Assembly: GCA_963575745.1 (NCBI GenBank)
Contig: CAUYUJ010000143.1
Coordinates: 62,001-117,683, forward strand
Direction of reading: 5' to 3'
Length of the DNA: 55,683 bases
Source: Prorocentrum cordatum
Taxonomy: Eukaryota
Position numbers and translations under genes: made by a program. Numbering within the stretch: the first letter of the stretch is position 1; each line of letters begins with the position of its first letter. Shown in pieces: positions 1 through 55,683 of this stretch. The notes beneath the pieces are model-generated. The model had not been told where the DNA came from, ran no database searches, and was given only the letters and a program-made list of their open reading frames with translations.

Positions 1-332
1 TTCTCCTCCCCCTCCTCCTCCCTACAAGTACTCAATATGAATACTACTCTCCCTCTTCCCCCGATGGCGGCCTGAAAGTATTAGACCCCCCCGCGTACTG
101 TTTTTTAACACACAGGATTCCCGGGAGTTGGGTTTTCGCCTGCGTTTTTTTCAAAATGCTGCTCTCGCAGAGGCGCCGGCCTCATTTCTGCTCCCGAATC
201 GTTCCGAATCGTGCTCCTGCTGCAGCGTGGGCATTTTCGGATCGGTGTTTGGCCTCCGTCGTTCAGGATGGCGTTCTCGCCCCAGCGCGGGCCTCTTTCT
301 CGCGCGCCCATCCGCCCGCCACCACCGCGCCG

Positions 333-474
333 CACCACCACCACCACCACCACCACCACCACCACCACCACCACCACCACCACCACCACCACCACCACCA
401 CCACCACCACCACCACCACCACCACCACCACCACCACCACCACCACCACCACCACCACCACCACCACGCACACA

Positions 475-509
<35 letters not shown>

Positions 510-784
510 GCACCACCACCCACTACGCACGCGCGCGCGGAGCCACAGGTCCGCTACGACACGCGTCCGCGGATAGAGAAAATCAGCGCCATGGTAAGGG
601 ATGGGAGGGAGGGGTAGGACGTCAGACATGACGCGAGCGCACCTAGCTTGTCCCCCAACCCCCCCCCTCCCCCTCCCCCCTCCCCCTCCTCCTCCTCCTC
701 CTCCCTCCCCCTCCCCCTCCCCCTCCCCTCCCCCCCTCCCCCTCCCCCTCCCCCTCCTCCTCCTCCTCCTCCTCCTCCTCCTCC

Positions 785-810
<26 letters not shown>
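333..810. repeat. Microsatellites (CAC)n, (GCAC)n and (CCT)n; representative of the many (GGA/CCT)n, (GAC)n and (CAT)n tracts across the window
   Basis: Direct reading. Confidence 0.98.
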
Positions 811-819
<9 letters not shown>

Positions 820-977
820 GCCATTCTCCCCCACGTGTTCTCCGAAGGGTTTCCACAACGGCTGGGGGGGACACACGGTCCGTTAGCTTGGCAGAGCTCT
901 GGCCACAACGCTCGGCCACATGGGCGATGCCAAAAAGGCTTGGGGCGGCAGTGATTCGCCGTAGGCGTCTTCGATAG

Positions 978-1820
978 TTTTCGGGTCAGAGCTCGGGTCT
1001 CTGGCGGCCGTTCGGGACGATCGGGGCGCCCCTGGAACGCGCTCGGCGAGGCGCCGCCGCTGGAAGGCATGCCGAGGCTGGAGAGCCGCCGCCGAGAACC
1101 GACGAGAGCGCCCGAAAAACTAGAAACTTCGAACTCCCAGCGCTGCCGGGAAGCAGGCCTTCTCGGGAGGCGGCGCGGCTTCTCAGAAGTCCTCGCGCCT
1201 TCTGAGAAGCCGCCCGCGGCCTTGGAGAAGGCTCTGGAAACTGCAGGAAGCTGCTCGGAAGGCGCGAGGGCTTCTGAGAAGCCCCGCCACCCGCTGGCAA
1301 GGCCCTCCCCCTCTCGGCTACACCCCCCTGGGCTCGCCGCCGACGCAGCGTGTGGTGACAGACCGTGCGGCGCGCTCTGAAACCCAACGAGACCTCACCA
1401 CGCGGTCTGTCACCGCACGGCCCTGGGACCTCCGAGGCCCCCGTCGCCCGAGACACATCCTCGGAGGGAGCGAACTGAGTCCCAGAAAACGCGCGGCCAC
1501 GCGGAACCCCCACTGATTCACCACACGGTGCGGCCACCACACCGCTATAGGGCCCCTTGGAGAAGAGAAGGGAGCAGGCAAAGGGAGCAGGCCCGATCGG
1601 GCTGGACGAGGGGTCAACGACTCAGCTCACCCAGCCGCTTTTCCCGGCGCCTCCCGGCATCTGTGGCGCCCGATGTATCGGAGCTGACTGCATGCGGCAG
1701 CTTCCGTATCCCCCCCTTCCCCATCCCCTCACTTTCGTCCGACCCGGCCCCAAGAAGTCGCCCCCGGGAGAAAAACGCCCAGACAATCGCCTTGCCAGAC
1801 ACTCGCCTTGCCTTGCGAAC

Positions 1821-1916
<96 letters not shown>

Positions 1917-2270
1917 GCGACGGGGCGAGTGTGGCGCGAGCCTTGCCGTCGCCGTAGGCGAGCGTGACGCGCACGTACTTGCCGGCGCCTCTCTGCAACA
2001 TCTTGCCCGGCCCCGCAGTCGTCGTGGGGCTGCCAGAGCCGCGGTCGCCCTTGACCTCAGGGAGGGGGGGGGGCGACAGAGGGAACTGGCTCGGGGAGAC
2101 AACGACCTGGAATCGGCTCAGGATGAATCGGCTCGAGGTTCGAGGTCCAAGGTTTTCGGGCGCTTCGTTGGCTCGTGCCCACCAGCGGCTGCGCCTCACC
2201 GAGAGCGTTCCAGGGGGGGGCCGGATCGTCCCGAATGGCCGCCGGAAGCCCCAGCAATGACCCGAAAACC
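978..2270. repeat. Pair of diverged ~150-bp inverted repeats (978-1135 and 2130-2270)
   Basis: GGCGGCCGTTCGGGACGATCGGGGCGCCCCTGGAACGCGCTCGGCGAGGCGCCGCCGCTGG versus the reverse complement of 2181-2245. Confidence 0.75.
1942..2055 (-). CDS. Candidate exon of an unidentified host gene (VKGDRGSGSPTTTAGPGKMLQRGAGKYVRVTLAYGDGK)
   Basis: 114 nt. C-rich tract followed by a GAG|G acceptor and an AAG|GC donor, typical of dinoflagellate exons. Unique sequence between repeats. Confidence 0.5.
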
Positions 2271-2689
2271 ACAAGGGGACTGGCTCATTTTGGGGGGGGG
2301 AGACATCAACATGTTCTCGGCGGTGCCTCGCCAGTGGAACGGCGACGGGCCCCCCGACGGCAAAAAAAGACACGCCCATGGGCGGAACAGGGGGGAACCC
2401 AGGCCCCGATCGGCGATGGATGGTCGAGTGCGGGCCGATGCTTCACCCGCAAGCCCGTGGGCCTCCTCCTCCGCCTCCTCCTCCTCCTCCTCCTCCTCCT
2501 CCTCCTCCTCCTCCTAATTGCCCCCAACGTCATCACTTCGCCACAGAACACAACCTGCTCGACCCATTCCCTGGGACTGGCTTGTGATCCTGAGTCGCCT
2601 TCTGCTGGTCCTGGGGCCCGGCGAGGGCGTCGAGGGTCCGAAAGCTGCGAGAGAACCTTCCGGCGTGATTTCCATCGCTCCAGGGGGTC

Positions 2690-2880
2690 TTGGCCCGTGT
2701 TCCTGATGGCCTCGAGCTGCCCGCGGGAGTTCACCAGGAGCTCGGAGGAACGGCCCCTGTCGGGCCAGGACGCCACCTCCATCAGCGTGCACGGCAGCTT
2801 CAGCTCGTGCAGGCAGACGTCTATGGCAATTGAATAGCTGGTCAGGTATCTGTCCCGCCCGACCTTGAACGGGCCCTCCT
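2690..2880 (-). CDS. Candidate exon(s) (EGPFKVGRDRYLTSYSIAIDVCLHELKLPCTLMEVASWPDRGRSSELLVNSRGQLEAIRN)
   Basis: Protein-like translation with GC3-rich codons after a (CCT)n tract; boundaries approximate. Confidence 0.5.
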
Positions 2881-2959
2881 CGTAGGAGGAGGAGCAGGAG
2901 GAGGAAGAGGAGTAGGAGGAGGAAGAGGAGGAGGAGGAGGAGGGAGGTTTCCCCAGGCC

Positions 2960-4246
2960 CCCGCGGGAAATTAAACTATTCACTGCGTGGGTCCCCCATG
3001 TGTGCATCTCATACTCTTGTCGCTTCTCGCTGAAGATATCTGTCTGTGAGCATCAGGGAGTGAGAGCGAGTCGGCGTGGACGACGGGCGCGACAATGACG
3101 ACGGCGACAGCGACGGCTTCAGTGAAGTCCTCCTTCCCTGGGCGTCTTTCAGGAAGGATGAGGGAAACACAAGTGTAAGAACAAAGGGGTAGTGGACCAC
3201 TAAAAGGGAGAAGACTGAGTGAATATGAGCATGAGTGATCTGAGTGTGAACGAACCCGAAAGTGAATGAACCCGATATGGCTGGATGAAAGTGTCAGTCA
3301 CTGGGTCTAGGTATGCACAAGTGGATCTAAGAATACGAAATTGTACATATGAACGAACCTGAGTGAGAGTGAGTCTGAATGTGGGTACGTCTGGGTGTGA
3401 GCGAGTACGAGTATGAGTATGATAACTACGGGTCTGAATCGGATTTGGTCTGAGTGCAAGTAACGTGACTACGACCGAATCTGAGGGCGGGTGGGTCTGA
3501 GTGTGAGTGTTTCGGAATCCGAGTAAGTATGATGAACATGAAACTGAAGTTGAATGGGTCTGAGTACGAGTGAATCTGACTACGGGTGAGTCTGAGGGTG
3601 GGTGGGTCGAAGTGTGCGTGAGCCTGCGTGTGCGTAAGTTTGGGTGTGAGCGACTCTGAGTAGGAGTATGATGAGTACGAGTCTGAGTATGAGCGAGTCT
3701 GAGCACGAGTGAATTTGAGCATAAGGGGGTCTGGGACATCCTCGCAATCTCGGCCCCCTGGGGTGGGAAAGTCAGCACCTCGCCCGAAACATCGTCAGAT
3801 TCTGCTCTGAACGCAGACGAGCATGGCCAGCAACACATGCAAACCGCTCGAGACATCCTCGCAAACTGTGCCCCCCCCAAAAGGTGCGAAAACCAGCGCC
3901 TCGCCCGAGACATCCTCAAAATCTGCTGCGAAAGCGGAGGACGTTGAGGCCCACAACGGGCAAACCGCTGGAGACACCCCCGCAGTCCGGGCGCGGAAAA
4001 GGAATGAGAGATACTTCCTAGCGGCCCCCCCTTGGGGGCGAGAGCCAGGACGATACCAAGCACCAAGACGAGCAAACCGCTCGAGACATCCCCGCAAGCT
4101 GGGCGCGAGCAGAAGGGTGAAGTACCTCCTGCCGGCCATCCCTTGGGAGTGCGGGAGCTGCCGCCTCGCCCTGAGACATCCTCACAGTCTGCGCCGAAAT
4201 CAACATCACCATCATCATCATTCTCATTCTCACCACCATACAGCAC

Positions 4247-4313
<67 letters not shown>

Positions 4314-4315
4314 GG

Positions 4316-4364
<49 letters not shown>

Positions 4365-4420
4365 GTCATCATCGTCATCATCAATATTGCTGTCATCGTA
4401 AGCCACAACACCCTCCTGCC

Positions 4421-4479
<59 letters not shown>

Positions 4480-6474
4480 CCTTTCTCTTTACCATCATGG
4501 TCGTCAACATCACATGATAACCTGAATCGTGGCCCTGAGCGTAACTCTGGGTGGGGAATCGAAGGGGGGGACGAGTTGAGGAATGAGCCGGCGCGGCCGG
4601 AGAAATTAGTCACTGCATGGGTCCCACATATGTGCGTCTCATACGCATGTCGCTTCTCGCTGAAAAGCACTGTGCGTGAGCACCTGGGTCTGACAAGGAG
4701 TCGGCGTGGACGACCGGCGCGACAATGACGACGGCGACAGCGCCGAGTACAGTGACTTCAGTGGGCATTTTCCAGCAGAGATGCAGGAAACACAATTGAG
4801 AGAGCGAGGGGGTACTGGACCACCAAAGGGGAGAAGACTGAGTGAATCTGAGAACGAGAAGTCTGAATGTGAGTGCGTATGAAAGTAAATGAATCTGGGT
4901 ATGTTTGAATGTAAGTGTCAGTTAGCGGGTCTAGGTCTGAAAAAATCCGAATACGAGTTGGTCGGAGAACGCGTAAGTCTGAGTATGAGTGAGTCTGAGT
5001 GAACATGAGTCTGAGTGTGAGTAAGTCTGGGTGTGCCTGAGTATATAGCGCGTACGCGTCTGAGTCCGAATGGGTCTGAATACGACTGAGTCTGACTACG
5101 AGTGAATCGGCGGGTGGGCGGGTTTGAATGTGAGCAATTCTGAGTGTGAGTCAGTCAAGATGCCAGTGCGTCTGAGTATGAGTATGATGGAAATGGAACT
5201 GAGTCTGAGTGGGTCTGAGTACAAATGAACCTGACTACGAATGAATATGAGGATGGGTGGCTCGGGTGCTTGGGTATAAGTCTGAGTGAGTCTGAATGTG
5301 CTCAAGTCTGGGTGTGGGTGAGTCTGAGTACGAGTCTGATGAGTACGAGTCTGAGAGTGAGTGAGTCTGAGCACGAGTGAGTTTGAGTAAAAGTGAGACT
5401 GGGACATCCTCGCAATCTAGGCCCCCTTGGGTGCGAAAGTTAGCGCCTCGCCCGAGACATCCTCTGAATATAATCAGAAAGCGGACGAGTCTGACCAGCC
5501 AAGCAAGCAAACCGCTCGAGACTATATGCCCCCAAGGGTGCGAAAACCAGTTGCTCACCCGAGACAGCCTCAGAATCTGCTCCGAAAGCGGAAGATGTTG
5601 AGCACCAGAACAGGCAAACCGCGTGAGATATCCCCGCATTCTAAGCGCAAGCGGTGGATTGAGATACTCACTGGCGGCCATCCTTTGGGAGTGCTGAAAC
5701 CAGCGCCTCGCCCGAGACCTCCTCATAATCTGCTGGCACTATCACCATCACCATCATCACCATCATCATCAGCATCGTTATCGTCAGCATCATCATCATA
5801 CAGCACCGGCGTCATCATCATTGCTGTCATCATCAACAACAACACAATCCTGCCCATCATCCTCATAACGATCACCAGCTCCATCATCATCACCATCATC
5901 ATCATCATCAGCAGCAGCAGCATCACCATTATAGTCATCATCATGTAATCATAACCTAAATCGTGGCCCTGAGTGCGACTCTGGGTAATGAAGAGAAGAG
6001 GGACGAGGAGGTGAGGAAGGAACAGGCAGAAGAGTGAGATGCCCCCTGGCGGCCCCCCCGTGGCGGCGAAAACCAGCGCCTCGCCAGAGACTACCCCAAG
6101 ATCTGCTCCGAAACCGGGGGATGTTGAGCACCAAAAAAAGCAAACTGCTCGAGACATCCCCGCGATCTGGGCGCAAACGGAGTAGTGAGATACCTCCCCG
6201 CGGCCCGCCTTCAGGGGCGAAAACCAGCGCCTCGCTCGAGACCTCCTCTGAATCTGCCACCAAAACAAAAAAAAAAAACATAACAAAAAAAACGCTCGAG
6301 ACATCCCCGAAAGCTGGGCGCGAACGGAGGAGTGAGAGATCCCCTTGAGGCCATCCCTGGGGAATTCCGATTCCAGCGCCTCGCCCGAGACATCCTCCGA
6401 ATCTGCTCCGCCATCGTCATCAGCATCCTCCTCATCATCATCATCATCATCATCATCATCACCATCATCCATCC

Positions 6475-6542
<68 letters not shown>

Positions 6543-7963
6543 TTCATCACCATCATTCAGATCATCGTCAGTATCACCTCCATCACACCATCATCACCAC
6601 CATTATTATCATCGTGATACTCATCATCACTAGTGTTGTCTTCATCATGAACAACAGCAACCTGCTAAACAACATCAGCACCATCGTCATCCGTATCATC
6701 ACCATACTGATCATCATCGCCGTCATCGTATCATAACATAAGTAGTGGCCCTGAAAGTGACTCTGGGGGAGGAAGAAGGAGGAGGAGGGGGAAGAGGAGG
6801 AGGGAGGTGAGGAAAGGGTCGGCACGGTCGGAGTAATCATTCACTGCGTGCAGCTCCCAACCTGTGCGTCTCACACACCTGTCGCTTCTCGCTGAAAGAC
6901 TCTGAATGTGAGCATCTGAGTGCGAGGACGAATCGGCGTGGACGACGGGCGCGGCAACGACAACGGCGACAGTGACGACTCCAGTGACTTCAGTGAACAT
7001 CGTCCAGCAGAGATGAGGAAGCACAAGTGTAAGAGCGAGCGGGCAGTGGACCACCGAAGGGGAGAAAACTGAGAGAATGTAGAGCCTGAGGCTGAGTGAG
7101 CGTGAACATGAGCCTGGGAAGTCTGAGTGCGAGCGAGTACGAGTATGATATCAACGAGCACGAGTCTGAGTCTGCATGGGTCTGTACCGAGTGAGTCTGG
7201 CTACGAGTGACAATGAGGGCGGGTGGATCTGAGTGTGAGTGATTCTGCATGTGAGTAAGTCTGGATGCGGGTGCGTCAGAGTATGAGCATGATGAATTTG
7301 ACATTGAAGCTGAGTGGGTCTGAGTACAAGTGCGTCTGACTACGAGCGAGTCTGAGGGTGAGTGGGTCTAAGTGTGAGTGAGTCTCAGTGTGCGCAAATC
7401 TGGGTGTGAGTGAGTCTGAGTAGGAGTATGATGAGTACGAGTCTGAGTACGAGTGAGTCTGAGCACGAGTGAATTTGAGCAGGGGTGAGCCTGGGACATG
7501 CTCGCAATCTCGGCCCCTGGGGTGCGAAAGCCAGCGCCTCGCCCGAGACAGCCTCTGAATCTGCTCTGAAAGCAGACGAGTCTGACCATCCAAAAAAGCA
7601 AACCGCTCGAGATATCCTCGCACTATGTGCCCCCAGGGGTGCGAAAACCAGCGCCTCGCCCGAGACATCCTCAGAATCTGCTGCGGACGCGGCAGATGCT
7701 GATGCCCAAATCAGGCAAACCGCTCGAGGCATCCCCGCAATCTGGGCGCGAACGGAAGAGTGAGATAACCCCTGGCGGCCCCCCCTTGGTGGCGAAAACT
7801 GGCGCCTCGCCAGAGACTACCCGGAACCTGCTACCAAAACAAACAAGCCGCTCGACACATCCCCGCAATCTGAACGCGAACGGGGGAGTGAGATATCCCC
7901 AGGCGGCCCTCGATTGGGTGTGCTGCTGAAGCCAGAACCTCGCCCGAGACATTCTCAGAATCT

Positions 7964-8038
<75 letters not shown>

Positions 8039-8165
8039 GCATCAGCATCAGCATCAGCATCAGCATCAGCATCATCAGCAGCAGCATCATCAGAAGCAGC
8101 ATCGTCATGATCATCATCAGCATCATCATCGTCATCATGATTATAATCATCAGCATCAGCATCAG

Positions 8166-8217
<52 letters not shown>

Positions 8218-8468
8218 TTCCTCATCATCACTATCCTCGTCACCATCAACATCATCACCATCACCATCACCATTACCGTCATAGGCATCATCGTCATCAG
8301 CATCACCATTATCGTCTTCATCATCATCATCAGCAGCAGCAGCATCTTCATCACTACTGTTGTAATAATCGGCAACAACATGATCCTGTACATCATTCGA
8401 ATCATCATCATCATCATCAACATCAGCATCACCATAATCAGCATTGTCATCATCATCATCCATGCCAC

Positions 8469-8518
<50 letters not shown>

Positions 8519-8740
8519 GCATCATCCGCATCATCAGCATCATCATCATCATAACCATCACCACCGTCATAGCATAATCTAAGTAGTGCCCCCGAGTGTG
8601 GCTTTGGGTGAGGAAGAAGATGAGGAGAATGAAGAAGAGGAGGAGAAGGAGAAGGAGAAGGAGAAGGAGGAGGAGGAGGAGGAGGAGGAGGAGGAGGAGG
8701 GAGGTGAGGAAGGAGTCGACGCGGTCGGAGTAATTCGCAG
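2960..8740. repeat. Three diverged tandem copies (~1.6, 2.2 and 1.9 kb) of a compound unit: unique head, (GAGTCT/GAGTGA)-rich tract, GCGCCTCGCCCGAGACATCCTC repeats and (CAT)n
   Basis: Head motif TCACTGC.TG...CGCTTCTCGCTGAA...TCGGCGTGGACGAC recurs at ~2980, ~4610 and ~6840, each followed by the same order of sub-repeats. Confidence 0.85.
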
Positions 8741-10746
8741 GCCCAACGGGCCAAAGGCGTGCTAAGATCTCCGGTAACTACTTAACAATACTTCTAGTTC
8801 GCGCGCGCGGGGCGGCCCCTGGGGGGCCCAGGGCGAAAAGTACCCCGGCCGATCCCTGGCTGGGTCCCGGGCGATCCCCAGGGGGGAGGCTATTTTTCGC
8901 CACCCCTCACGAGGATCGTGGCCTCCGAGGGGGGGCTGCAATCGACTACCCCCCCTCCCGCCCCAAAGGGCCCCCAAGAGCCCCCCAAGAGGCCCCAGGG
9001 GAGCCCAATACGCCGCAAGGGAGCCCCAAGACGCTCCCAAGAAGCCCCCAAGAAGCCCCCAAGACGACCCCAAGAGGCCCCAAATGGCGCTCCAGGGCCG
9101 GCGGAATGAGCGAAGCGATTCAATAAGGGGACTCCCATCCTCTATATGCGGGGAGTCACAGAATTCCCATCCTCTGGATATAGGGGGCATAACAGAAAGC
9201 CCACCCTCAGGACATGGGGGGAAGGCAGCACAAGAGAGAACTTGGGCAACCTTCGGCCTCTGGGGGCCCACGCTGAGCCCCCGGGGACCGTCAAAACAAC
9301 GACTCGGACTGAGAAGCCGGTCCCGGGAAAGTGGTCGAGACCTCCGGGGGCCGAGGAGGAGGAGGAGGAGGAGGAGGAGGAGGAGGAGGAGGATGGAGGC
9401 AGTCGGGCCGGGCGCAAGGGGGGGATAGCAAAGGGGGGCTGTCTGAGAATCGGCTCGCGTGGCTGATATTTCTTCCCGGCGCCTCGCGTGTCGAGGGAGG
9501 GGCTCGGCGGCGGGGCCGAAGCCAGCAGCACGCCGCAGATTTCGTACCCCCCCCCCCCCTCCCTATCCCCCCTTGCGTTCGGCCCGAGGCAAGAGCGGCG
9601 CGCGCAACGATGGAAGGGCACCTGCCGTTCTGAGCCCCGAGGCGGGACAGGCTGGCGCATGACACTTTGGCCACCTGCTCAAGCGAACCCACGACGGGGA
9701 GCAAAGAGAGAGGGAAGGGAGGAGGAGAAGGAGAAGGAAGGAGGGAAGTTTCTGGAGATCCCCAGATGTCCCCAGAGGCCCACAGAGGCCCAAAACGCCC
9801 GACCGTAGTCTCGATCTCGGGAAAGACTCCTCCGTCCCCAGACCCCAGACGTCGCAAATGAAAGCGTCGATCACCCAGAGGTCCAGACTCATTCCCAGGG
9901 GCCGACCTTTATGAACCTGACTCATTCTTTACTGGCCCCGAAGTCCGGTGAAGCCGCCAGAAGCCGAAGACGGCCCAAAAAACGACCGTCGCGATCGAGA
10001 GTCTGTCCTCGACCACTCTGCGGATGCGTTTTGGCCAGAACCCCCTATGGAAACGCAACTGTGGCGACAAGGAGATTACCGGAGGCAACCATAGAAAACT
10101 GCCCAAAAAACCCTAGATCCGCGAATGGCGATCCTCGAACCACGGGACCCATGACGCCTCCTTCTCCCGCAAAGGTCTCGATCTCGAGCTCTTCAAGCTT
10201 GGCGTCTTCAAGATCGGAGGCCTCTGAAAAGATCCGGAGAATTCCAGAAACCCAGACGCCCTCACTCAAGCATCGACCGTAAGATCCGAAATCGAGAAAA
10301 TATGGAACATCGTGGAAATCACAAATGGATCCGTGGACCCCAGCTTTCTTTTGCATTCTCCCGAGCAGGATCGATCCGTGAAGGCACCAGGGCCCGAATC
10401 CGGGCGAAAACGCCTGGTGCGAAAAAACTGCGACTCCCGGGTAGTAGGGTATCTCGTGCGAGGCGGGAAATCATCCATACCTACCGCCTGGGAACCGTCG
10501 TCCTGGTGCCCCAGCGGGCGGTGCATGTGGATGTAGGTTGGCCCGAATATATCCATGTCCAACGCCTGCCGAGGTCCCCGAAAATTGATCCTCCAGGCGG
10601 TGGTCATCTATAAGTTCCCGCCTCGGATCTCGAAGCCCCGGGGCACCTCCTTCTCCCGCAGCGCCCTCGACTTCGAGCTCTTCATGCTGCCGCTCCTCAG
10701 TATCTCGTTCCTGGAGGCCGCCCGGATCGGGCCCGAGCAGATGCGG

Positions 10747-10870
10747 TCCGAGGATCGCGCCGCATCGCCGATGTATCGACGATGCACTGAGGAGGTCCGG
10801 ATGGACAAAGGTCGGGCTCTGTATCGGTCGGCATCGCCGATGAGACGCCGATGCGGCGGGATCCTCCGAC
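10747..10870. repeat. ~125-bp hairpin with ~40-bp imperfect arms; the arm motif recurs at ~35341
   Basis: GTCCGAGGATCGCGCCGCATCGCCGATG... versus ...CGCCGATGCGGCGGGATCCTCCGAC. Confidence 0.65.
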
Positions 10871-11529
10871 AACACCCCGGCCATCCCAAGGGGGGTCACC
10901 ACTACATAGGGGGCCATCACCTCCTCGAGGAAACGAAACCCCTTTGACCCCCCAGGACTCCAAAGAGGTCCCAAATCACGGAAAATCTCATCCGTTCTCG
11001 ATCCTCCCTCCTCTTCGATCCTCGATTTCTAATGGAGGCGGTGATCCCGTTAGTGGTGACCCCCTTGGCACTGCCTGATCCCATTTGGAAGGCCTGGGGT
11101 TCCGCGACGGAGTCGACGGGGACCTCCGCACTGGGCGCAGGGGCGAGGCCGGCTCCTCCCGCGGGTGCCGACGACGACGACGTCCACGACGCCCACGACG
11201 CCGACGACGACGCCCACGACGGCGATCACAACGACTACGACGCCCGCGACGACGACGACGCCCAAAATGCCCACGACGACGGCGACAACGAAGGCGACGA
11301 ACACGGCGACGACACCCAGGACGACGGCGCCCACGACCACGACGACGCTGACGACCCCGAAGATCCGCTCACAACAAATAATCGGGCGCATCCTGGGGTC
11401 CATAACCTGGCCAGCTCCTGCCCTGGGCAGATTTGTGTTTGACGGACGTGAGGGCCGAACGGTGCCCCAGAGGCGGAGATGTCACCAAACATCCGGGAAT
11501 AGCTGAGTGCTAACGGATCTCCCTATGAG

Positions 11530-11990
11530 GCGCGATCCGCGTGAGGGGCTCGCAGGAATGGGCGCGGTGGCGGCGGGCGATGCCCTCCGCTGGGGCCACT
11601 GGTGCACCTCCCTGTGGACCGCGATCCACGTGAGGAGGTCGCAGAAATTGTTGCAGCGGCGACATGCGATTTCCCCAGCTGGGGCAATAGGCAAGGCCAT
11701 TTCCCACCAAACGCATCGCCTCGTGAAAAACGCTGGCTTCCCAACTGATCGGTGGAGCTCCATGTGTGCTACGATCCGCGTGATTGGTGGGCCGACACGG
11801 GCACGGTGGCGCCGAACAAGCTCCTCCACTGGGGCCATGGGCGGATCCCCCCGTGGGCCACGATCCGCGTGAGAAGTACGCAGAAATCAGCGCGGTGGCG
11901 CCGTGTGAGTTCCTCCGCTGGAGCGTTGGGCCATAAGGCGGAGATGGGTCACGATCCGCGTGAGGAATGTGCCGACGCTGGCATGTGGAC
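11530..11990. repeat. Diverged ~90-bp tandem repeat
   Basis: CGATCCGCGTGA recurs at ~11533, 11622, 11772, 11861 and 11952, with CTGGGGCCA sub-motifs. Confidence 0.75.
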
Positions 11991-12137
11991 CAGAAGCAGA
12001 GGCAAGGAGGAGGAGGAGGAGGAAGAAGAGGAGGAGGCGGGGGAGAAGGAAGCGGGAGGAGGGAAGGATGAAGCGTGCGCAAGAAGACGCGAGGGTTATG
12101 ACAAATCAGTCCTTCGGATGTCTGGGAACGCTGTAGC

Positions 12138-12180
<43 letters not shown>

Positions 12181-12510
12181 ACCGACGACGACGACGACGA
12201 CGACGACGACCATCCCTGGGGCCTTTCCTGGGATGTCTGGCCAGACGTCCGCAGGGAAATCTAGCCGTGGCGACGAGAGTGCTCCAGGAGGCCCAGGCAT
12301 GCAAACAACAAAAGCACACTCCCAACAAAAACAGCCGCCAGAACCTCGACACCCTCGGCCCTCTGCCAGCCGCCGACGAGGGTGCCGACAAGGACGACGT
12401 CCACGGGGACGTCCATAACCACGACCACAACGGCGACGGCGGCGGCGACGACGAGAACACCCAAGACCACGACAACGCCCACGACGACGACGCCCACGGC
12501 GACGACGCCC

Positions 12511-12590
<80 letters not shown>

Positions 12591-13982
12591 ATGGACGCCC
12601 ACTACGACGCCAGCGCCGACGAGCGGCTCCTCCTGCCCGGCGTCGCCCGCTCCTCCTCTGGGCGCTCCGCGACGGCTGGCGAGGAGGGCCTCTCGGGGGC
12701 CGTGCAGGCCGCGGGGCTCAGGCGAGGCTCGTCCCCTAACCCTCCACCCCTTCGCCATGGGGGCAACGGGCCCCCAGGAAGACAGGTCCTGAGGTTTCCC
12801 TCCGTTCTCGGGGGCCCGGGGCCCGCCACGGGCCGTGGGGCCGTCGGAGAACACCTCGGGAGGACGAGCTCGTGCTGGACTGGAGGAGGGCCCCGTGGTC
12901 CTTGGCCCGTTGCCCTCGGGGCCCGCTCCCCCCCCCCCCAGCTCAGCCCCTGCGCGCCCTCGGGGCAGAGCTGGCGCAGAGAAACGGGCACCAGGTCGTG
13001 ATCCGACCAGGCAGTGCGTTCTGTGGAGTGCGTGCCCGCTGCGCTCCGCAGCGCTGGCAGAGCCTCTGCGGGGGCGGGTGCAGGGGCCGCCGGGCCACGG
13101 CACAGGGCAGCTTGAAGCGCGACGGGCCAGCACCCGACCACGGGAATGTTTGTGGGGTGAAGGCCCCTGGGTCACGACAGACAACGGCCCCAGAAATCGA
13201 AATACGAGAGAAACGCCGCAGTGAAAAAACACCACTATCTGCCAGATGTCTGGGTTCGCAACCAGCTCCGCAATTGAGGCCAAAGCCGAGGGGGGCATCC
13301 CGAGCAGGATCACCACCTATTCCTGGAGGTCGCGCATCGACGAGGGAAGATCGATGATCGAGGAGGCTTTGAACGTGCTTGGGTTCCCTTGGAAGCCCTG
13401 GCGGGGTCCTGGGAGGTCAGGGGGGACGCGTTTCCTGAAAGAGGTGGCAACCGCCTCGGCGGCGAGCGTGGGGGGGAGATAAGAAGGAGAAAACTTTCTC
13501 AGAACGCGGCGGGACTTGGAAGAAACCCTCGCGCCTTCTGGTAAGTCTTCTGAGTCTTCGGGGAAATCGTAACTATACTTCCCATACAGCCAAGAGGACT
13601 TCCCAGCCTTCTGAACCCCCCAATATCACTTTCCCCCGAACTCGCCGCCGACAGCCGACATGCCACTGAAGGTGTAACCACCTCCTCCTGGAAACGCGCC
13701 CCCCTGTCGGGCGTTGGCAGAGCTGGGTTTAGTGACACCTGGTTTGGTGATCTGTACCGGGAGCGCCCCCCCGTCCCATTTCCACTAACCGGAACTGCCG
13801 TCACCCGAAAAAACACCAGCTATGGCAAACCTGGTTTAGTGATTCTGGCCAATTCAAAGGCTCCGGGGCCCTACCACTAACCGGGTCCCCTTACCTGGGG
13901 TCCTGCATACCCGACCCTGGGCATTGCCCCGTACCCGGTTGCCCAACCGCTCCGAAACTCCGGGGTCTCTGCCACCCGGAGC

Positions 13983-14074
13983 CTGCGCCCGCAGGTTGAG
14001 CGCCTCCGGGTCCTCGCCGGGCGACACCGTGCCGGTCTCGTCGCCGTTCACGGAATAGACCATGGGAGCAGGAA
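13983..14074 (-). CDS. 3' part of a candidate exon (…PAPMVYSVNGDETGTVSPGEDPEALNLRAQ); the 5' part lies at 17546-17582
   Basis: CAG|GC donor at 13983. The frame stays open when the two TSD-bounded insertions are removed. Confidence 0.45.
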
Positions 14075-14082
14075 GAGTAGGA

Positions 14083-14248
14083 TTAAGTCGGGCGTGTCCC
14101 CCTACAGGGGGATTTTGGGCGAAAAATAAATACCCCAAAATGGTCAAAAAAAATCAAAAAATAGTCCCCTGACTATTTTTGGACTATTTGAAGGGTATTT
14201 TTAATTTCTCGTCGAAGATACCCCTGTAGGGGGACACGCCCGAGTTAA
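14083..14248. mobile_element. 166-bp MITE with 28-bp TIRs and 8-bp TSD
   Basis: TIRs TTAAGTCGGGCGTGTCCCCCTACAGGGG and CCCCTGTAGGGGGACACGCCCGAGTTAA (1 mismatch). TSD GAGTAGGA at 14075-14082 and 14249-14256. AT-rich interior. Confidence 0.9.
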
Positions 14249-14254
14249 GAGTAG

Positions 14255-17200
14255 GAGAGAGCGCGCGCGGGCGGAACTCGCAAAAAAGAGGGGGGCCTTA
14301 GCTACCCCCCCCCCCATTGGACCCCCCCTGCTGGAAGCTATCCCCCCCACTCCCCCCCATTTTAGTCCCCCCCAGAAGCTACCCCCCTCTCCGCCCCTTT
14401 TGCCGCTCCGGAAGCTACCCCCCCACTCCCCCCTTTCCAGGGGGGGGGGGGGCTTAGCGCTTAGCTACCCCCGCCCCCCCTCGGAACCCCCCCCTGCTGG
14501 AAACTACCCCCCCCCCTCCCCCATTTTTGTTGCCCCCCCCCCGAGGCTATCCCCCCCCTCCCCCCCTTTTGCCGCTCGGGAAGCTCCCCCTCCCCCCCCC
14601 CTCCCCCACTTCCAAAGGGGGGGGGGGGGCTTAGCTACCCCTCCCGCCCTTTGGACCCCCCCTGCTGGGAGCTACCCCCCCCTCCCCTCCTTGTTCGTTG
14701 TCGCCGCCGTCGCCGTCGCCGTCGCCGTCTTCGCATGACCTAGTCGTGGTCGTCACGACGAGGACGAGGTCATGCGAAGACGGCGACGGACGACGGACGA
14801 CGCGCGACCGACGACCGACGACCGACGACGACGACGACCCAGGGTCAGAGAAAACGAGACCACGACCCAGGGTCCGAGAAAACGAGGAAACGAAGCAGGG
14901 ACCGAGAAAACGAGACCACGGCCCAGGGGCCGAGAAAGCGAGAAAACGAAGCAGGGTCAGAAAAAACGAGCCAGGGTCCGAGAAAACGAGACCACGGCCC
15001 AGGGGCATAGAAAACGCGAAAACGAACCAGGGTCCGATAAAACGAGACCACGACCCAGGGGCCGACAAAACGAGACAACGAGAAAACAAACCAGTGCCCG
15101 AGAAAACGAAACCACGACCCAGGGGCCGAGAAAACGAGGCAACGAGAAAACGAACCAGGGCCCGAGAAGGCGAGAACACAACCCACGGGCCGAGAAAACG
15201 AGAAAACGAACCAGGGCCCGAGAAAACGAAACAAAACCCAGAAGCCAAGAAAACGAGAAAACGAGACAATAAACCAGGGTCTGAGAAAACGGGATAACGC
15301 CCCAGGGGCCGAGAACACGAGAAAACGAGATAACTAACCAAGGTCCAAGCAAACGAGACCACGACCCAGGCCGAGAAAACGCAAATATCGGTCCTAGAAG
15401 ACGAGACCACGGCCCATGGGGCCGAGAAAACGATAAAAGGAATCAGGGCCCGAGAGAACGAGACTACGAACCAGGAGCCGAGAAAACGAGGAAACGAGAA
15501 AACAAACCAGCGTCCGAGAAAACGAAACCACGACGCAAGGGCCGAGAAAACAAGAAGACGAGAAAACTCAACATGGCCCGAGAAAACCAAACCACGACCC
15601 AGGGGCACAAAAAACGAGAAAACGAACCAGGGCCCGAGAAAACGAGACCACGACCCAGGAGCAGAGAAAACGAGAAAACGAGAAAACGCAACGGGGTCCG
15701 AGAAAACGAGACTACGGCCAAGGAGCAGAGAAAACGCGAAAACGATGAAACAATCCAGGGTCCGAGATAACTGGACCACGACCCAGGGGGCGAGAAAACA
15801 AGAAAACGAGAAAACGAACCAGGGTCCGAGAAAACAAGTCCACGACCCATGGGACGACAAAACAAGAAAACAAGACAACGAATCAGGGTCAGAGAAAACG
15901 AGACAACGACCCAGGGGACGAGAAAGCGAGAAAACAAGACAACGAACCAGGGGCCGAGAAAACGAGACAAAAACCCAGGAGCCGAGAAAACGAGAAAACG
16001 AGAAAACGAACGGAGGCCCGAGAAAACGAGACCACGACCCAGGTGCGGAGGCAACGAGAAAACGAGAAAACGAACCGGGGCCCGAGAAAACGAGACCACG
16101 ACCCAGGGGCCGAGAAAAGGATAAAACGAGAAAACGAACCTGGGTCAGAGCAAGCAAAACCACAATCCAGGGGCCGAGAAAACGGAGAAAACGAGAAGCC
16201 GAGCCAGGGTCCGAGAAAACGGGACCACGATCCATGGGCCGAGAAAACAAAAAACGACCCAGGCCCCGAGAAAACGAGACCACGACCCAGGGGCCGAGAA
16301 AACAAGAAAACGGGAAAACTAACAAGGGTCCGGGGAAAAGTGACACCGCGACTCAGGAGCCGAGAAAACAAGAAAACGAGATCACGAACCAGGGCCCGAA
16401 AAAACAGCACAAAAAAAACAAAAACCGAGAAAACAAAAAAAAAAACTAACCAGGGTCCGAGAAAACGAGACCACGACCCAGTGGCCGAGAAATCAAAAAA
16501 ACGAGAAAACGAACCAGGCCCCGAGAAAACGAGACCACGACCCAGGGGCCGAGGAAATGAGAAAACGCGAAAACGACCCACGACCCAGGGGCCGAGAAGA
16601 CGAGAAAACGAGAAAACGACCAAGGGTCCGAGGAAACCACGACCCAAGGGCCGAGATCACCAGAAAACGCTTGGTTCGAGAAAACGAGACCACGACCCAG
16701 GAGCCGAGAAAACAAGGAAACGAGAAAACGAAGCAGGGTCAGAAAAAACGAGACCACCACCCGGGCGCCGAGACAACGAGAAAACGAGAATACGAACCAA
16801 CGTCCGAGAAAACAAAACCACGACCCAGGGGCCGAGCAAACGAGACAACGAGAAAACGAGGCGGGGTCCAAGAAAACTGGACCACGACCCAGGCGCCGAG
16901 GAAACGAGAAAACGAGAACACGAACCAGGGTCAGAGAAAACGAGACCGCGACCCAGCAGCCGGAAACACGAGAAAACAAGAAAACGAACTAGGGGCTGAG
17001 AAAATTAGGGAACGAAAAAAGGAATCAGGGCTCGCGAAAACGAGACTACGAACCAGGGGCCGCGAAAACAACAAAACAAGAAAACGAACCAGGGGTCGAC
17101 GTCATTCTCCAATGTGTCTAGCGCTGCGGCGCGCACCTGTCGTCAGGGATTCCGCCATTTTGCCAGAGCCCCGGAAGGGAGGGGGGGGGGGTAGCTTCGG

Positions 17201-17545
17201 AAGCCCCCCCCCTTTGCAAAGAAGGGGGGAGTGGGGTAGCTTGAAGCCGCCCCCCCCTGTGTCCAGATCAAAAAAGGAAGGAGGGGGGGGTCAGCTTCCG
17301 AAGCCCCCCCCCTTTAAAAAGGAAGCCCGAGCTCACCTTCTGCTCCGGAAAAGGGAGGGACGGGGGGGATAGCTTCGAAGCCCCCCCCCCTTTAGCCAGG
17401 ACCCCCCCAGCTCAAAATTGCTTCCAAAAGGGAGGGGGGAGGGGGGTAGCTTCGGAAGCTCCCCCCCCTTTTCGAAGGATGGGGGGAGGTAGCTTGAAGC
17501 TGGGTCCCCCTTTTAGTATTGAGTTCCGTACGGGCGCGCTCTTTC
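14255..17545. mobile_element. 3.3-kb non-autonomous TIR element filled with G/C-run subterminal repeats and an internal satellite
   Basis: Left end GAGAGAGCGCGCGCGGGCGGAACTC versus reverse-complemented right end GAAAGAGCGCGCCCGTACGGAACTC. AAGAGTAG is duplicated at 14073-14080 (repeated at 14247-14254 after the MITE) and 17546-17553. Confidence 0.72.
14840..17097. repeat. A-rich satellite built from CGAGAAAA, CGAACCAGGG and ACCACGACCCAGGGGC subunits
   Basis: Direct reading: dozens of diverged copies of CCGAGAAAACGAGACCACGACCCAGGGG. Confidence 0.92.
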
Positions 17546-18109
17546 AAGAGTAGGAAGGATGACACATCGAGAAAAGGACACCCTTTTTAAAAACAGTTTG
17601 GAGACCTGTGGGGGGGGGACGAGGAGGAGGAGGAGGAGGAGGAAGAGGAGGAGGAGGAGGAGGAGAAAGAGGAGGACGAGGAGAAAGAGGAGAAGGAGGA
17701 CACAAAGACATAATTATCGACAGTGCAAGCATGACGCTACTACTCGAGGCTTCCCTCAGCTCTCAGCGACAAGACGCGAAAGTCTTCTGCAACTCTATGC
17801 AGCCCGTCCCTAGCACATCGTTGCTAATACCAATCAGAGCAAGCACGGTAGAGGTCGGTAGCCCCGGGGAATTGGAGCCCCGGGTAACGGTAACGCTTGA
17901 GCGGGGTGGGGCACGTGGGGGCGGGGTTCGGCACGTACGATCGCCAATGTATGCGCGCGAGCCCCAGCATCTGGGGGGGGTAGGTATCCACCCCGCCCCT
18001 CTACGTGCGATCGTCACCGCTACCCCCGGGGGGGACTAGTTCACGTTCGTTATGCGCCACATGAGCAAATACATATTCTCCCGCGGTGAACTCACCCGAT
18101 GCGAGGAGA

Positions 18110-19525
18110 GGGAGCGGGAGGGTCACTTTCCGTGGCGCCATGTAGGTTCAGCCGCACAGCGGTGCGCCAATCTGCTATCGGCTGCTCGCCCAGTCCGCAG
18201 CAACGCGCTTGCCAGGCCGCCGGTCTTCCCGGCCCGGCGCGAACGACACGCAGACGCCCTCCTCTCGTCAGCGGTGCTCGCCGCGGGCCTGCCAAGCGCC
18301 GCCACGACGTCCTGCGCGTCGAGGCACTCGCTCAAGGCCGCGGCCGCTCGGGGGCTCCACGCCCTCCTCCTGCTTCACGCCCTGGGCCTCCCATTGCCGC
18401 GTCGGCGCGGCAAGGACGCCGTGGCCTCGGAAGGCCGCTCCGAAGCTTTTCGAGCGGGGCGCGGCCTGCGAGCGTGGCCAAGGAAGGACCCAGGAGGCAA
18501 GGACGCAAGGGCACCCTTGGGAAAATGGCCCATCCTCGCTGCGCGGGTCGACTACGTGCCACGTCGGAGGCCTTCACGTTCTCCAGCTCCTCGGGGTGCT
18601 CCCGCGCGGCCCCGCGGCCGTCGGCGGGGCAGCGCCCCCCCCCCCACGACGGGGCCCTTCTTGCCCTTCGCGCGGCCTGGCCAGCACCACGTCGTCCTCG
18701 TCCGAAGCCGGGCTCGGCGCCCGCGCCTCGGCAACGACCGAGGCTTCGGACCTCCACGCCCTCGACGACGCCCACGTGCACGACCAGGGCAACGACGCAG
18801 GGCCCCCCCCCGCGGAGCTCGACCCCAGCGGGGCGCCCGCGCCCCCCATCGCCGCTGTGGACCGCCACGCCCACCTCGACCACCACGCCGCCGTCCAGCG
18901 ACACCCCGGTCTTCTGCGCCGTGGCGCCGCCCGCGGCTCGGCCCGGGCGCAGCCCCCAGGCGTGGAGCGCGGAGAGGAGGGCGCCGACCCGATCCTGCTG
19001 CATCCCGCCAGGGACGAGGGCCCGCGCGCCCGCTCGAAACCCCGCGACCAGCTCCCGCCCCAGCTCCAGCTGCGCAGCCTCCACCGCGGCGGCGCGAGTC
19101 ACCGAGAGGGGGTCCGCGCGGTGGAGCCGCCCGCCGCGCACGAGGGCGGGGGCCGGACGCCCGGCCCTGCAGCGCCGCTGCGCACAGCTCCACCGGGCCG
19201 CGGGGCGGCTGCCGCAGCCTGGAGAGGCCTGCAGCGCTTCGCCGGTGCTGGGAAGGCGCGCGCGCCGAGGCGGTCGCAGAGCCGCCAGCGGCGTGCGCAG
19301 AGAGAGGCACGGAGGGCCCTGCAGCGCGCAGCCCCGCCTGCCCGACGGGCCCCGCGCCGCCGCCTGCGGGCGAACGCCGCTGCACGAGACGGCCCCGCCT
19401 CCGGGCGGGCTCCACGCCCGCCGTCGAGGGCGCGCGCGCGCCGAAGGCTGCCCCGCGCCTGCCGGCCGCGCGGCCGAGCCCACGTGGAGCGCGCGCCGAG
19501 GGAGGGCCTCCCGCGAGCCAGCCCG
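18110..19525 (-). pseudogene. Possible decayed retrocopy downstream of the SL relic; product unknown
   Basis: Non-repetitive GC-rich block with codon-like periodicity (about 18700-19150) directly 3' of the SL relic. No recognisable domain. Confidence 0.3.
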
Positions 19526-19549
19526 CTTCAAGCCAAAATGGCCACTGGG
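19526..19549 (-). other. More degenerate spliced-leader relic
   Basis: Reverse complement reads CCCAGTGGCCATTTTGGCTTGAAG and retains the GCCATTTTGGCT core. A (CCT)n tract lies ~15 nt upstream. Confidence 0.6.
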
Positions 19550-19689
19550 ATAAGGTAGAAAAAGAGGAGGAGGAGGAGGAGGAGGAAGGAGGAGGAGGAA
19601 GAGGAAGGAGGATCAGGATCAGGAGGAGGAGGAGGAGGAGGAGGAAAAGGACTGCGGGGCAACCCCTCAAACACCAAGCTCAGTCCCGG

Positions 19690-20730
19690 GCGGGAGGTGC
19701 CCGCGGCCGCGCTGACGGGCCGGCGGAAAGTGGAGCCGCGGGCGCTGGTCCTGAGGCACGGGGCCTTCCCGCCGGTGCCTGCGACCACTGCTGCCGCCCC
19801 GCCGCGGAGAGCATCCTGGCCCAGGGGAGCCCAAAGGTGGCGCGCGCGTTTCTTCCAGCTGCAGGCGACCGGCCTGGACCGTCAGCCAGCCGCGGCGCTG
19901 CTCCGACTCAAGACGGGCTCCGACTAAATACACGTTCGTGGACCGCACCTGCGGCATCCCAGAGACCGAGGCTTGGGCCTTGGACGCAGCGCTGGCGGCA
20001 GAGGCGCAACACGCCCTCGGACTACAGCTGAGCGGCACGGCGGGCACGCAGCTCTTCCTTGCTGGGAACGACGGCGGCGCCGGGTTCCAGAGCGTGGAGC
20101 TGATCGCGCCAGCCGCCCACGCCGCTTCCTGGCACCACAGCCTGCCGCACTGCCTGCGCGGGCTAGCCAGCACTGACGGACGCCAGCGCCCTGGCCGCCC
20201 TCAGCCCTTGAGCGCAGCGCTGCCCCCTTGCGGCCACGGTCACTGCTACAGGATACGCTAGAAGATTCTACGGCCCAAATAAGCGACGAAGGACTGGCAG
20301 CAACGCAGCACGCATTGACCACGGCCCCCCTTGCTTCGGCTGCCCTCCGGGTCGCCGACCTCGCGGCAGGCGAAGGCCCGCCCGCGGCGGCCGCCGTGCG
20401 CTCGGCAGGAGGGCCCAAGGCGAGCGGCTGGCTGCAGGCCCCCACGCGAGCGTGCCACCGCTTCAGCAACGCACAGTTCGGCATCGCAATAGGGGTTCTC
20501 CTGAACCTCGACCTGCCAGGCTGCACAGGGCTCGGCCAGCACCGCCACCCCAATGGCGAGGTCTGCGGCGCGCCTCTCGACCCGAACGGCAGGCACGTGC
20601 GGGGATGTGCGGTCGAACCGCTGTTGGTCGACCCCACGGTCGTCAGCGCGGCCTCCCAGGACGCCCTGGCGCTCGGGGCTGCGAGGAGGCACGGGGCTGC
20701 AGCTGCTGCAGCAGAGCGGAGGAAGCGAGC
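19690..20730 (+). mobile_element. Decayed 3' fragment of an RLE-type (CRE-like) non-LTR retrotransposon
   Basis: Post-RT motif QLFLAGNDGGAGFQSVELIAPAAHAASW. Then SAGGPKASGWLQAP..RFSNAQFGIAI..LNL, a zinc knuckle remnant CGAPLDPNGRHVRGC, and an RLE-like LVDPTVVS...GAAAAAAERRKR. Frameshifts and stops separate the blocks. Confidence 0.7.
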
Positions 20731-21167
20731 CTCGGCAGCGTGCCACAGCAGCACGTTGTGGCCGCGGTGCCGGCCGCCACCCAGGCCAGGCCCTGGCGAG
20801 CCTCGGCAGCGTGCCACAGCGGCACGTTGTGGCCGCGGTGCCAGCCGCCACCCAGGCCAGGCCCTGGCGGGCGGCTGCCGCGCCTGCGGCTGCGCGGCAG
20901 GGCCACAGCACCGGCTGGCGCCGGCGCTGCGGCGGCAGGGCCGACGGGCCTCGCGCCTCGCGGGCGCCGCTCCGCCTGGCGGGCGGGCAGAGGACGCCAC
21001 GGCGCCAAGCGGAGGAGGAAGAGGAGGAGGAGGAGGAGGAGGAGGACCTTAGGGCGGAAAGCGCCGAGGAGGAGGAGGAGGAACAGGAGGAGGAGGAGGA
21101 GGAGGACGAGAACCCCTCAGGGCGACAAAGGGCCAGAGGAGGAAGAGGAGGGGGGGGGGGAGTAGAA

Positions 21168-21198
<31 letters not shown>

Positions 21199-21518
21199 GA
21201 GGAGGAGGAGGAGGAGGAGGAGGAGGAGGAGGAGGAGGAGGAGGAGACGGAGGAGGAGGAGGAGGAGGAGGAGAAAGAGGAGGAGGAGGATGAAGAAAAA
21301 GAGACGAGGGAAGAGGAGGAGGAGGAGGAGGATCAGGAGGAGAAGGGGAGGAGGAGGAGGAGGAGGAGGAGGAGGAGGAGGAGGAGAGGAGGAGGAGGAG
21401 GAGAGGAGGAGGAGGAGGAGGAGGAGGAGGAGGAGGAGGAGGAGGAGGAGGAGGGAGAGGGGGAGGAGGAGGAGGAGGAGGAGGAGGAGGAGGAGGAGGA
21501 GGAGGAGGAGGAGGAGGA

Positions 21519-22578
21519 GCGGATGAGGCTGATGCCGGAGGGCTGGGAGCGCCGAGGAGTAGGAGTATGAAGACAGAGAGCCGCGAGCAGGAGGATGCCG
21601 ATGGGCCTGAGGAGGGGCGCTGGCGCCAGCGCGGACGGGCCAGAGGTGGAGGAGGAGCGGTGGCGGAGGGATGCAGAGGAGGGGAGGCAGGGGAGGAGGA
21701 GGAGGAGGAGGAGGAGGAGGAGGAGGAGAGGAGGAGGAGGAGGAGGAGGAGAGACGAGGAGGAGGAGGAGGAGGAGGAGGAGGAGGAGGAGGAGGAGGAG
21801 GAGGAAGGAGGAGAAGGAGGAGGAGGAGGAGGAGGAGAGGAGGAGGAGGAGGGAGGAGGAGGAGGAAGGAGGAGGAGGAGGAGGAGGAGGAGGAGGAGGA
21901 GGAGGAGGAGGAAGACGCGGCGGCGGCGGCTGACGCGGATGAGGTTGATGCCGGCCCCAGGGATGGGAGCGCCGAGGAGTAGGAGGATGAAGACAGAGAG
22001 CCGCGAGCAGGAGGATGCCGATGGGCCTGAGGAGGGGCGCTGGCGCCAGCGCGGACGGGCCAGAGGTGGAGGAGGAGCGGTGGCGGAGGGATGCAGAGGA
22101 GGGGAGGCAGGGGAGGAGGAGGAGGAGGAGGAGGAGGAGGAGGAGGAGGAGGAGGAGGAGGAGAGGAGGAGGATCAATAAAAAGAGGACGAGGAGGAAGG
22201 AGGAGAGGAGGAGGAGGAGGAGGAGGAGGAGGAGGAGGAGGAGGAGGAGGAGGAGGAGGAGGAGGAAGGAGGAGGAAGGAGGAGGAGGAGGAGGAGGAGG
22301 AGGAGGAGGAGGAGGAGGAGAGGAGGAGGAGGAGGAGGAGGAGGAGGAGGAGGAGGAGGAGGAGGAGGAGGAGGAGGAAGACGCGGCGGCGGCGGCTGAC
22401 GCGGATGAGGTTGATGCCGGCCCCAGGGATGGGAGCGCCGAGGAGTAGGAGGATGAAGACAGAGAGCCGCGAGCAGGAGGATGCCGATGGGCCTGAGGAG
22501 GGGCGCTGGCGCCAGCGCGGACGGGCCAGAGGTGGAGGAGGAGCGGTGGCGGAGGGATGCAGAGGAGGGGAGGCAGGG
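21519..22578. repeat. Three near-identical ~175-200-bp units separated by variable (GGA)n tracts
   Basis: GCGGATGAGG.TGATGCCGG...GAAGACAGAGAGCCGCGAGCAGG...GGGAGGCAGGGG at ~21519, ~21914 and ~22380. Confidence 0.9.
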
Positions 22579-23129
22579 GAGGAGGAGGAGGAGGAGGAGG
22601 AGGAGGAGGAGGAGGAGGAGGAGGAGGAAGAGGAGGAGGAGGAGGAGGAGGGGGAGGCGGCAGCCGGCGAGGCGGGGCCCGAAGAGGCTGAGGAGCTGGA
22701 AGAGACCGCGGAGGAAGAGGCGGAGGCAACCCCCCGTGCAGGGGGCGCCGAGAAGGATGAGGAGGCAGGGGCGAGGAGGAGCTGCTGCTGCTGCTGCGGA
22801 GGAGGACAAGTAGGCGGCGGTGGTAGGTGGGCCAGACGCGGCGGCGGCGGCAGCGGGAGGCCGAGCGCAGCGGCGTCGGCGCCTGGGCGGAGCGCGACCA
22901 GGGCGGACTTTCTCACACGCCTGGCCATTCCACCCGCTCCGAAGTTGGGCGGGTGCCGGGGCCGCTGCAGCTGGAGGAGGAGGAGGAGGAGGAGGAGGAG
23001 GCCGAGCGTCCCAGAGGAGGAGGAGGAGGAGGAGGAGGAGGAGGCATAACGCTCACCGAAGGGGGCGAGGAGGAGTAGGTCGAGGATTGAGAGAGGATTG
23101 GGGGAAGGAGGCGAAGGAGGATAAGGCAT

Positions 23130-23360
23130 GACCCGAGTGTCCGGGTCGACGTAAAAGGAATGCACATCATCGATACCACAATGACTTCCATCCAGAAGAA
23201 AGACGATGTTGCCGGCCACCTGGCGAATTGTGATCTGGCCGTCTTCGTCCATGAAGCGTATCTCGGTATTGGTCGCCTGCACGGCCGGATCTAGAAACAG
23301 AGGCTTAAGGGACACTTTCAAGAAGTGGCCCTTCGCGACCCTCAACGACGTCGCGTTGTG
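23130..23360 (-). CDS. Candidate exon(s) (…ATNTEIRFMDEDGQITIRQVAGNIVFLLDGSHCGIDDVHSFYVDPDTRV)
   Basis: Protein-like translation in unique sequence; boundaries approximate. Confidence 0.5.
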
Positions 23361-23623
23361 CGGGGGCTCCTCTCGAGCACGCTGTCCCGGGCGGGGGGGG
23401 GGGGGGCGGCAAGAAGGGTGAGGAGAGGGATGGGAGGAGGCATCGAAAGGGGCAGAAGGGATAGGAAGGAGGTGAACGATGAGGAGGAAGAGGAGAAGGA
23501 TGAAGCAGAACCATCCATCCCGCTCCGTGAATCCCTGCTACCGCTGGTTCCTGGAGGTCTCGACCCCTTCTCCGGGACTGCATGTCTTTTCTTTCACCCT
23601 GAAGTACTCCCCATGTACTCAGT

Positions 23624-23658
<35 letters not shown>

Positions 23659-23679
23659 CTCTCACCTGTCTCCTCCTCT

Positions 23680-24420
23680 GGTTCTCTCAGTTTACTCAGT
23701 GTCTGACTCAGTCGCACTTGGACTGGCTCGCACTCAGACTCACTCATCATTCAGACTCACTCTTCCAAACGCAGACTCAGCCACCTGACTTCCTCACTCA
23801 GACCAACCGACGCGCATAATCAATCACACGCAACGACTGTGAGGATGTCTCAGGCGAGGCGCTGGCTTCAGCACTCCAAAGGGGGCGGGGGAAGGCGCCA
23901 GGGGGTATTGCACGGGCGCGTTCACGTCCAGATTGTGGGGGTACCTCAAGCGGTTTGCCTGTTCGTGTGCACAACATCCTGTGCTTTCGGAATCGTTCGT
24001 GAGAATGTCTCCGGCAAGGCGCTGGCTTCAGCACTAACAGCGGGGGCGGGCGCGTTCGCGCCCAGATTGGGGATGTCTCGGGCGGTTCGCCGGTTCGCAT
24101 GCGCAACATCCTTTGTTTCGGAGCAGCTCGTGAGGATGTCTCGGGCAACGCGCTGGTTTCAGCACTCCCACTGGGGGGGCCAGTGGGTGTATTGCACGGG
24201 CGCGTTCGCTCCCAGATTGTGGGGATGTCTCAAGCGGCTTGCTTGTCTGCATTTGCAGCTGTTCTTGTTTTCGGAACAGTTTTTGAGGATGTCTCAGGCG
24301 AGGCGCTGGTTCCAGCATGTCCACGAGGGGGCGCCAGGAGGGATTTATACGGGCGCGTCCGCGCCGAAATGTGGGGGATGCCTCACATTGTTTGTTTGTC
24401 TCGGTGGTCTTATGCTCACC
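23680..24420 (-). repeat. Inverted partial copy of the 2960-8740 repeat unit
   Basis: ACTCAGACTC tract followed by GAGGATGTCTC.GGCGAGGCGCTGG units, the reverse complement of the units at 3730-4200. Confidence 0.8.
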
Positions 24421-24964
24421 GCGCACTCCAAACGAGGGGAAAGAGAGAGGAGGAGGAGGAGGAGGAGGAGGAGGAGGAGGAGGAGGAGGCGGAGGAGGAG
24501 GAGGAGGAGGAGGAAGGAGAGGAGGACCTGTGTAAACCCAAGAGTCCTCAAAGATGTTGAAACAAACCCTCCCTACAAGCTCCCTCTCGAGAGGCCCATA
24601 CAAGGTGTGCCACTGGGGCTACTGCCTCGTTGGAAGACAACCGTTTGAAGACCCTGGAGCATTCCAAAATATTGTTCTCATGACCCCAACGCCACGTATC
24701 AACCTGACTCCTGCGGCTTGACGATCCTGAACCATGCCAAACGCCAACCCTTGGACGTCAACACCGCGAATCAACGTACCTGGTGCAAACTCATAATCCG
24801 AAGTCTTTCCAGAACGCCATGTCTGGTACGTTGACTATGGGAATCCGTGAAGTTATTGCACATGTTTGAAACGAATGTGGGCGGCGCCAACGAGAGAGAA
24901 CGCATGTTCAAAAGGAGCCGCGAAGACGACTTTGATGGCGACGACGACGAAGACGACGACGTCA

Positions 24965-25019
<55 letters not shown>

Positions 25020-25198
25020 CGGCGACGACGGCGACGGCGGCGACGGCGACGGCGACGACGACCACGACGAAGACAACGACGACGACGACAACGACGGTGG
25101 AGACGACGACGCACAGCGGATGCTCCATGAGGGGGGAAGGCTGCGTAGGCCCGCTTGGGTCGACGACGACGGCGACGGCGACGGCGACGACGACTTAA

Positions 25199-25233
<35 letters not shown>

Positions 25234-25417
25234 AACGACGACGACGACGACGCATTGCGGATGCCACGCGGGGGTCTGCGTAGGCCCGCTTGAGTCGACG
25301 ACGATGACGATGGCGACGACGACGACGACGACGGCGAAGACGATGACGACGGCGACGACGAGGACGAGAAGGACGACGAGGACCAGGACGACGACGAGGA
25401 CGACAACGAGAACGAGA

Positions 25418-25450
<33 letters not shown>

Positions 25451-26222
25451 GCGACGACGACGACGACGAATGTAGCACGTCTGTAATCAGCCTGGGGGAG
25501 GGGAACACTTCGCCTCGGATGCATTCGATCCCTATAACACCTCTTATACGAAAGGGAATATTTCTGTGGCTGCCTGTGCACGAGGGTACACGATCCCCTC
25601 GGCGACGCCCGCGACGACCCCCTGGCACGCGTGCTTACAAAAACTGTTTCGCGCCCCGCGGGGTCTATTCATCAGCCCCAGGGAGGGGGGGGTCCATCAT
25701 TTGTTAATCACAAGCTGACATCACACACGAATTCGTACCCGTAAAAAGGACAACACAGCGCATTTGGTAGAAAATTTCCTGGACACGCGTGCACTCCGCC
25801 CAAAGACTGCATCAGTGAACGCGAATTGTACACAGCAGCCTTGACAGCACGCAGCGGCAACATGCCATTGAGGGCACCCCAGAACATGAGAAGAAGTGCG
25901 CGCGGAACAGCAGTGCTTCTGCAGGGTACGAATGGCGCGGGACTCTGGCCGTCACCAAGAACAGCGGCGCCTGGAGGAGGAGGGAGGAGGAGGAGGAGGG
26001 GGAGAAGGAGGAGGAGGAGGAGGAGGAGAAGGAGGAGGAGGAGGAGGAAAAGGAGGAGGAGGATGGGCAGGGGGAGGAGGAGGGGGAAAAAAAGGAGGAG
26101 GAAAGGGGTGGGGGAGGAGAAGGAGGAGGAGGAGGAGGAGAGGAGGAGGGGGAGGAGGAGGAGGGGGCGGAGGAGGAAGTCTTTCTTCGGGAGGAGGAGG
26201 AGGAGGAGGAGGAGGAGCGCAC

Positions 26223-26250
26223 GTAGCTTGAGTGATGGTGACTCAGCTAC
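26223..26250 (-). other. 3' UTR stem-loop of the LINE
   Basis: Minus strand reads GTAGCT-GAGT-[CACCATC]-ACTC-A-AGCTAC: a 10-bp stem with a 1-nt bulge and 7-nt loop, about 5 nt before the (TCC)n tail. Confidence 0.7.
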
Positions 26251-26261
26251 TGCTGCATGCT

Positions 26262-29200
26262 CTATCGACGCATTGCGGCGAGAGCGGCAGCTCGTACATC
26301 GTAGTGGTAAGAAGGCGTCGCCGACCTCCTTGGGTGGGAGGCCAGGTCAGCCTTCAGCTTATGATAGATATGGAAGCTGAGGACGACCACGCGATGGCAA
26401 CGTACGCGTGGGCATTCGGCTTCAGCATCGGGCGAGGGCCCGAGCCCGAGGCGAGTGAGGGGACAGGAAGGAAGGAAGCCTCGGGGAAGAGCAAGGAGGT
26501 GAAGGAGGCGGGGGCACGAGATGTAATGGGCGAAATCATCGGCGGCATCGGCGCAGCCGAGGAGGCACTGACGGGGTGGCTCACACGGGATGCGGGCCGC
26601 CGTGGTCCACGCCCCCGCCAGAGTTTTGATGTGGGCCCAAGCCCAGGATGGGGGACTCCGAACGAGGATTCCTCGGAGCGCCTCCCAGCGACTGGTGAGT
26701 TCGGCAAAGGGGAGAGGAGGAGCAAGGGGGAACCAAGAGGAGATACGACGGGCGAGAAGAGAGGGAAAAGAGTCAGGATACAGGGACGCATGGAGACTCA
26801 GAGAGATGGCTCGCTGGGGTCTCGACCGTCTGGCAGTGGCGGCGGCGTCAGCAATCTCGTGCCGTGCGGTGGCCTCTGCGCGATGCCAGGCGGCTCGGGC
26901 GATCCCAGGTGGACCGCCGAGCATCACATCCTCAAAATATTCTGCGATGGAGAGCGGGCGTCGCCACACAGCGCTCGAGAGACCGCGGGAGCCCAGCGCG
27001 CCGAGCGGTCCGTGCATTTCAGCCTGGACCCGAAGGAGCGAGAGGGCCTGGCTCCAGCCCCTTGGGCCGTCCTTGGAGAGGGTGCACGCAGCGGTCCTCC
27101 AGACGGAGGCTCCAGCCAGGACACGCACGGGCCTGGGGACCGAGGATCGGAGCCAGGAGCCGAGACCCAAGAGCTCCCCCAGGCCGAAGGCATTCGGGGG
27201 GAGGCGGAGGAGGCGGTGGAGGACGTGGCGCTCGGAGCGAAGGAGGGCGAGGGGAGGGGGAAAGAGCTGGCAGACATAGCTCAGGACAGAGAGGATGCCA
27301 AAGTTGTAAATTCGGCAGCTTGCCTCTGCAGGGGTCCGGCTCTGTGCAACCTCTGTCGTGCGTCTCTGCCACTTGCGAATAGGGTCGGCCCACTGGTCCG
27401 AGAGAGTTGCCCCAGGACCGAAAGCAAACCCCAGGAACGGCGTGGACCCGCGAACATGGAAGGAGGCCCACTCTGGAGCCAGGTCAGTTATCTTCGCACT
27501 CACGCGAGCCGCAGCGCAGGGCGTGCATTCAACTGCCAGCGGGACAGCACAACATTTGTCCGGCTGGAGCTCAAGATTGGCTAGAGTGCGGGCGGCGGTG
27601 AAGGGTGGAATGAGCAGGGGGAGGAGCCGAATCGAAGGGAGAGTGGCACCGACATCATCCGCCGTCACACCGCACTCAGGCTCTAGTCTTGGACACCAGC
27701 GTTCGGGTCTCGGGCAGAGGGCCAGCGCCTCGGGCGACGACAGTTGAGACTGGATGTGGCGGGCAAAGGGATCCATTGAGAGGGCCCAGATAGTGCCAGA
27801 GAGGGGGCATCCCTGGGCCACGCCAGACGTCACCAGGAAGAGAGGGCGGCGGGATGCTCCACATCGGGAGTGGGCGAGAGCCCCAGAGTACAAGGCAGAG
27901 ATCACATTAAGGAAGCCCTTCGGGATGCGGTGACGCTCGAGCACACGCCAGAGGAAGGGCTGGGAGAGAGAGGGAAACGCGGCCCTGAGGTCAAAGGAGA
28001 CGAAGAGGGGGGACAGCTCAGGGTGGTGGCTGGCAGCGCGAGCGACCGCGTCCTGACGGACGACGTGAGACAGGAAGTTCCGCCCGCGCACGAAGCCTTG
28101 CTGGCTCTCGTGCACTCTTGCGGCCACTAGCGGGGCAAGCACATGATTCGCTGCACTAGCCACCGCCTTGGCGTCACAATTCTTGAGACTCAGAGGGCGA
28201 AGCTTCGACGCATGGCGGACCACCTCAACGGAGTCCGAGGGCTCGTCACCCTTGGGAACGAAGACCATGTCTGCGAAGTTGAAGCCGTGCGGCGCACCCC
28301 TGCCCTGGTACAGGCCGATCATCATGTCATAGAGGATGTCCACCAATCTTGGATCCGCCAACCAGGCGGCCGCAGGGAGCCGGTCAGGTCCAGGTGCAGT
28401 GGGCTTGGCGCGAAGCAGCGCAGCGCGCAGAGCAGTTGGCGAAGGAACCTCCAAAGCGGGGCTGTCGAACTCAGGAAGATGAGTGCGCAGGTAATCGTCA
28501 ACCGCATTGATGTCAACTGGGCGATCGGTGAACGTGGGCTGCCAGTGCTGACGTAGGCCATCCATGATCATGGTCGGGTGACGCTCGATGCCCGCCTGGT
28601 GTCCCTCGCCGTCCATGCGGAGACCCTTGAGCACCAGCCGCCGACGGTATGGTATCCAAAGGAGGGCGCGCCGTTGAGCAGCTCGCTGTATCTTCCGCAG
28701 CTGCTGGATGGTGGGGTCACCCGCATCAAGCTGTAGTTGAGCATGTTCGCGGAGTCTGGCAGCTGCTGCAGCTTGCTGTTGTTCGTGCCAGGCAAGATGA
28801 AGGTCCATGCACTCTCGTTCAAATGCAGGGGGATTGGTCAGCAGGATGCGGTTGTCGCCATCGATGGTGAGGTGCAGGCGGCCCATGGCAGTGGAGTGGA
28901 TCAGCTTGTGCGCAAGGTGCGCGTCCTGCCTCCATATGGCTCTGGCAATCGCACGTGTCGATATTCTGCGACCCTCAAGAGCGTCAGCGTGGCCATCGCC
29001 GATGGGGAGGGCCTGGAGCTCATTGCGGGTGATGCGAGCAGCTTCGATCATCTGCAGCTTCACCTCAGTCCATCGGTTCTCCTCTGCTATGTTCGTGAAG
29101 TCGGAGTGGTTGAGCAGGTTGGTGATGTGCTTGGCGAACCGTGGCGAGTTGAAGACGCTCTGGGGGATCGCGCGATCGTCAGGGGCCGCTGCAGCACGGG

Positions 29201-31787
29201 GCTGGATCCGCAGCTGGATGATGGCATGATCGCTGAGGCCCCAGTCCGCCAGGGAGGTCGCCTCCTGCCAGATCTCGAATGTGACGGAGGTGTCCAAGAG
29301 GAAGTGCGACTTCAGAGAGATGAAGGCCCTGTCGATGAACGTGCACGACTGGTGGCGCTTGGAGTAGTGGATGGGAAGCTCGGACACGATCTCCACCATG
29401 TCGCGTTGGAAGAGACTGCGCCAGAAGCTCTGTGCTTGGTTGCCACGGTGCCAGACCGATCGGCTGTTGCCACCAGCTCGTCGGTAGTCACCCTTAGCCA
29501 ACTCTGATGAAGAATCCGAGGAGGAGGATTGCGAAGAGGAAGACGAAGATGAGGAAGAGGTAGTAGGAGCTCTCCGTCGCCGAGAACCCCGTGTTGGTGC
29601 CGAAGTGGAGGTCGCGCTCGGGGAAGAAAGGTGCACCGGCTCGATGTCAGCAATGTTGAAGTCCCCGATGGCGATGAAAATACGGTGTCGTTCGTCACTT
29701 TGCGCCCATGCAGCTCCGTCGAGCCAGCAATGGCGCACCAGAGGAAGTTTGGCTGCAGGCAGCTCATGGTTGTGGATGTTCATGATCTTGATGTGCTCGT
29801 TGTTAGTCAGATTGCTGATGGTGAGGACTGCGACGCGACCATCGATCACGGAGTCCAGGGAGAGGGAAGGGAGCATCTGAGGGTCCAGCGTCGCGAGCTC
29901 CGCCTCAGAGAACCATGGAACCAGGAAGGCAACGCCGCCAGCCCCAGGGGAGGCACCCGCGGACATGACGGCACGGTAATGGTAGGGCGTCTGGTTCAGC
30001 AGCGTCTGCAGCCTGATCTCGGACCCGTGCGCCTCCTGGACGACAATCAGCATGCGCATCTGAAGAAGCTTGCAGAGCCGTTGCATCTTGTTGTTGCGTC
30101 GATGAGCACGCTGGCAGAGATGCCCTTGGGCGTTCCATGATGCAATACGGAGCGCCTGAGTGGTGCTGGGGCCCTGGCCCTGGGGAGCAGCCAACTCCCA
30201 GGGCGTCCAGCGTGGGCTAGGAACAAGACCAAGTGGAGGTGTCGACCTCCGTGTTGAAGGTGGTGGCCTCGCAGAATTGGTCGATGATCTTCTGCCGCTC
30301 GTCGTCGCTGATGTAGCGTGTGGTCTCGGGGTGCCAATATATGCGCGAGGGCTCGTGGAAGCCCTGTGGGACGACCTCAATGATGGGCACTGCGTTGACG
30401 CTGATGATACCCTTCGGGCGGATGGCGGTCCAGTCGCGGTGGTTCGAAGCGAAGGACTGCTGCAACAAGGAGAGGAGCCTCTTGGTGTGCATCTCTCGGC
30501 GGATCTGGCGAGGGGCTTTGTCGGCACCCACGTGGAGTGGCACCAGTCGCCCGTCAGGTGTCTTGACTTGGAAGGATCTCCAGGAGCCTCCAGGGAGTCG
30601 CAGCGCGCGTGCCAGTGCAAGGGCGCGGGCACCACCAACTCCAGCATCTCCCCGAACTCGCAGGAAGAAACGCTTGGAGGGGACCTCCGCGCCGCCGACC
30701 AGCTCCAAATATTCGGGCGCCACTGTGGAGGCGCCAAACCATTCTGAAAGGCTAGCCAAGACCGCATTCTTGGCCACCATTGAGCTGCAGTTGGCGGAGA
30801 ATAGAAGTGGGTCAGCCTCACGGTCATACTCGGCCAGCTTGGCCAGGTCGGTCGCTGGGAGGGCCTTCTCCGCCATGGCGAGCTGTTCACGGATCTCGCC
30901 AATCTGCTTGCGGAGGACGACGTTGCTCTGCTCCAAATCAGACTGGCGACGCTTGAGCTGGTGGATCTCATTCGACTGGTGGGCCACATTCTTGAGCACG
31001 GGGTCGATATAGCCAGCCATGGCGCCCACCAATTCCTTGTGGGCGGTGGCCAGAGACTGCGTGCAGATGCTGTTGAGCTGGGTGACCGTGGAGTCCATGC
31101 GGGCCTGGACCAGCTCCAAGAGACTGTCCTGGATAGAGCTTGGCGACCCGCTTGCTCCAGCAGCAGGCGCACAGGGCGTGTCGGTCCCGCCGACTGGTGT
31201 GGCCGTGTCCTCCTGCGTCTCCAGCACCTGGAAGTCGCGCTCGATGTCACGCAGCTCTTGGGTGGAGAACTGTGGCCCCGTTGCCGCTGCACCCCGCCAG
31301 GGATCGCATGTCTGGAGGGCATCTGGGGCAGGGGGGGCCACAGCCGCCGCGCCGGCTGGCGCCGAGGCGCTAGAGCTGCTGCTCGCTCCAGCCCACTGCG
31401 GCGGGGCTGCCAGGCTGCCAGGTCCGTCGCCGCGTCGCAGGCGATCACGTTCACTACGTTCACGATGGGCGGGGGCGCGCGTGGATGGCGGAGCAGGGCG
31501 GTCGGCAGGGCCTCTGCCAATGTCAGCCCAGGCCTTGCGTCGAGCGCGACGGCGCGGGCGGTCCTCGCCCCCGCTGCGGCTGTGCTCGTCACGGCCCCCA
31601 CGATCATCAGAAGAGCTGCCAGAGCCATCCGAGGCCATGCGAAAAAACAAAGTCGTGACTGAGGAGAAAGATTCGTGTTGGCGATGGTGTGGGGCACTCG
31701 CCCAGAAGGGGGAGCTCCAGCAGCCTGTGGTGTCGGGCCGCTGCTGGGAGCCCCCCGAAGCTGACCTGGCCAGCTGCCTCGGGACAT
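26262..31787 (-). CDS. LINE ORF2 polyprotein: APE endonuclease (~30152-29210), reverse transcriptase (~28410-27420) and C-terminal CCHC zinc finger (~26570-26515); true start uncertain
   Basis: APE motifs: LRIASWNAQG, VQEAHG, GGVAFLV, DGRV, IAIGDFN, FIDRAF, LSDHAII. RT motifs: TAPGPDRLP, LRPLSLKNCDAK, QQGFVRGR, FDLRAAFPSL, SGVAQGCPLSG, TADD, FLGFAFG. Finger: CLLGC-x8-H-x3-C. Stop TAG at 26264-26262. Confidence 0.93.
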   Translation of the reverse strand: MSRGSWPGQLRGAPSSGPTPQAAGAPPSGRVPHTIANTNLSPQSRLCFFAWPRMALAALLMIVGAVTSTAAAGARTARAVALDARPGLTLAEALPTALLRHPRAPPPIVNVVNVIACDAATDLAAWQPRRSGLERAAALAPRRQPARRLWPPLPQMPSRHAIPGGVQRQRGHSSPPKSCVTSSATSRCWRRRRTRPHQSAGPTRPVRLLLEQAGRQALSRTVSWSWSRPAWTPRSPSSTASARSLWPPPTRNWWAPWLAISTPCSRMWPTSRMRSTSSSVASLIWSRATSSSASRLARSVNSSPWRRRPSQRPTWPSWPSMTVRLTHFYSPPTAAQWWPRMRSWLAFQNGLAPPQWRPNIWSWSAARRSPPSVSSCEFGEMLELVVPAPLHWHARCDSLEAPGDPSKSRHLTGDWCHSTWVPTKPLARSAERCTPRGSSPCCSSPSLRTTATGPPSARRVSSASTQCPSLRSSHRASTSPRAYIGTPRPHATSATTSGRRSSTNSARPPPSTRRSTPPLGLVPSPRWTPWELAAPQGQGPSTTQALRIASWNAQGHLCQRAHRRNNKMQRLCKLLQMRMLIVVQEAHGSEIRLQTLLNQTPYHYRAVMSAGASPGAGGVAFLVPWFSEAELATLDPQMLPSLSLDSVIDGRVAVLTISNLTNNEHIKIMNIHNHELPAAKLPLVRHCWLDGAAWAQSDERHRIFIAIGDFNIADIEPVHLSSPSATSTSAPTRGSRRRRAPTTSSSSSSSSSQSSSSDSSSELAKGDYRRAGGNSRSVWHRGNQAQSFWRSLFQRDMVEIVSELPIHYSKRHQSCTFIDRAFISLKSHFLLDTSVTFEIWQEATSLADWGLSDHAIIQLRIQPRAAAAPDDRAIPQSVFNSPRFAKHITNLLNHSDFTNIAEENRWTEVKLQMIEAARITRNELQALPIGDGHADALEGRRISTRAIARAIWRQDAHLAHKLIHSTAMGRLHLTIDGDNRILLTNPPAFERECMDLHLAWHEQQQAAAAARLREHAQLQLDAGDPTIQQLRKIQRAAQRRALLWIPYRRRLVLKGLRMDGEGHQAGIERHPTMIMDGLRQHWQPTFTDRPVDINAVDDYLRTHLPEFDSPALEVPSPTALRAALLRAKPTAPGPDRLPAAAWLADPRLVDILYDMMIGLYQGRGAPHGFNFADMVFVPKGDEPSDSVEVVRHASKLRPLSLKNCDAKAVASAANHVLAPLVAARVHESQQGFVRGRNFLSHVVRQDAVARAASHHPELSPLFVSFDLRAAFPSLSQPFLWRVLERHRIPKGFLNVISALYSGALAHSRCGASRRPLFLVTSGVAQGCPLSGTIWALSMDPFARHIQSQLSSPEALALCPRPERWCPRLEPECGVTADDVGATLPSIRLLPLLIPPFTAARTLANLELQPDKCCAVPLAVECTPCAAARVSAKITDLAPEWASFHVRGSTPFLGFAFGPGATLSDQWADPIRKWQRRTTEVAQSRTPAEASCRIYNFGILSVLSYVCQLFPPPLALLRSERHVLHRLLRLPPNAFGLGELLGLGSWLRSSVPRPVRVLAGASVWRTAACTLSKDGPRGWSQALSLLRVQAEMHGPLGALGSRGLSSAVWRRPLSIAEYFEDVMLGGPPGIARAAWHRAEATARHEIADAAATARRSRPQRAISLSLHASLYPDSFPSLLARRISSWFPLAPPLPFAELTSRWEALRGILVRSPPSWAWAHIKTLAGAWTTAARIPCEPPRQCLLGCADAADDFAHYISCPRLLHLLALPRGFLPSCPLTRLGLGPSPDAEAECPRVRCHRVVVLSFHIYHKLKADLASHPRRSATPSYHYDVRAAALAAMRR
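30217..31638 (-). CDS. LINE ORF1-like protein (473 aa from MASDGSG): disordered N-terminus, central coiled coil, globular C-terminal region
   Basis: ATG at 31638. Heptad-like segment LKNVAHQSNEIHQLKRRQSDLEQSNVVLRKQIGEIREQLAMAEK. Normal protein-like composition. Ends just upstream of the APE domain, the usual ORF1 position. Confidence 0.8.
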   Translation of the reverse strand: MASDGSGSSSDDRGGRDEHSRSGGEDRPRRRARRKAWADIGRGPADRPAPPSTRAPAHRERSERDRLRRGDGPGSLAAPPQWAGASSSSSASAPAGAAAVAPPAPDALQTCDPWRGAAATGPQFSTQELRDIERDFQVLETQEDTATPVGGTDTPCAPAAGASGSPSSIQDSLLELVQARMDSTVTQLNSICTQSLATAHKELVGAMAGYIDPVLKNVAHQSNEIHQLKRRQSDLEQSNVVLRKQIGEIREQLAMAEKALPATDLAKLAEYDREADPLLFSANCSSMVAKNAVLASLSEWFGASTVAPEYLELVGGAEVPSKRFFLRVRGDAGVGGARALALARALRLPGGSWRSFQVKTPDGRLVPLHVGADKAPRQIRREMHTKRLLSLLQQSFASNHRDWTAIRPKGIISVNAVPIIEVVPQGFHEPSRIYWHPETTRYISDDERQKIIDQFCEATTFNTEVDTSTWSCS

Positions 31788-31793
31788 GGATTA

Positions 31794-31815
31794 CTTGAGC
31801 CAAAATGGCTACGGA
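31794..31815 (-). other. Complete dinoflagellate spliced-leader sequence (retro-integrated)
   Basis: Reverse complement reads TCCGTAGCCATTTTGGCTCAAG, an exact match to the DinoSL consensus DCCGTAGCCATTTTGGCTCAAG. Confidence 0.97.
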
Positions 31816-32357
31816 GGAGGAGGAGGAGGAGGAGGAGGAGGACGAAGACGCGGAGGACGCGTGGCGGCCACTTGCAGCCCTCGAGCCTCAGCCTGCGGCC
31901 CTCGAGGAGGAGCCGAGGCCCCTTCGTACCCTGCGCCGGCGTCGGGCTCCAGCGGCCTCGGCCCGCTCGGAATCGGCCCCCGGGCCCTTCCATGGGGCCC
32001 ACCCTCCCTCTGAGGGGCAACGATAGGGGAGGGATAAGCACAGGGGGGGGACGCCTAGACCTGGAATCGGCGATGCGTCGTCGATAGATCGGCGATGGGC
32101 CTCCGATTGTGAATCCACACCCTCCCGGGCAGACTGGGGCCATCGGGCCACTATCGGCGATCCATGGGCGATTGGGGGTCGATGCATCGCCCCCCTGTGC
32201 CTATCCCCCCCTATCGTTGCCCCTGACCTGAGGCCCGGCGCTGCGAAGACGCGACGACATCGCGAAACGTCGCGACCGAAGCTCTGGACACAGTCTGCCT
32301 GCGGCACTTCTCGAGCCGGCTCGATCTGTGACGGCCCCGGGGCCCGAGCCCCTGGCG

Positions 32358-33232
32358 AAACCCCGCATCCTGCGCCCTCGAAGAGCGTGTGCAACTCAGG
32401 CGCTGTCTGACACGTGCTCCTGATGAAACCAGCGCCGCCTCCTGCTGGGCGCGGGGCGAGGACCTGGGGGGAGGAGGAGGATCGAGGGGAAGAGGGATCA
32501 TGATCGAGGAGGAGGAGGAGGAGGAGGAGGAGGAGGAGGAGGAGGAGGGGGAGGAGGAGGAGGAGAGGAGGAGGGAGGAGGAGGAGGAGGGAGGAGGGAG
32601 GAGGAGGAGGAGGAGGACGAGGAGGAGGGGAGGAGGAGGAGGAGAGGAGGAGGAGGAGGAGGAGGAGGGGGAGGAGCGAGGAGGGGAGGAGGAGGAGGAG
32701 GAGGGCCGAGGAGGAGGAGGGCCGAGGGGAAGATCTGGGTCTCCCCTTCTCCCGCCTTTCCGGGCGGCTCCGCCCCGAGGTCGCGAGCTCCAGGTGCCGT
32801 CGCAGACGGCTCCCTCGCGGAGGGGCCCTCTCGGCCTCCAGTTCTCGGCCTCGATCTTCCCCTCGGCCCTCCTCCTCCTCCTCCTCCTCCCCCCTCCTCC
32901 CACCTCCTCCATCCTCCTCCCTCCTCCTCCTCCTCCTCCTCTCTCCTCTCCCTCCTCCTCCTCCCTTCCTCCTCCTCCCCTCCTCCTCCTCCTCTCCTCC
33001 TCTCCTCCCCCCCTCCTCCTCCTCCCCCTCCTCCTCCTCCTCCTCCTCCTCCTCCTCCTCCTCCTCCTCCTCCTCCTCCTCCTCGATCATGATCCCTCTT
33101 CCCCTCGATCATCCTCCTCCCCCCAGGTCCTCGCCCCGCGCCCAGCAGGAGGCAGCGCTGGTTTCATCAGGAGCACGTGCCAGACAGCGCCTGAGTTGCA
33201 CACGCTCTTCGAGGGCGCAGGATGCGGGGTTT
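32358..33232. repeat. ~875-bp foldback (inverted duplication) with a ~115-bp spacer
   Basis: AAACCCCGCATCCTGCGCCCTCGAAGAG...GATCATGATCGAGG (32358-32510) is mirrored at 33080-33232. (GGA)n faces (CCT)n. Inner arms are GAGGGCCGAGGGGAAGATC and GATCTTCCCCTCGGCCCTC. Confidence 0.9.
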
Positions 33233-33480
33233 TGCCCTTGGGGGAGGCTCACCACTCCCCAGCACGCAGCACGGGCATGTCCCTGCGGCCAAAGGCGCCC
33301 GAACAGGACGGACACGTGCGGCGGAGACGGGGAGAAAGGAGGAGGAGGAGGATGCGGAGGAGAGGGAGGAAGAGAGGGAGGGAGGGATGGGAAGGAGAGG
33401 AGGATGAGGAGGAGGAAAAGGACGACAGGGAGGGAGAGGGAGAGGGTTGGGAAAGAGAGAAGGAGGAGGAGGAGGAGGAG

Positions 33481-33514
<34 letters not shown>

Positions 33515-33519
33515 AGGAC

Positions 33520-34380
33520 CAGCGTAAAACCAAAGGTCATCAACGATGTTGGAATTAAACCTCCCTCCAAGCTCCCTCCCCATAGGCCCCCACACTGGTT
33601 CATTTCCATTGAGGGAACTGCCTCGTTGGAAGACAACCGTTTGAAGATCCTGAAGCATGCGAAAACATTGTTCTCGAGATTTCAGCGCCACGTATCAACC
33701 TGACTGCTGCGTATTGACGATCCAGAATCGTCCCAGAGGGCCATGTTGTGGACTTCAACACCGCGCATCAACATAACTGCTGCACCTGGATAATCCTGAA
33801 TCCTTCCCCAAAACACCGTTCCTGGTACATTGATCATGGGAGTCCGTGAAAGCGTTGAAAATGTTGAAGACGATTGTGCGCGGCGCTAAGGCGAGAGCCA
33901 CATTGAAAAGAAACCGCCCTCAATCCGTGAAACTCTTGCACATGTTGAAAGCGAATGTGCGCGGCGCTAGGGCGAGAGCCACATGCTGAAAACGACCCGC
34001 CCTCAATCAGTGAAACTCTTGAAAAAATTGAAAAAGAATGTGCGCGGGGCTTAAGGCGAGAGCCACATGTCAAAAACGACCCGCCCTCAATCCGTGAAAC
34101 TCGTACAAAATTTTAAACAGAATGCGCGCGGCACTAAGGCGAGAGTCACATTTTGAAAACGACCCGCCCTCACTCCGTGAAACTCTTGCAAAGTGTTTGA
34201 AAGCGAATGCGTGCGGCGCTAAGGCGAGATCCACATTTTGAAAACCACCCGCCCTCCATCTGTGAAACTGTTGCCACTTTTCCAGCTTCAGAATCAGAAA
34301 TGGTGAGGAAGTCTCGGGCGGAACAACCGGCCCGCCCCAAAAACTGGCCTCGGGCTGCGACAGGGAGGAGCCATCTATCA
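33520..34380 (+). repeat. Dispersed repeat family with a ~78-bp internal tandem unit; related copies at 24530-24910, 53000-53250, 53660-54410 and 54545-54665
   Basis: CTGCCTCGTTGGAAGACAACCGTTTGAAGA is shared between 24622 and 33618. Tandem unit CCGCCCTCAATCCGTGAAACT...GCGCGGCGCTAAGGCGAGAGCCACATTTTGAAAACGAC. Confidence 0.85.
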
Positions 34381-34432
34381 GGAGAAGGAGGAGGAGGAGG
34401 AGGAGGAGGAGGAGGAGGACGACGACGACGAC

Positions 34433-34465
<33 letters not shown>

Positions 34466-34519
34466 ACCGAAGCTGACAAAAGACAATCGATCGGCGCGCG
34501 CCCACGCGGCGCCGTGCTG

Positions 34520-34650
34520 CCCCACGGGGCTCCTCGGCCAGCCATTCCGCCGCGGGCTCCGTGTCCCTGCCGTCGACCTTCGCGGCGCGGAGGTGCTCGG
34601 GCACGCTCCCGTGGCGGAGGTCGTAGACGACGCCGCCGTGCCTGCTGCTG
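34520..34650 (-). CDS. Candidate exon (RHGGVVYDLRHGSVPEHLRAAKVDGRDTEPAAEWLAEEP)
   Basis: GC3-rich, protein-like translation; boundaries approximate. Confidence 0.4.
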
Positions 34651-36837
34651 CCGGCGTCGGGAGATGGATGACGCCCCTCGAGCCTCGAGGGCCGAGGAGC
34701 CTCGACCTTCAGACGCGAGGATCGGGGGTTGAGGACCAAGGATCAGCAGGTGGAGGATCGAGGGTCCTCGAGGGATCCTCGATCAAGGCATCGATGATCC
34801 CTGGAGGGGGCCTCGAGGGACCGAGGAGCTCTTGAGGCCCCGAGGGGTCTCCAGAGGTTCCTACCGCCGCCCAGCAAAGTTCCAGGAAGGCCTGGAAACG
34901 CCCCCAACCCTCGATCCTCGACCCGAGGCAACCGTCAGGGTTGCGAAATAGTCGGCGGCTTCTCGAGCGCGTCTGGCCCTCCAGCCCCGACCCCCGACGC
35001 CCCCCGCGCCTGCTGGTGCTGCGGCCTCCGTCCCCATCGAGGCTCGGAGCTCGAGGGTCGAGATGTGCTTCGACGTCCTGCGCTATTTGGCAGCCTCTGG
35101 GGAGGGAACCTCTCGTCGCCAGGGCTGGAGCCTCCTCGAAACTCGGAGCAGAACGTGCCCCAGGACAGATCCGGTGGTCGGCGTTCGACTCGCCACCCCG
35201 ACCCTCCGACGTGTTCGTTGTGTGCTTGGGGGGCCTTCTGCACGCCCTGGGGCCTCGACAAAGACAGCCATCCGACCGAAAAGCTGGCATCCACCCAAAG
35301 GCCACGGAGGCCGCCCGACGAGGGTCCGAGCAGGATGGGGTCGGAGGATCGCGTCGCATCGCCGATGCATCGGCGACGTCGGCCCCGATCGCACCAACAC
35401 ACAAACCTTCGCAAGAGCTGCGCGACGCATCCAAAACAGAAACCCCCCTCGGCGCCAAACGCAACGCGGAAATCCGAGCGCCGCCCTGCCGTCACGTCCT
35501 GCAGAGTCCCTCGCCACCTCTCAGGGCCCCCACGCCGAAACAAACAAATAAAACGCGGAAGAAAACAAGAAGGGGCCGCCAGTACTACTGACCGACCTAA
35601 ACGCACCGCGGGAGAAAACCTTGCAAGAGCTGCGCGAAGCATCGCATTGGCACTGGGTTCCGTCGCGCTCAGCACCTCCTGACCCCCAGCCGCGAAAAGG
35701 GGAGGCAACCCAGACTCTGACCGGCAACCCCTGGCTTCGCACAGGGAGGGGGGGGGCGGGGGCAGAAGACCCCCCCCCTTCGAAAGGTGAGCCTGGGCCC
35801 ATCTGAGAGCCCAAGGGAAAGGGGGGGGGGGGCTTCCAAAGGAACCCAGAGCAAACCTCCACTTTTCACCGGAAAACTTCCGATTTTCCAGGGGACCCCA
35901 AAACTTAAGGAGTTTTAGCACCGAAATAGGGGCTTACAAATATGTTTTGCTTGTTAGCCCCCCCCCTACAGCAGAGGGCGGGGGAGCTCCCGAAGCCACG
36001 CCCCCTTTGCAGACGGGCAGCCCCCGCGCACCCCGGCGGCGAAGAGGGCGGGGGCGGGAAGCGGCCTGAGGCCCCCCTCCCCGCCCTCTCCCGGCTTCTC
36101 CCTTGCCCGGCAGGGGGTGTCCGAAGCCCCCCCCCCCCCCTTGAGAACTGGGGGGGGGGGGGCAGCCTGAAGCCGGGGCCCCTCTCGTGCTCTTCGCGCC
36201 CCCCGCCTCCCGCAGCGCGCCCTTCCGTCGCTCGCTGGCTGGGCACACCCGCACGGCCCACCATCTTGAAGCGACGGAGAACGGATCCGACTCCCAACGG
36301 AACTCATCGTGGCTTGCCACTGCACGTGGCAGAACGTGAGATTGTTGTTCTGACCCCCACGCACCGTTCACGGAACCAAGCAGCGAGCAAAAGCCGGCAG
36401 CGGCACAAGACGCGCAGGGTCCTCCCGCGAACGTGGCCGAAATTCTGCGAGAGAGGCCGCGCGGGGAGAGGGGGAAGGAGGACGGACAACGTGGCAAAAC
36501 GCGGGAGTGCTGGCTCGCAGGCGGTTCCTGGCACGACGAGGGAGGAGGAGGAGGAGGAGGAGGAGGAGGAGGAGGAGGAGGAGGAGGAGGAGGAGGGAGG
36601 AGGAGGAGGGGGAGGAGGAGGAGGAGGACCAGGAAGAGGAGGGGAAGGAGGAGGAAGAGGAGGAGGAGGACGGACAACGCGGCGGGACGCGAGGGTGTGG
36701 GCTCGCAGGCGGCTCCCGGCACGGCGAGGAGGACGGCAAAGGGGGATCGCCGATCCGGCCGCGGCGTCTCTCCCGTGGCAGGACCTCGAGGCCCGGGAGA
36801 TCCGAGCCCCCCCCCCCCAGGTCCCAAACCTCTGGCG

Positions 36838-37058
36838 TAGGGTCGTGCCTGTCCCTCTACAGGGGGACCTTGAACGAAAATTTCAACAAAAAAAAACAAA
36901 AAACAAAAAAAACATACTATGTATAGAGATCTAATGTGTGTTTGGTCTTTTATGTGTAACACATTCTACAAAAACATACCAGAAACAAAAAGACATGTTC
37001 TGACGATTGTTGAACGATTTTTGAAGAATCCCCCTGTAGAGGGACAGGCCCGACTTGC
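36838..37058. mobile_element. 221-bp MITE of the same TIR family, 8-bp TSD
   Basis: TIR cores GTCGTGCCTGTCCCTCTACAGGGGGA and TCCCCCTGTAGAGGGACAGGCCCGAC. TSD CTCTGGCG at 36830-36837 and 37059-37066. AT-rich interior. Confidence 0.88.
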
Positions 37059-39329
37059 CTCTGGCGCGGTCCTGCTGGCGTCACTACTCCGTTCTGCGAC
37101 CTGCGTAGCGTCTTTGCGCAGGGCGCGCGACACAGAAAAATGGCATGGCAGCCCACCGCGGGCCACGAGCGCGGCGCGGCAGGCCGCGCGGACAGGAGGG
37201 GCGGGGCCCCGAGGACGAGGGGCTCCAACGGAGCAGCTTCCACCTGGGGCCCCAGCCTCTGCACCCCCGGTGTTGTGAGCGCTTTCTTCTTCGGCGGTTC
37301 GACACTGGGCGGGAGTGAGGGGGGGGGGATGGGGGGGAGGGCGGGTTCTGGCTCCAGGGGGGGGGGGGTCTGGCTCCGGACCTCTGCTCAACGCGACGGG
37401 CTGCAACGGTGCGCCCCGTGGGGTGGGAGGCTCATCCTGCCTGACGCAGGCGCCATAAGCAGCCAAGATCTGCTCCATTCAGCGGTGGACAAACCTCCCT
37501 TTAGCAAACCTCCCCTTAGTGAAAACGGCCTGGGACCGAAACCGACGGACCTGGACCCGCAAAAATGACGGCCGCGACGCCCTCTCGCGAACCGAAAACG
37601 GCCAATTCCTTAATCGACGTGTCAGGGTTGGAGGTCTGTCCACCCCCGATCCATGGGTGGGGGTGGGGGGGGAGGGGTGCGAGGGCCCGCGCCGATCGGC
37701 AGAACCGTGCGAAAAGGACGGCCCGAAAAGCGCCGTCCGTGTCGCTGTCTGGGAGAAGCCGCTCCCGCGAACCTCCGGCAGGCCCGCGAGGCCTCTGGCC
37801 GCTGGGGCTTGCCGCGGGCTGCCGCTGCAGCCCTGACCTTCCAAGAGGGCTAAAAAATAGCACGCGACTTAAAAACCTATCCCAAGGCTATTCTACGTCT
37901 TGGTTTTAGGCTGTTTCGCTCCGTTGTTTTAGGTTTTCAGGCCTCCAGTGCTAAAAAATAGCTCTCTGGAAGTGCATGCTCGCATATGGCTCGTCGGGGA
38001 CGCCGAGGACAAGAGGGCACGCAACGCCGGTGCCTCGCGCTGGGCCCAGTCCGCTGCTCCTGGGCCGCTCCTCCTCCTCCTCCTCCTCCTCCTCCTCCTC
38101 CTCCTCCTCCTCCTCCTCCTCCTCCTCCTCCTCCTTGTCCTCGTCCTCGTCCTCGTCCTTCTCCTCTCCTCCTCCTCCTCCCTCCTTCATCCTCTCTCCC
38201 CTCCTCCTCCTACCTCCTCCTACTCCTCCTCCTCCTTCCTCCTCCTCCTCCTCCTCGTCCTTCCTCCCTCTCCTCGTCCTCGTCCTCGTCTCTCTCGTCC
38301 TCCTCCTCCTCATCCCCTCCCCTCCTCCTCCTCCTCCTCCTCCTCCTCCTCCTCCTCCTCCTCCTCCTCCTCCTCCTGCAGCTGAAGCGCACTCGTCGTC
38401 CACGGGGCTCAGCACGGCGGCGGCCGTGCTCCAGGGGCACCGGCTGCAGGCAGTCTGGGCAGATTCCTTCTCGGCGGGACGCTGGTCTTTGAAGGGGCCC
38501 CAGGACACACAAATAAATACACACAAATAAAAAGATTCCCCATATGTTCCTATATGTTATGGGTTTTTGTTCTTCCCCCCACTTACCATACTTTCCCATA
38601 TTTTCTGGGGGATCGACGATTAATTGTGTCTGTGTGTTTCTTTCCCTCCTGATCCTTCTCGGCGGGACGCTCGTCTGTTCTGGTGAGACCCGCTCTTCCA
38701 AGCAACATGCACGGTTTGATACCTCTGCCTGCAGGCAAGCCTGGTGCCACGCGCTCGGTCGACCTCCCTTGGTCCCGCGCATTCGCCCCCTCCTGTCTCC
38801 ATGGTCCTACCAGTCCGCTTCCTCATCCGTTATTGCGTTGATGCCTAAATTTTGATGCGGATCCAACCGTGGCGACGGGAAGCTTCTTGGAGGTCCAACT
38901 ATAGCCAGAGACGTCCAACAGCCAAAATCCGCGATCTCGGTCATCCCCTCTTCCCCTTCGGGGATCAGATCCAAGCAGAATCAATCCCCGGACTTCTCCC
39001 AAGGTTCATCTTGACAATCTCGTCCTGGGAAATCTCGGGGCCCGAAACGGGCCAGAACAGCTCAAACATATCGACTCTTCCGAAAACAACTCATTACATG
39101 AATATGAAAGGTCGGAGGTCCATGCGGACTTCTTGGATCGGCGCTGGACCCCCCTCCATGGCGCGCTCCACGAGCCTGTGGCGGCGCAGGAGGCTCCAGT
39201 GCCAGTCCCCTGCGCGGAGTTCCGAAAGCTTATCTTAATGCATTTGTTCTTCAATCCCTCCTGCCCCTTGACAAGGGCGACGACAACGACTACGACGAGG
39301 TCGACAATGACGAAGACGACGACGTGCCT

Positions 39330-39450
39330 GCTCTTGTAGACAGACGGGTCCGCGGCCACGTCGTCCCCTTCGCCGTCGTCCGAGAGTTCCATGGACTCGT
39401 CCGACTCGCTGTCGGTCTCCTCGTCGGACGACTCGCTGGAAGAGTCCTGC
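39330..39450 (-). CDS. Candidate exon, acidic (DSSSESSDEETDSESDESMELSDDGEGDDVAADPSVYKS)
   Basis: CTGCAG|G acceptor at ~39447 and a protein-like translation. Confidence 0.4.
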
Positions 39451-42277
39451 AGACCAGAGCGCCGGCAGCCAGGGCAGCCAGACCTCCAGAGTCTTTGACG
39501 GTTCGACCTCTGGCCTCGCCGGGCCCCCGGGATCGTCAAAAACGACCCCAGATAGAGAGTTGGCCCTGGGGAGATGGTAGGAACTCTGGCTGGGGAGGGC
39601 CGTCGGATTTTTTTATATAAAAAAGCCTTGGGTGTCTGACCTGGGCAGAATGTTCGAGGTTAGACCATGTATGTGCGTTCCTCGTCCTTTCGGGGCCCCT
39701 GGGATTTTCCTCGTCGCCAAGGCTGGATCGGCATCGAAACTTCAGCTATGGAGCAACCCTGGACAAGTTCGGGGGGATTCGATTCCTGACCTCAGGGCCC
39801 CGTGAACGAGGACTCTGGCAAACCAGGACACTTGCACGCCCGGTGAAACCGCAGCCAAGCACCAAAACATTCCTCCTCCTCCTCCTCCTCCTCCTCCTCC
39901 TCCTCCTCCTCCTCCTCCTCCTCATCCTCCTCATCCTCCTCCTCCTCATTCTCCTCCCAGTCTTCTTTTTCTTCATCTGGAACTTTGGGGATCCAGGTCT
40001 GCAATGCCCTGGAGCCTGCCCGCGCAGGAGATTCATCTTATCCACCAGTCTGGAGACGCAGGCCTGTCAACAAGATACAGTTGGACTTAGGCCAGAAGGA
40101 CATCCCTCAAGAACACGAAAGCCTCAGCCGGCAAAGCACACAGAGAACATCTGAGGGCACCCTCCCCAGGATGTACAAGAACATCCAACGAACACCAAGA
40201 ACATTAGGATACCCTCCCCGAACCGACCTCGATCTTCTACCTCGGTCCGACTGTGTGCCCAAAGGGGGTGTCTGCCATGGCTTTCTCGGAGGCTGCTGAA
40301 GGTGCCCCTGGCTGAAGGCGTTCCCAGGGCCCCGTGAGGGGAGCTCTGGAGGCCGTGGAGACCTCATTGGAAGTCTGGGGGGCACCTTGGGCCCAGGATA
40401 CGTCTGGCAACACGCGAACCCATAATCGGGAAAGCAGACCCTGCGGTCCGGACATCCTGTTGGGGCTCGAGGGACGCACCCGCGAGAACCCCGGGGGCAC
40501 GCCGGGTGTGGCCACGCTTCCGCCTCCGGAGGCGCCCGCATCTCCGACGCTGCCCGAAGTGAACGGGAGTCCTCCAGACCGGTGGAACTGGGCGAATGCA
40601 CTCGGGCATTCGTTCACGGGGAGGGGGAGGGAGGGAGGAGGGGAGGAGGGAGGGAGGGAGGGAGGGAGGGAGGGAGGGAGGGAGGGAGGAGGGGGGAGGG
40701 AGGGGGGGAGGGAGGGAGGGAGGGAGGGGGGAGGGGGGGAGGAGGGGAGAGGAGGAGGAGGAGGAGGAGGAGGAGGAGGAGGAGGAGGAGGAGGAGGAGG
40801 AGGAGGAGGAGGAGGAGGAGGAGGAAGGAGGAGGAGGACGAGGAGGAGAGGAGGAGGAGGAGGAGGAGGAGGGGGGGCATGAAGGGGGGGATGACGAGAC
40901 AGGCGCCGTCCCAGCACTCTTCCGGGCGGCGCTTGCAGCTTCATAAGGCTCGAGGGCCCTTCGGGACCGCTCTCCTGCCAGGCCTGGACTGGGCTCTCCC
41001 GGGCATCCGAGGCGTGGAGAGCCCTGGGGAGGTGGCCATGAGCCGGCGTCTGGCCCCTGCTCCCGGCAGCGCTCTGCGGGGAGGGGGGCGGCGGAGGCGG
41101 GAGGGAAGGCGGGGCGAGGGGACGCCAGGAGGGGGAGGGGGGGAGGGAAGGGGACGGGAGGAGAGGGGGTGGGAGGGAGGCGAGGACTGGTCAGGGAGGC
41201 GGGAGGGGGAGGGGAGGTCCCCTGAGGAGGGTCCCAGACGTCCGCGAAAGAGGCATCCCGAAAAGAACGAAGCGCGGCCCGAAAACCTTGATTCTCTATC
41301 GTGGATCCTGGATGGGCGGGAAGGTGCGAAGACGCAGGGGGTCCTGCGTCCAGGCGTCCAGCCCCCAAAAGTCCCGACGCCCTCCTTTGCTGCGGGGTAT
41401 GCAGCCCAGCTTGTCGTCCCCGACCCGCTCCTGATCGCCCCCCCACCCCCCCCGCGAGGCCGCAGGGAAGAGAACGGTGCCGGGAGCGGACAGGAGAGTT
41501 CTTCCAGACGTCTGGGGGGGGGACCCCGGCACCCCGTCGAGGTCTGAGCCCCCCCGCGTCCTCGGCCCCGACGGGGTCGAACCCCGAGCTGGACGAGCTG
41601 GAGCCCGACCTGCGGCGAGGGCGGCAGGGGAGCACGAGGGGCCCGTGGCCCAGGCACCCGCGGGGCGGGGAGCACACCCACGGCCACGGCCCCGCGGGCC
41701 GCTGCGGATGCCACGCGCTGCGCGAAGCGCAGCCATGGCATCGCACCGCGATGCCAAGACCGCCCCAGGGCCATCCACCAAGAAGAAACAACGATTCTGG
41801 TACCCTTCACGATACAGTCGGGGCGTTGACCTAAGGAACCCTAAATAAGGAACGGGGCCCCTTTCTCCCATAAGTCCCACCAGCCCTTTGGGCGTGAGTG
41901 GTTTAGGGAGCTCTCTCTGTCCTCAACCCCCCTTCTTCCCCTTCGGGGAGGGGTTTACCCCTCCCCCTACCCCCTCCCCCTGGACCTGGAGAGGGAGTTC
42001 CGCGGGTCGTCAGGGGGGTCTTTTTCGACGTCTGGGAGGGCCAAAAAACGACGACCCTCACGAGGATTCTGGCCCCGAGGGGGGGGGGGGGAGTTTGGTG
42101 CCTCAGCTCGTCTTTGAAGCAAAAATCATTGATTTTACTAGGGTTTTGGGCCCATTTTGGGCTTCTGAGGGGCAGCGCTCATCGTCCTTCATAGCAAAAT
42201 CATTGATTTTACGAAGGTTTTGGGCTCATTTTGTCCTTCTCAGGGGGCAGCGCTCACTTGCGCTTCTGAGGAGGTCG

Positions 42278-42500
42278 CAAGAGGCCCCAAGATGGCCCCA
42301 AGAGGCCCCAAGAGGCCCCCAAGAGGCCCCCAAGAGGCCCCCAAGAGGCCCCAAGAGGCCCCCAAGAGGCCCCCAAGAGGCCCCCAAGTGGCCCCCAAGA
42401 GGCCCCAAGAGGCCCCAAGAGGCCCCCAAGAGGCCCCCAAGAGGCCCCCAAGAGGCCCCCAAGAGGCCCCAAGAGGCTCCAAGAGGCCCCCAAGAGGCCC
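42278..42500. repeat. 10/11-bp minisatellite (CAAGAGGCCCC[C])
   Basis: Direct tandem copies; a related tract lies at 8965-9085. Confidence 0.95.
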
Positions 42501-42912
42501 CACGAGGAGCCCGAACGACTCACACCAGGACGAGGGGCCCGAACGACTCACACCACGAAGAGCCCGAACGACTCACACCACAAGGAGGGGCCCGAACGAC
42601 TCACACCAGGACGAGGCGCCCGAACGACTCACACCACGAGGAGCCCGAACGACTCACACCACGACGCGGGCCCCGAACGACTCACACCACGAGGAGCCCG
42701 AACGAGTCACACCAGGAGGAGGGGCCCGAACGACTCACACCAGGACGAGGGGCCCGAACAACTCACACCACGAGAAGCCCGAACGACTCACACCAGGACG
42801 AAGAGCCCGAACGACTCACACCACGAAGAGCCCGAACGACTCACACCAGGAAGAAGGGCCCGAACGACTCACACCAGGACGAGAAACCCCAAACGACTCA
42901 AACCACGAGGAG
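42501..42912. repeat. ~27-30-bp minisatellite (GCCCGAACGACTCACACCA...)
   Basis: About 14 head-to-tail copies with short, mutually related linkers. Confidence 0.93.
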
Positions 42913-44459
42913 CGCTTTCTCTCCCTCCTCCTCCGCCTCGTCCTTCTCCCGCTCCCCCCACAAGGAGGATGTACAAGGAGGCGGGAGGAAGGAGGAACAG
43001 GGGAGATATGCGGGGCCAAGCGGACACACGCCTGAAAAACACGACTGTCGGCATGCTTCGCAAGAGTTGCTGCTGTGAGATGGGCTGGTGGGGATACGCG
43101 AAGCGTAAAGAATTGAACTTCGATTTCCCATAGAAAACCTCAGGAAAACAGAAAGCAAACTGTAGAACCATCAAGGAACACCGAGCCCCTCCCCAACGAA
43201 AAGGGTTCCTTCTTCAGGGCCCCAGCTGTAACGCCCGTGACTGGCCCCGCACCCCCCCCCACTACCCACCCACTCGTCAGGTGACGATCCGCGCTGGCGC
43301 CGTCTGGAAGTAGGCCATCCTGGAACATTCCCAGACAGCGGTGGGGCGAATTGTGACGTGACCGACCCTCCCCCCCTCACCTGTCACGCCAATTATCGCC
43401 TGTGGGAAAAAAATCTCCATCTGGGGACGTAAAGCCGACCCCAGGGAAGGGATCGAGAGCCCACGGCATGTTTCGAGCCAGATCGAGCCACGAGGGTCCC
43501 AGGGCGCGAACCCATGCGAAAACGCCTGGCACGACACAAACTGCGACGCCCAGATCTCACGGCAGGAAATGTGTTGAGGAGAAGGGAGGAGGAGGTCAGG
43601 TGACTGGAGGGTCGAAGCCTGATCCCTACCTCGACAGCTTGGGTAGCCTGGCGGCTGCTCGAGAGGTCTGGCCAATGGCTCGGGCCTGGTCGGGGGAGAC
43701 AACGCTCACCCCCACACGTCGAATCCCAGACCTCTGGCAGATGGTGTGGTTTCCAATCCCAGGCCTCCGGAGACCACTTTCGGGGCCCAGGATCATCAGA
43801 CACGGCTCTGGAACGAGAGGCTGCCCCCAGGGAAGGGGTAGGCAGCTCCACGGGGCCCGCGGATCGAGCAAACCAAATTGTCCGATGTCGAGGTTTCGCC
43901 GCGCACAACTCGGTGCGCAGGAAAATCATCATCGGATATGTGCAGCTGCGTCATGAAAGAAAGAGCTGTCCCCACAGAGCTGAGGGCTCCTCCTCCTCCT
44001 CCTCCTCCTCCTCCTCCTCCTCCTCCTCCTCCTCCTCCTCCTCATCCTCCGCTTCCTCCCCCCACTCCTAGCCCTTTCGATCAGGGTCGGCGGCACCGGC
44101 CGTCAGGCCTCTCCAATCATCATCGGATATGTGCCGCTGCGTCATTAAAGAAAGAGCTGTCCCCACCACAGAGCTGAGGGAGGTACACGAGGAGGCGGTG
44201 GGAAGATACCCATGGCCCGTAGCGTGTTATTGTAGGTTGGGGAATGGGACCGAAGTGAAACGAGGTCGTCCAAACGGGAAGAGGCTCGTGTCATGCAAGC
44301 GGGCGAGGCGAACCCATCGCGAGTTTCAACAAGATTTAGGTCCCAAACGCGCGAAGAAGAATCGGTAATCCGCCTTGCAAGGCGTGCCCCGAATTGTCCC
44401 GACGTTGTCACCTGGTGTCATGATTATATGCATGGCAACGCAAACCGATGAATGAAACA

Positions 44460-44905
44460 ATGCCCTGGTTGTCGTGTAGTTGTCCCTTGCTTGTTCCGTG
44501 GTTGTCTTGCGGTTGTCCTGCGGTTGTCCTGTGATTGTCCCGTGGTTGTCCGGCGGTTGTCCCGTGGTTGTTCCGCGGCTGTCCTGTGGTCGCCGCGCGG
44601 TTGTCCAGCGATTGTTCCCTGGTTGTCCCGTGGTGGTTGCGTGGTTCTCTTGAACTGTCTCGTAGTTGCCCCTTGGCCGTCCCACGGTCATCCCGTGGCT
44701 GTCCCGTGGTTGTCCCGTGCTTGTCCCATGGCTGACCTGTGGTGATGCTGTGACTGTCCCGTCATTGTTTCGCGGTTGTCCCGTGGTTGTCCTTTTGTCG
44801 TCGCGCGGTTGTCCAGCGGCTGTTCCGTGGTTGTCCCGTGGTTGTTTCGTGGTTCTCTTGGGTTGCCCCGTGTTTCTCCTTTTGTTGCCCGCGGTTGTCC
44901 TGTGG
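44460..44905. repeat. 11-bp minisatellite (GGTTGTCCCGT)
   Basis: Diverged tandem copies. Confidence 0.88.
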
Positions 44906-46599
44906 GTGCCCCGTCTACAAGCAGGTAAACGCGAGACCGCGGGATAGTGAGACCAAGAGATCTGTTGGAAGTGAAATCGATGGACCGTGGGACTGGTAAG
45001 CAGTGCGATCGACAACTGTGTCTTTCGCCAGGCGGTCAACACTATCTCACGGCTGCGCGTATCCCTTGCTCGGTGGCTTGTGTGTGGCCCGCGTACACGC
45101 TGGCGCTCACGCACTGGGTGTCAAGTGAGTGGATCCGGCACGCTTCGCCTTAGGTTGTGCTGCCCTTCTCTCCTCGCGCCTCCCTGTCAGTCGGTACTCC
45201 ACCTGCGGGTCCGACCTGGTTCCACCTGCACCCGGTTGCCCCCCTCTGCTGGCACACGCTCAGCAGCTTTTGGGGTCCGCGTGCTGGCAGCATGGCTTCG
45301 GCTGTCCCCAGGTCGGTTCTCTTCGGCTGACACACGCTCAGCGGCTTGGGCTCGCGTTCGGTTCGCCCCCACCCGCGGGCTGAACCGTGGCCGCCTCTTT
45401 CTAATTATCTGCAGGTGCACTCTGCGCGGTGTCGCGCCAATTATCTGTCGCTGTGCCCCAGCCTCGGTCATACCGCTCTCTGGACTTCTCCTTGCGGGCC
45501 GCGAATCAAAAAAAGTATCGCTTGCTCCGATCTCCTCCTAACCCTGGGGGGGGCTTCGTATGGGAATTGCAATTGCACGAGCCCTTACAGGTGTCTTCCG
45601 ACATACCTGCAGTGTTCCGTTTAGCAGATGCAATAATAATAATGCGCGCGCGCTGGGAAAGAGGCGCGCACGAACTCATTTTCCGCGAGGACGCCAGCTG
45701 CACCCTATCCTCACATCTTTCCGGAGTCAAGCGCGCGCAGCGACACACAGATGTAAGCTCTAAAGAGAGGCGGAGGGAGCGAAGAAAAATGGGTCCCCCC
45801 GCGGCGGGCCCCGAGCAATCTCACCGCGCGCGCCAGCCTTCAGTGCACCTCGTCAAGGGGCGCCGGCTTTCAAAGCTCAAACAGCGCCGCCCGTTCGAGT
45901 AGCACCCACTCCCACTGCAGGGGTGAAGGCCCAGTCGTTCGACGCAGCCCCGAAGCTCATCAGACAGAGCCCGCGGGCGACGCCGGCCCCCACGGGTCAC
46001 GCTTCGACCTCGTTCGCCACGAGTTGCCTCCCAAGCCTCGACCCGACCCCACGTACCATGAGCTGCCATCTCTGGCGCAGCTCGAATCTGCATACCCAGA
46101 GCCGTAAGAGAACGCGCCCGCGGCGCACTCCCAAAGGGGGGGGCTCCCCCCTTGGCTGCCCCCCACCCCCCTTGGGATTGATTTGAGCATTTGCGCTCGC
46201 TTGCGCCGTTCGGTCTTTGGACCACCTGGCCACGCATTGGACCCCTTTGGACCCCCTTGGACCCCCTTGGGCCTCCTTGGGCCCCCTTGGACCCCCAGTG
46301 GTCCAAGGGGGGCCCCCTTTGGACCTGCCCTGCCGGAAGCCCCCCCGCCCCCTCATTCTTCTCGCACCTCGGCAGCTACCACCGCAGGGGGAGGAGGAGG
46401 AGGAGGGGGAGGAGGGGGAGGAGGGGGAGGAGGGGGAGGAGGGGGAGGAGGGGGGGGGAGGAGGGGAGGAGGGGGAGGGGAGGGGGAGGAGGAGGAGGAG
46501 GGGGGGGAGGAGGGGAGGAGGAGGAGGAGGAGGAGGAGGAGGAGGAGGAGGAGGAGAAGGAGGCCCTTCCACTTCAGAGGACCCCTCCCACCGTCGCTT

Positions 46600-49121
46600 T
46601 ACCAAAAGGGGGGGGGGCTTGGCTACCCCCCCCCCCCCTAAGACCTGCCCTGCCGGCCAGGAGCCTCTCCCCCCTCCTCCTTCTACTCCGCCCCTCGGCA
46701 GCACCCCCACCCCCCCCTTCCCTTCGCGCTCCAGAAGCTTACCCCCCCCCTCCTTTCCCAAAGAGGGAGGAGGGGGCGCTGCTACCCATCCCCCCCCTTG
46801 AACCTCCCTGCGGAAGCCCTCCTGCCTCCCCTTCTGACAGTCCGCCCCTCGGAAGCTGCACGCCCCCCCCCCCCCGCCCCCGAAGCTCTCCCCCCCCCCC
46901 GTCCCTTTCCCACAGGGGGGGGCGCTAGTCCCCCCCCCCCTTGGACCTCTCCTGCCAGAAGCCCCCTTTTTTCTGCTCCTCTGAAGCGAAGCTCCCCCCT
47001 CCCCGGCCCACAACAGGCGCCCAATACCGAAAGAACCACGAAACCCGAATCTGCTCCGTAAACAAAAACTGAGCGAAAAATCAAAGAGCGCGGAAATACG
47101 AAAGAGCGCGGACACCCGAAAGAACACGAACAACGAAAGAATCGCCACCGAAAGCGCCGAAAACCAAAGGCGCGCTGGAAACCAAAAGGGCGCCGCCAAC
47201 CAACATGTCGCCACACTCAAAGAATACACAAAAAACAATGGCGCGCCGAAGCGAAAACGAGCGGCAAAACCAAAGGAGCGCCGTAAACCAACAGCACACC
47301 GAGAACTGCAAATGGCGCCAAGAACCCAAACATATCAAAAGCCAAAGAAGCGCCGAAAACCCCCAAAAAAAGACGCCGAAACCCAAAAGAGATCCGGAAA
47401 CCAAAAAAGCGCCGACAACCACAGAGGCACCGCAAACCAAAGTAACGCCGAACAAATTATGCTCCGACAACCAACAGGGCGACGAAAACCAAAAGAGAGC
47501 CGCAAACACAAAGAGCGCCGAAAACAACAAAACTCTCCGAAAATCAAAGGAAGCCGGACAAACCAACACGGCGCGGAAAGCTACAACTGCGCCGCCAATC
47601 AAAAAAGCGCCGAAAATCGAATGAGCGCCGAAAACCAATAGGGCACCGAAGACCTTCGATTCGCCGAGCACCGACAGAACGCCAAAAAAACCTTGAGACG
47701 CCGAGAACCCAAAAGGCGACAACACCTCCAGAACCGCCGAAAACAATACATGCGCCAAAAACCATAAGAACACCCAAAACAAAAAGGACCCCGAAAACCA
47801 ACGATGCCCCAAGAACCCACACATTGCCGAAAATCAGACAGACGCCGAACACCAAAGATGCTCCGAATACCAGAGCGGCCCCGAAAACCACATGGACGCC
47901 CCTTTCCCTTAGACGATCCCCCCCCGCCCCCCTCCCTGTTCGGCAAAGGAAGGAGAATGGCTTGGAAAACCCTCCCCCCCCTGTGGCTAAAGGAAGGCTG
48001 CGAAAACCAAAAGACCACCAACAACCAAAGGGCAACGAAAACCACAGACACGCCAAAATCCAAAAGACCGCACGGCAACCACAAAACACCCGAACACCAA
48101 GGAGGCGCCAAAATCCAGGAAGGCACCGAATACGAACAGAGCGCCGAAAACCCGAAGAGCTCCGAAAATCAAAACAAACCGAAAACCACAGGGACGCCCA
48201 AATCCAAAGAAACGCCCAAACCCAAATGGGCAACGACAACCAAAATGGCGCCGAAAACGCACTGGACGCCGAACACCAAAAGAGCACCAAAAGCTAAAGG
48301 GCAACGAAACCCCACTGGCGCCGAAAATCCAAAGAACGCCGAAAACCAAAAGGCCGACGAACACCCAAACGGGCGCCGGAAACCGACGAGGAAGCGCCGA
48401 AAACCCCAAGACACACCGAATGCCACACGATTGTCGAAGACCACGGCGGCGCCGAAAACCAAAACAGCGCCAAAAAACAAGAACGCGCCGAAAACCAAAG
48501 AGGCACCCAAAACCAACGGATCGCCCATCTCAGCTGGAGGCGGGGGTGTAGCTCCCGAAGCCCCACCCCCCCTTTGAAAGCGAAGCTCGAGCTAACCCTG
48601 GGCTCTGGAAGAGGGAGGGAGGGGGGGGCTGCGTTGAAGCCCACCCGTTTGGCAAGGCAATCTCAGCTGCGAAAGGAAGGAGGGGGGCGGGTAACTTCCG
48701 AAGCCCCCCCCCTTTGAAAGGCAAGCCCCGGCTGGCCTTGGGCTCCGGAAAGGGAAGGGGGGGCAGTTTTGAAGCCCCCCCTTGGCAAACCAATCTCAGC
48801 TGCGACATGGGAGGGGGGGCAGCTCCCGAAGCCCCCCCTCCTTGAATGGGAAACGCGGGCGAACGTTTGGCCCCAGAAAAGGGCGAGGGGCGGAGTGAAC
48901 TTCCAAGCCCCCCCTTTAGCTTGAGCCCCTCCAGTTAAGAAATGCGCGCGAAAAGGAGGAGGAGGAGGAGGAGGAGGAGGAGGAGGAGGAGGAGGAGGAG
49001 GAGGAGGGGGGGGGGCAGGATCGGAAGCGCCCCCTCCCCCATTTCCACTCGAGGAGGGGGGGGGGGGCTTGAAGCTGGGGCCCCCCTTCCAATGGCAGGC
49101 GCGCCACAGGCGCGCTCTTTC
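46600..49121. mobile_element. Second composite of the same type: G/C-run repeats, internal satellite (47020-48520, CGCCGAAAACCAAAA-like units) and matching right terminus; left end unresolved
   Basis: Right end GCTTGAAGCTGGGGCCCCCCTT...GGCGCGCTCTTTC (to 49121) matches GCTTGAAGCTGGGTCCCCTT...GGCGCGCTCTTTC at 17492-17545. Confidence 0.55.
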
Positions 49122-49619
49122 AGAGCTGTCTTCCCACCGTTTACTCATGGGGCCCGCATTTCAGCATCGCGATCACTGCGGCTATATGCCGCCAGTTGTC
49201 GCTCCGATTGTCGGCCCACCAAGCGCTCGGGTCCTCCCGCGCGTCTCTGGTAACGCCGCGGCCACCTTGATTGGCCATGCCCGCGCATTTTCCTCTGCCA
49301 GGGGGGCGGAATTTGCCGGCTGGCGCACCCGAGCGACGCGCGCGCCCACTCTTGGCTCCCTTGCCGAATCTGCGCCGCCATCGCGGTCGCACTCGGCAGC
49401 TTCAGCCCTGCCGCGGCGGCCGCGACGGCCACGCGACCCCACCCCAACTTCGGCCTAGCTCCTCGTCGCCGGCGGACGGGCCCGCTGTCCTGGCAGCGCC
49501 GCGATCTCGAGCGCCCGCCGCCCCCCCCCCCCTCCTCCTCCTCCTCCTCCTCCTCCTCCTCCTCCTCCTCCTCCTCCTCCTCCTCCTCCTCCTCCTCCTC
49601 CTCCTCCTGCCGAGCTCGA

Positions 49620-51600
49620 TCCACTTCAGGGGCCCACCCTGGCTGCCAACGGCAGGACGGACGCGGGCACGACAGGTTGTATTGCATCATCTGTCGCATC
49701 GTCCTCGTCGGCATCAGCTGCTAGGAACATCCAAATCTCGACCCCTACAGACCTCGAATAGTATGCCCCGATGTGGTCACGCACTATACATGTCACCACC
49801 GCGGTGGGCCGTCGGTTCGCTGGAGCGTCTCGCAACTGGTCATCGTCGCCGAGCACCGATGGGGGCCAATGACGCCCTCAACGGCCATACATGCATAATG
49901 TCCTCGGAAGTCCGCTCTGACAAACTCAGCGCTGCTTGGGCCCAGGAAAGACGTTGCCTCAAGGGCGCGCCCATCCACATCTTATCGTAGATGTTGTTGA
50001 GCGTCGAGTTCGCACATGTGCGGAACGGTTCCTCGGTCTCTTCTCGCGCGAAAGCCTCTTCGGCATTACTGCGATTCTTCGTGGCCTGGATTATGGCGCA
50101 CATGGCGCCGCGCACAAACCGGCCCTCTTCGCCAGGGTGCCGCGGCGTGCGCTGCTCCTCGAAACTAGGGCAATCCCATCGCGCAAAGACCATTTGCGAT
50201 ACCACCTGGAAAAAAGCCTCGGAGAAGTGCAGCGCGGCAGCAGCGGCGGCCATGCCATGTCTCGCTCCACTCGCAATCCTGGCCGTGCGACTCAACCAAT
50301 GGATCTCTTAGCCAGGCCCGCCTATGGTGGCCAATCCCTAATTATCAGTTACCCCGTCGCCTTCCGCAATTCCATCGCGCTGGCGCCCCACTGCGCAGGA
50401 TGTCGTCATAATTTGCACGTCGCCAGTCGGTCTACTAGACTGGGCGAGTGCCGACAGCATAACGGGGTCGGGAATCCCCCATTCGACCCCCCTTCTCTCG
50501 GCACCCGGCAGCGGAAACTCGCGCCCGGCAGCCCGCATTAATGGATGCGTCCGAGCAGCGCCTCAACGACCGCATCAATAATTGTCGAGCCCTTCGAGTA
50601 TCGCGGTGGCCAAACGGCGCGGGGCCTCTGCATTTGATCCCCATCTCCTCCGCGCCTCTCTGCGTCGAGGAACATCGGGGCATTCAATTTTGGATGCCCC
50701 CGCCGAGGCGGGGCCCTGGATGAGCGCGGGCGAGTCGCGGGGCGCGGCCGGGCACGACGGGGCAGCGAGCCTGTCCGCAGGACCGAAGCTTCTCGGCGCA
50801 TCGCAGGTTGCGTCGCAGACAAGCAGCACAGCCAGGCCAACAAAAGGCAAACCAGATTGGCCTCTCATAACCTGAATATCACGTAGAACAGACCTATCTC
50901 GTCAACGCCAGAGACATAGTCCATGTCACCATGGACGTCGTGTCAAGCAGTTGCCGTATTGCCATTGCTTTTTTTTCCGGCAATATGAACGCCCTCGCTG
51001 TCGTCGGTCGCAAGCTCAGGTCCCGCCATCGCGATCATGCGATAAGCGGCCATTCCCCCTTCTGTCCGTCTCAACGAGCCTCGCGCAGGTTCGCGCCAGG
51101 AACGACAAGACATCTCAGTCTGGGTCTGAAGCCCATCTTGCGCCCCACAGGAGCAACGGTTACATCTTCGCAGGCCCCCCACGCTTCATCGGATTCAACG
51201 CGACGCGCCGCCCCCCGTTCGCAGCCCAGGTCTTTCCCGGAGCAAACTCGCGCGAAGATTATGATGCGCGGGCCTTCTCAATGAGGCGCGGCGGCGGCTG
51301 CTCGCAATCCCAAAAAAGACTCAACTCTTCCCCGGAAGCGCCCGCCTCGCGCAGTTTCTATTGAACGGCGGCCTTTCGACAATCCGTGATTGCGTGATCC
51401 GATTTGTCATTCGCCAGAGGGGCGCTCGAGCGCCGCGGCCAAATTTTCTGCGCGGGAAGGCAATTCCACGCAAGAAGCTTCCCTCATATGGTTCCGAACT
51501 CCGTTTCGGAACCATATGCTTACCCTGGTATTTGAGATCCGAGTCTGGCTCACTCCAACCTTTTATGTCATATGTTGGAATGCCCTGGTTCTATCGCTCC
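49620..51600 (-). mobile_element. Possible highly decayed LINE remnant
   Basis: Non-repetitive, stop-interrupted block with weak RT-like fragments (AAALHFSEAFFQVVSQMVF resembling D..kAF..V; DATDDAIQP resembling the xADD region). Confidence 0.3.
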
Positions 51601-51869
51601 TAACTTGCAACGCAGGGTAGCAAACCTCAAAACTGTTGGGGGGGCAACTATGCTTGGCCCGCGCCGCTGTCTCACAGGCGCACCTGGTTTGTTTGGGACT
51701 TTCCTGGGCCCCTAAGGGTTGCGGTGGAAGCCCGACTCTCTCGCGGCAAAGACGACGGTCGCATTGAAAGTGAATCCGTCTTCGAACAGCTCAATACGTT
51801 CTGACTAAAACTCGTCCTCCTCCGACTCCACGTCCTAAAAATGGCACGCAACGAACTCCGACGCGCCCT

Positions 51870-52280
51870 TGAGCGTTGTTTGAGCTTCGTTTGAGCTTTG
51901 TGTCTGCGTTGGTGGAGCTTTGATGGATATGTGTTCCAACTTGTTTGAGCATTGCTTCAGCTTTGTTTGGTATACTTGACCTTTGTTGGAGCTTCGTTGG
52001 ACCTTTGTTGGAGCTTTGTTTGAACTGTGATCGCGTTTTGTTTGAGCTTTGTTGGAGCTGAGCGGGAGCTTTGTTGGAGTTTTGCCTGAGGCCTGCTATG
52101 GCTTTGGTTGCGCTTTGTTTGAGCTTTGACGGGCTTTGTATGAGCTGTGCTTGAATTTCGTTTGAGCTTTGCTGGAGCTTTGTTTGAGCTGTGCGTGAAC
52201 TGTGTTTGAGCCTTGTTGGGGCCTTGTTGGAGCTCGGTTGGAGCTTCGTTTGAACACTGAGTGAGCTCTGTTTCAGCTGT
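51870..52280. repeat. 11-bp minisatellite (TTTGTTTGAGC); short related tract at 52800-52905
   Basis: Diverged tandem copies. Confidence 0.85.
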
Positions 52281-52587
52281 CAACTTACGACGGCGACGAA
52301 AACGGCGACGGCAACGACGACGGGCGGGACATTAAATGCAGCCTTCGCTCGGTAAAAGGATAAGATTGGGGGAACATCTAGCATAACAACTGGGGACGCC
52401 GTCGAGGCGGGCCGAGCATTAAATGCATCAGTCGCTCAATGATGGAGCGTTCCGTCGGGCGGGGCGTGGAATGCAACCTGCACTCTGGGATGGGATACGG
52501 TTATTAGGGGAACATATCCGAAAACCACCGAAGACGCCGTTCGGGCGGGCGGGGCACTAAGTGAAACCTTCACTCAAAGATGGGGCG

Positions 52588-52618
<31 letters not shown>

Positions 52619-55257
52619 CATCACCACCACCATCATCATTGACGTCGTCGTCATCATCACCAGCAGCATCATTATTATCGCCGGCGGCCCATAACGGCCT
52701 CAGAAGCCCCCGTCGGTACCCCAGGGGGGGCCAGGCACGTGTGCGAAAAGGGTGACGCCATGCGCCAGCATTCGAAATTCGGTCCACGCCATGCGCAGTT
52801 TCGAGTTTTGTTTGCGCCTTGCTGAAGCTTTGTTGGACATGTGCTAGAACTGTGCTTGAGTTTTGTTTGGTTTTCTGTGGGCATTATTTAACTTCTGTTT
52901 GAGTTTCATCCCCCACCCCTTCTCCGGTTCGGAGCAGGACCGCTCCCCCTGGTTCGAACACGGGGCTTGCTAGCGATGAGCGTTAGCAAGCGCTCTTCCC
53001 AAACTTGTAAGGCGAATGTGCGCAGCGCTGGGGCGAAAGCCAAATTTTTGAGGACCGCCCTCCATCTTTGAAGCGGCTGCAATTTTTTCACATAATTTCC
53101 TTTCCTCTGAATTGAAAGCCGCATTTTGAAAACGGTCCGCCATCCATCCATGGAACTGCTGCAAGTTCCACGCCTCAAGATCATGAATGGTGAGAAACTC
53201 TCAAGCGAGAGACCCGCCCGCCCTACCAACACGTCTGGGAATGCGACAAGGAGGAAGGAAAAGGCATGGAACAGCACGCACCACGACCACGGCGACGCAG
53301 CCGACGCCGACACCGACGACGACGAAGGAGTTGAGGCGCGGTAACGATCCGCCACGGTCTTCGGGAAGGCCCACTCTGCGACGTTTGGTACACAGCGCAT
53401 TGTTGAGAGGTGCTGTGGCCTCCCCCCGAGCGAAGACCTCCCTCCCGAGCAGCAGCCACACGTCTCGAGTTTGCGCAAGCATGCCTTGCTGAGCCCGGGG
53501 GGGCTTTCCGCCCCCTCCCCCCCAGACCTCGCCAGGGCAACCGACGAGGGAGAGGTCATAAAGGAGGACCAAGAGCTGGAAATGGAGGAGAAGGAGGATG
53601 ACAGGGAGGATGGGTTTGGAAAAGGGGAAGAGGAGGATGACAGGGAGAACGGAGGACCAGCGAAGCCCAAAACGCAGCGACTCTGCTGCAATACGCCCTC
53701 CCTCAAAATTCCTTTTTAGTAGATCCATAGAAGAATACGTCTGCACTCGCGGGAGTAACCCGTGAGAGGACAATCGTCTCAAACCCCCAGTGCGAAACAC
53801 TATTCGCGAAATCTACGTTGCGGATCAGCGTGATTGTTGTGTCATGAACTTCCTAAATAGTGGCAGAACACGGTTCCCGTGGTTTCAACAGTGCGCATCA
53901 ACGCGACGGTCGCGCACTGACAATCCCAAATCGATCCAAAACGTCGCTCCTGGGACTTCAACCATACGGATCCTTGACACTGCCGTAAACAGCTAAGACA
54001 AATGCGCGCGGTGCAAAAACGAACGCCATATTTTGAAAACGGCCCGCCTTTCATCCGCGAAACTGCTGCACACGTTTAACACGAATATGTGCGGCGCTAG
54101 GACGAGAACCGCGGTTTGAAAACGAGCCGCCCTCATCCGTGAAACTGCTGCATACTTTTAATGCAAAAGTGCGCGGCGCGACGGCGAGAACCACATTTTA
54201 AAAACCAGCCGCCCTCCATGCGTGAAACAGTTACAAAGACGAATGTGCGCGGCGCGATGGCGAGAGCCACGTGATGAAAACGAACTGCCCTCCATCAATG
54301 AAGCTGTTGCAAAATTACCAAACATCAGGGTCACAGGTGGTGGGGAAGTCTCAGGCGAAACGACAGGAAGCCCTACCGACACGTCTGGGGGATCGACAAG
54401 GAGGAGTTACTGATAAGGCGAAGTGAGGGGGGTAGGGGAAGAGAAAGGATGAGGAGGACGAGGAGCATAACGACAGGGAGGAGGAGGAGGAAGACAGGGA
54501 GGAGGAGGAGGAGGAGGAGGAGGAGGAGGAGGAAGAGGAGGACCAATGCAAACCCAAGACGCATTAACATGTTGTCATCCACCCTACCTCCAAGCTCACG
54601 CTTCATAGCCCCCTCGAGAACCTTTGGCTTTCGCTTGGGGAAGTGGACGGTGAGAGGACAATCGTCAGTGACGAGGAGGAGGAGGAGGAGGAAGAGGAGC
54701 AGGAGGACCAGGAGGATTAAGGTATGTTAGGTCAGCCCCGAAGGGAGAAGACTCGCAAGTCTGAAACAAGGGTCTGTGGCACCCATCCGAGATGGTTTGT
54801 TCCCCTGGAGGACAGAGCTCCCAGCACTCTGACCAGGGCCCGCGACAGGGTGCCACGACCGAAAATATTCCTCCGCCCCGTGAGACTCCCTGGCTCGCAC
54901 AGGCTCTGCGAATGCAGCCGGCCGTCTCTCACACTCTGGGACGGCGGGGGCACGGGAGAGGGCGGTAGGTACGCAAGCACGGGCAAGAGCCTTACAACGC
55001 GGCTTGGGCTGCACATGCAACGCTGAAGCCACGTCGGCTCGATCCATGCACTGACGGACACGACTGTTGGGGCCAAAGCCTCGACAGCACTTGCTGAGTA
55101 CTTCGTGGCCATTACTAGAGGGTCTCTGGCAGAAACCACCGAAGTAACGCGAACAACGTTGGACTCCGCCAGGAGCCTCTGAACCCGCACCGGATGAGGG
55201 AAGACCCCTGAAGAACTTGGAAAGCACGAAGGCGCGGAAGCCCTCAGGTGCAGGCAC

Positions 55258-55280
55258 CTTGAGCCAAAAATGGCTGCGGA
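55258..55280 (-). other. Degenerate spliced-leader relic
   Basis: Reverse complement reads TCCGCAGCCATTTTTGGCTCAAG (one substitution and one extra T versus DinoSL), preceded by short TCC repeats. Confidence 0.85.
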
Positions 55281-55683
55281 AGGAGCAGGAGGAGGAGACC
55301 TCACCGCGGCCAGGAGGAGGAGGCCCCCCCCCCGCGGCCCGCAGACCTCGACGAGCCCTCTGGCGAGCCCTCCTCCGACCCCTCCGGCTGCTCCACCTCC
55401 GCCTCCGCGGCGCCCAGCCGCGAGGAGCTCCCCGGCGGAGACGAGGGGCCGCGGCGGAGGGCCTCTGAGGGCGGGGGGGCATCGGGCCTCTGGAGGCGCC
55501 CTGGAAGCATCCAGAGGCCTTTCGGGGCGCCGCCGCCGCCGCCGCGATCGTCGGCGGCGCTCCTCCAGTTCCTCTTCCTCCTCCTCCTCCTCCTCCTCCT
55601 CCTCCTCCTCCTCCTCCTCCTCCTCCTCCTCCTCCTCCTCCGCATCCTGCGCCTGCTCCTCCTCCTCCTCCTCCTCCTCCTCC

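What the first reader, a model, noticed from the sequence alone, without database searches (positions are those of the whole stretch)
30217..31787. ORF2 frame is open across all of ORF1 and starts at the first AUG after the SL (dual-coding region)
Seen: the AUG at 31787 opens 1841 stop-free codons. ORF1 (AUG at 31638, the second AUG) sits entirely inside this span in another frame for ~1.42 kb. There is no Met close before the APE motif LRIASWNAQG, and the next Met lies inside the domain. The overlapping frame reads like a shifted frame rich in W/S/R/P, where TGA would normally arise from xTG-A junctions, yet none occur. Inference: the frame is kept open by selection, so ORF2p is made either with a ~540-aa overprinted N-terminal extension (with ORF1 by leaky scanning) or via a frameshift. 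Canonical LINEs have separate or only briefly overlapping ORFs.
Basis: partly seen in the sequence, partly recalled or inferred. Interest (0 to 1): 0.8.

Follow-up and report, generated by a model that had tools for sequence, protein, structure and literature searches.

The report
LINE ORF1 nested inside ORF2 frame
A dinoflagellate L1-like jumping gene keeps its ORF2 reading frame free of stop codons across the whole of its ORF1 gene, starting at the first AUG of the spliced-leader mRNA, which suggests an unusual, virus-like way of making its two proteins.

Summary
On the minus strand a 22-nt DinoSL relic (31794-31815) is followed 6 nt later by an ATG (31787). That ATG opens 1841 stop-free codons ending in APE and RT domains. 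ORF1 (30217-31638, 473 aa) lies wholly inside this frame; the ORF2 frame is +1 relative to ORF1.

ORF1 is a real gene: coiled coil plus an L1-ORF1p-like fold, homologues in three relatives, and variants concentrated at its third positions. The ORF2-frame extension is not conserved as protein.

Its lack of stops exceeds chance. Synonymous shuffles expect 4.6 stops, P(0)=0.0014-0.0033. None of 36 NTG codons is followed by A, against 22 of 96 in ORF2 proper. A distant relative (P0087) reads the same +1 frame across at least 219 codons of an ORF1 homologue.

The mechanism is untested. I favour initiation at the weak first AUG with leaky scanning to ORF1. Rivals are a +1 frameshift at the UCC-UAG end of ORF1, or chance. 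No DNA of close relatives could be fetched, so conservation rests on one protein. I rate it a new variant of a known kind, of moderate to high interest.

The parts
31794..31815 (-). DinoSL spliced-leader relic at the 5' end of the element
   Evidence: Read. 22 of 22 to DCCGTAGCCATTTTGGCTCAAG as quoted in PMC7245778.
31785..31787 (-). AUG1. It is the first AUG after the SL, 6 nt downstream, and opens the ORF2 frame. Context: T at -3 and T at +4.
   Evidence: In-frame TAA two codons upstream (31791-31793). P0051 (80 % identical, 71 aa) starts at the same Met.
26262..31787 (-). 1841-codon open frame: N-terminal extension, then APE, then RT, then a Cys-rich C-terminus
   Evidence: Pfam RVT_1, E 8.4e-18. 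PDB sequence search: human L1 ORF2p, E 3e-19. Alignment A2.
30217..31638 (-). ORF1 (473 aa), frame 0. It lies wholly inside the ORF2 frame; this span is the dual-frame region.
   Evidence: Coding potential and GC3. Homologues P0081 (E 8e-26), P0026 (8e-18) and P0053 (4e-6). 16 of 26 variants at third positions.
30862..31137 (-). ORF1 long helix (residues 168-259), presumed coiled coil
   Evidence: AlphaFold model.
30265..30801 (-). ORF1 alpha/beta domain (residues 280-458), L1 ORF1p RRM-CTD-like
   Evidence: pLDDT 70-88. All top 10 Foldseek PDB hits are human L1 ORF1p, probability 0.66-1.00, with low TM.
30217..30222 (-). End of ORF1: UCC UAG, followed by C. A +1 slip here enters the ORF2 frame.
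   Evidence: Antizyme shift site UCC_UGA in PMC5009743 (passages).
29388..30155 (-). APE endonuclease domain of ORF2 (about residues 545-800)
   Evidence: Motif at residue 548. Alignment with relatives, one of which (P0003) carries PF03372.
27543..28211 (-). Reverse transcriptase core (residues 1193-1415)
   Evidence: Pfam RVT_1.
25973..26216 (-). (TCC)n-rich 3' tail after a 45-nt 3' UTR; there is no poly(A)

Best explanation
This is an intact L1-like LINE of a dinoflagellate, copied from a spliced-leader-capped mRNA. I propose that its two proteins are made from one mRNA by alternative initiation. A minority of scanning ribosomes start at AUG1, which sits 28 nt from the cap in the weakest context (pyrimidine at -3, U at +4). 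They read the ORF2 frame straight through ORF1, making ORF2p with a roughly 545-aa passenger N-terminal extension whose sequence is free to vary. Most ribosomes leak past AUG1 to AUG2 (G at +4) and make the abundant ORF1p. Selection therefore removes every stop from the +1 frame of ORF1 but does not conserve the peptide it encodes.

Shown: the layout, the excess openness, the lack of peptide constraint, and the same +1 nested frame in one distant relative.
Inferred: that the frame is translated, and that translation starts at AUG1.
For: 1. The frame is open for 524 codons upstream of ORF2 proper, with P 0.0014-0.0033 under codon-aware nulls that are calibrated on ORF2 proper and on three of the four other ORF1 frames (nulls).
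2. 0 of 36 NTG codons are followed by A, against 22 of 96 in ORF2 proper. Synonymous choice contributes: 0 of 6 against 30 of 55.
3. The open frame begins at the first AUG of the mRNA, 6 nt after the SL, and no AUG lies between it and the ORF1 AUG.
4. A copy that is 80 % identical keeps that Met and the open frame for 71 codons (P0051).
5. A frameshift or reinitiation at the ORF1 stop needs only a short overlap. Whole-length openness is needed only if the frame is read from upstream.
6. P0087 (26 % identical in ORF2) reads in the +1 frame across an ORF1 C-terminal domain homologue. The degenerate back-translation test gave z 6.2 and 5.2, with 0 of 100 shuffles reaching the score. The other frame was negative. 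The positive control on the window gave z 4.5-10.
7. Proteins P0053 and P0026 carry the ORF1 domain fused upstream of APE, so a large N-terminal addition to APE occurs in this clade.
Against: - No ribosome, peptide or RNA data exist. No RNA run was listed.
- The start-context rule is the general eukaryotic one and was not tested for dinoflagellates.
- P is about 1e-3 from one sequence, noticed post hoc.
- P0087 shows openness only from about residue 150 onward, and its N-terminus is in the ORF1 frame (1 of 200 shuffles). It may be an indel copy or a gene model. A rough estimate of its chance openness is only 0.002-0.015.
- 21 of 25 relatives with the APE motif have it within 45 residues of the predicted N-terminus.
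- The ORF1 stop sits in a +1-shift-like context.
- A 545-aa junk N-terminus on an endonuclease may be harmful.
Confidence: 0.4

Rival explanations
1. ORF2p is made by a +1 programmed ribosomal frameshift at the ORF1 stop codon (UCC UAG C). This would give an ORF1-ORF2 fusion like Gag-Pol of Ty elements. The long upstream openness is then incidental.
For: - ORF2 is in the +1 frame in both the window and P0087.
- The last sense codon plus stop is UCC-UAG, with a UGG three codons upstream. Most antizyme genes shift +1 at UCC_UGA, with a conserved UGG just upstream (PMC5009743, passages).
- Fused ORF1-APE-RT proteins exist among relatives (P0053 and P0026).
Against: - It does not explain 474 stop-free codons (P about 1e-3), nor P0087's 219 or more codons.
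- The 131 nt around and after the stop fold no better than shuffles (z -0.89; 37 of 200 shuffles fold as well).
- The stop is UAG, not UGA.
- The resemblance to antizyme is short and could be chance.
Confidence: 0.2
2. The open frame is a chance by-product of GC-rich codon usage. ORF2 is then made as in other L1s, by unconventional termination-reinitiation or non-AUG initiation near the APE start.
For: - The +1 frame expects only 4.6 stops.
- Long open frames are common in this window: 40 of 300 aa or more.
- One control frame is also lowish (rc1: 3 against 7.1, P 0.02).
- The finding was picked out by eye.
- The extension shows negative coding potential and free amino-acid change (19 of 26 variants).
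- Human L1 ORF2 is said to start by an AUG-independent mechanism (PMC5009743 passage).
Against: - P(0 stops) is 0.0014-0.0033 under nulls calibrated on ORF2 proper and on three of four other ORF1 frames.
- The depletion of A after NTG is specific to ORF1 (Fisher P 5e-4).
- The other long frames lie in DNA with 5-10 % T, unlike ORF1.
- A second, less GC-rich family shows the same layout.
Confidence: 0.25
3. Ribosomes or the polymerase slip +1 at one or several places inside ORF1. This would yield ORF1-N-terminus/linker/ORF2 fusions, so the frame must be open from the slip site onward.
For: P0087 has exactly this architecture as a continuous protein. Its residues 61-152 match the ORF1 helix region in frame (1 of 200 and 5 of 200 shuffles). 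From about residue 150 it reads the +1 frame into APE.
Against: - No slippery motif was identified.
- P0087 may simply be an indel-bearing dead copy or a spliced gene model.
- Openness in the window reaches AUG1, further than any internal slip would need.
Confidence: 0.1

Closest known systems
LINE-1 (L1) non-LTR retrotransposons
   Same: ORF1p has a long helix plus an RRM/CTD-like fold; all top 10 PDB fold hits are human L1 ORF1p. ORF2p has an N-terminal APE, an RT closest to human L1 ORF2p among solved structures (E 3e-19) and a Cys/His C-terminal motif.
   Different: L1 ORFs are separate or overlap only briefly, and ORF2 starts near the APE. Here the ORF2 frame runs from the mRNA's first AUG through all of ORF1. 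The tail is (TCC)n, not poly(A). The 5' end is a spliced-leader relic. Clade placement by phylogeny was not done.
Leaky-scanning nested genes of RNA viruses (for example luteovirus CP/MP, Sendai P/C; recalled, not from a call)
   Same: The first AUG is in a weak context and opens the long frame. The next AUG opens a second frame nested inside it. One capped mRNA is used.
   Different: In the viruses both frames encode conserved proteins. Here the overlapping part of the long frame shows no peptide constraint. Translation of both frames is not shown.
+1 frameshift sites of antizyme and Ty1/Ty3
   Same: The downstream frame is +1. The shift-prone codon UCC sits directly before the ORF1 stop, as in UCC_UGA of antizyme (PMC5009743).
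   Different: The stop is UAG. No supported 3' structure was found. The overlap is far longer than such sites need.
SymbioLINE elements of Symbiodinium (PMC5890265, passages)
   Same: Dinoflagellate LINEs with an ORF1 upstream of an RT-bearing ORF2.
   Different: Those carry a DNMT in ORF1. No nested or frame-open layout is mentioned in the passages read.
Single-ORF relatives P0053 and P0026 (unnamed database proteins)
   Same: A homologous ORF1 domain (E 4e-6 and 8e-18) sits directly upstream of a homologous APE-RT.
   Different: There the ORF1 domain and APE are in one frame, as predicted proteins. Their DNA was not seen, so introns or indels cannot be excluded. The junction test on P0026 was inconclusive.

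Membership tests
APE-type non-LTR retrotransposon (LINE), L1-like | Reverse transcriptase domain of the LINE type | tested here: met
   Pfam RVT_1, E 8.4e-18, above cut-off. Best solved relatives are human L1 ORF2p (E 3e-19), then R2.
APE-type non-LTR retrotransposon (LINE), L1-like | N-terminal apurinic/apyrimidinic-type endonuclease in ORF2 | tested here: met
   Pfam gave no APE hit at E 0.01. However, the SWN, QE.HG, GDFN and SDH motifs align as invariant or near-invariant columns with relatives. One of these, P0003, carries PF03372.
APE-type non-LTR retrotransposon (LINE), L1-like | ORF1p with coiled coil, RRM and CTD | tested here: met
   Model: helix 168-259 and an alpha/beta domain 280-458. 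Foldseek top 10 are all human L1 ORF1p, probability 0.66-1.00, but TM is 0.14-0.16 and the MSA had only 4 sequences.
APE-type non-LTR retrotransposon (LINE), L1-like | Poly(A) 3' tail and target-site duplication | tested here: not met
   The tail is a roughly 245-nt (TCC)n-rich repeat. The 5' flank is also (CCT)n, so a TSD cannot be read.
APE-type non-LTR retrotransposon (LINE), L1-like | Placement inside the L1 clade in an RT phylogeny | not tested
   No tree was built. Relatives found are 20-35 % identical and unnamed.
Leaky-scanning bicistronic mRNA | 5'-proximal AUG in a poor context, next AUG in a different frame, no AUG between them | tested here: met
   AUG1 has T at -3 and T at +4. AUG2 has C at -3 and G at +4. 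There is no ATG between 31785 and 31638. The rule is the general eukaryotic one and is not verified for dinoflagellates.
Leaky-scanning bicistronic mRNA | Both frames are translated from one mRNA | not testable with these tools
   No RNA holder was listed. No ribosome or peptide data are available.
Programmed +1 ribosomal frameshift | Downstream frame +1 and a shift-prone P-site codon before a slow or stop codon | tested here: met
   UCC UAG C at 30217-30222, compared with antizyme UCC_UGA (PMC5009743).
Programmed +1 ribosomal frameshift | Stimulatory 3' RNA structure or other conserved stimulator | tested here: inconclusive
   Fold of 30110-30240: z -0.89, and 37 of 200 shuffles fold as well. 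No relatives' DNA was available for covariation.
Dual-coding (overprinted) gene pair | Purifying selection on the protein of both frames | tested here: not met
   Of 26 visible variants, 17 are silent in ORF1 and 19 change the residue in the ORF2 frame. The ORF2 frame has negative coding potential from 31360 to 30280. Only 40 of 351 variants were shown.

The most novel reading that the evidence does not exclude
A clade of spliced-leader-capped, L1-like LINEs in dinoflagellates has replaced the usual ORF1-stop-then-ORF2 restart with a virus-like strategy. ORF2p would start at the very first AUG of the mRNA and be read through a stop-cleansed +1 frame of ORF1, while ORF1p comes from leaky scanning. 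The layout would be conserved between families that share only about 26 % ORF2 identity. This would be the first LINE in which the long-debated ORF2 translation step is solved by 5'-proximal initiation, possibly because trans-spliced dinoflagellate mRNAs reinitiate poorly.
Probability: 0.35. Interest if true: 0.8.

Novelty: new variant of a known kind. Interest (0 to 1): 0.6.

Why it matters
How LINEs translate ORF2 from a bicistronic mRNA is a long-standing open question. Reviews read here still call it unknown (PMC3894237, whole text part 1 and passages; PMC5009743, passages).

An element whose sequence demands that the ORF2 frame be readable from the cap-proximal AUG would offer a natural, testable alternative: leaky scanning sets the ORF1p:ORF2p ratio. 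It would also show selection acting purely on 'no stop codons', without protein constraint.

For annotation, such elements would be called as a single 1841-aa 'protein' and ORF1 would be missed.

My searches of the held library found no paper describing a LINE with ORF1 nested in the ORF2 frame. This covers only the open-access library.

Tried and rejected
Getting DNA or close relatives:
- Own genome: not held.
- Other copies in the window: none by blastn or tblastn.
- The search for homologous proteins: ORF1 gave none. ORF2-frame residues 1-560 gave none. ORF2 residues 545-1841 gave one 29 % hit, P0003. The first two searches were saturated by 8000 word candidates, so these are weak negatives.
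- The search for related loci: ORF1 in metagenomes gave none. ORF2 gave none in viral or genome contigs. P0087 gave none in genome or viral contigs.
- Alignment A1 was too diverse for the tool. A2 returned 80 loci, all distant (20-39 % identity). None had an ORF1 homologue at E 1e-3 (0 of 80).
- The search of earlier findings: nothing in three look-ups.

Sequencing runs:
- No RNA holder was listed.
- Laying contigs: run X1 gave 255 contigs and no indels were listed. Only 40 of 351 variant places were shown. None of the 26 inside ORF1 makes a stop, but by chance P = 0.38, so this is uninformative.
- Small-share metagenome runs X2-X4 were laid. They add only short pieces.

Other tests that led nowhere:
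- First hidden-frame script timed out. It was rewritten.
- P0026 junction test for a hidden APE frame: inconclusive (best result 11 of 200 shuffles).
- RNA structure after the ORF1 stop: not better than shuffles.
- 2A-type skipping: I saw no NPGP motif in the extension when reading.
- Pfam on ORF1: only a sub-threshold coiled-coil hit.
Full report
WHAT IS THERE

On the minus strand the window carries one intact non-LTR retrotransposon. Read from its 5' end:
- A 22-nt relic of the dinoflagellate spliced leader lies at 31794-31815. It matches 22 of 22 positions of the DinoSL consensus quoted in PMC7245778 (passages).
- Six bases (TAATCC) follow. They hold an in-frame TAA.
- An ATG at 31785-31787 opens 1841 stop-free codons down to 26262.
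- No ATG in any frame occurs until the ATG at 31636-31638. That ATG opens ORF1 (473 aa, stop TAG at 30217-30219).
- The ORF2 frame is +1 relative to ORF1.
- After the ORF2 stop come 45 nt and then about 245 nt of (TCC)n-rich repeat instead of poly(A). The DNA just 5' of the SL relic is also (CCT)n.

THE TWO PROTEINS

ORF2 proper:
- It has a Pfam RVT_1 domain at residues 1193-1415 (E 8.4e-18).
- Its RT is closest, among solved structures, to human L1 ORF2p (E 3e-19), then to R2.
- It aligns over APE, linker, RT and a Cys/His C-terminal motif with unnamed relatives of 22-30 % identity.

ORF1 is a real gene:
- Its frame has the positive codon-usage score and high GC3 from about 31360 to 30280. 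The first 90 or so codons are ambiguous.
- Among the 151 other proteins held at that point (P0003-P0153), three carry a homologous domain: P0081 (E 8e-26), P0026 (8e-18) and P0053 (4e-6).
- An AlphaFold model from that 4-sequence alignment gives a disordered N-terminus, a helix at 168-259 and an alpha/beta domain at 280-458 with pLDDT 70-88.
- All top ten Foldseek PDB matches are human L1 ORF1p (probability 0.66-1.00, E from 2e-4). TM-scores are low (0.14-0.16) because the domains are oriented differently.

So this is an L1-like element: coiled coil plus RRM/CTD in ORF1p, and APE plus RT in ORF2p.

IS THE OPEN FRAME MORE THAN CHANCE?

The window is GC-rich and holds 40 stop-to-stop frames of 300 aa or more. 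Those checked outside the LINE lie mostly in DNA with 5-13 % T. The ORF1 region has 17-19 % A and T, and a mononucleotide model expects about 12 stops per frame. Codon-aware nulls are the fair test:

| Null | Shuffles | Result for the +1 frame |
|---|---|---|
| Shuffle synonymous codons within ORF1 | 20000 | mean 4.6 stops; 0 stops in 33 |
| Same | 3000 | P 0.0013 |
| Same | 5000 | P 0.0014 |
| Recode ORF1 protein with ORF2-proper codon usage | 20000 | P 0.0033 |
| Permute whole codons | 20000 | 0 stops in 1 |

The null is calibrated:

| Control frame | Observed | Expected |
|---|---|---|
| ORF2 proper, +1 | 27 | 23.4 |
| ORF1, +2 | 19 | 17.3 |
| ORF1, rc0 | 3 | 3.0 |
| ORF1, rc2 | 15 | 15.5 |
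| ORF1, rc1 | 3 | 7.1 (P 0.02) |

- ORF1 has 36 NTG codons. The next base is G in 25, C in 10, T in 1 and A in 0.
- In ORF2 proper, 22 of 96 NTG codons are followed by A (Fisher P 5e-4).
- Part of the signal is synonymous choice. The 6 Leu/Val codons that precede an A-starting codon all end in C (0 of 6 NTG, against 30 of 55 elsewhere, P 0.024). ORF2 proper shows the opposite tendency (17 of 31 against 59 of 184).

WHAT IS AND IS NOT CONSTRAINED

One DNA run (X1) holds many copies. 255 contigs were laid on 29000-31900: 36 at 99 % identity or more, 69 at 95-99 %, 75 at 90-95 % and 75 below 90 %. No indels were listed. Only 40 of 351 variant places were printed.

Of the 26 inside ORF1:
- 16 are at ORF1 third positions. 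All 16 are silent in ORF1 and all change the residue in the ORF2 frame.
- 6 are at first positions and 4 at second positions.

So ORF1p is under purifying selection and the peptide of the ORF2-frame extension is not. The extension's composition is that of a shifted frame (S/P/R/A 54 %, W 5 %).

None of the 26 variants makes a stop. But only 5.1 % of ORF1-silent changes could do so (54 of 1064), so P(0 of 26) by chance is 0.38. This carries no weight.

RELATIVES

A full HMMER scan of 1.84 billion representative proteins with ORF2-frame residues 1-1200 gave 726 hits, of which 150 were listed.

Useful hits:
- P0051 (71 aa, 80 % identical) starts at the same Met as AUG1 and stays open past the ORF1 start. 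Its differences match variants seen in X1 contigs.
- P0047 (82 aa, 70 % identical) is another ORF2-frame piece inside the overlap.
- Of 25 relatives in which my APE-motif pattern was found, 21 have it within 45 residues of the predicted N-terminus. The exceptions are P0053 (359), P0087 (385), P0100 (78) and P0123 (100). Predicted N-termini do not prove that the frame is closed upstream.
- At DNA level, only 7 of the 80 distant metagenome loci held an intact ORF of 500 aa or more with the motif. In 6 of these 7 the ORF2 frame closes 2-36 codons upstream of it. The seventh runs off its contig.
- None of the 80 loci has this ORF1.

THE P0087 RESULT

P0087 is 922 aa and 26 % identical to the window's ORF2 in A1. 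It has a W-rich stretch between an ORF1-like N-terminus and its APE.

Method. I converted its residues into the sets of residues possible in the neighbouring frames and aligned those to ORF1 homologues, with shuffles as null.

Results:
- Positive control. The window's own extension, read as '+1 of a hidden frame', finds the ORF1 domains of P0081, P0053 and P0026 (z 10.4, 5.7, 4.5) and its own ORF1 (z 54). The opposite frame finds nothing.
- P0087 residues 141-384, same mode, align end to end with P0026 130-345 (z 6.2, 0 of 100 shuffles) and with window ORF1 243-471 (z 5.2, 0 of 100). The match to P0081 is weaker (z 1.6, 8 of 100). The opposite frame is negative.
- P0087 residues 61-152 match the helix region of P0026 directly (1 of 200 shuffles) and of P0053 (5 of 200), but not P0081 (42 of 200) or the window (108 of 200).

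Reading. P0087 reads the ORF1 frame for about 150 residues and then the +1 frame across the rest of ORF1 into APE. Whatever caused the switch (an indel, a gene model or a native layout), its ORF2 frame is +1 and stop-free over at least 219 codons of an ORF1 homologue. The implied GC3 there is only 0.56. A rough at-risk-site estimate gives P 0.002-0.015.

Caveats. P0087 was found post hoc, and its DNA was not seen.

By contrast, P0053 and P0026 carry the ORF1 domain in the same frame as APE-RT. A hidden-frame test at the P0026 junction was inconclusive.

MECHANISM

Three routes to ORF2p need no long overlap: termination-reinitiation, non-AUG restart, and a frameshift at the ORF1 stop. The ORF1 stop context, UCC UAG C, does resemble the antizyme UCC_UGA site (PMC5009743). 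Only translation of the ORF2 frame from upstream explains selection for whole-length openness.

The layout fits leaky scanning:
- AUG1 lies 28 nt from the cap, with pyrimidine at -3 and U at +4.
- The next AUG opens ORF1 and has G at +4.
- Ten nucleotides further on there is another ORF2-frame AUG.

I therefore favour alternative initiation, with the extension as a passenger (confidence 0.4). Next come chance plus a conventional restart (0.25), a +1 frameshift at the stop (0.2) and internal slipping (0.1). The 131 nt around the stop fold no better than shuffles (z -0.89).

COMPARISON AND NOVELTY

The element is L1-like by RT, APE and ORF1p fold. It departs from L1 in its tail, its SL-relic 5' end and above all its nested layout.

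Reviews describe LINE ORFs as separated by a spacer or joined by a short stop-start overlap, and ORF2 initiation as unresolved (PMC3894237, part 1 and passages; PMC5009743, passages). Symbiodinium LINEs are described with an upstream ORF1, and the passages read do not mention nesting (PMC5890265). Five searches of the held library found no description of a LINE with ORF1 nested in the ORF2 frame. Subscription literature was not searched.

VERDICT

The mechanism is inferred only. This is a new variant of a known kind. Interest 0.6.

Noticed in passing
window 31794-31815 (minus strand): A full 22-nt DinoSL relic forms the very 5' end of the LINE. The element was therefore copied from a trans-spliced mRNA. 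The relic ends in AG, which could serve again as a trans-splice acceptor and free the element from needing its own promoter.
   Followed up: partly
window 25973-26216 and 31816-31842 (minus strand): The element ends in about 245 nt of (TCC)n-rich repeat instead of poly(A). It is preceded by (CCT)n that merges with the first TCC of the SL relic. Either it targets a (TCC)n microsatellite or it carries a repeat tail. No target-site duplication can be read.
   Followed up: no
window 14600-23600, 31900-33700, 40200-41800: Many overlapping stop-free frames of 300-880 codons occur on both strands, in strongly skewed low-complexity DNA with T as low as 5 % (Glu/Arg/Gly-type repeats). They inflate any naive 'long ORF' count in this window.
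   Followed up: partly
window about 27650-27720 (ORF2 residues just before the ADD motif): Relative to five aligned relatives, which read RAC-ADD, this copy has an insertion of about 10 residues and reads T-ADD at the RT catalytic motif. Whether it is tolerated is unknown.
   Followed up: no
window 30217-30231 (minus strand): ORF1 ends with UGG UCU UGU UCC UAG. This resembles the antizyme +1 shift site (UCC_UGA, with a conserved upstream UGG). A Trp near the ORF1 C-terminus is also present in the homologue P0026.
   Followed up: partly
proteins P0053, P0026, P0081 (no DNA seen): In these relatives the ORF1-type domain and APE-RT are in one predicted polypeptide. P0026 lacks the SWN motif at the junction, and P0081 lacks most of the APE.
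   Followed up: partly
window 30341-31012 and 31019-31798 (plus strand): Antisense to ORF1 lie ATG-initiated ORFs of 223 and 259 aa. One antisense frame of ORF1 (which one was not mapped) has fewer stops than synonymous shuffles expect (3 against 7.1, P 0.02).
   Followed up: partly
window 29689-29769: One X1 contig (depth 3.7) skips 79 bases inside ORF2 with GT..TG ends (table 5). It is probably a deleted copy.
   Followed up: no
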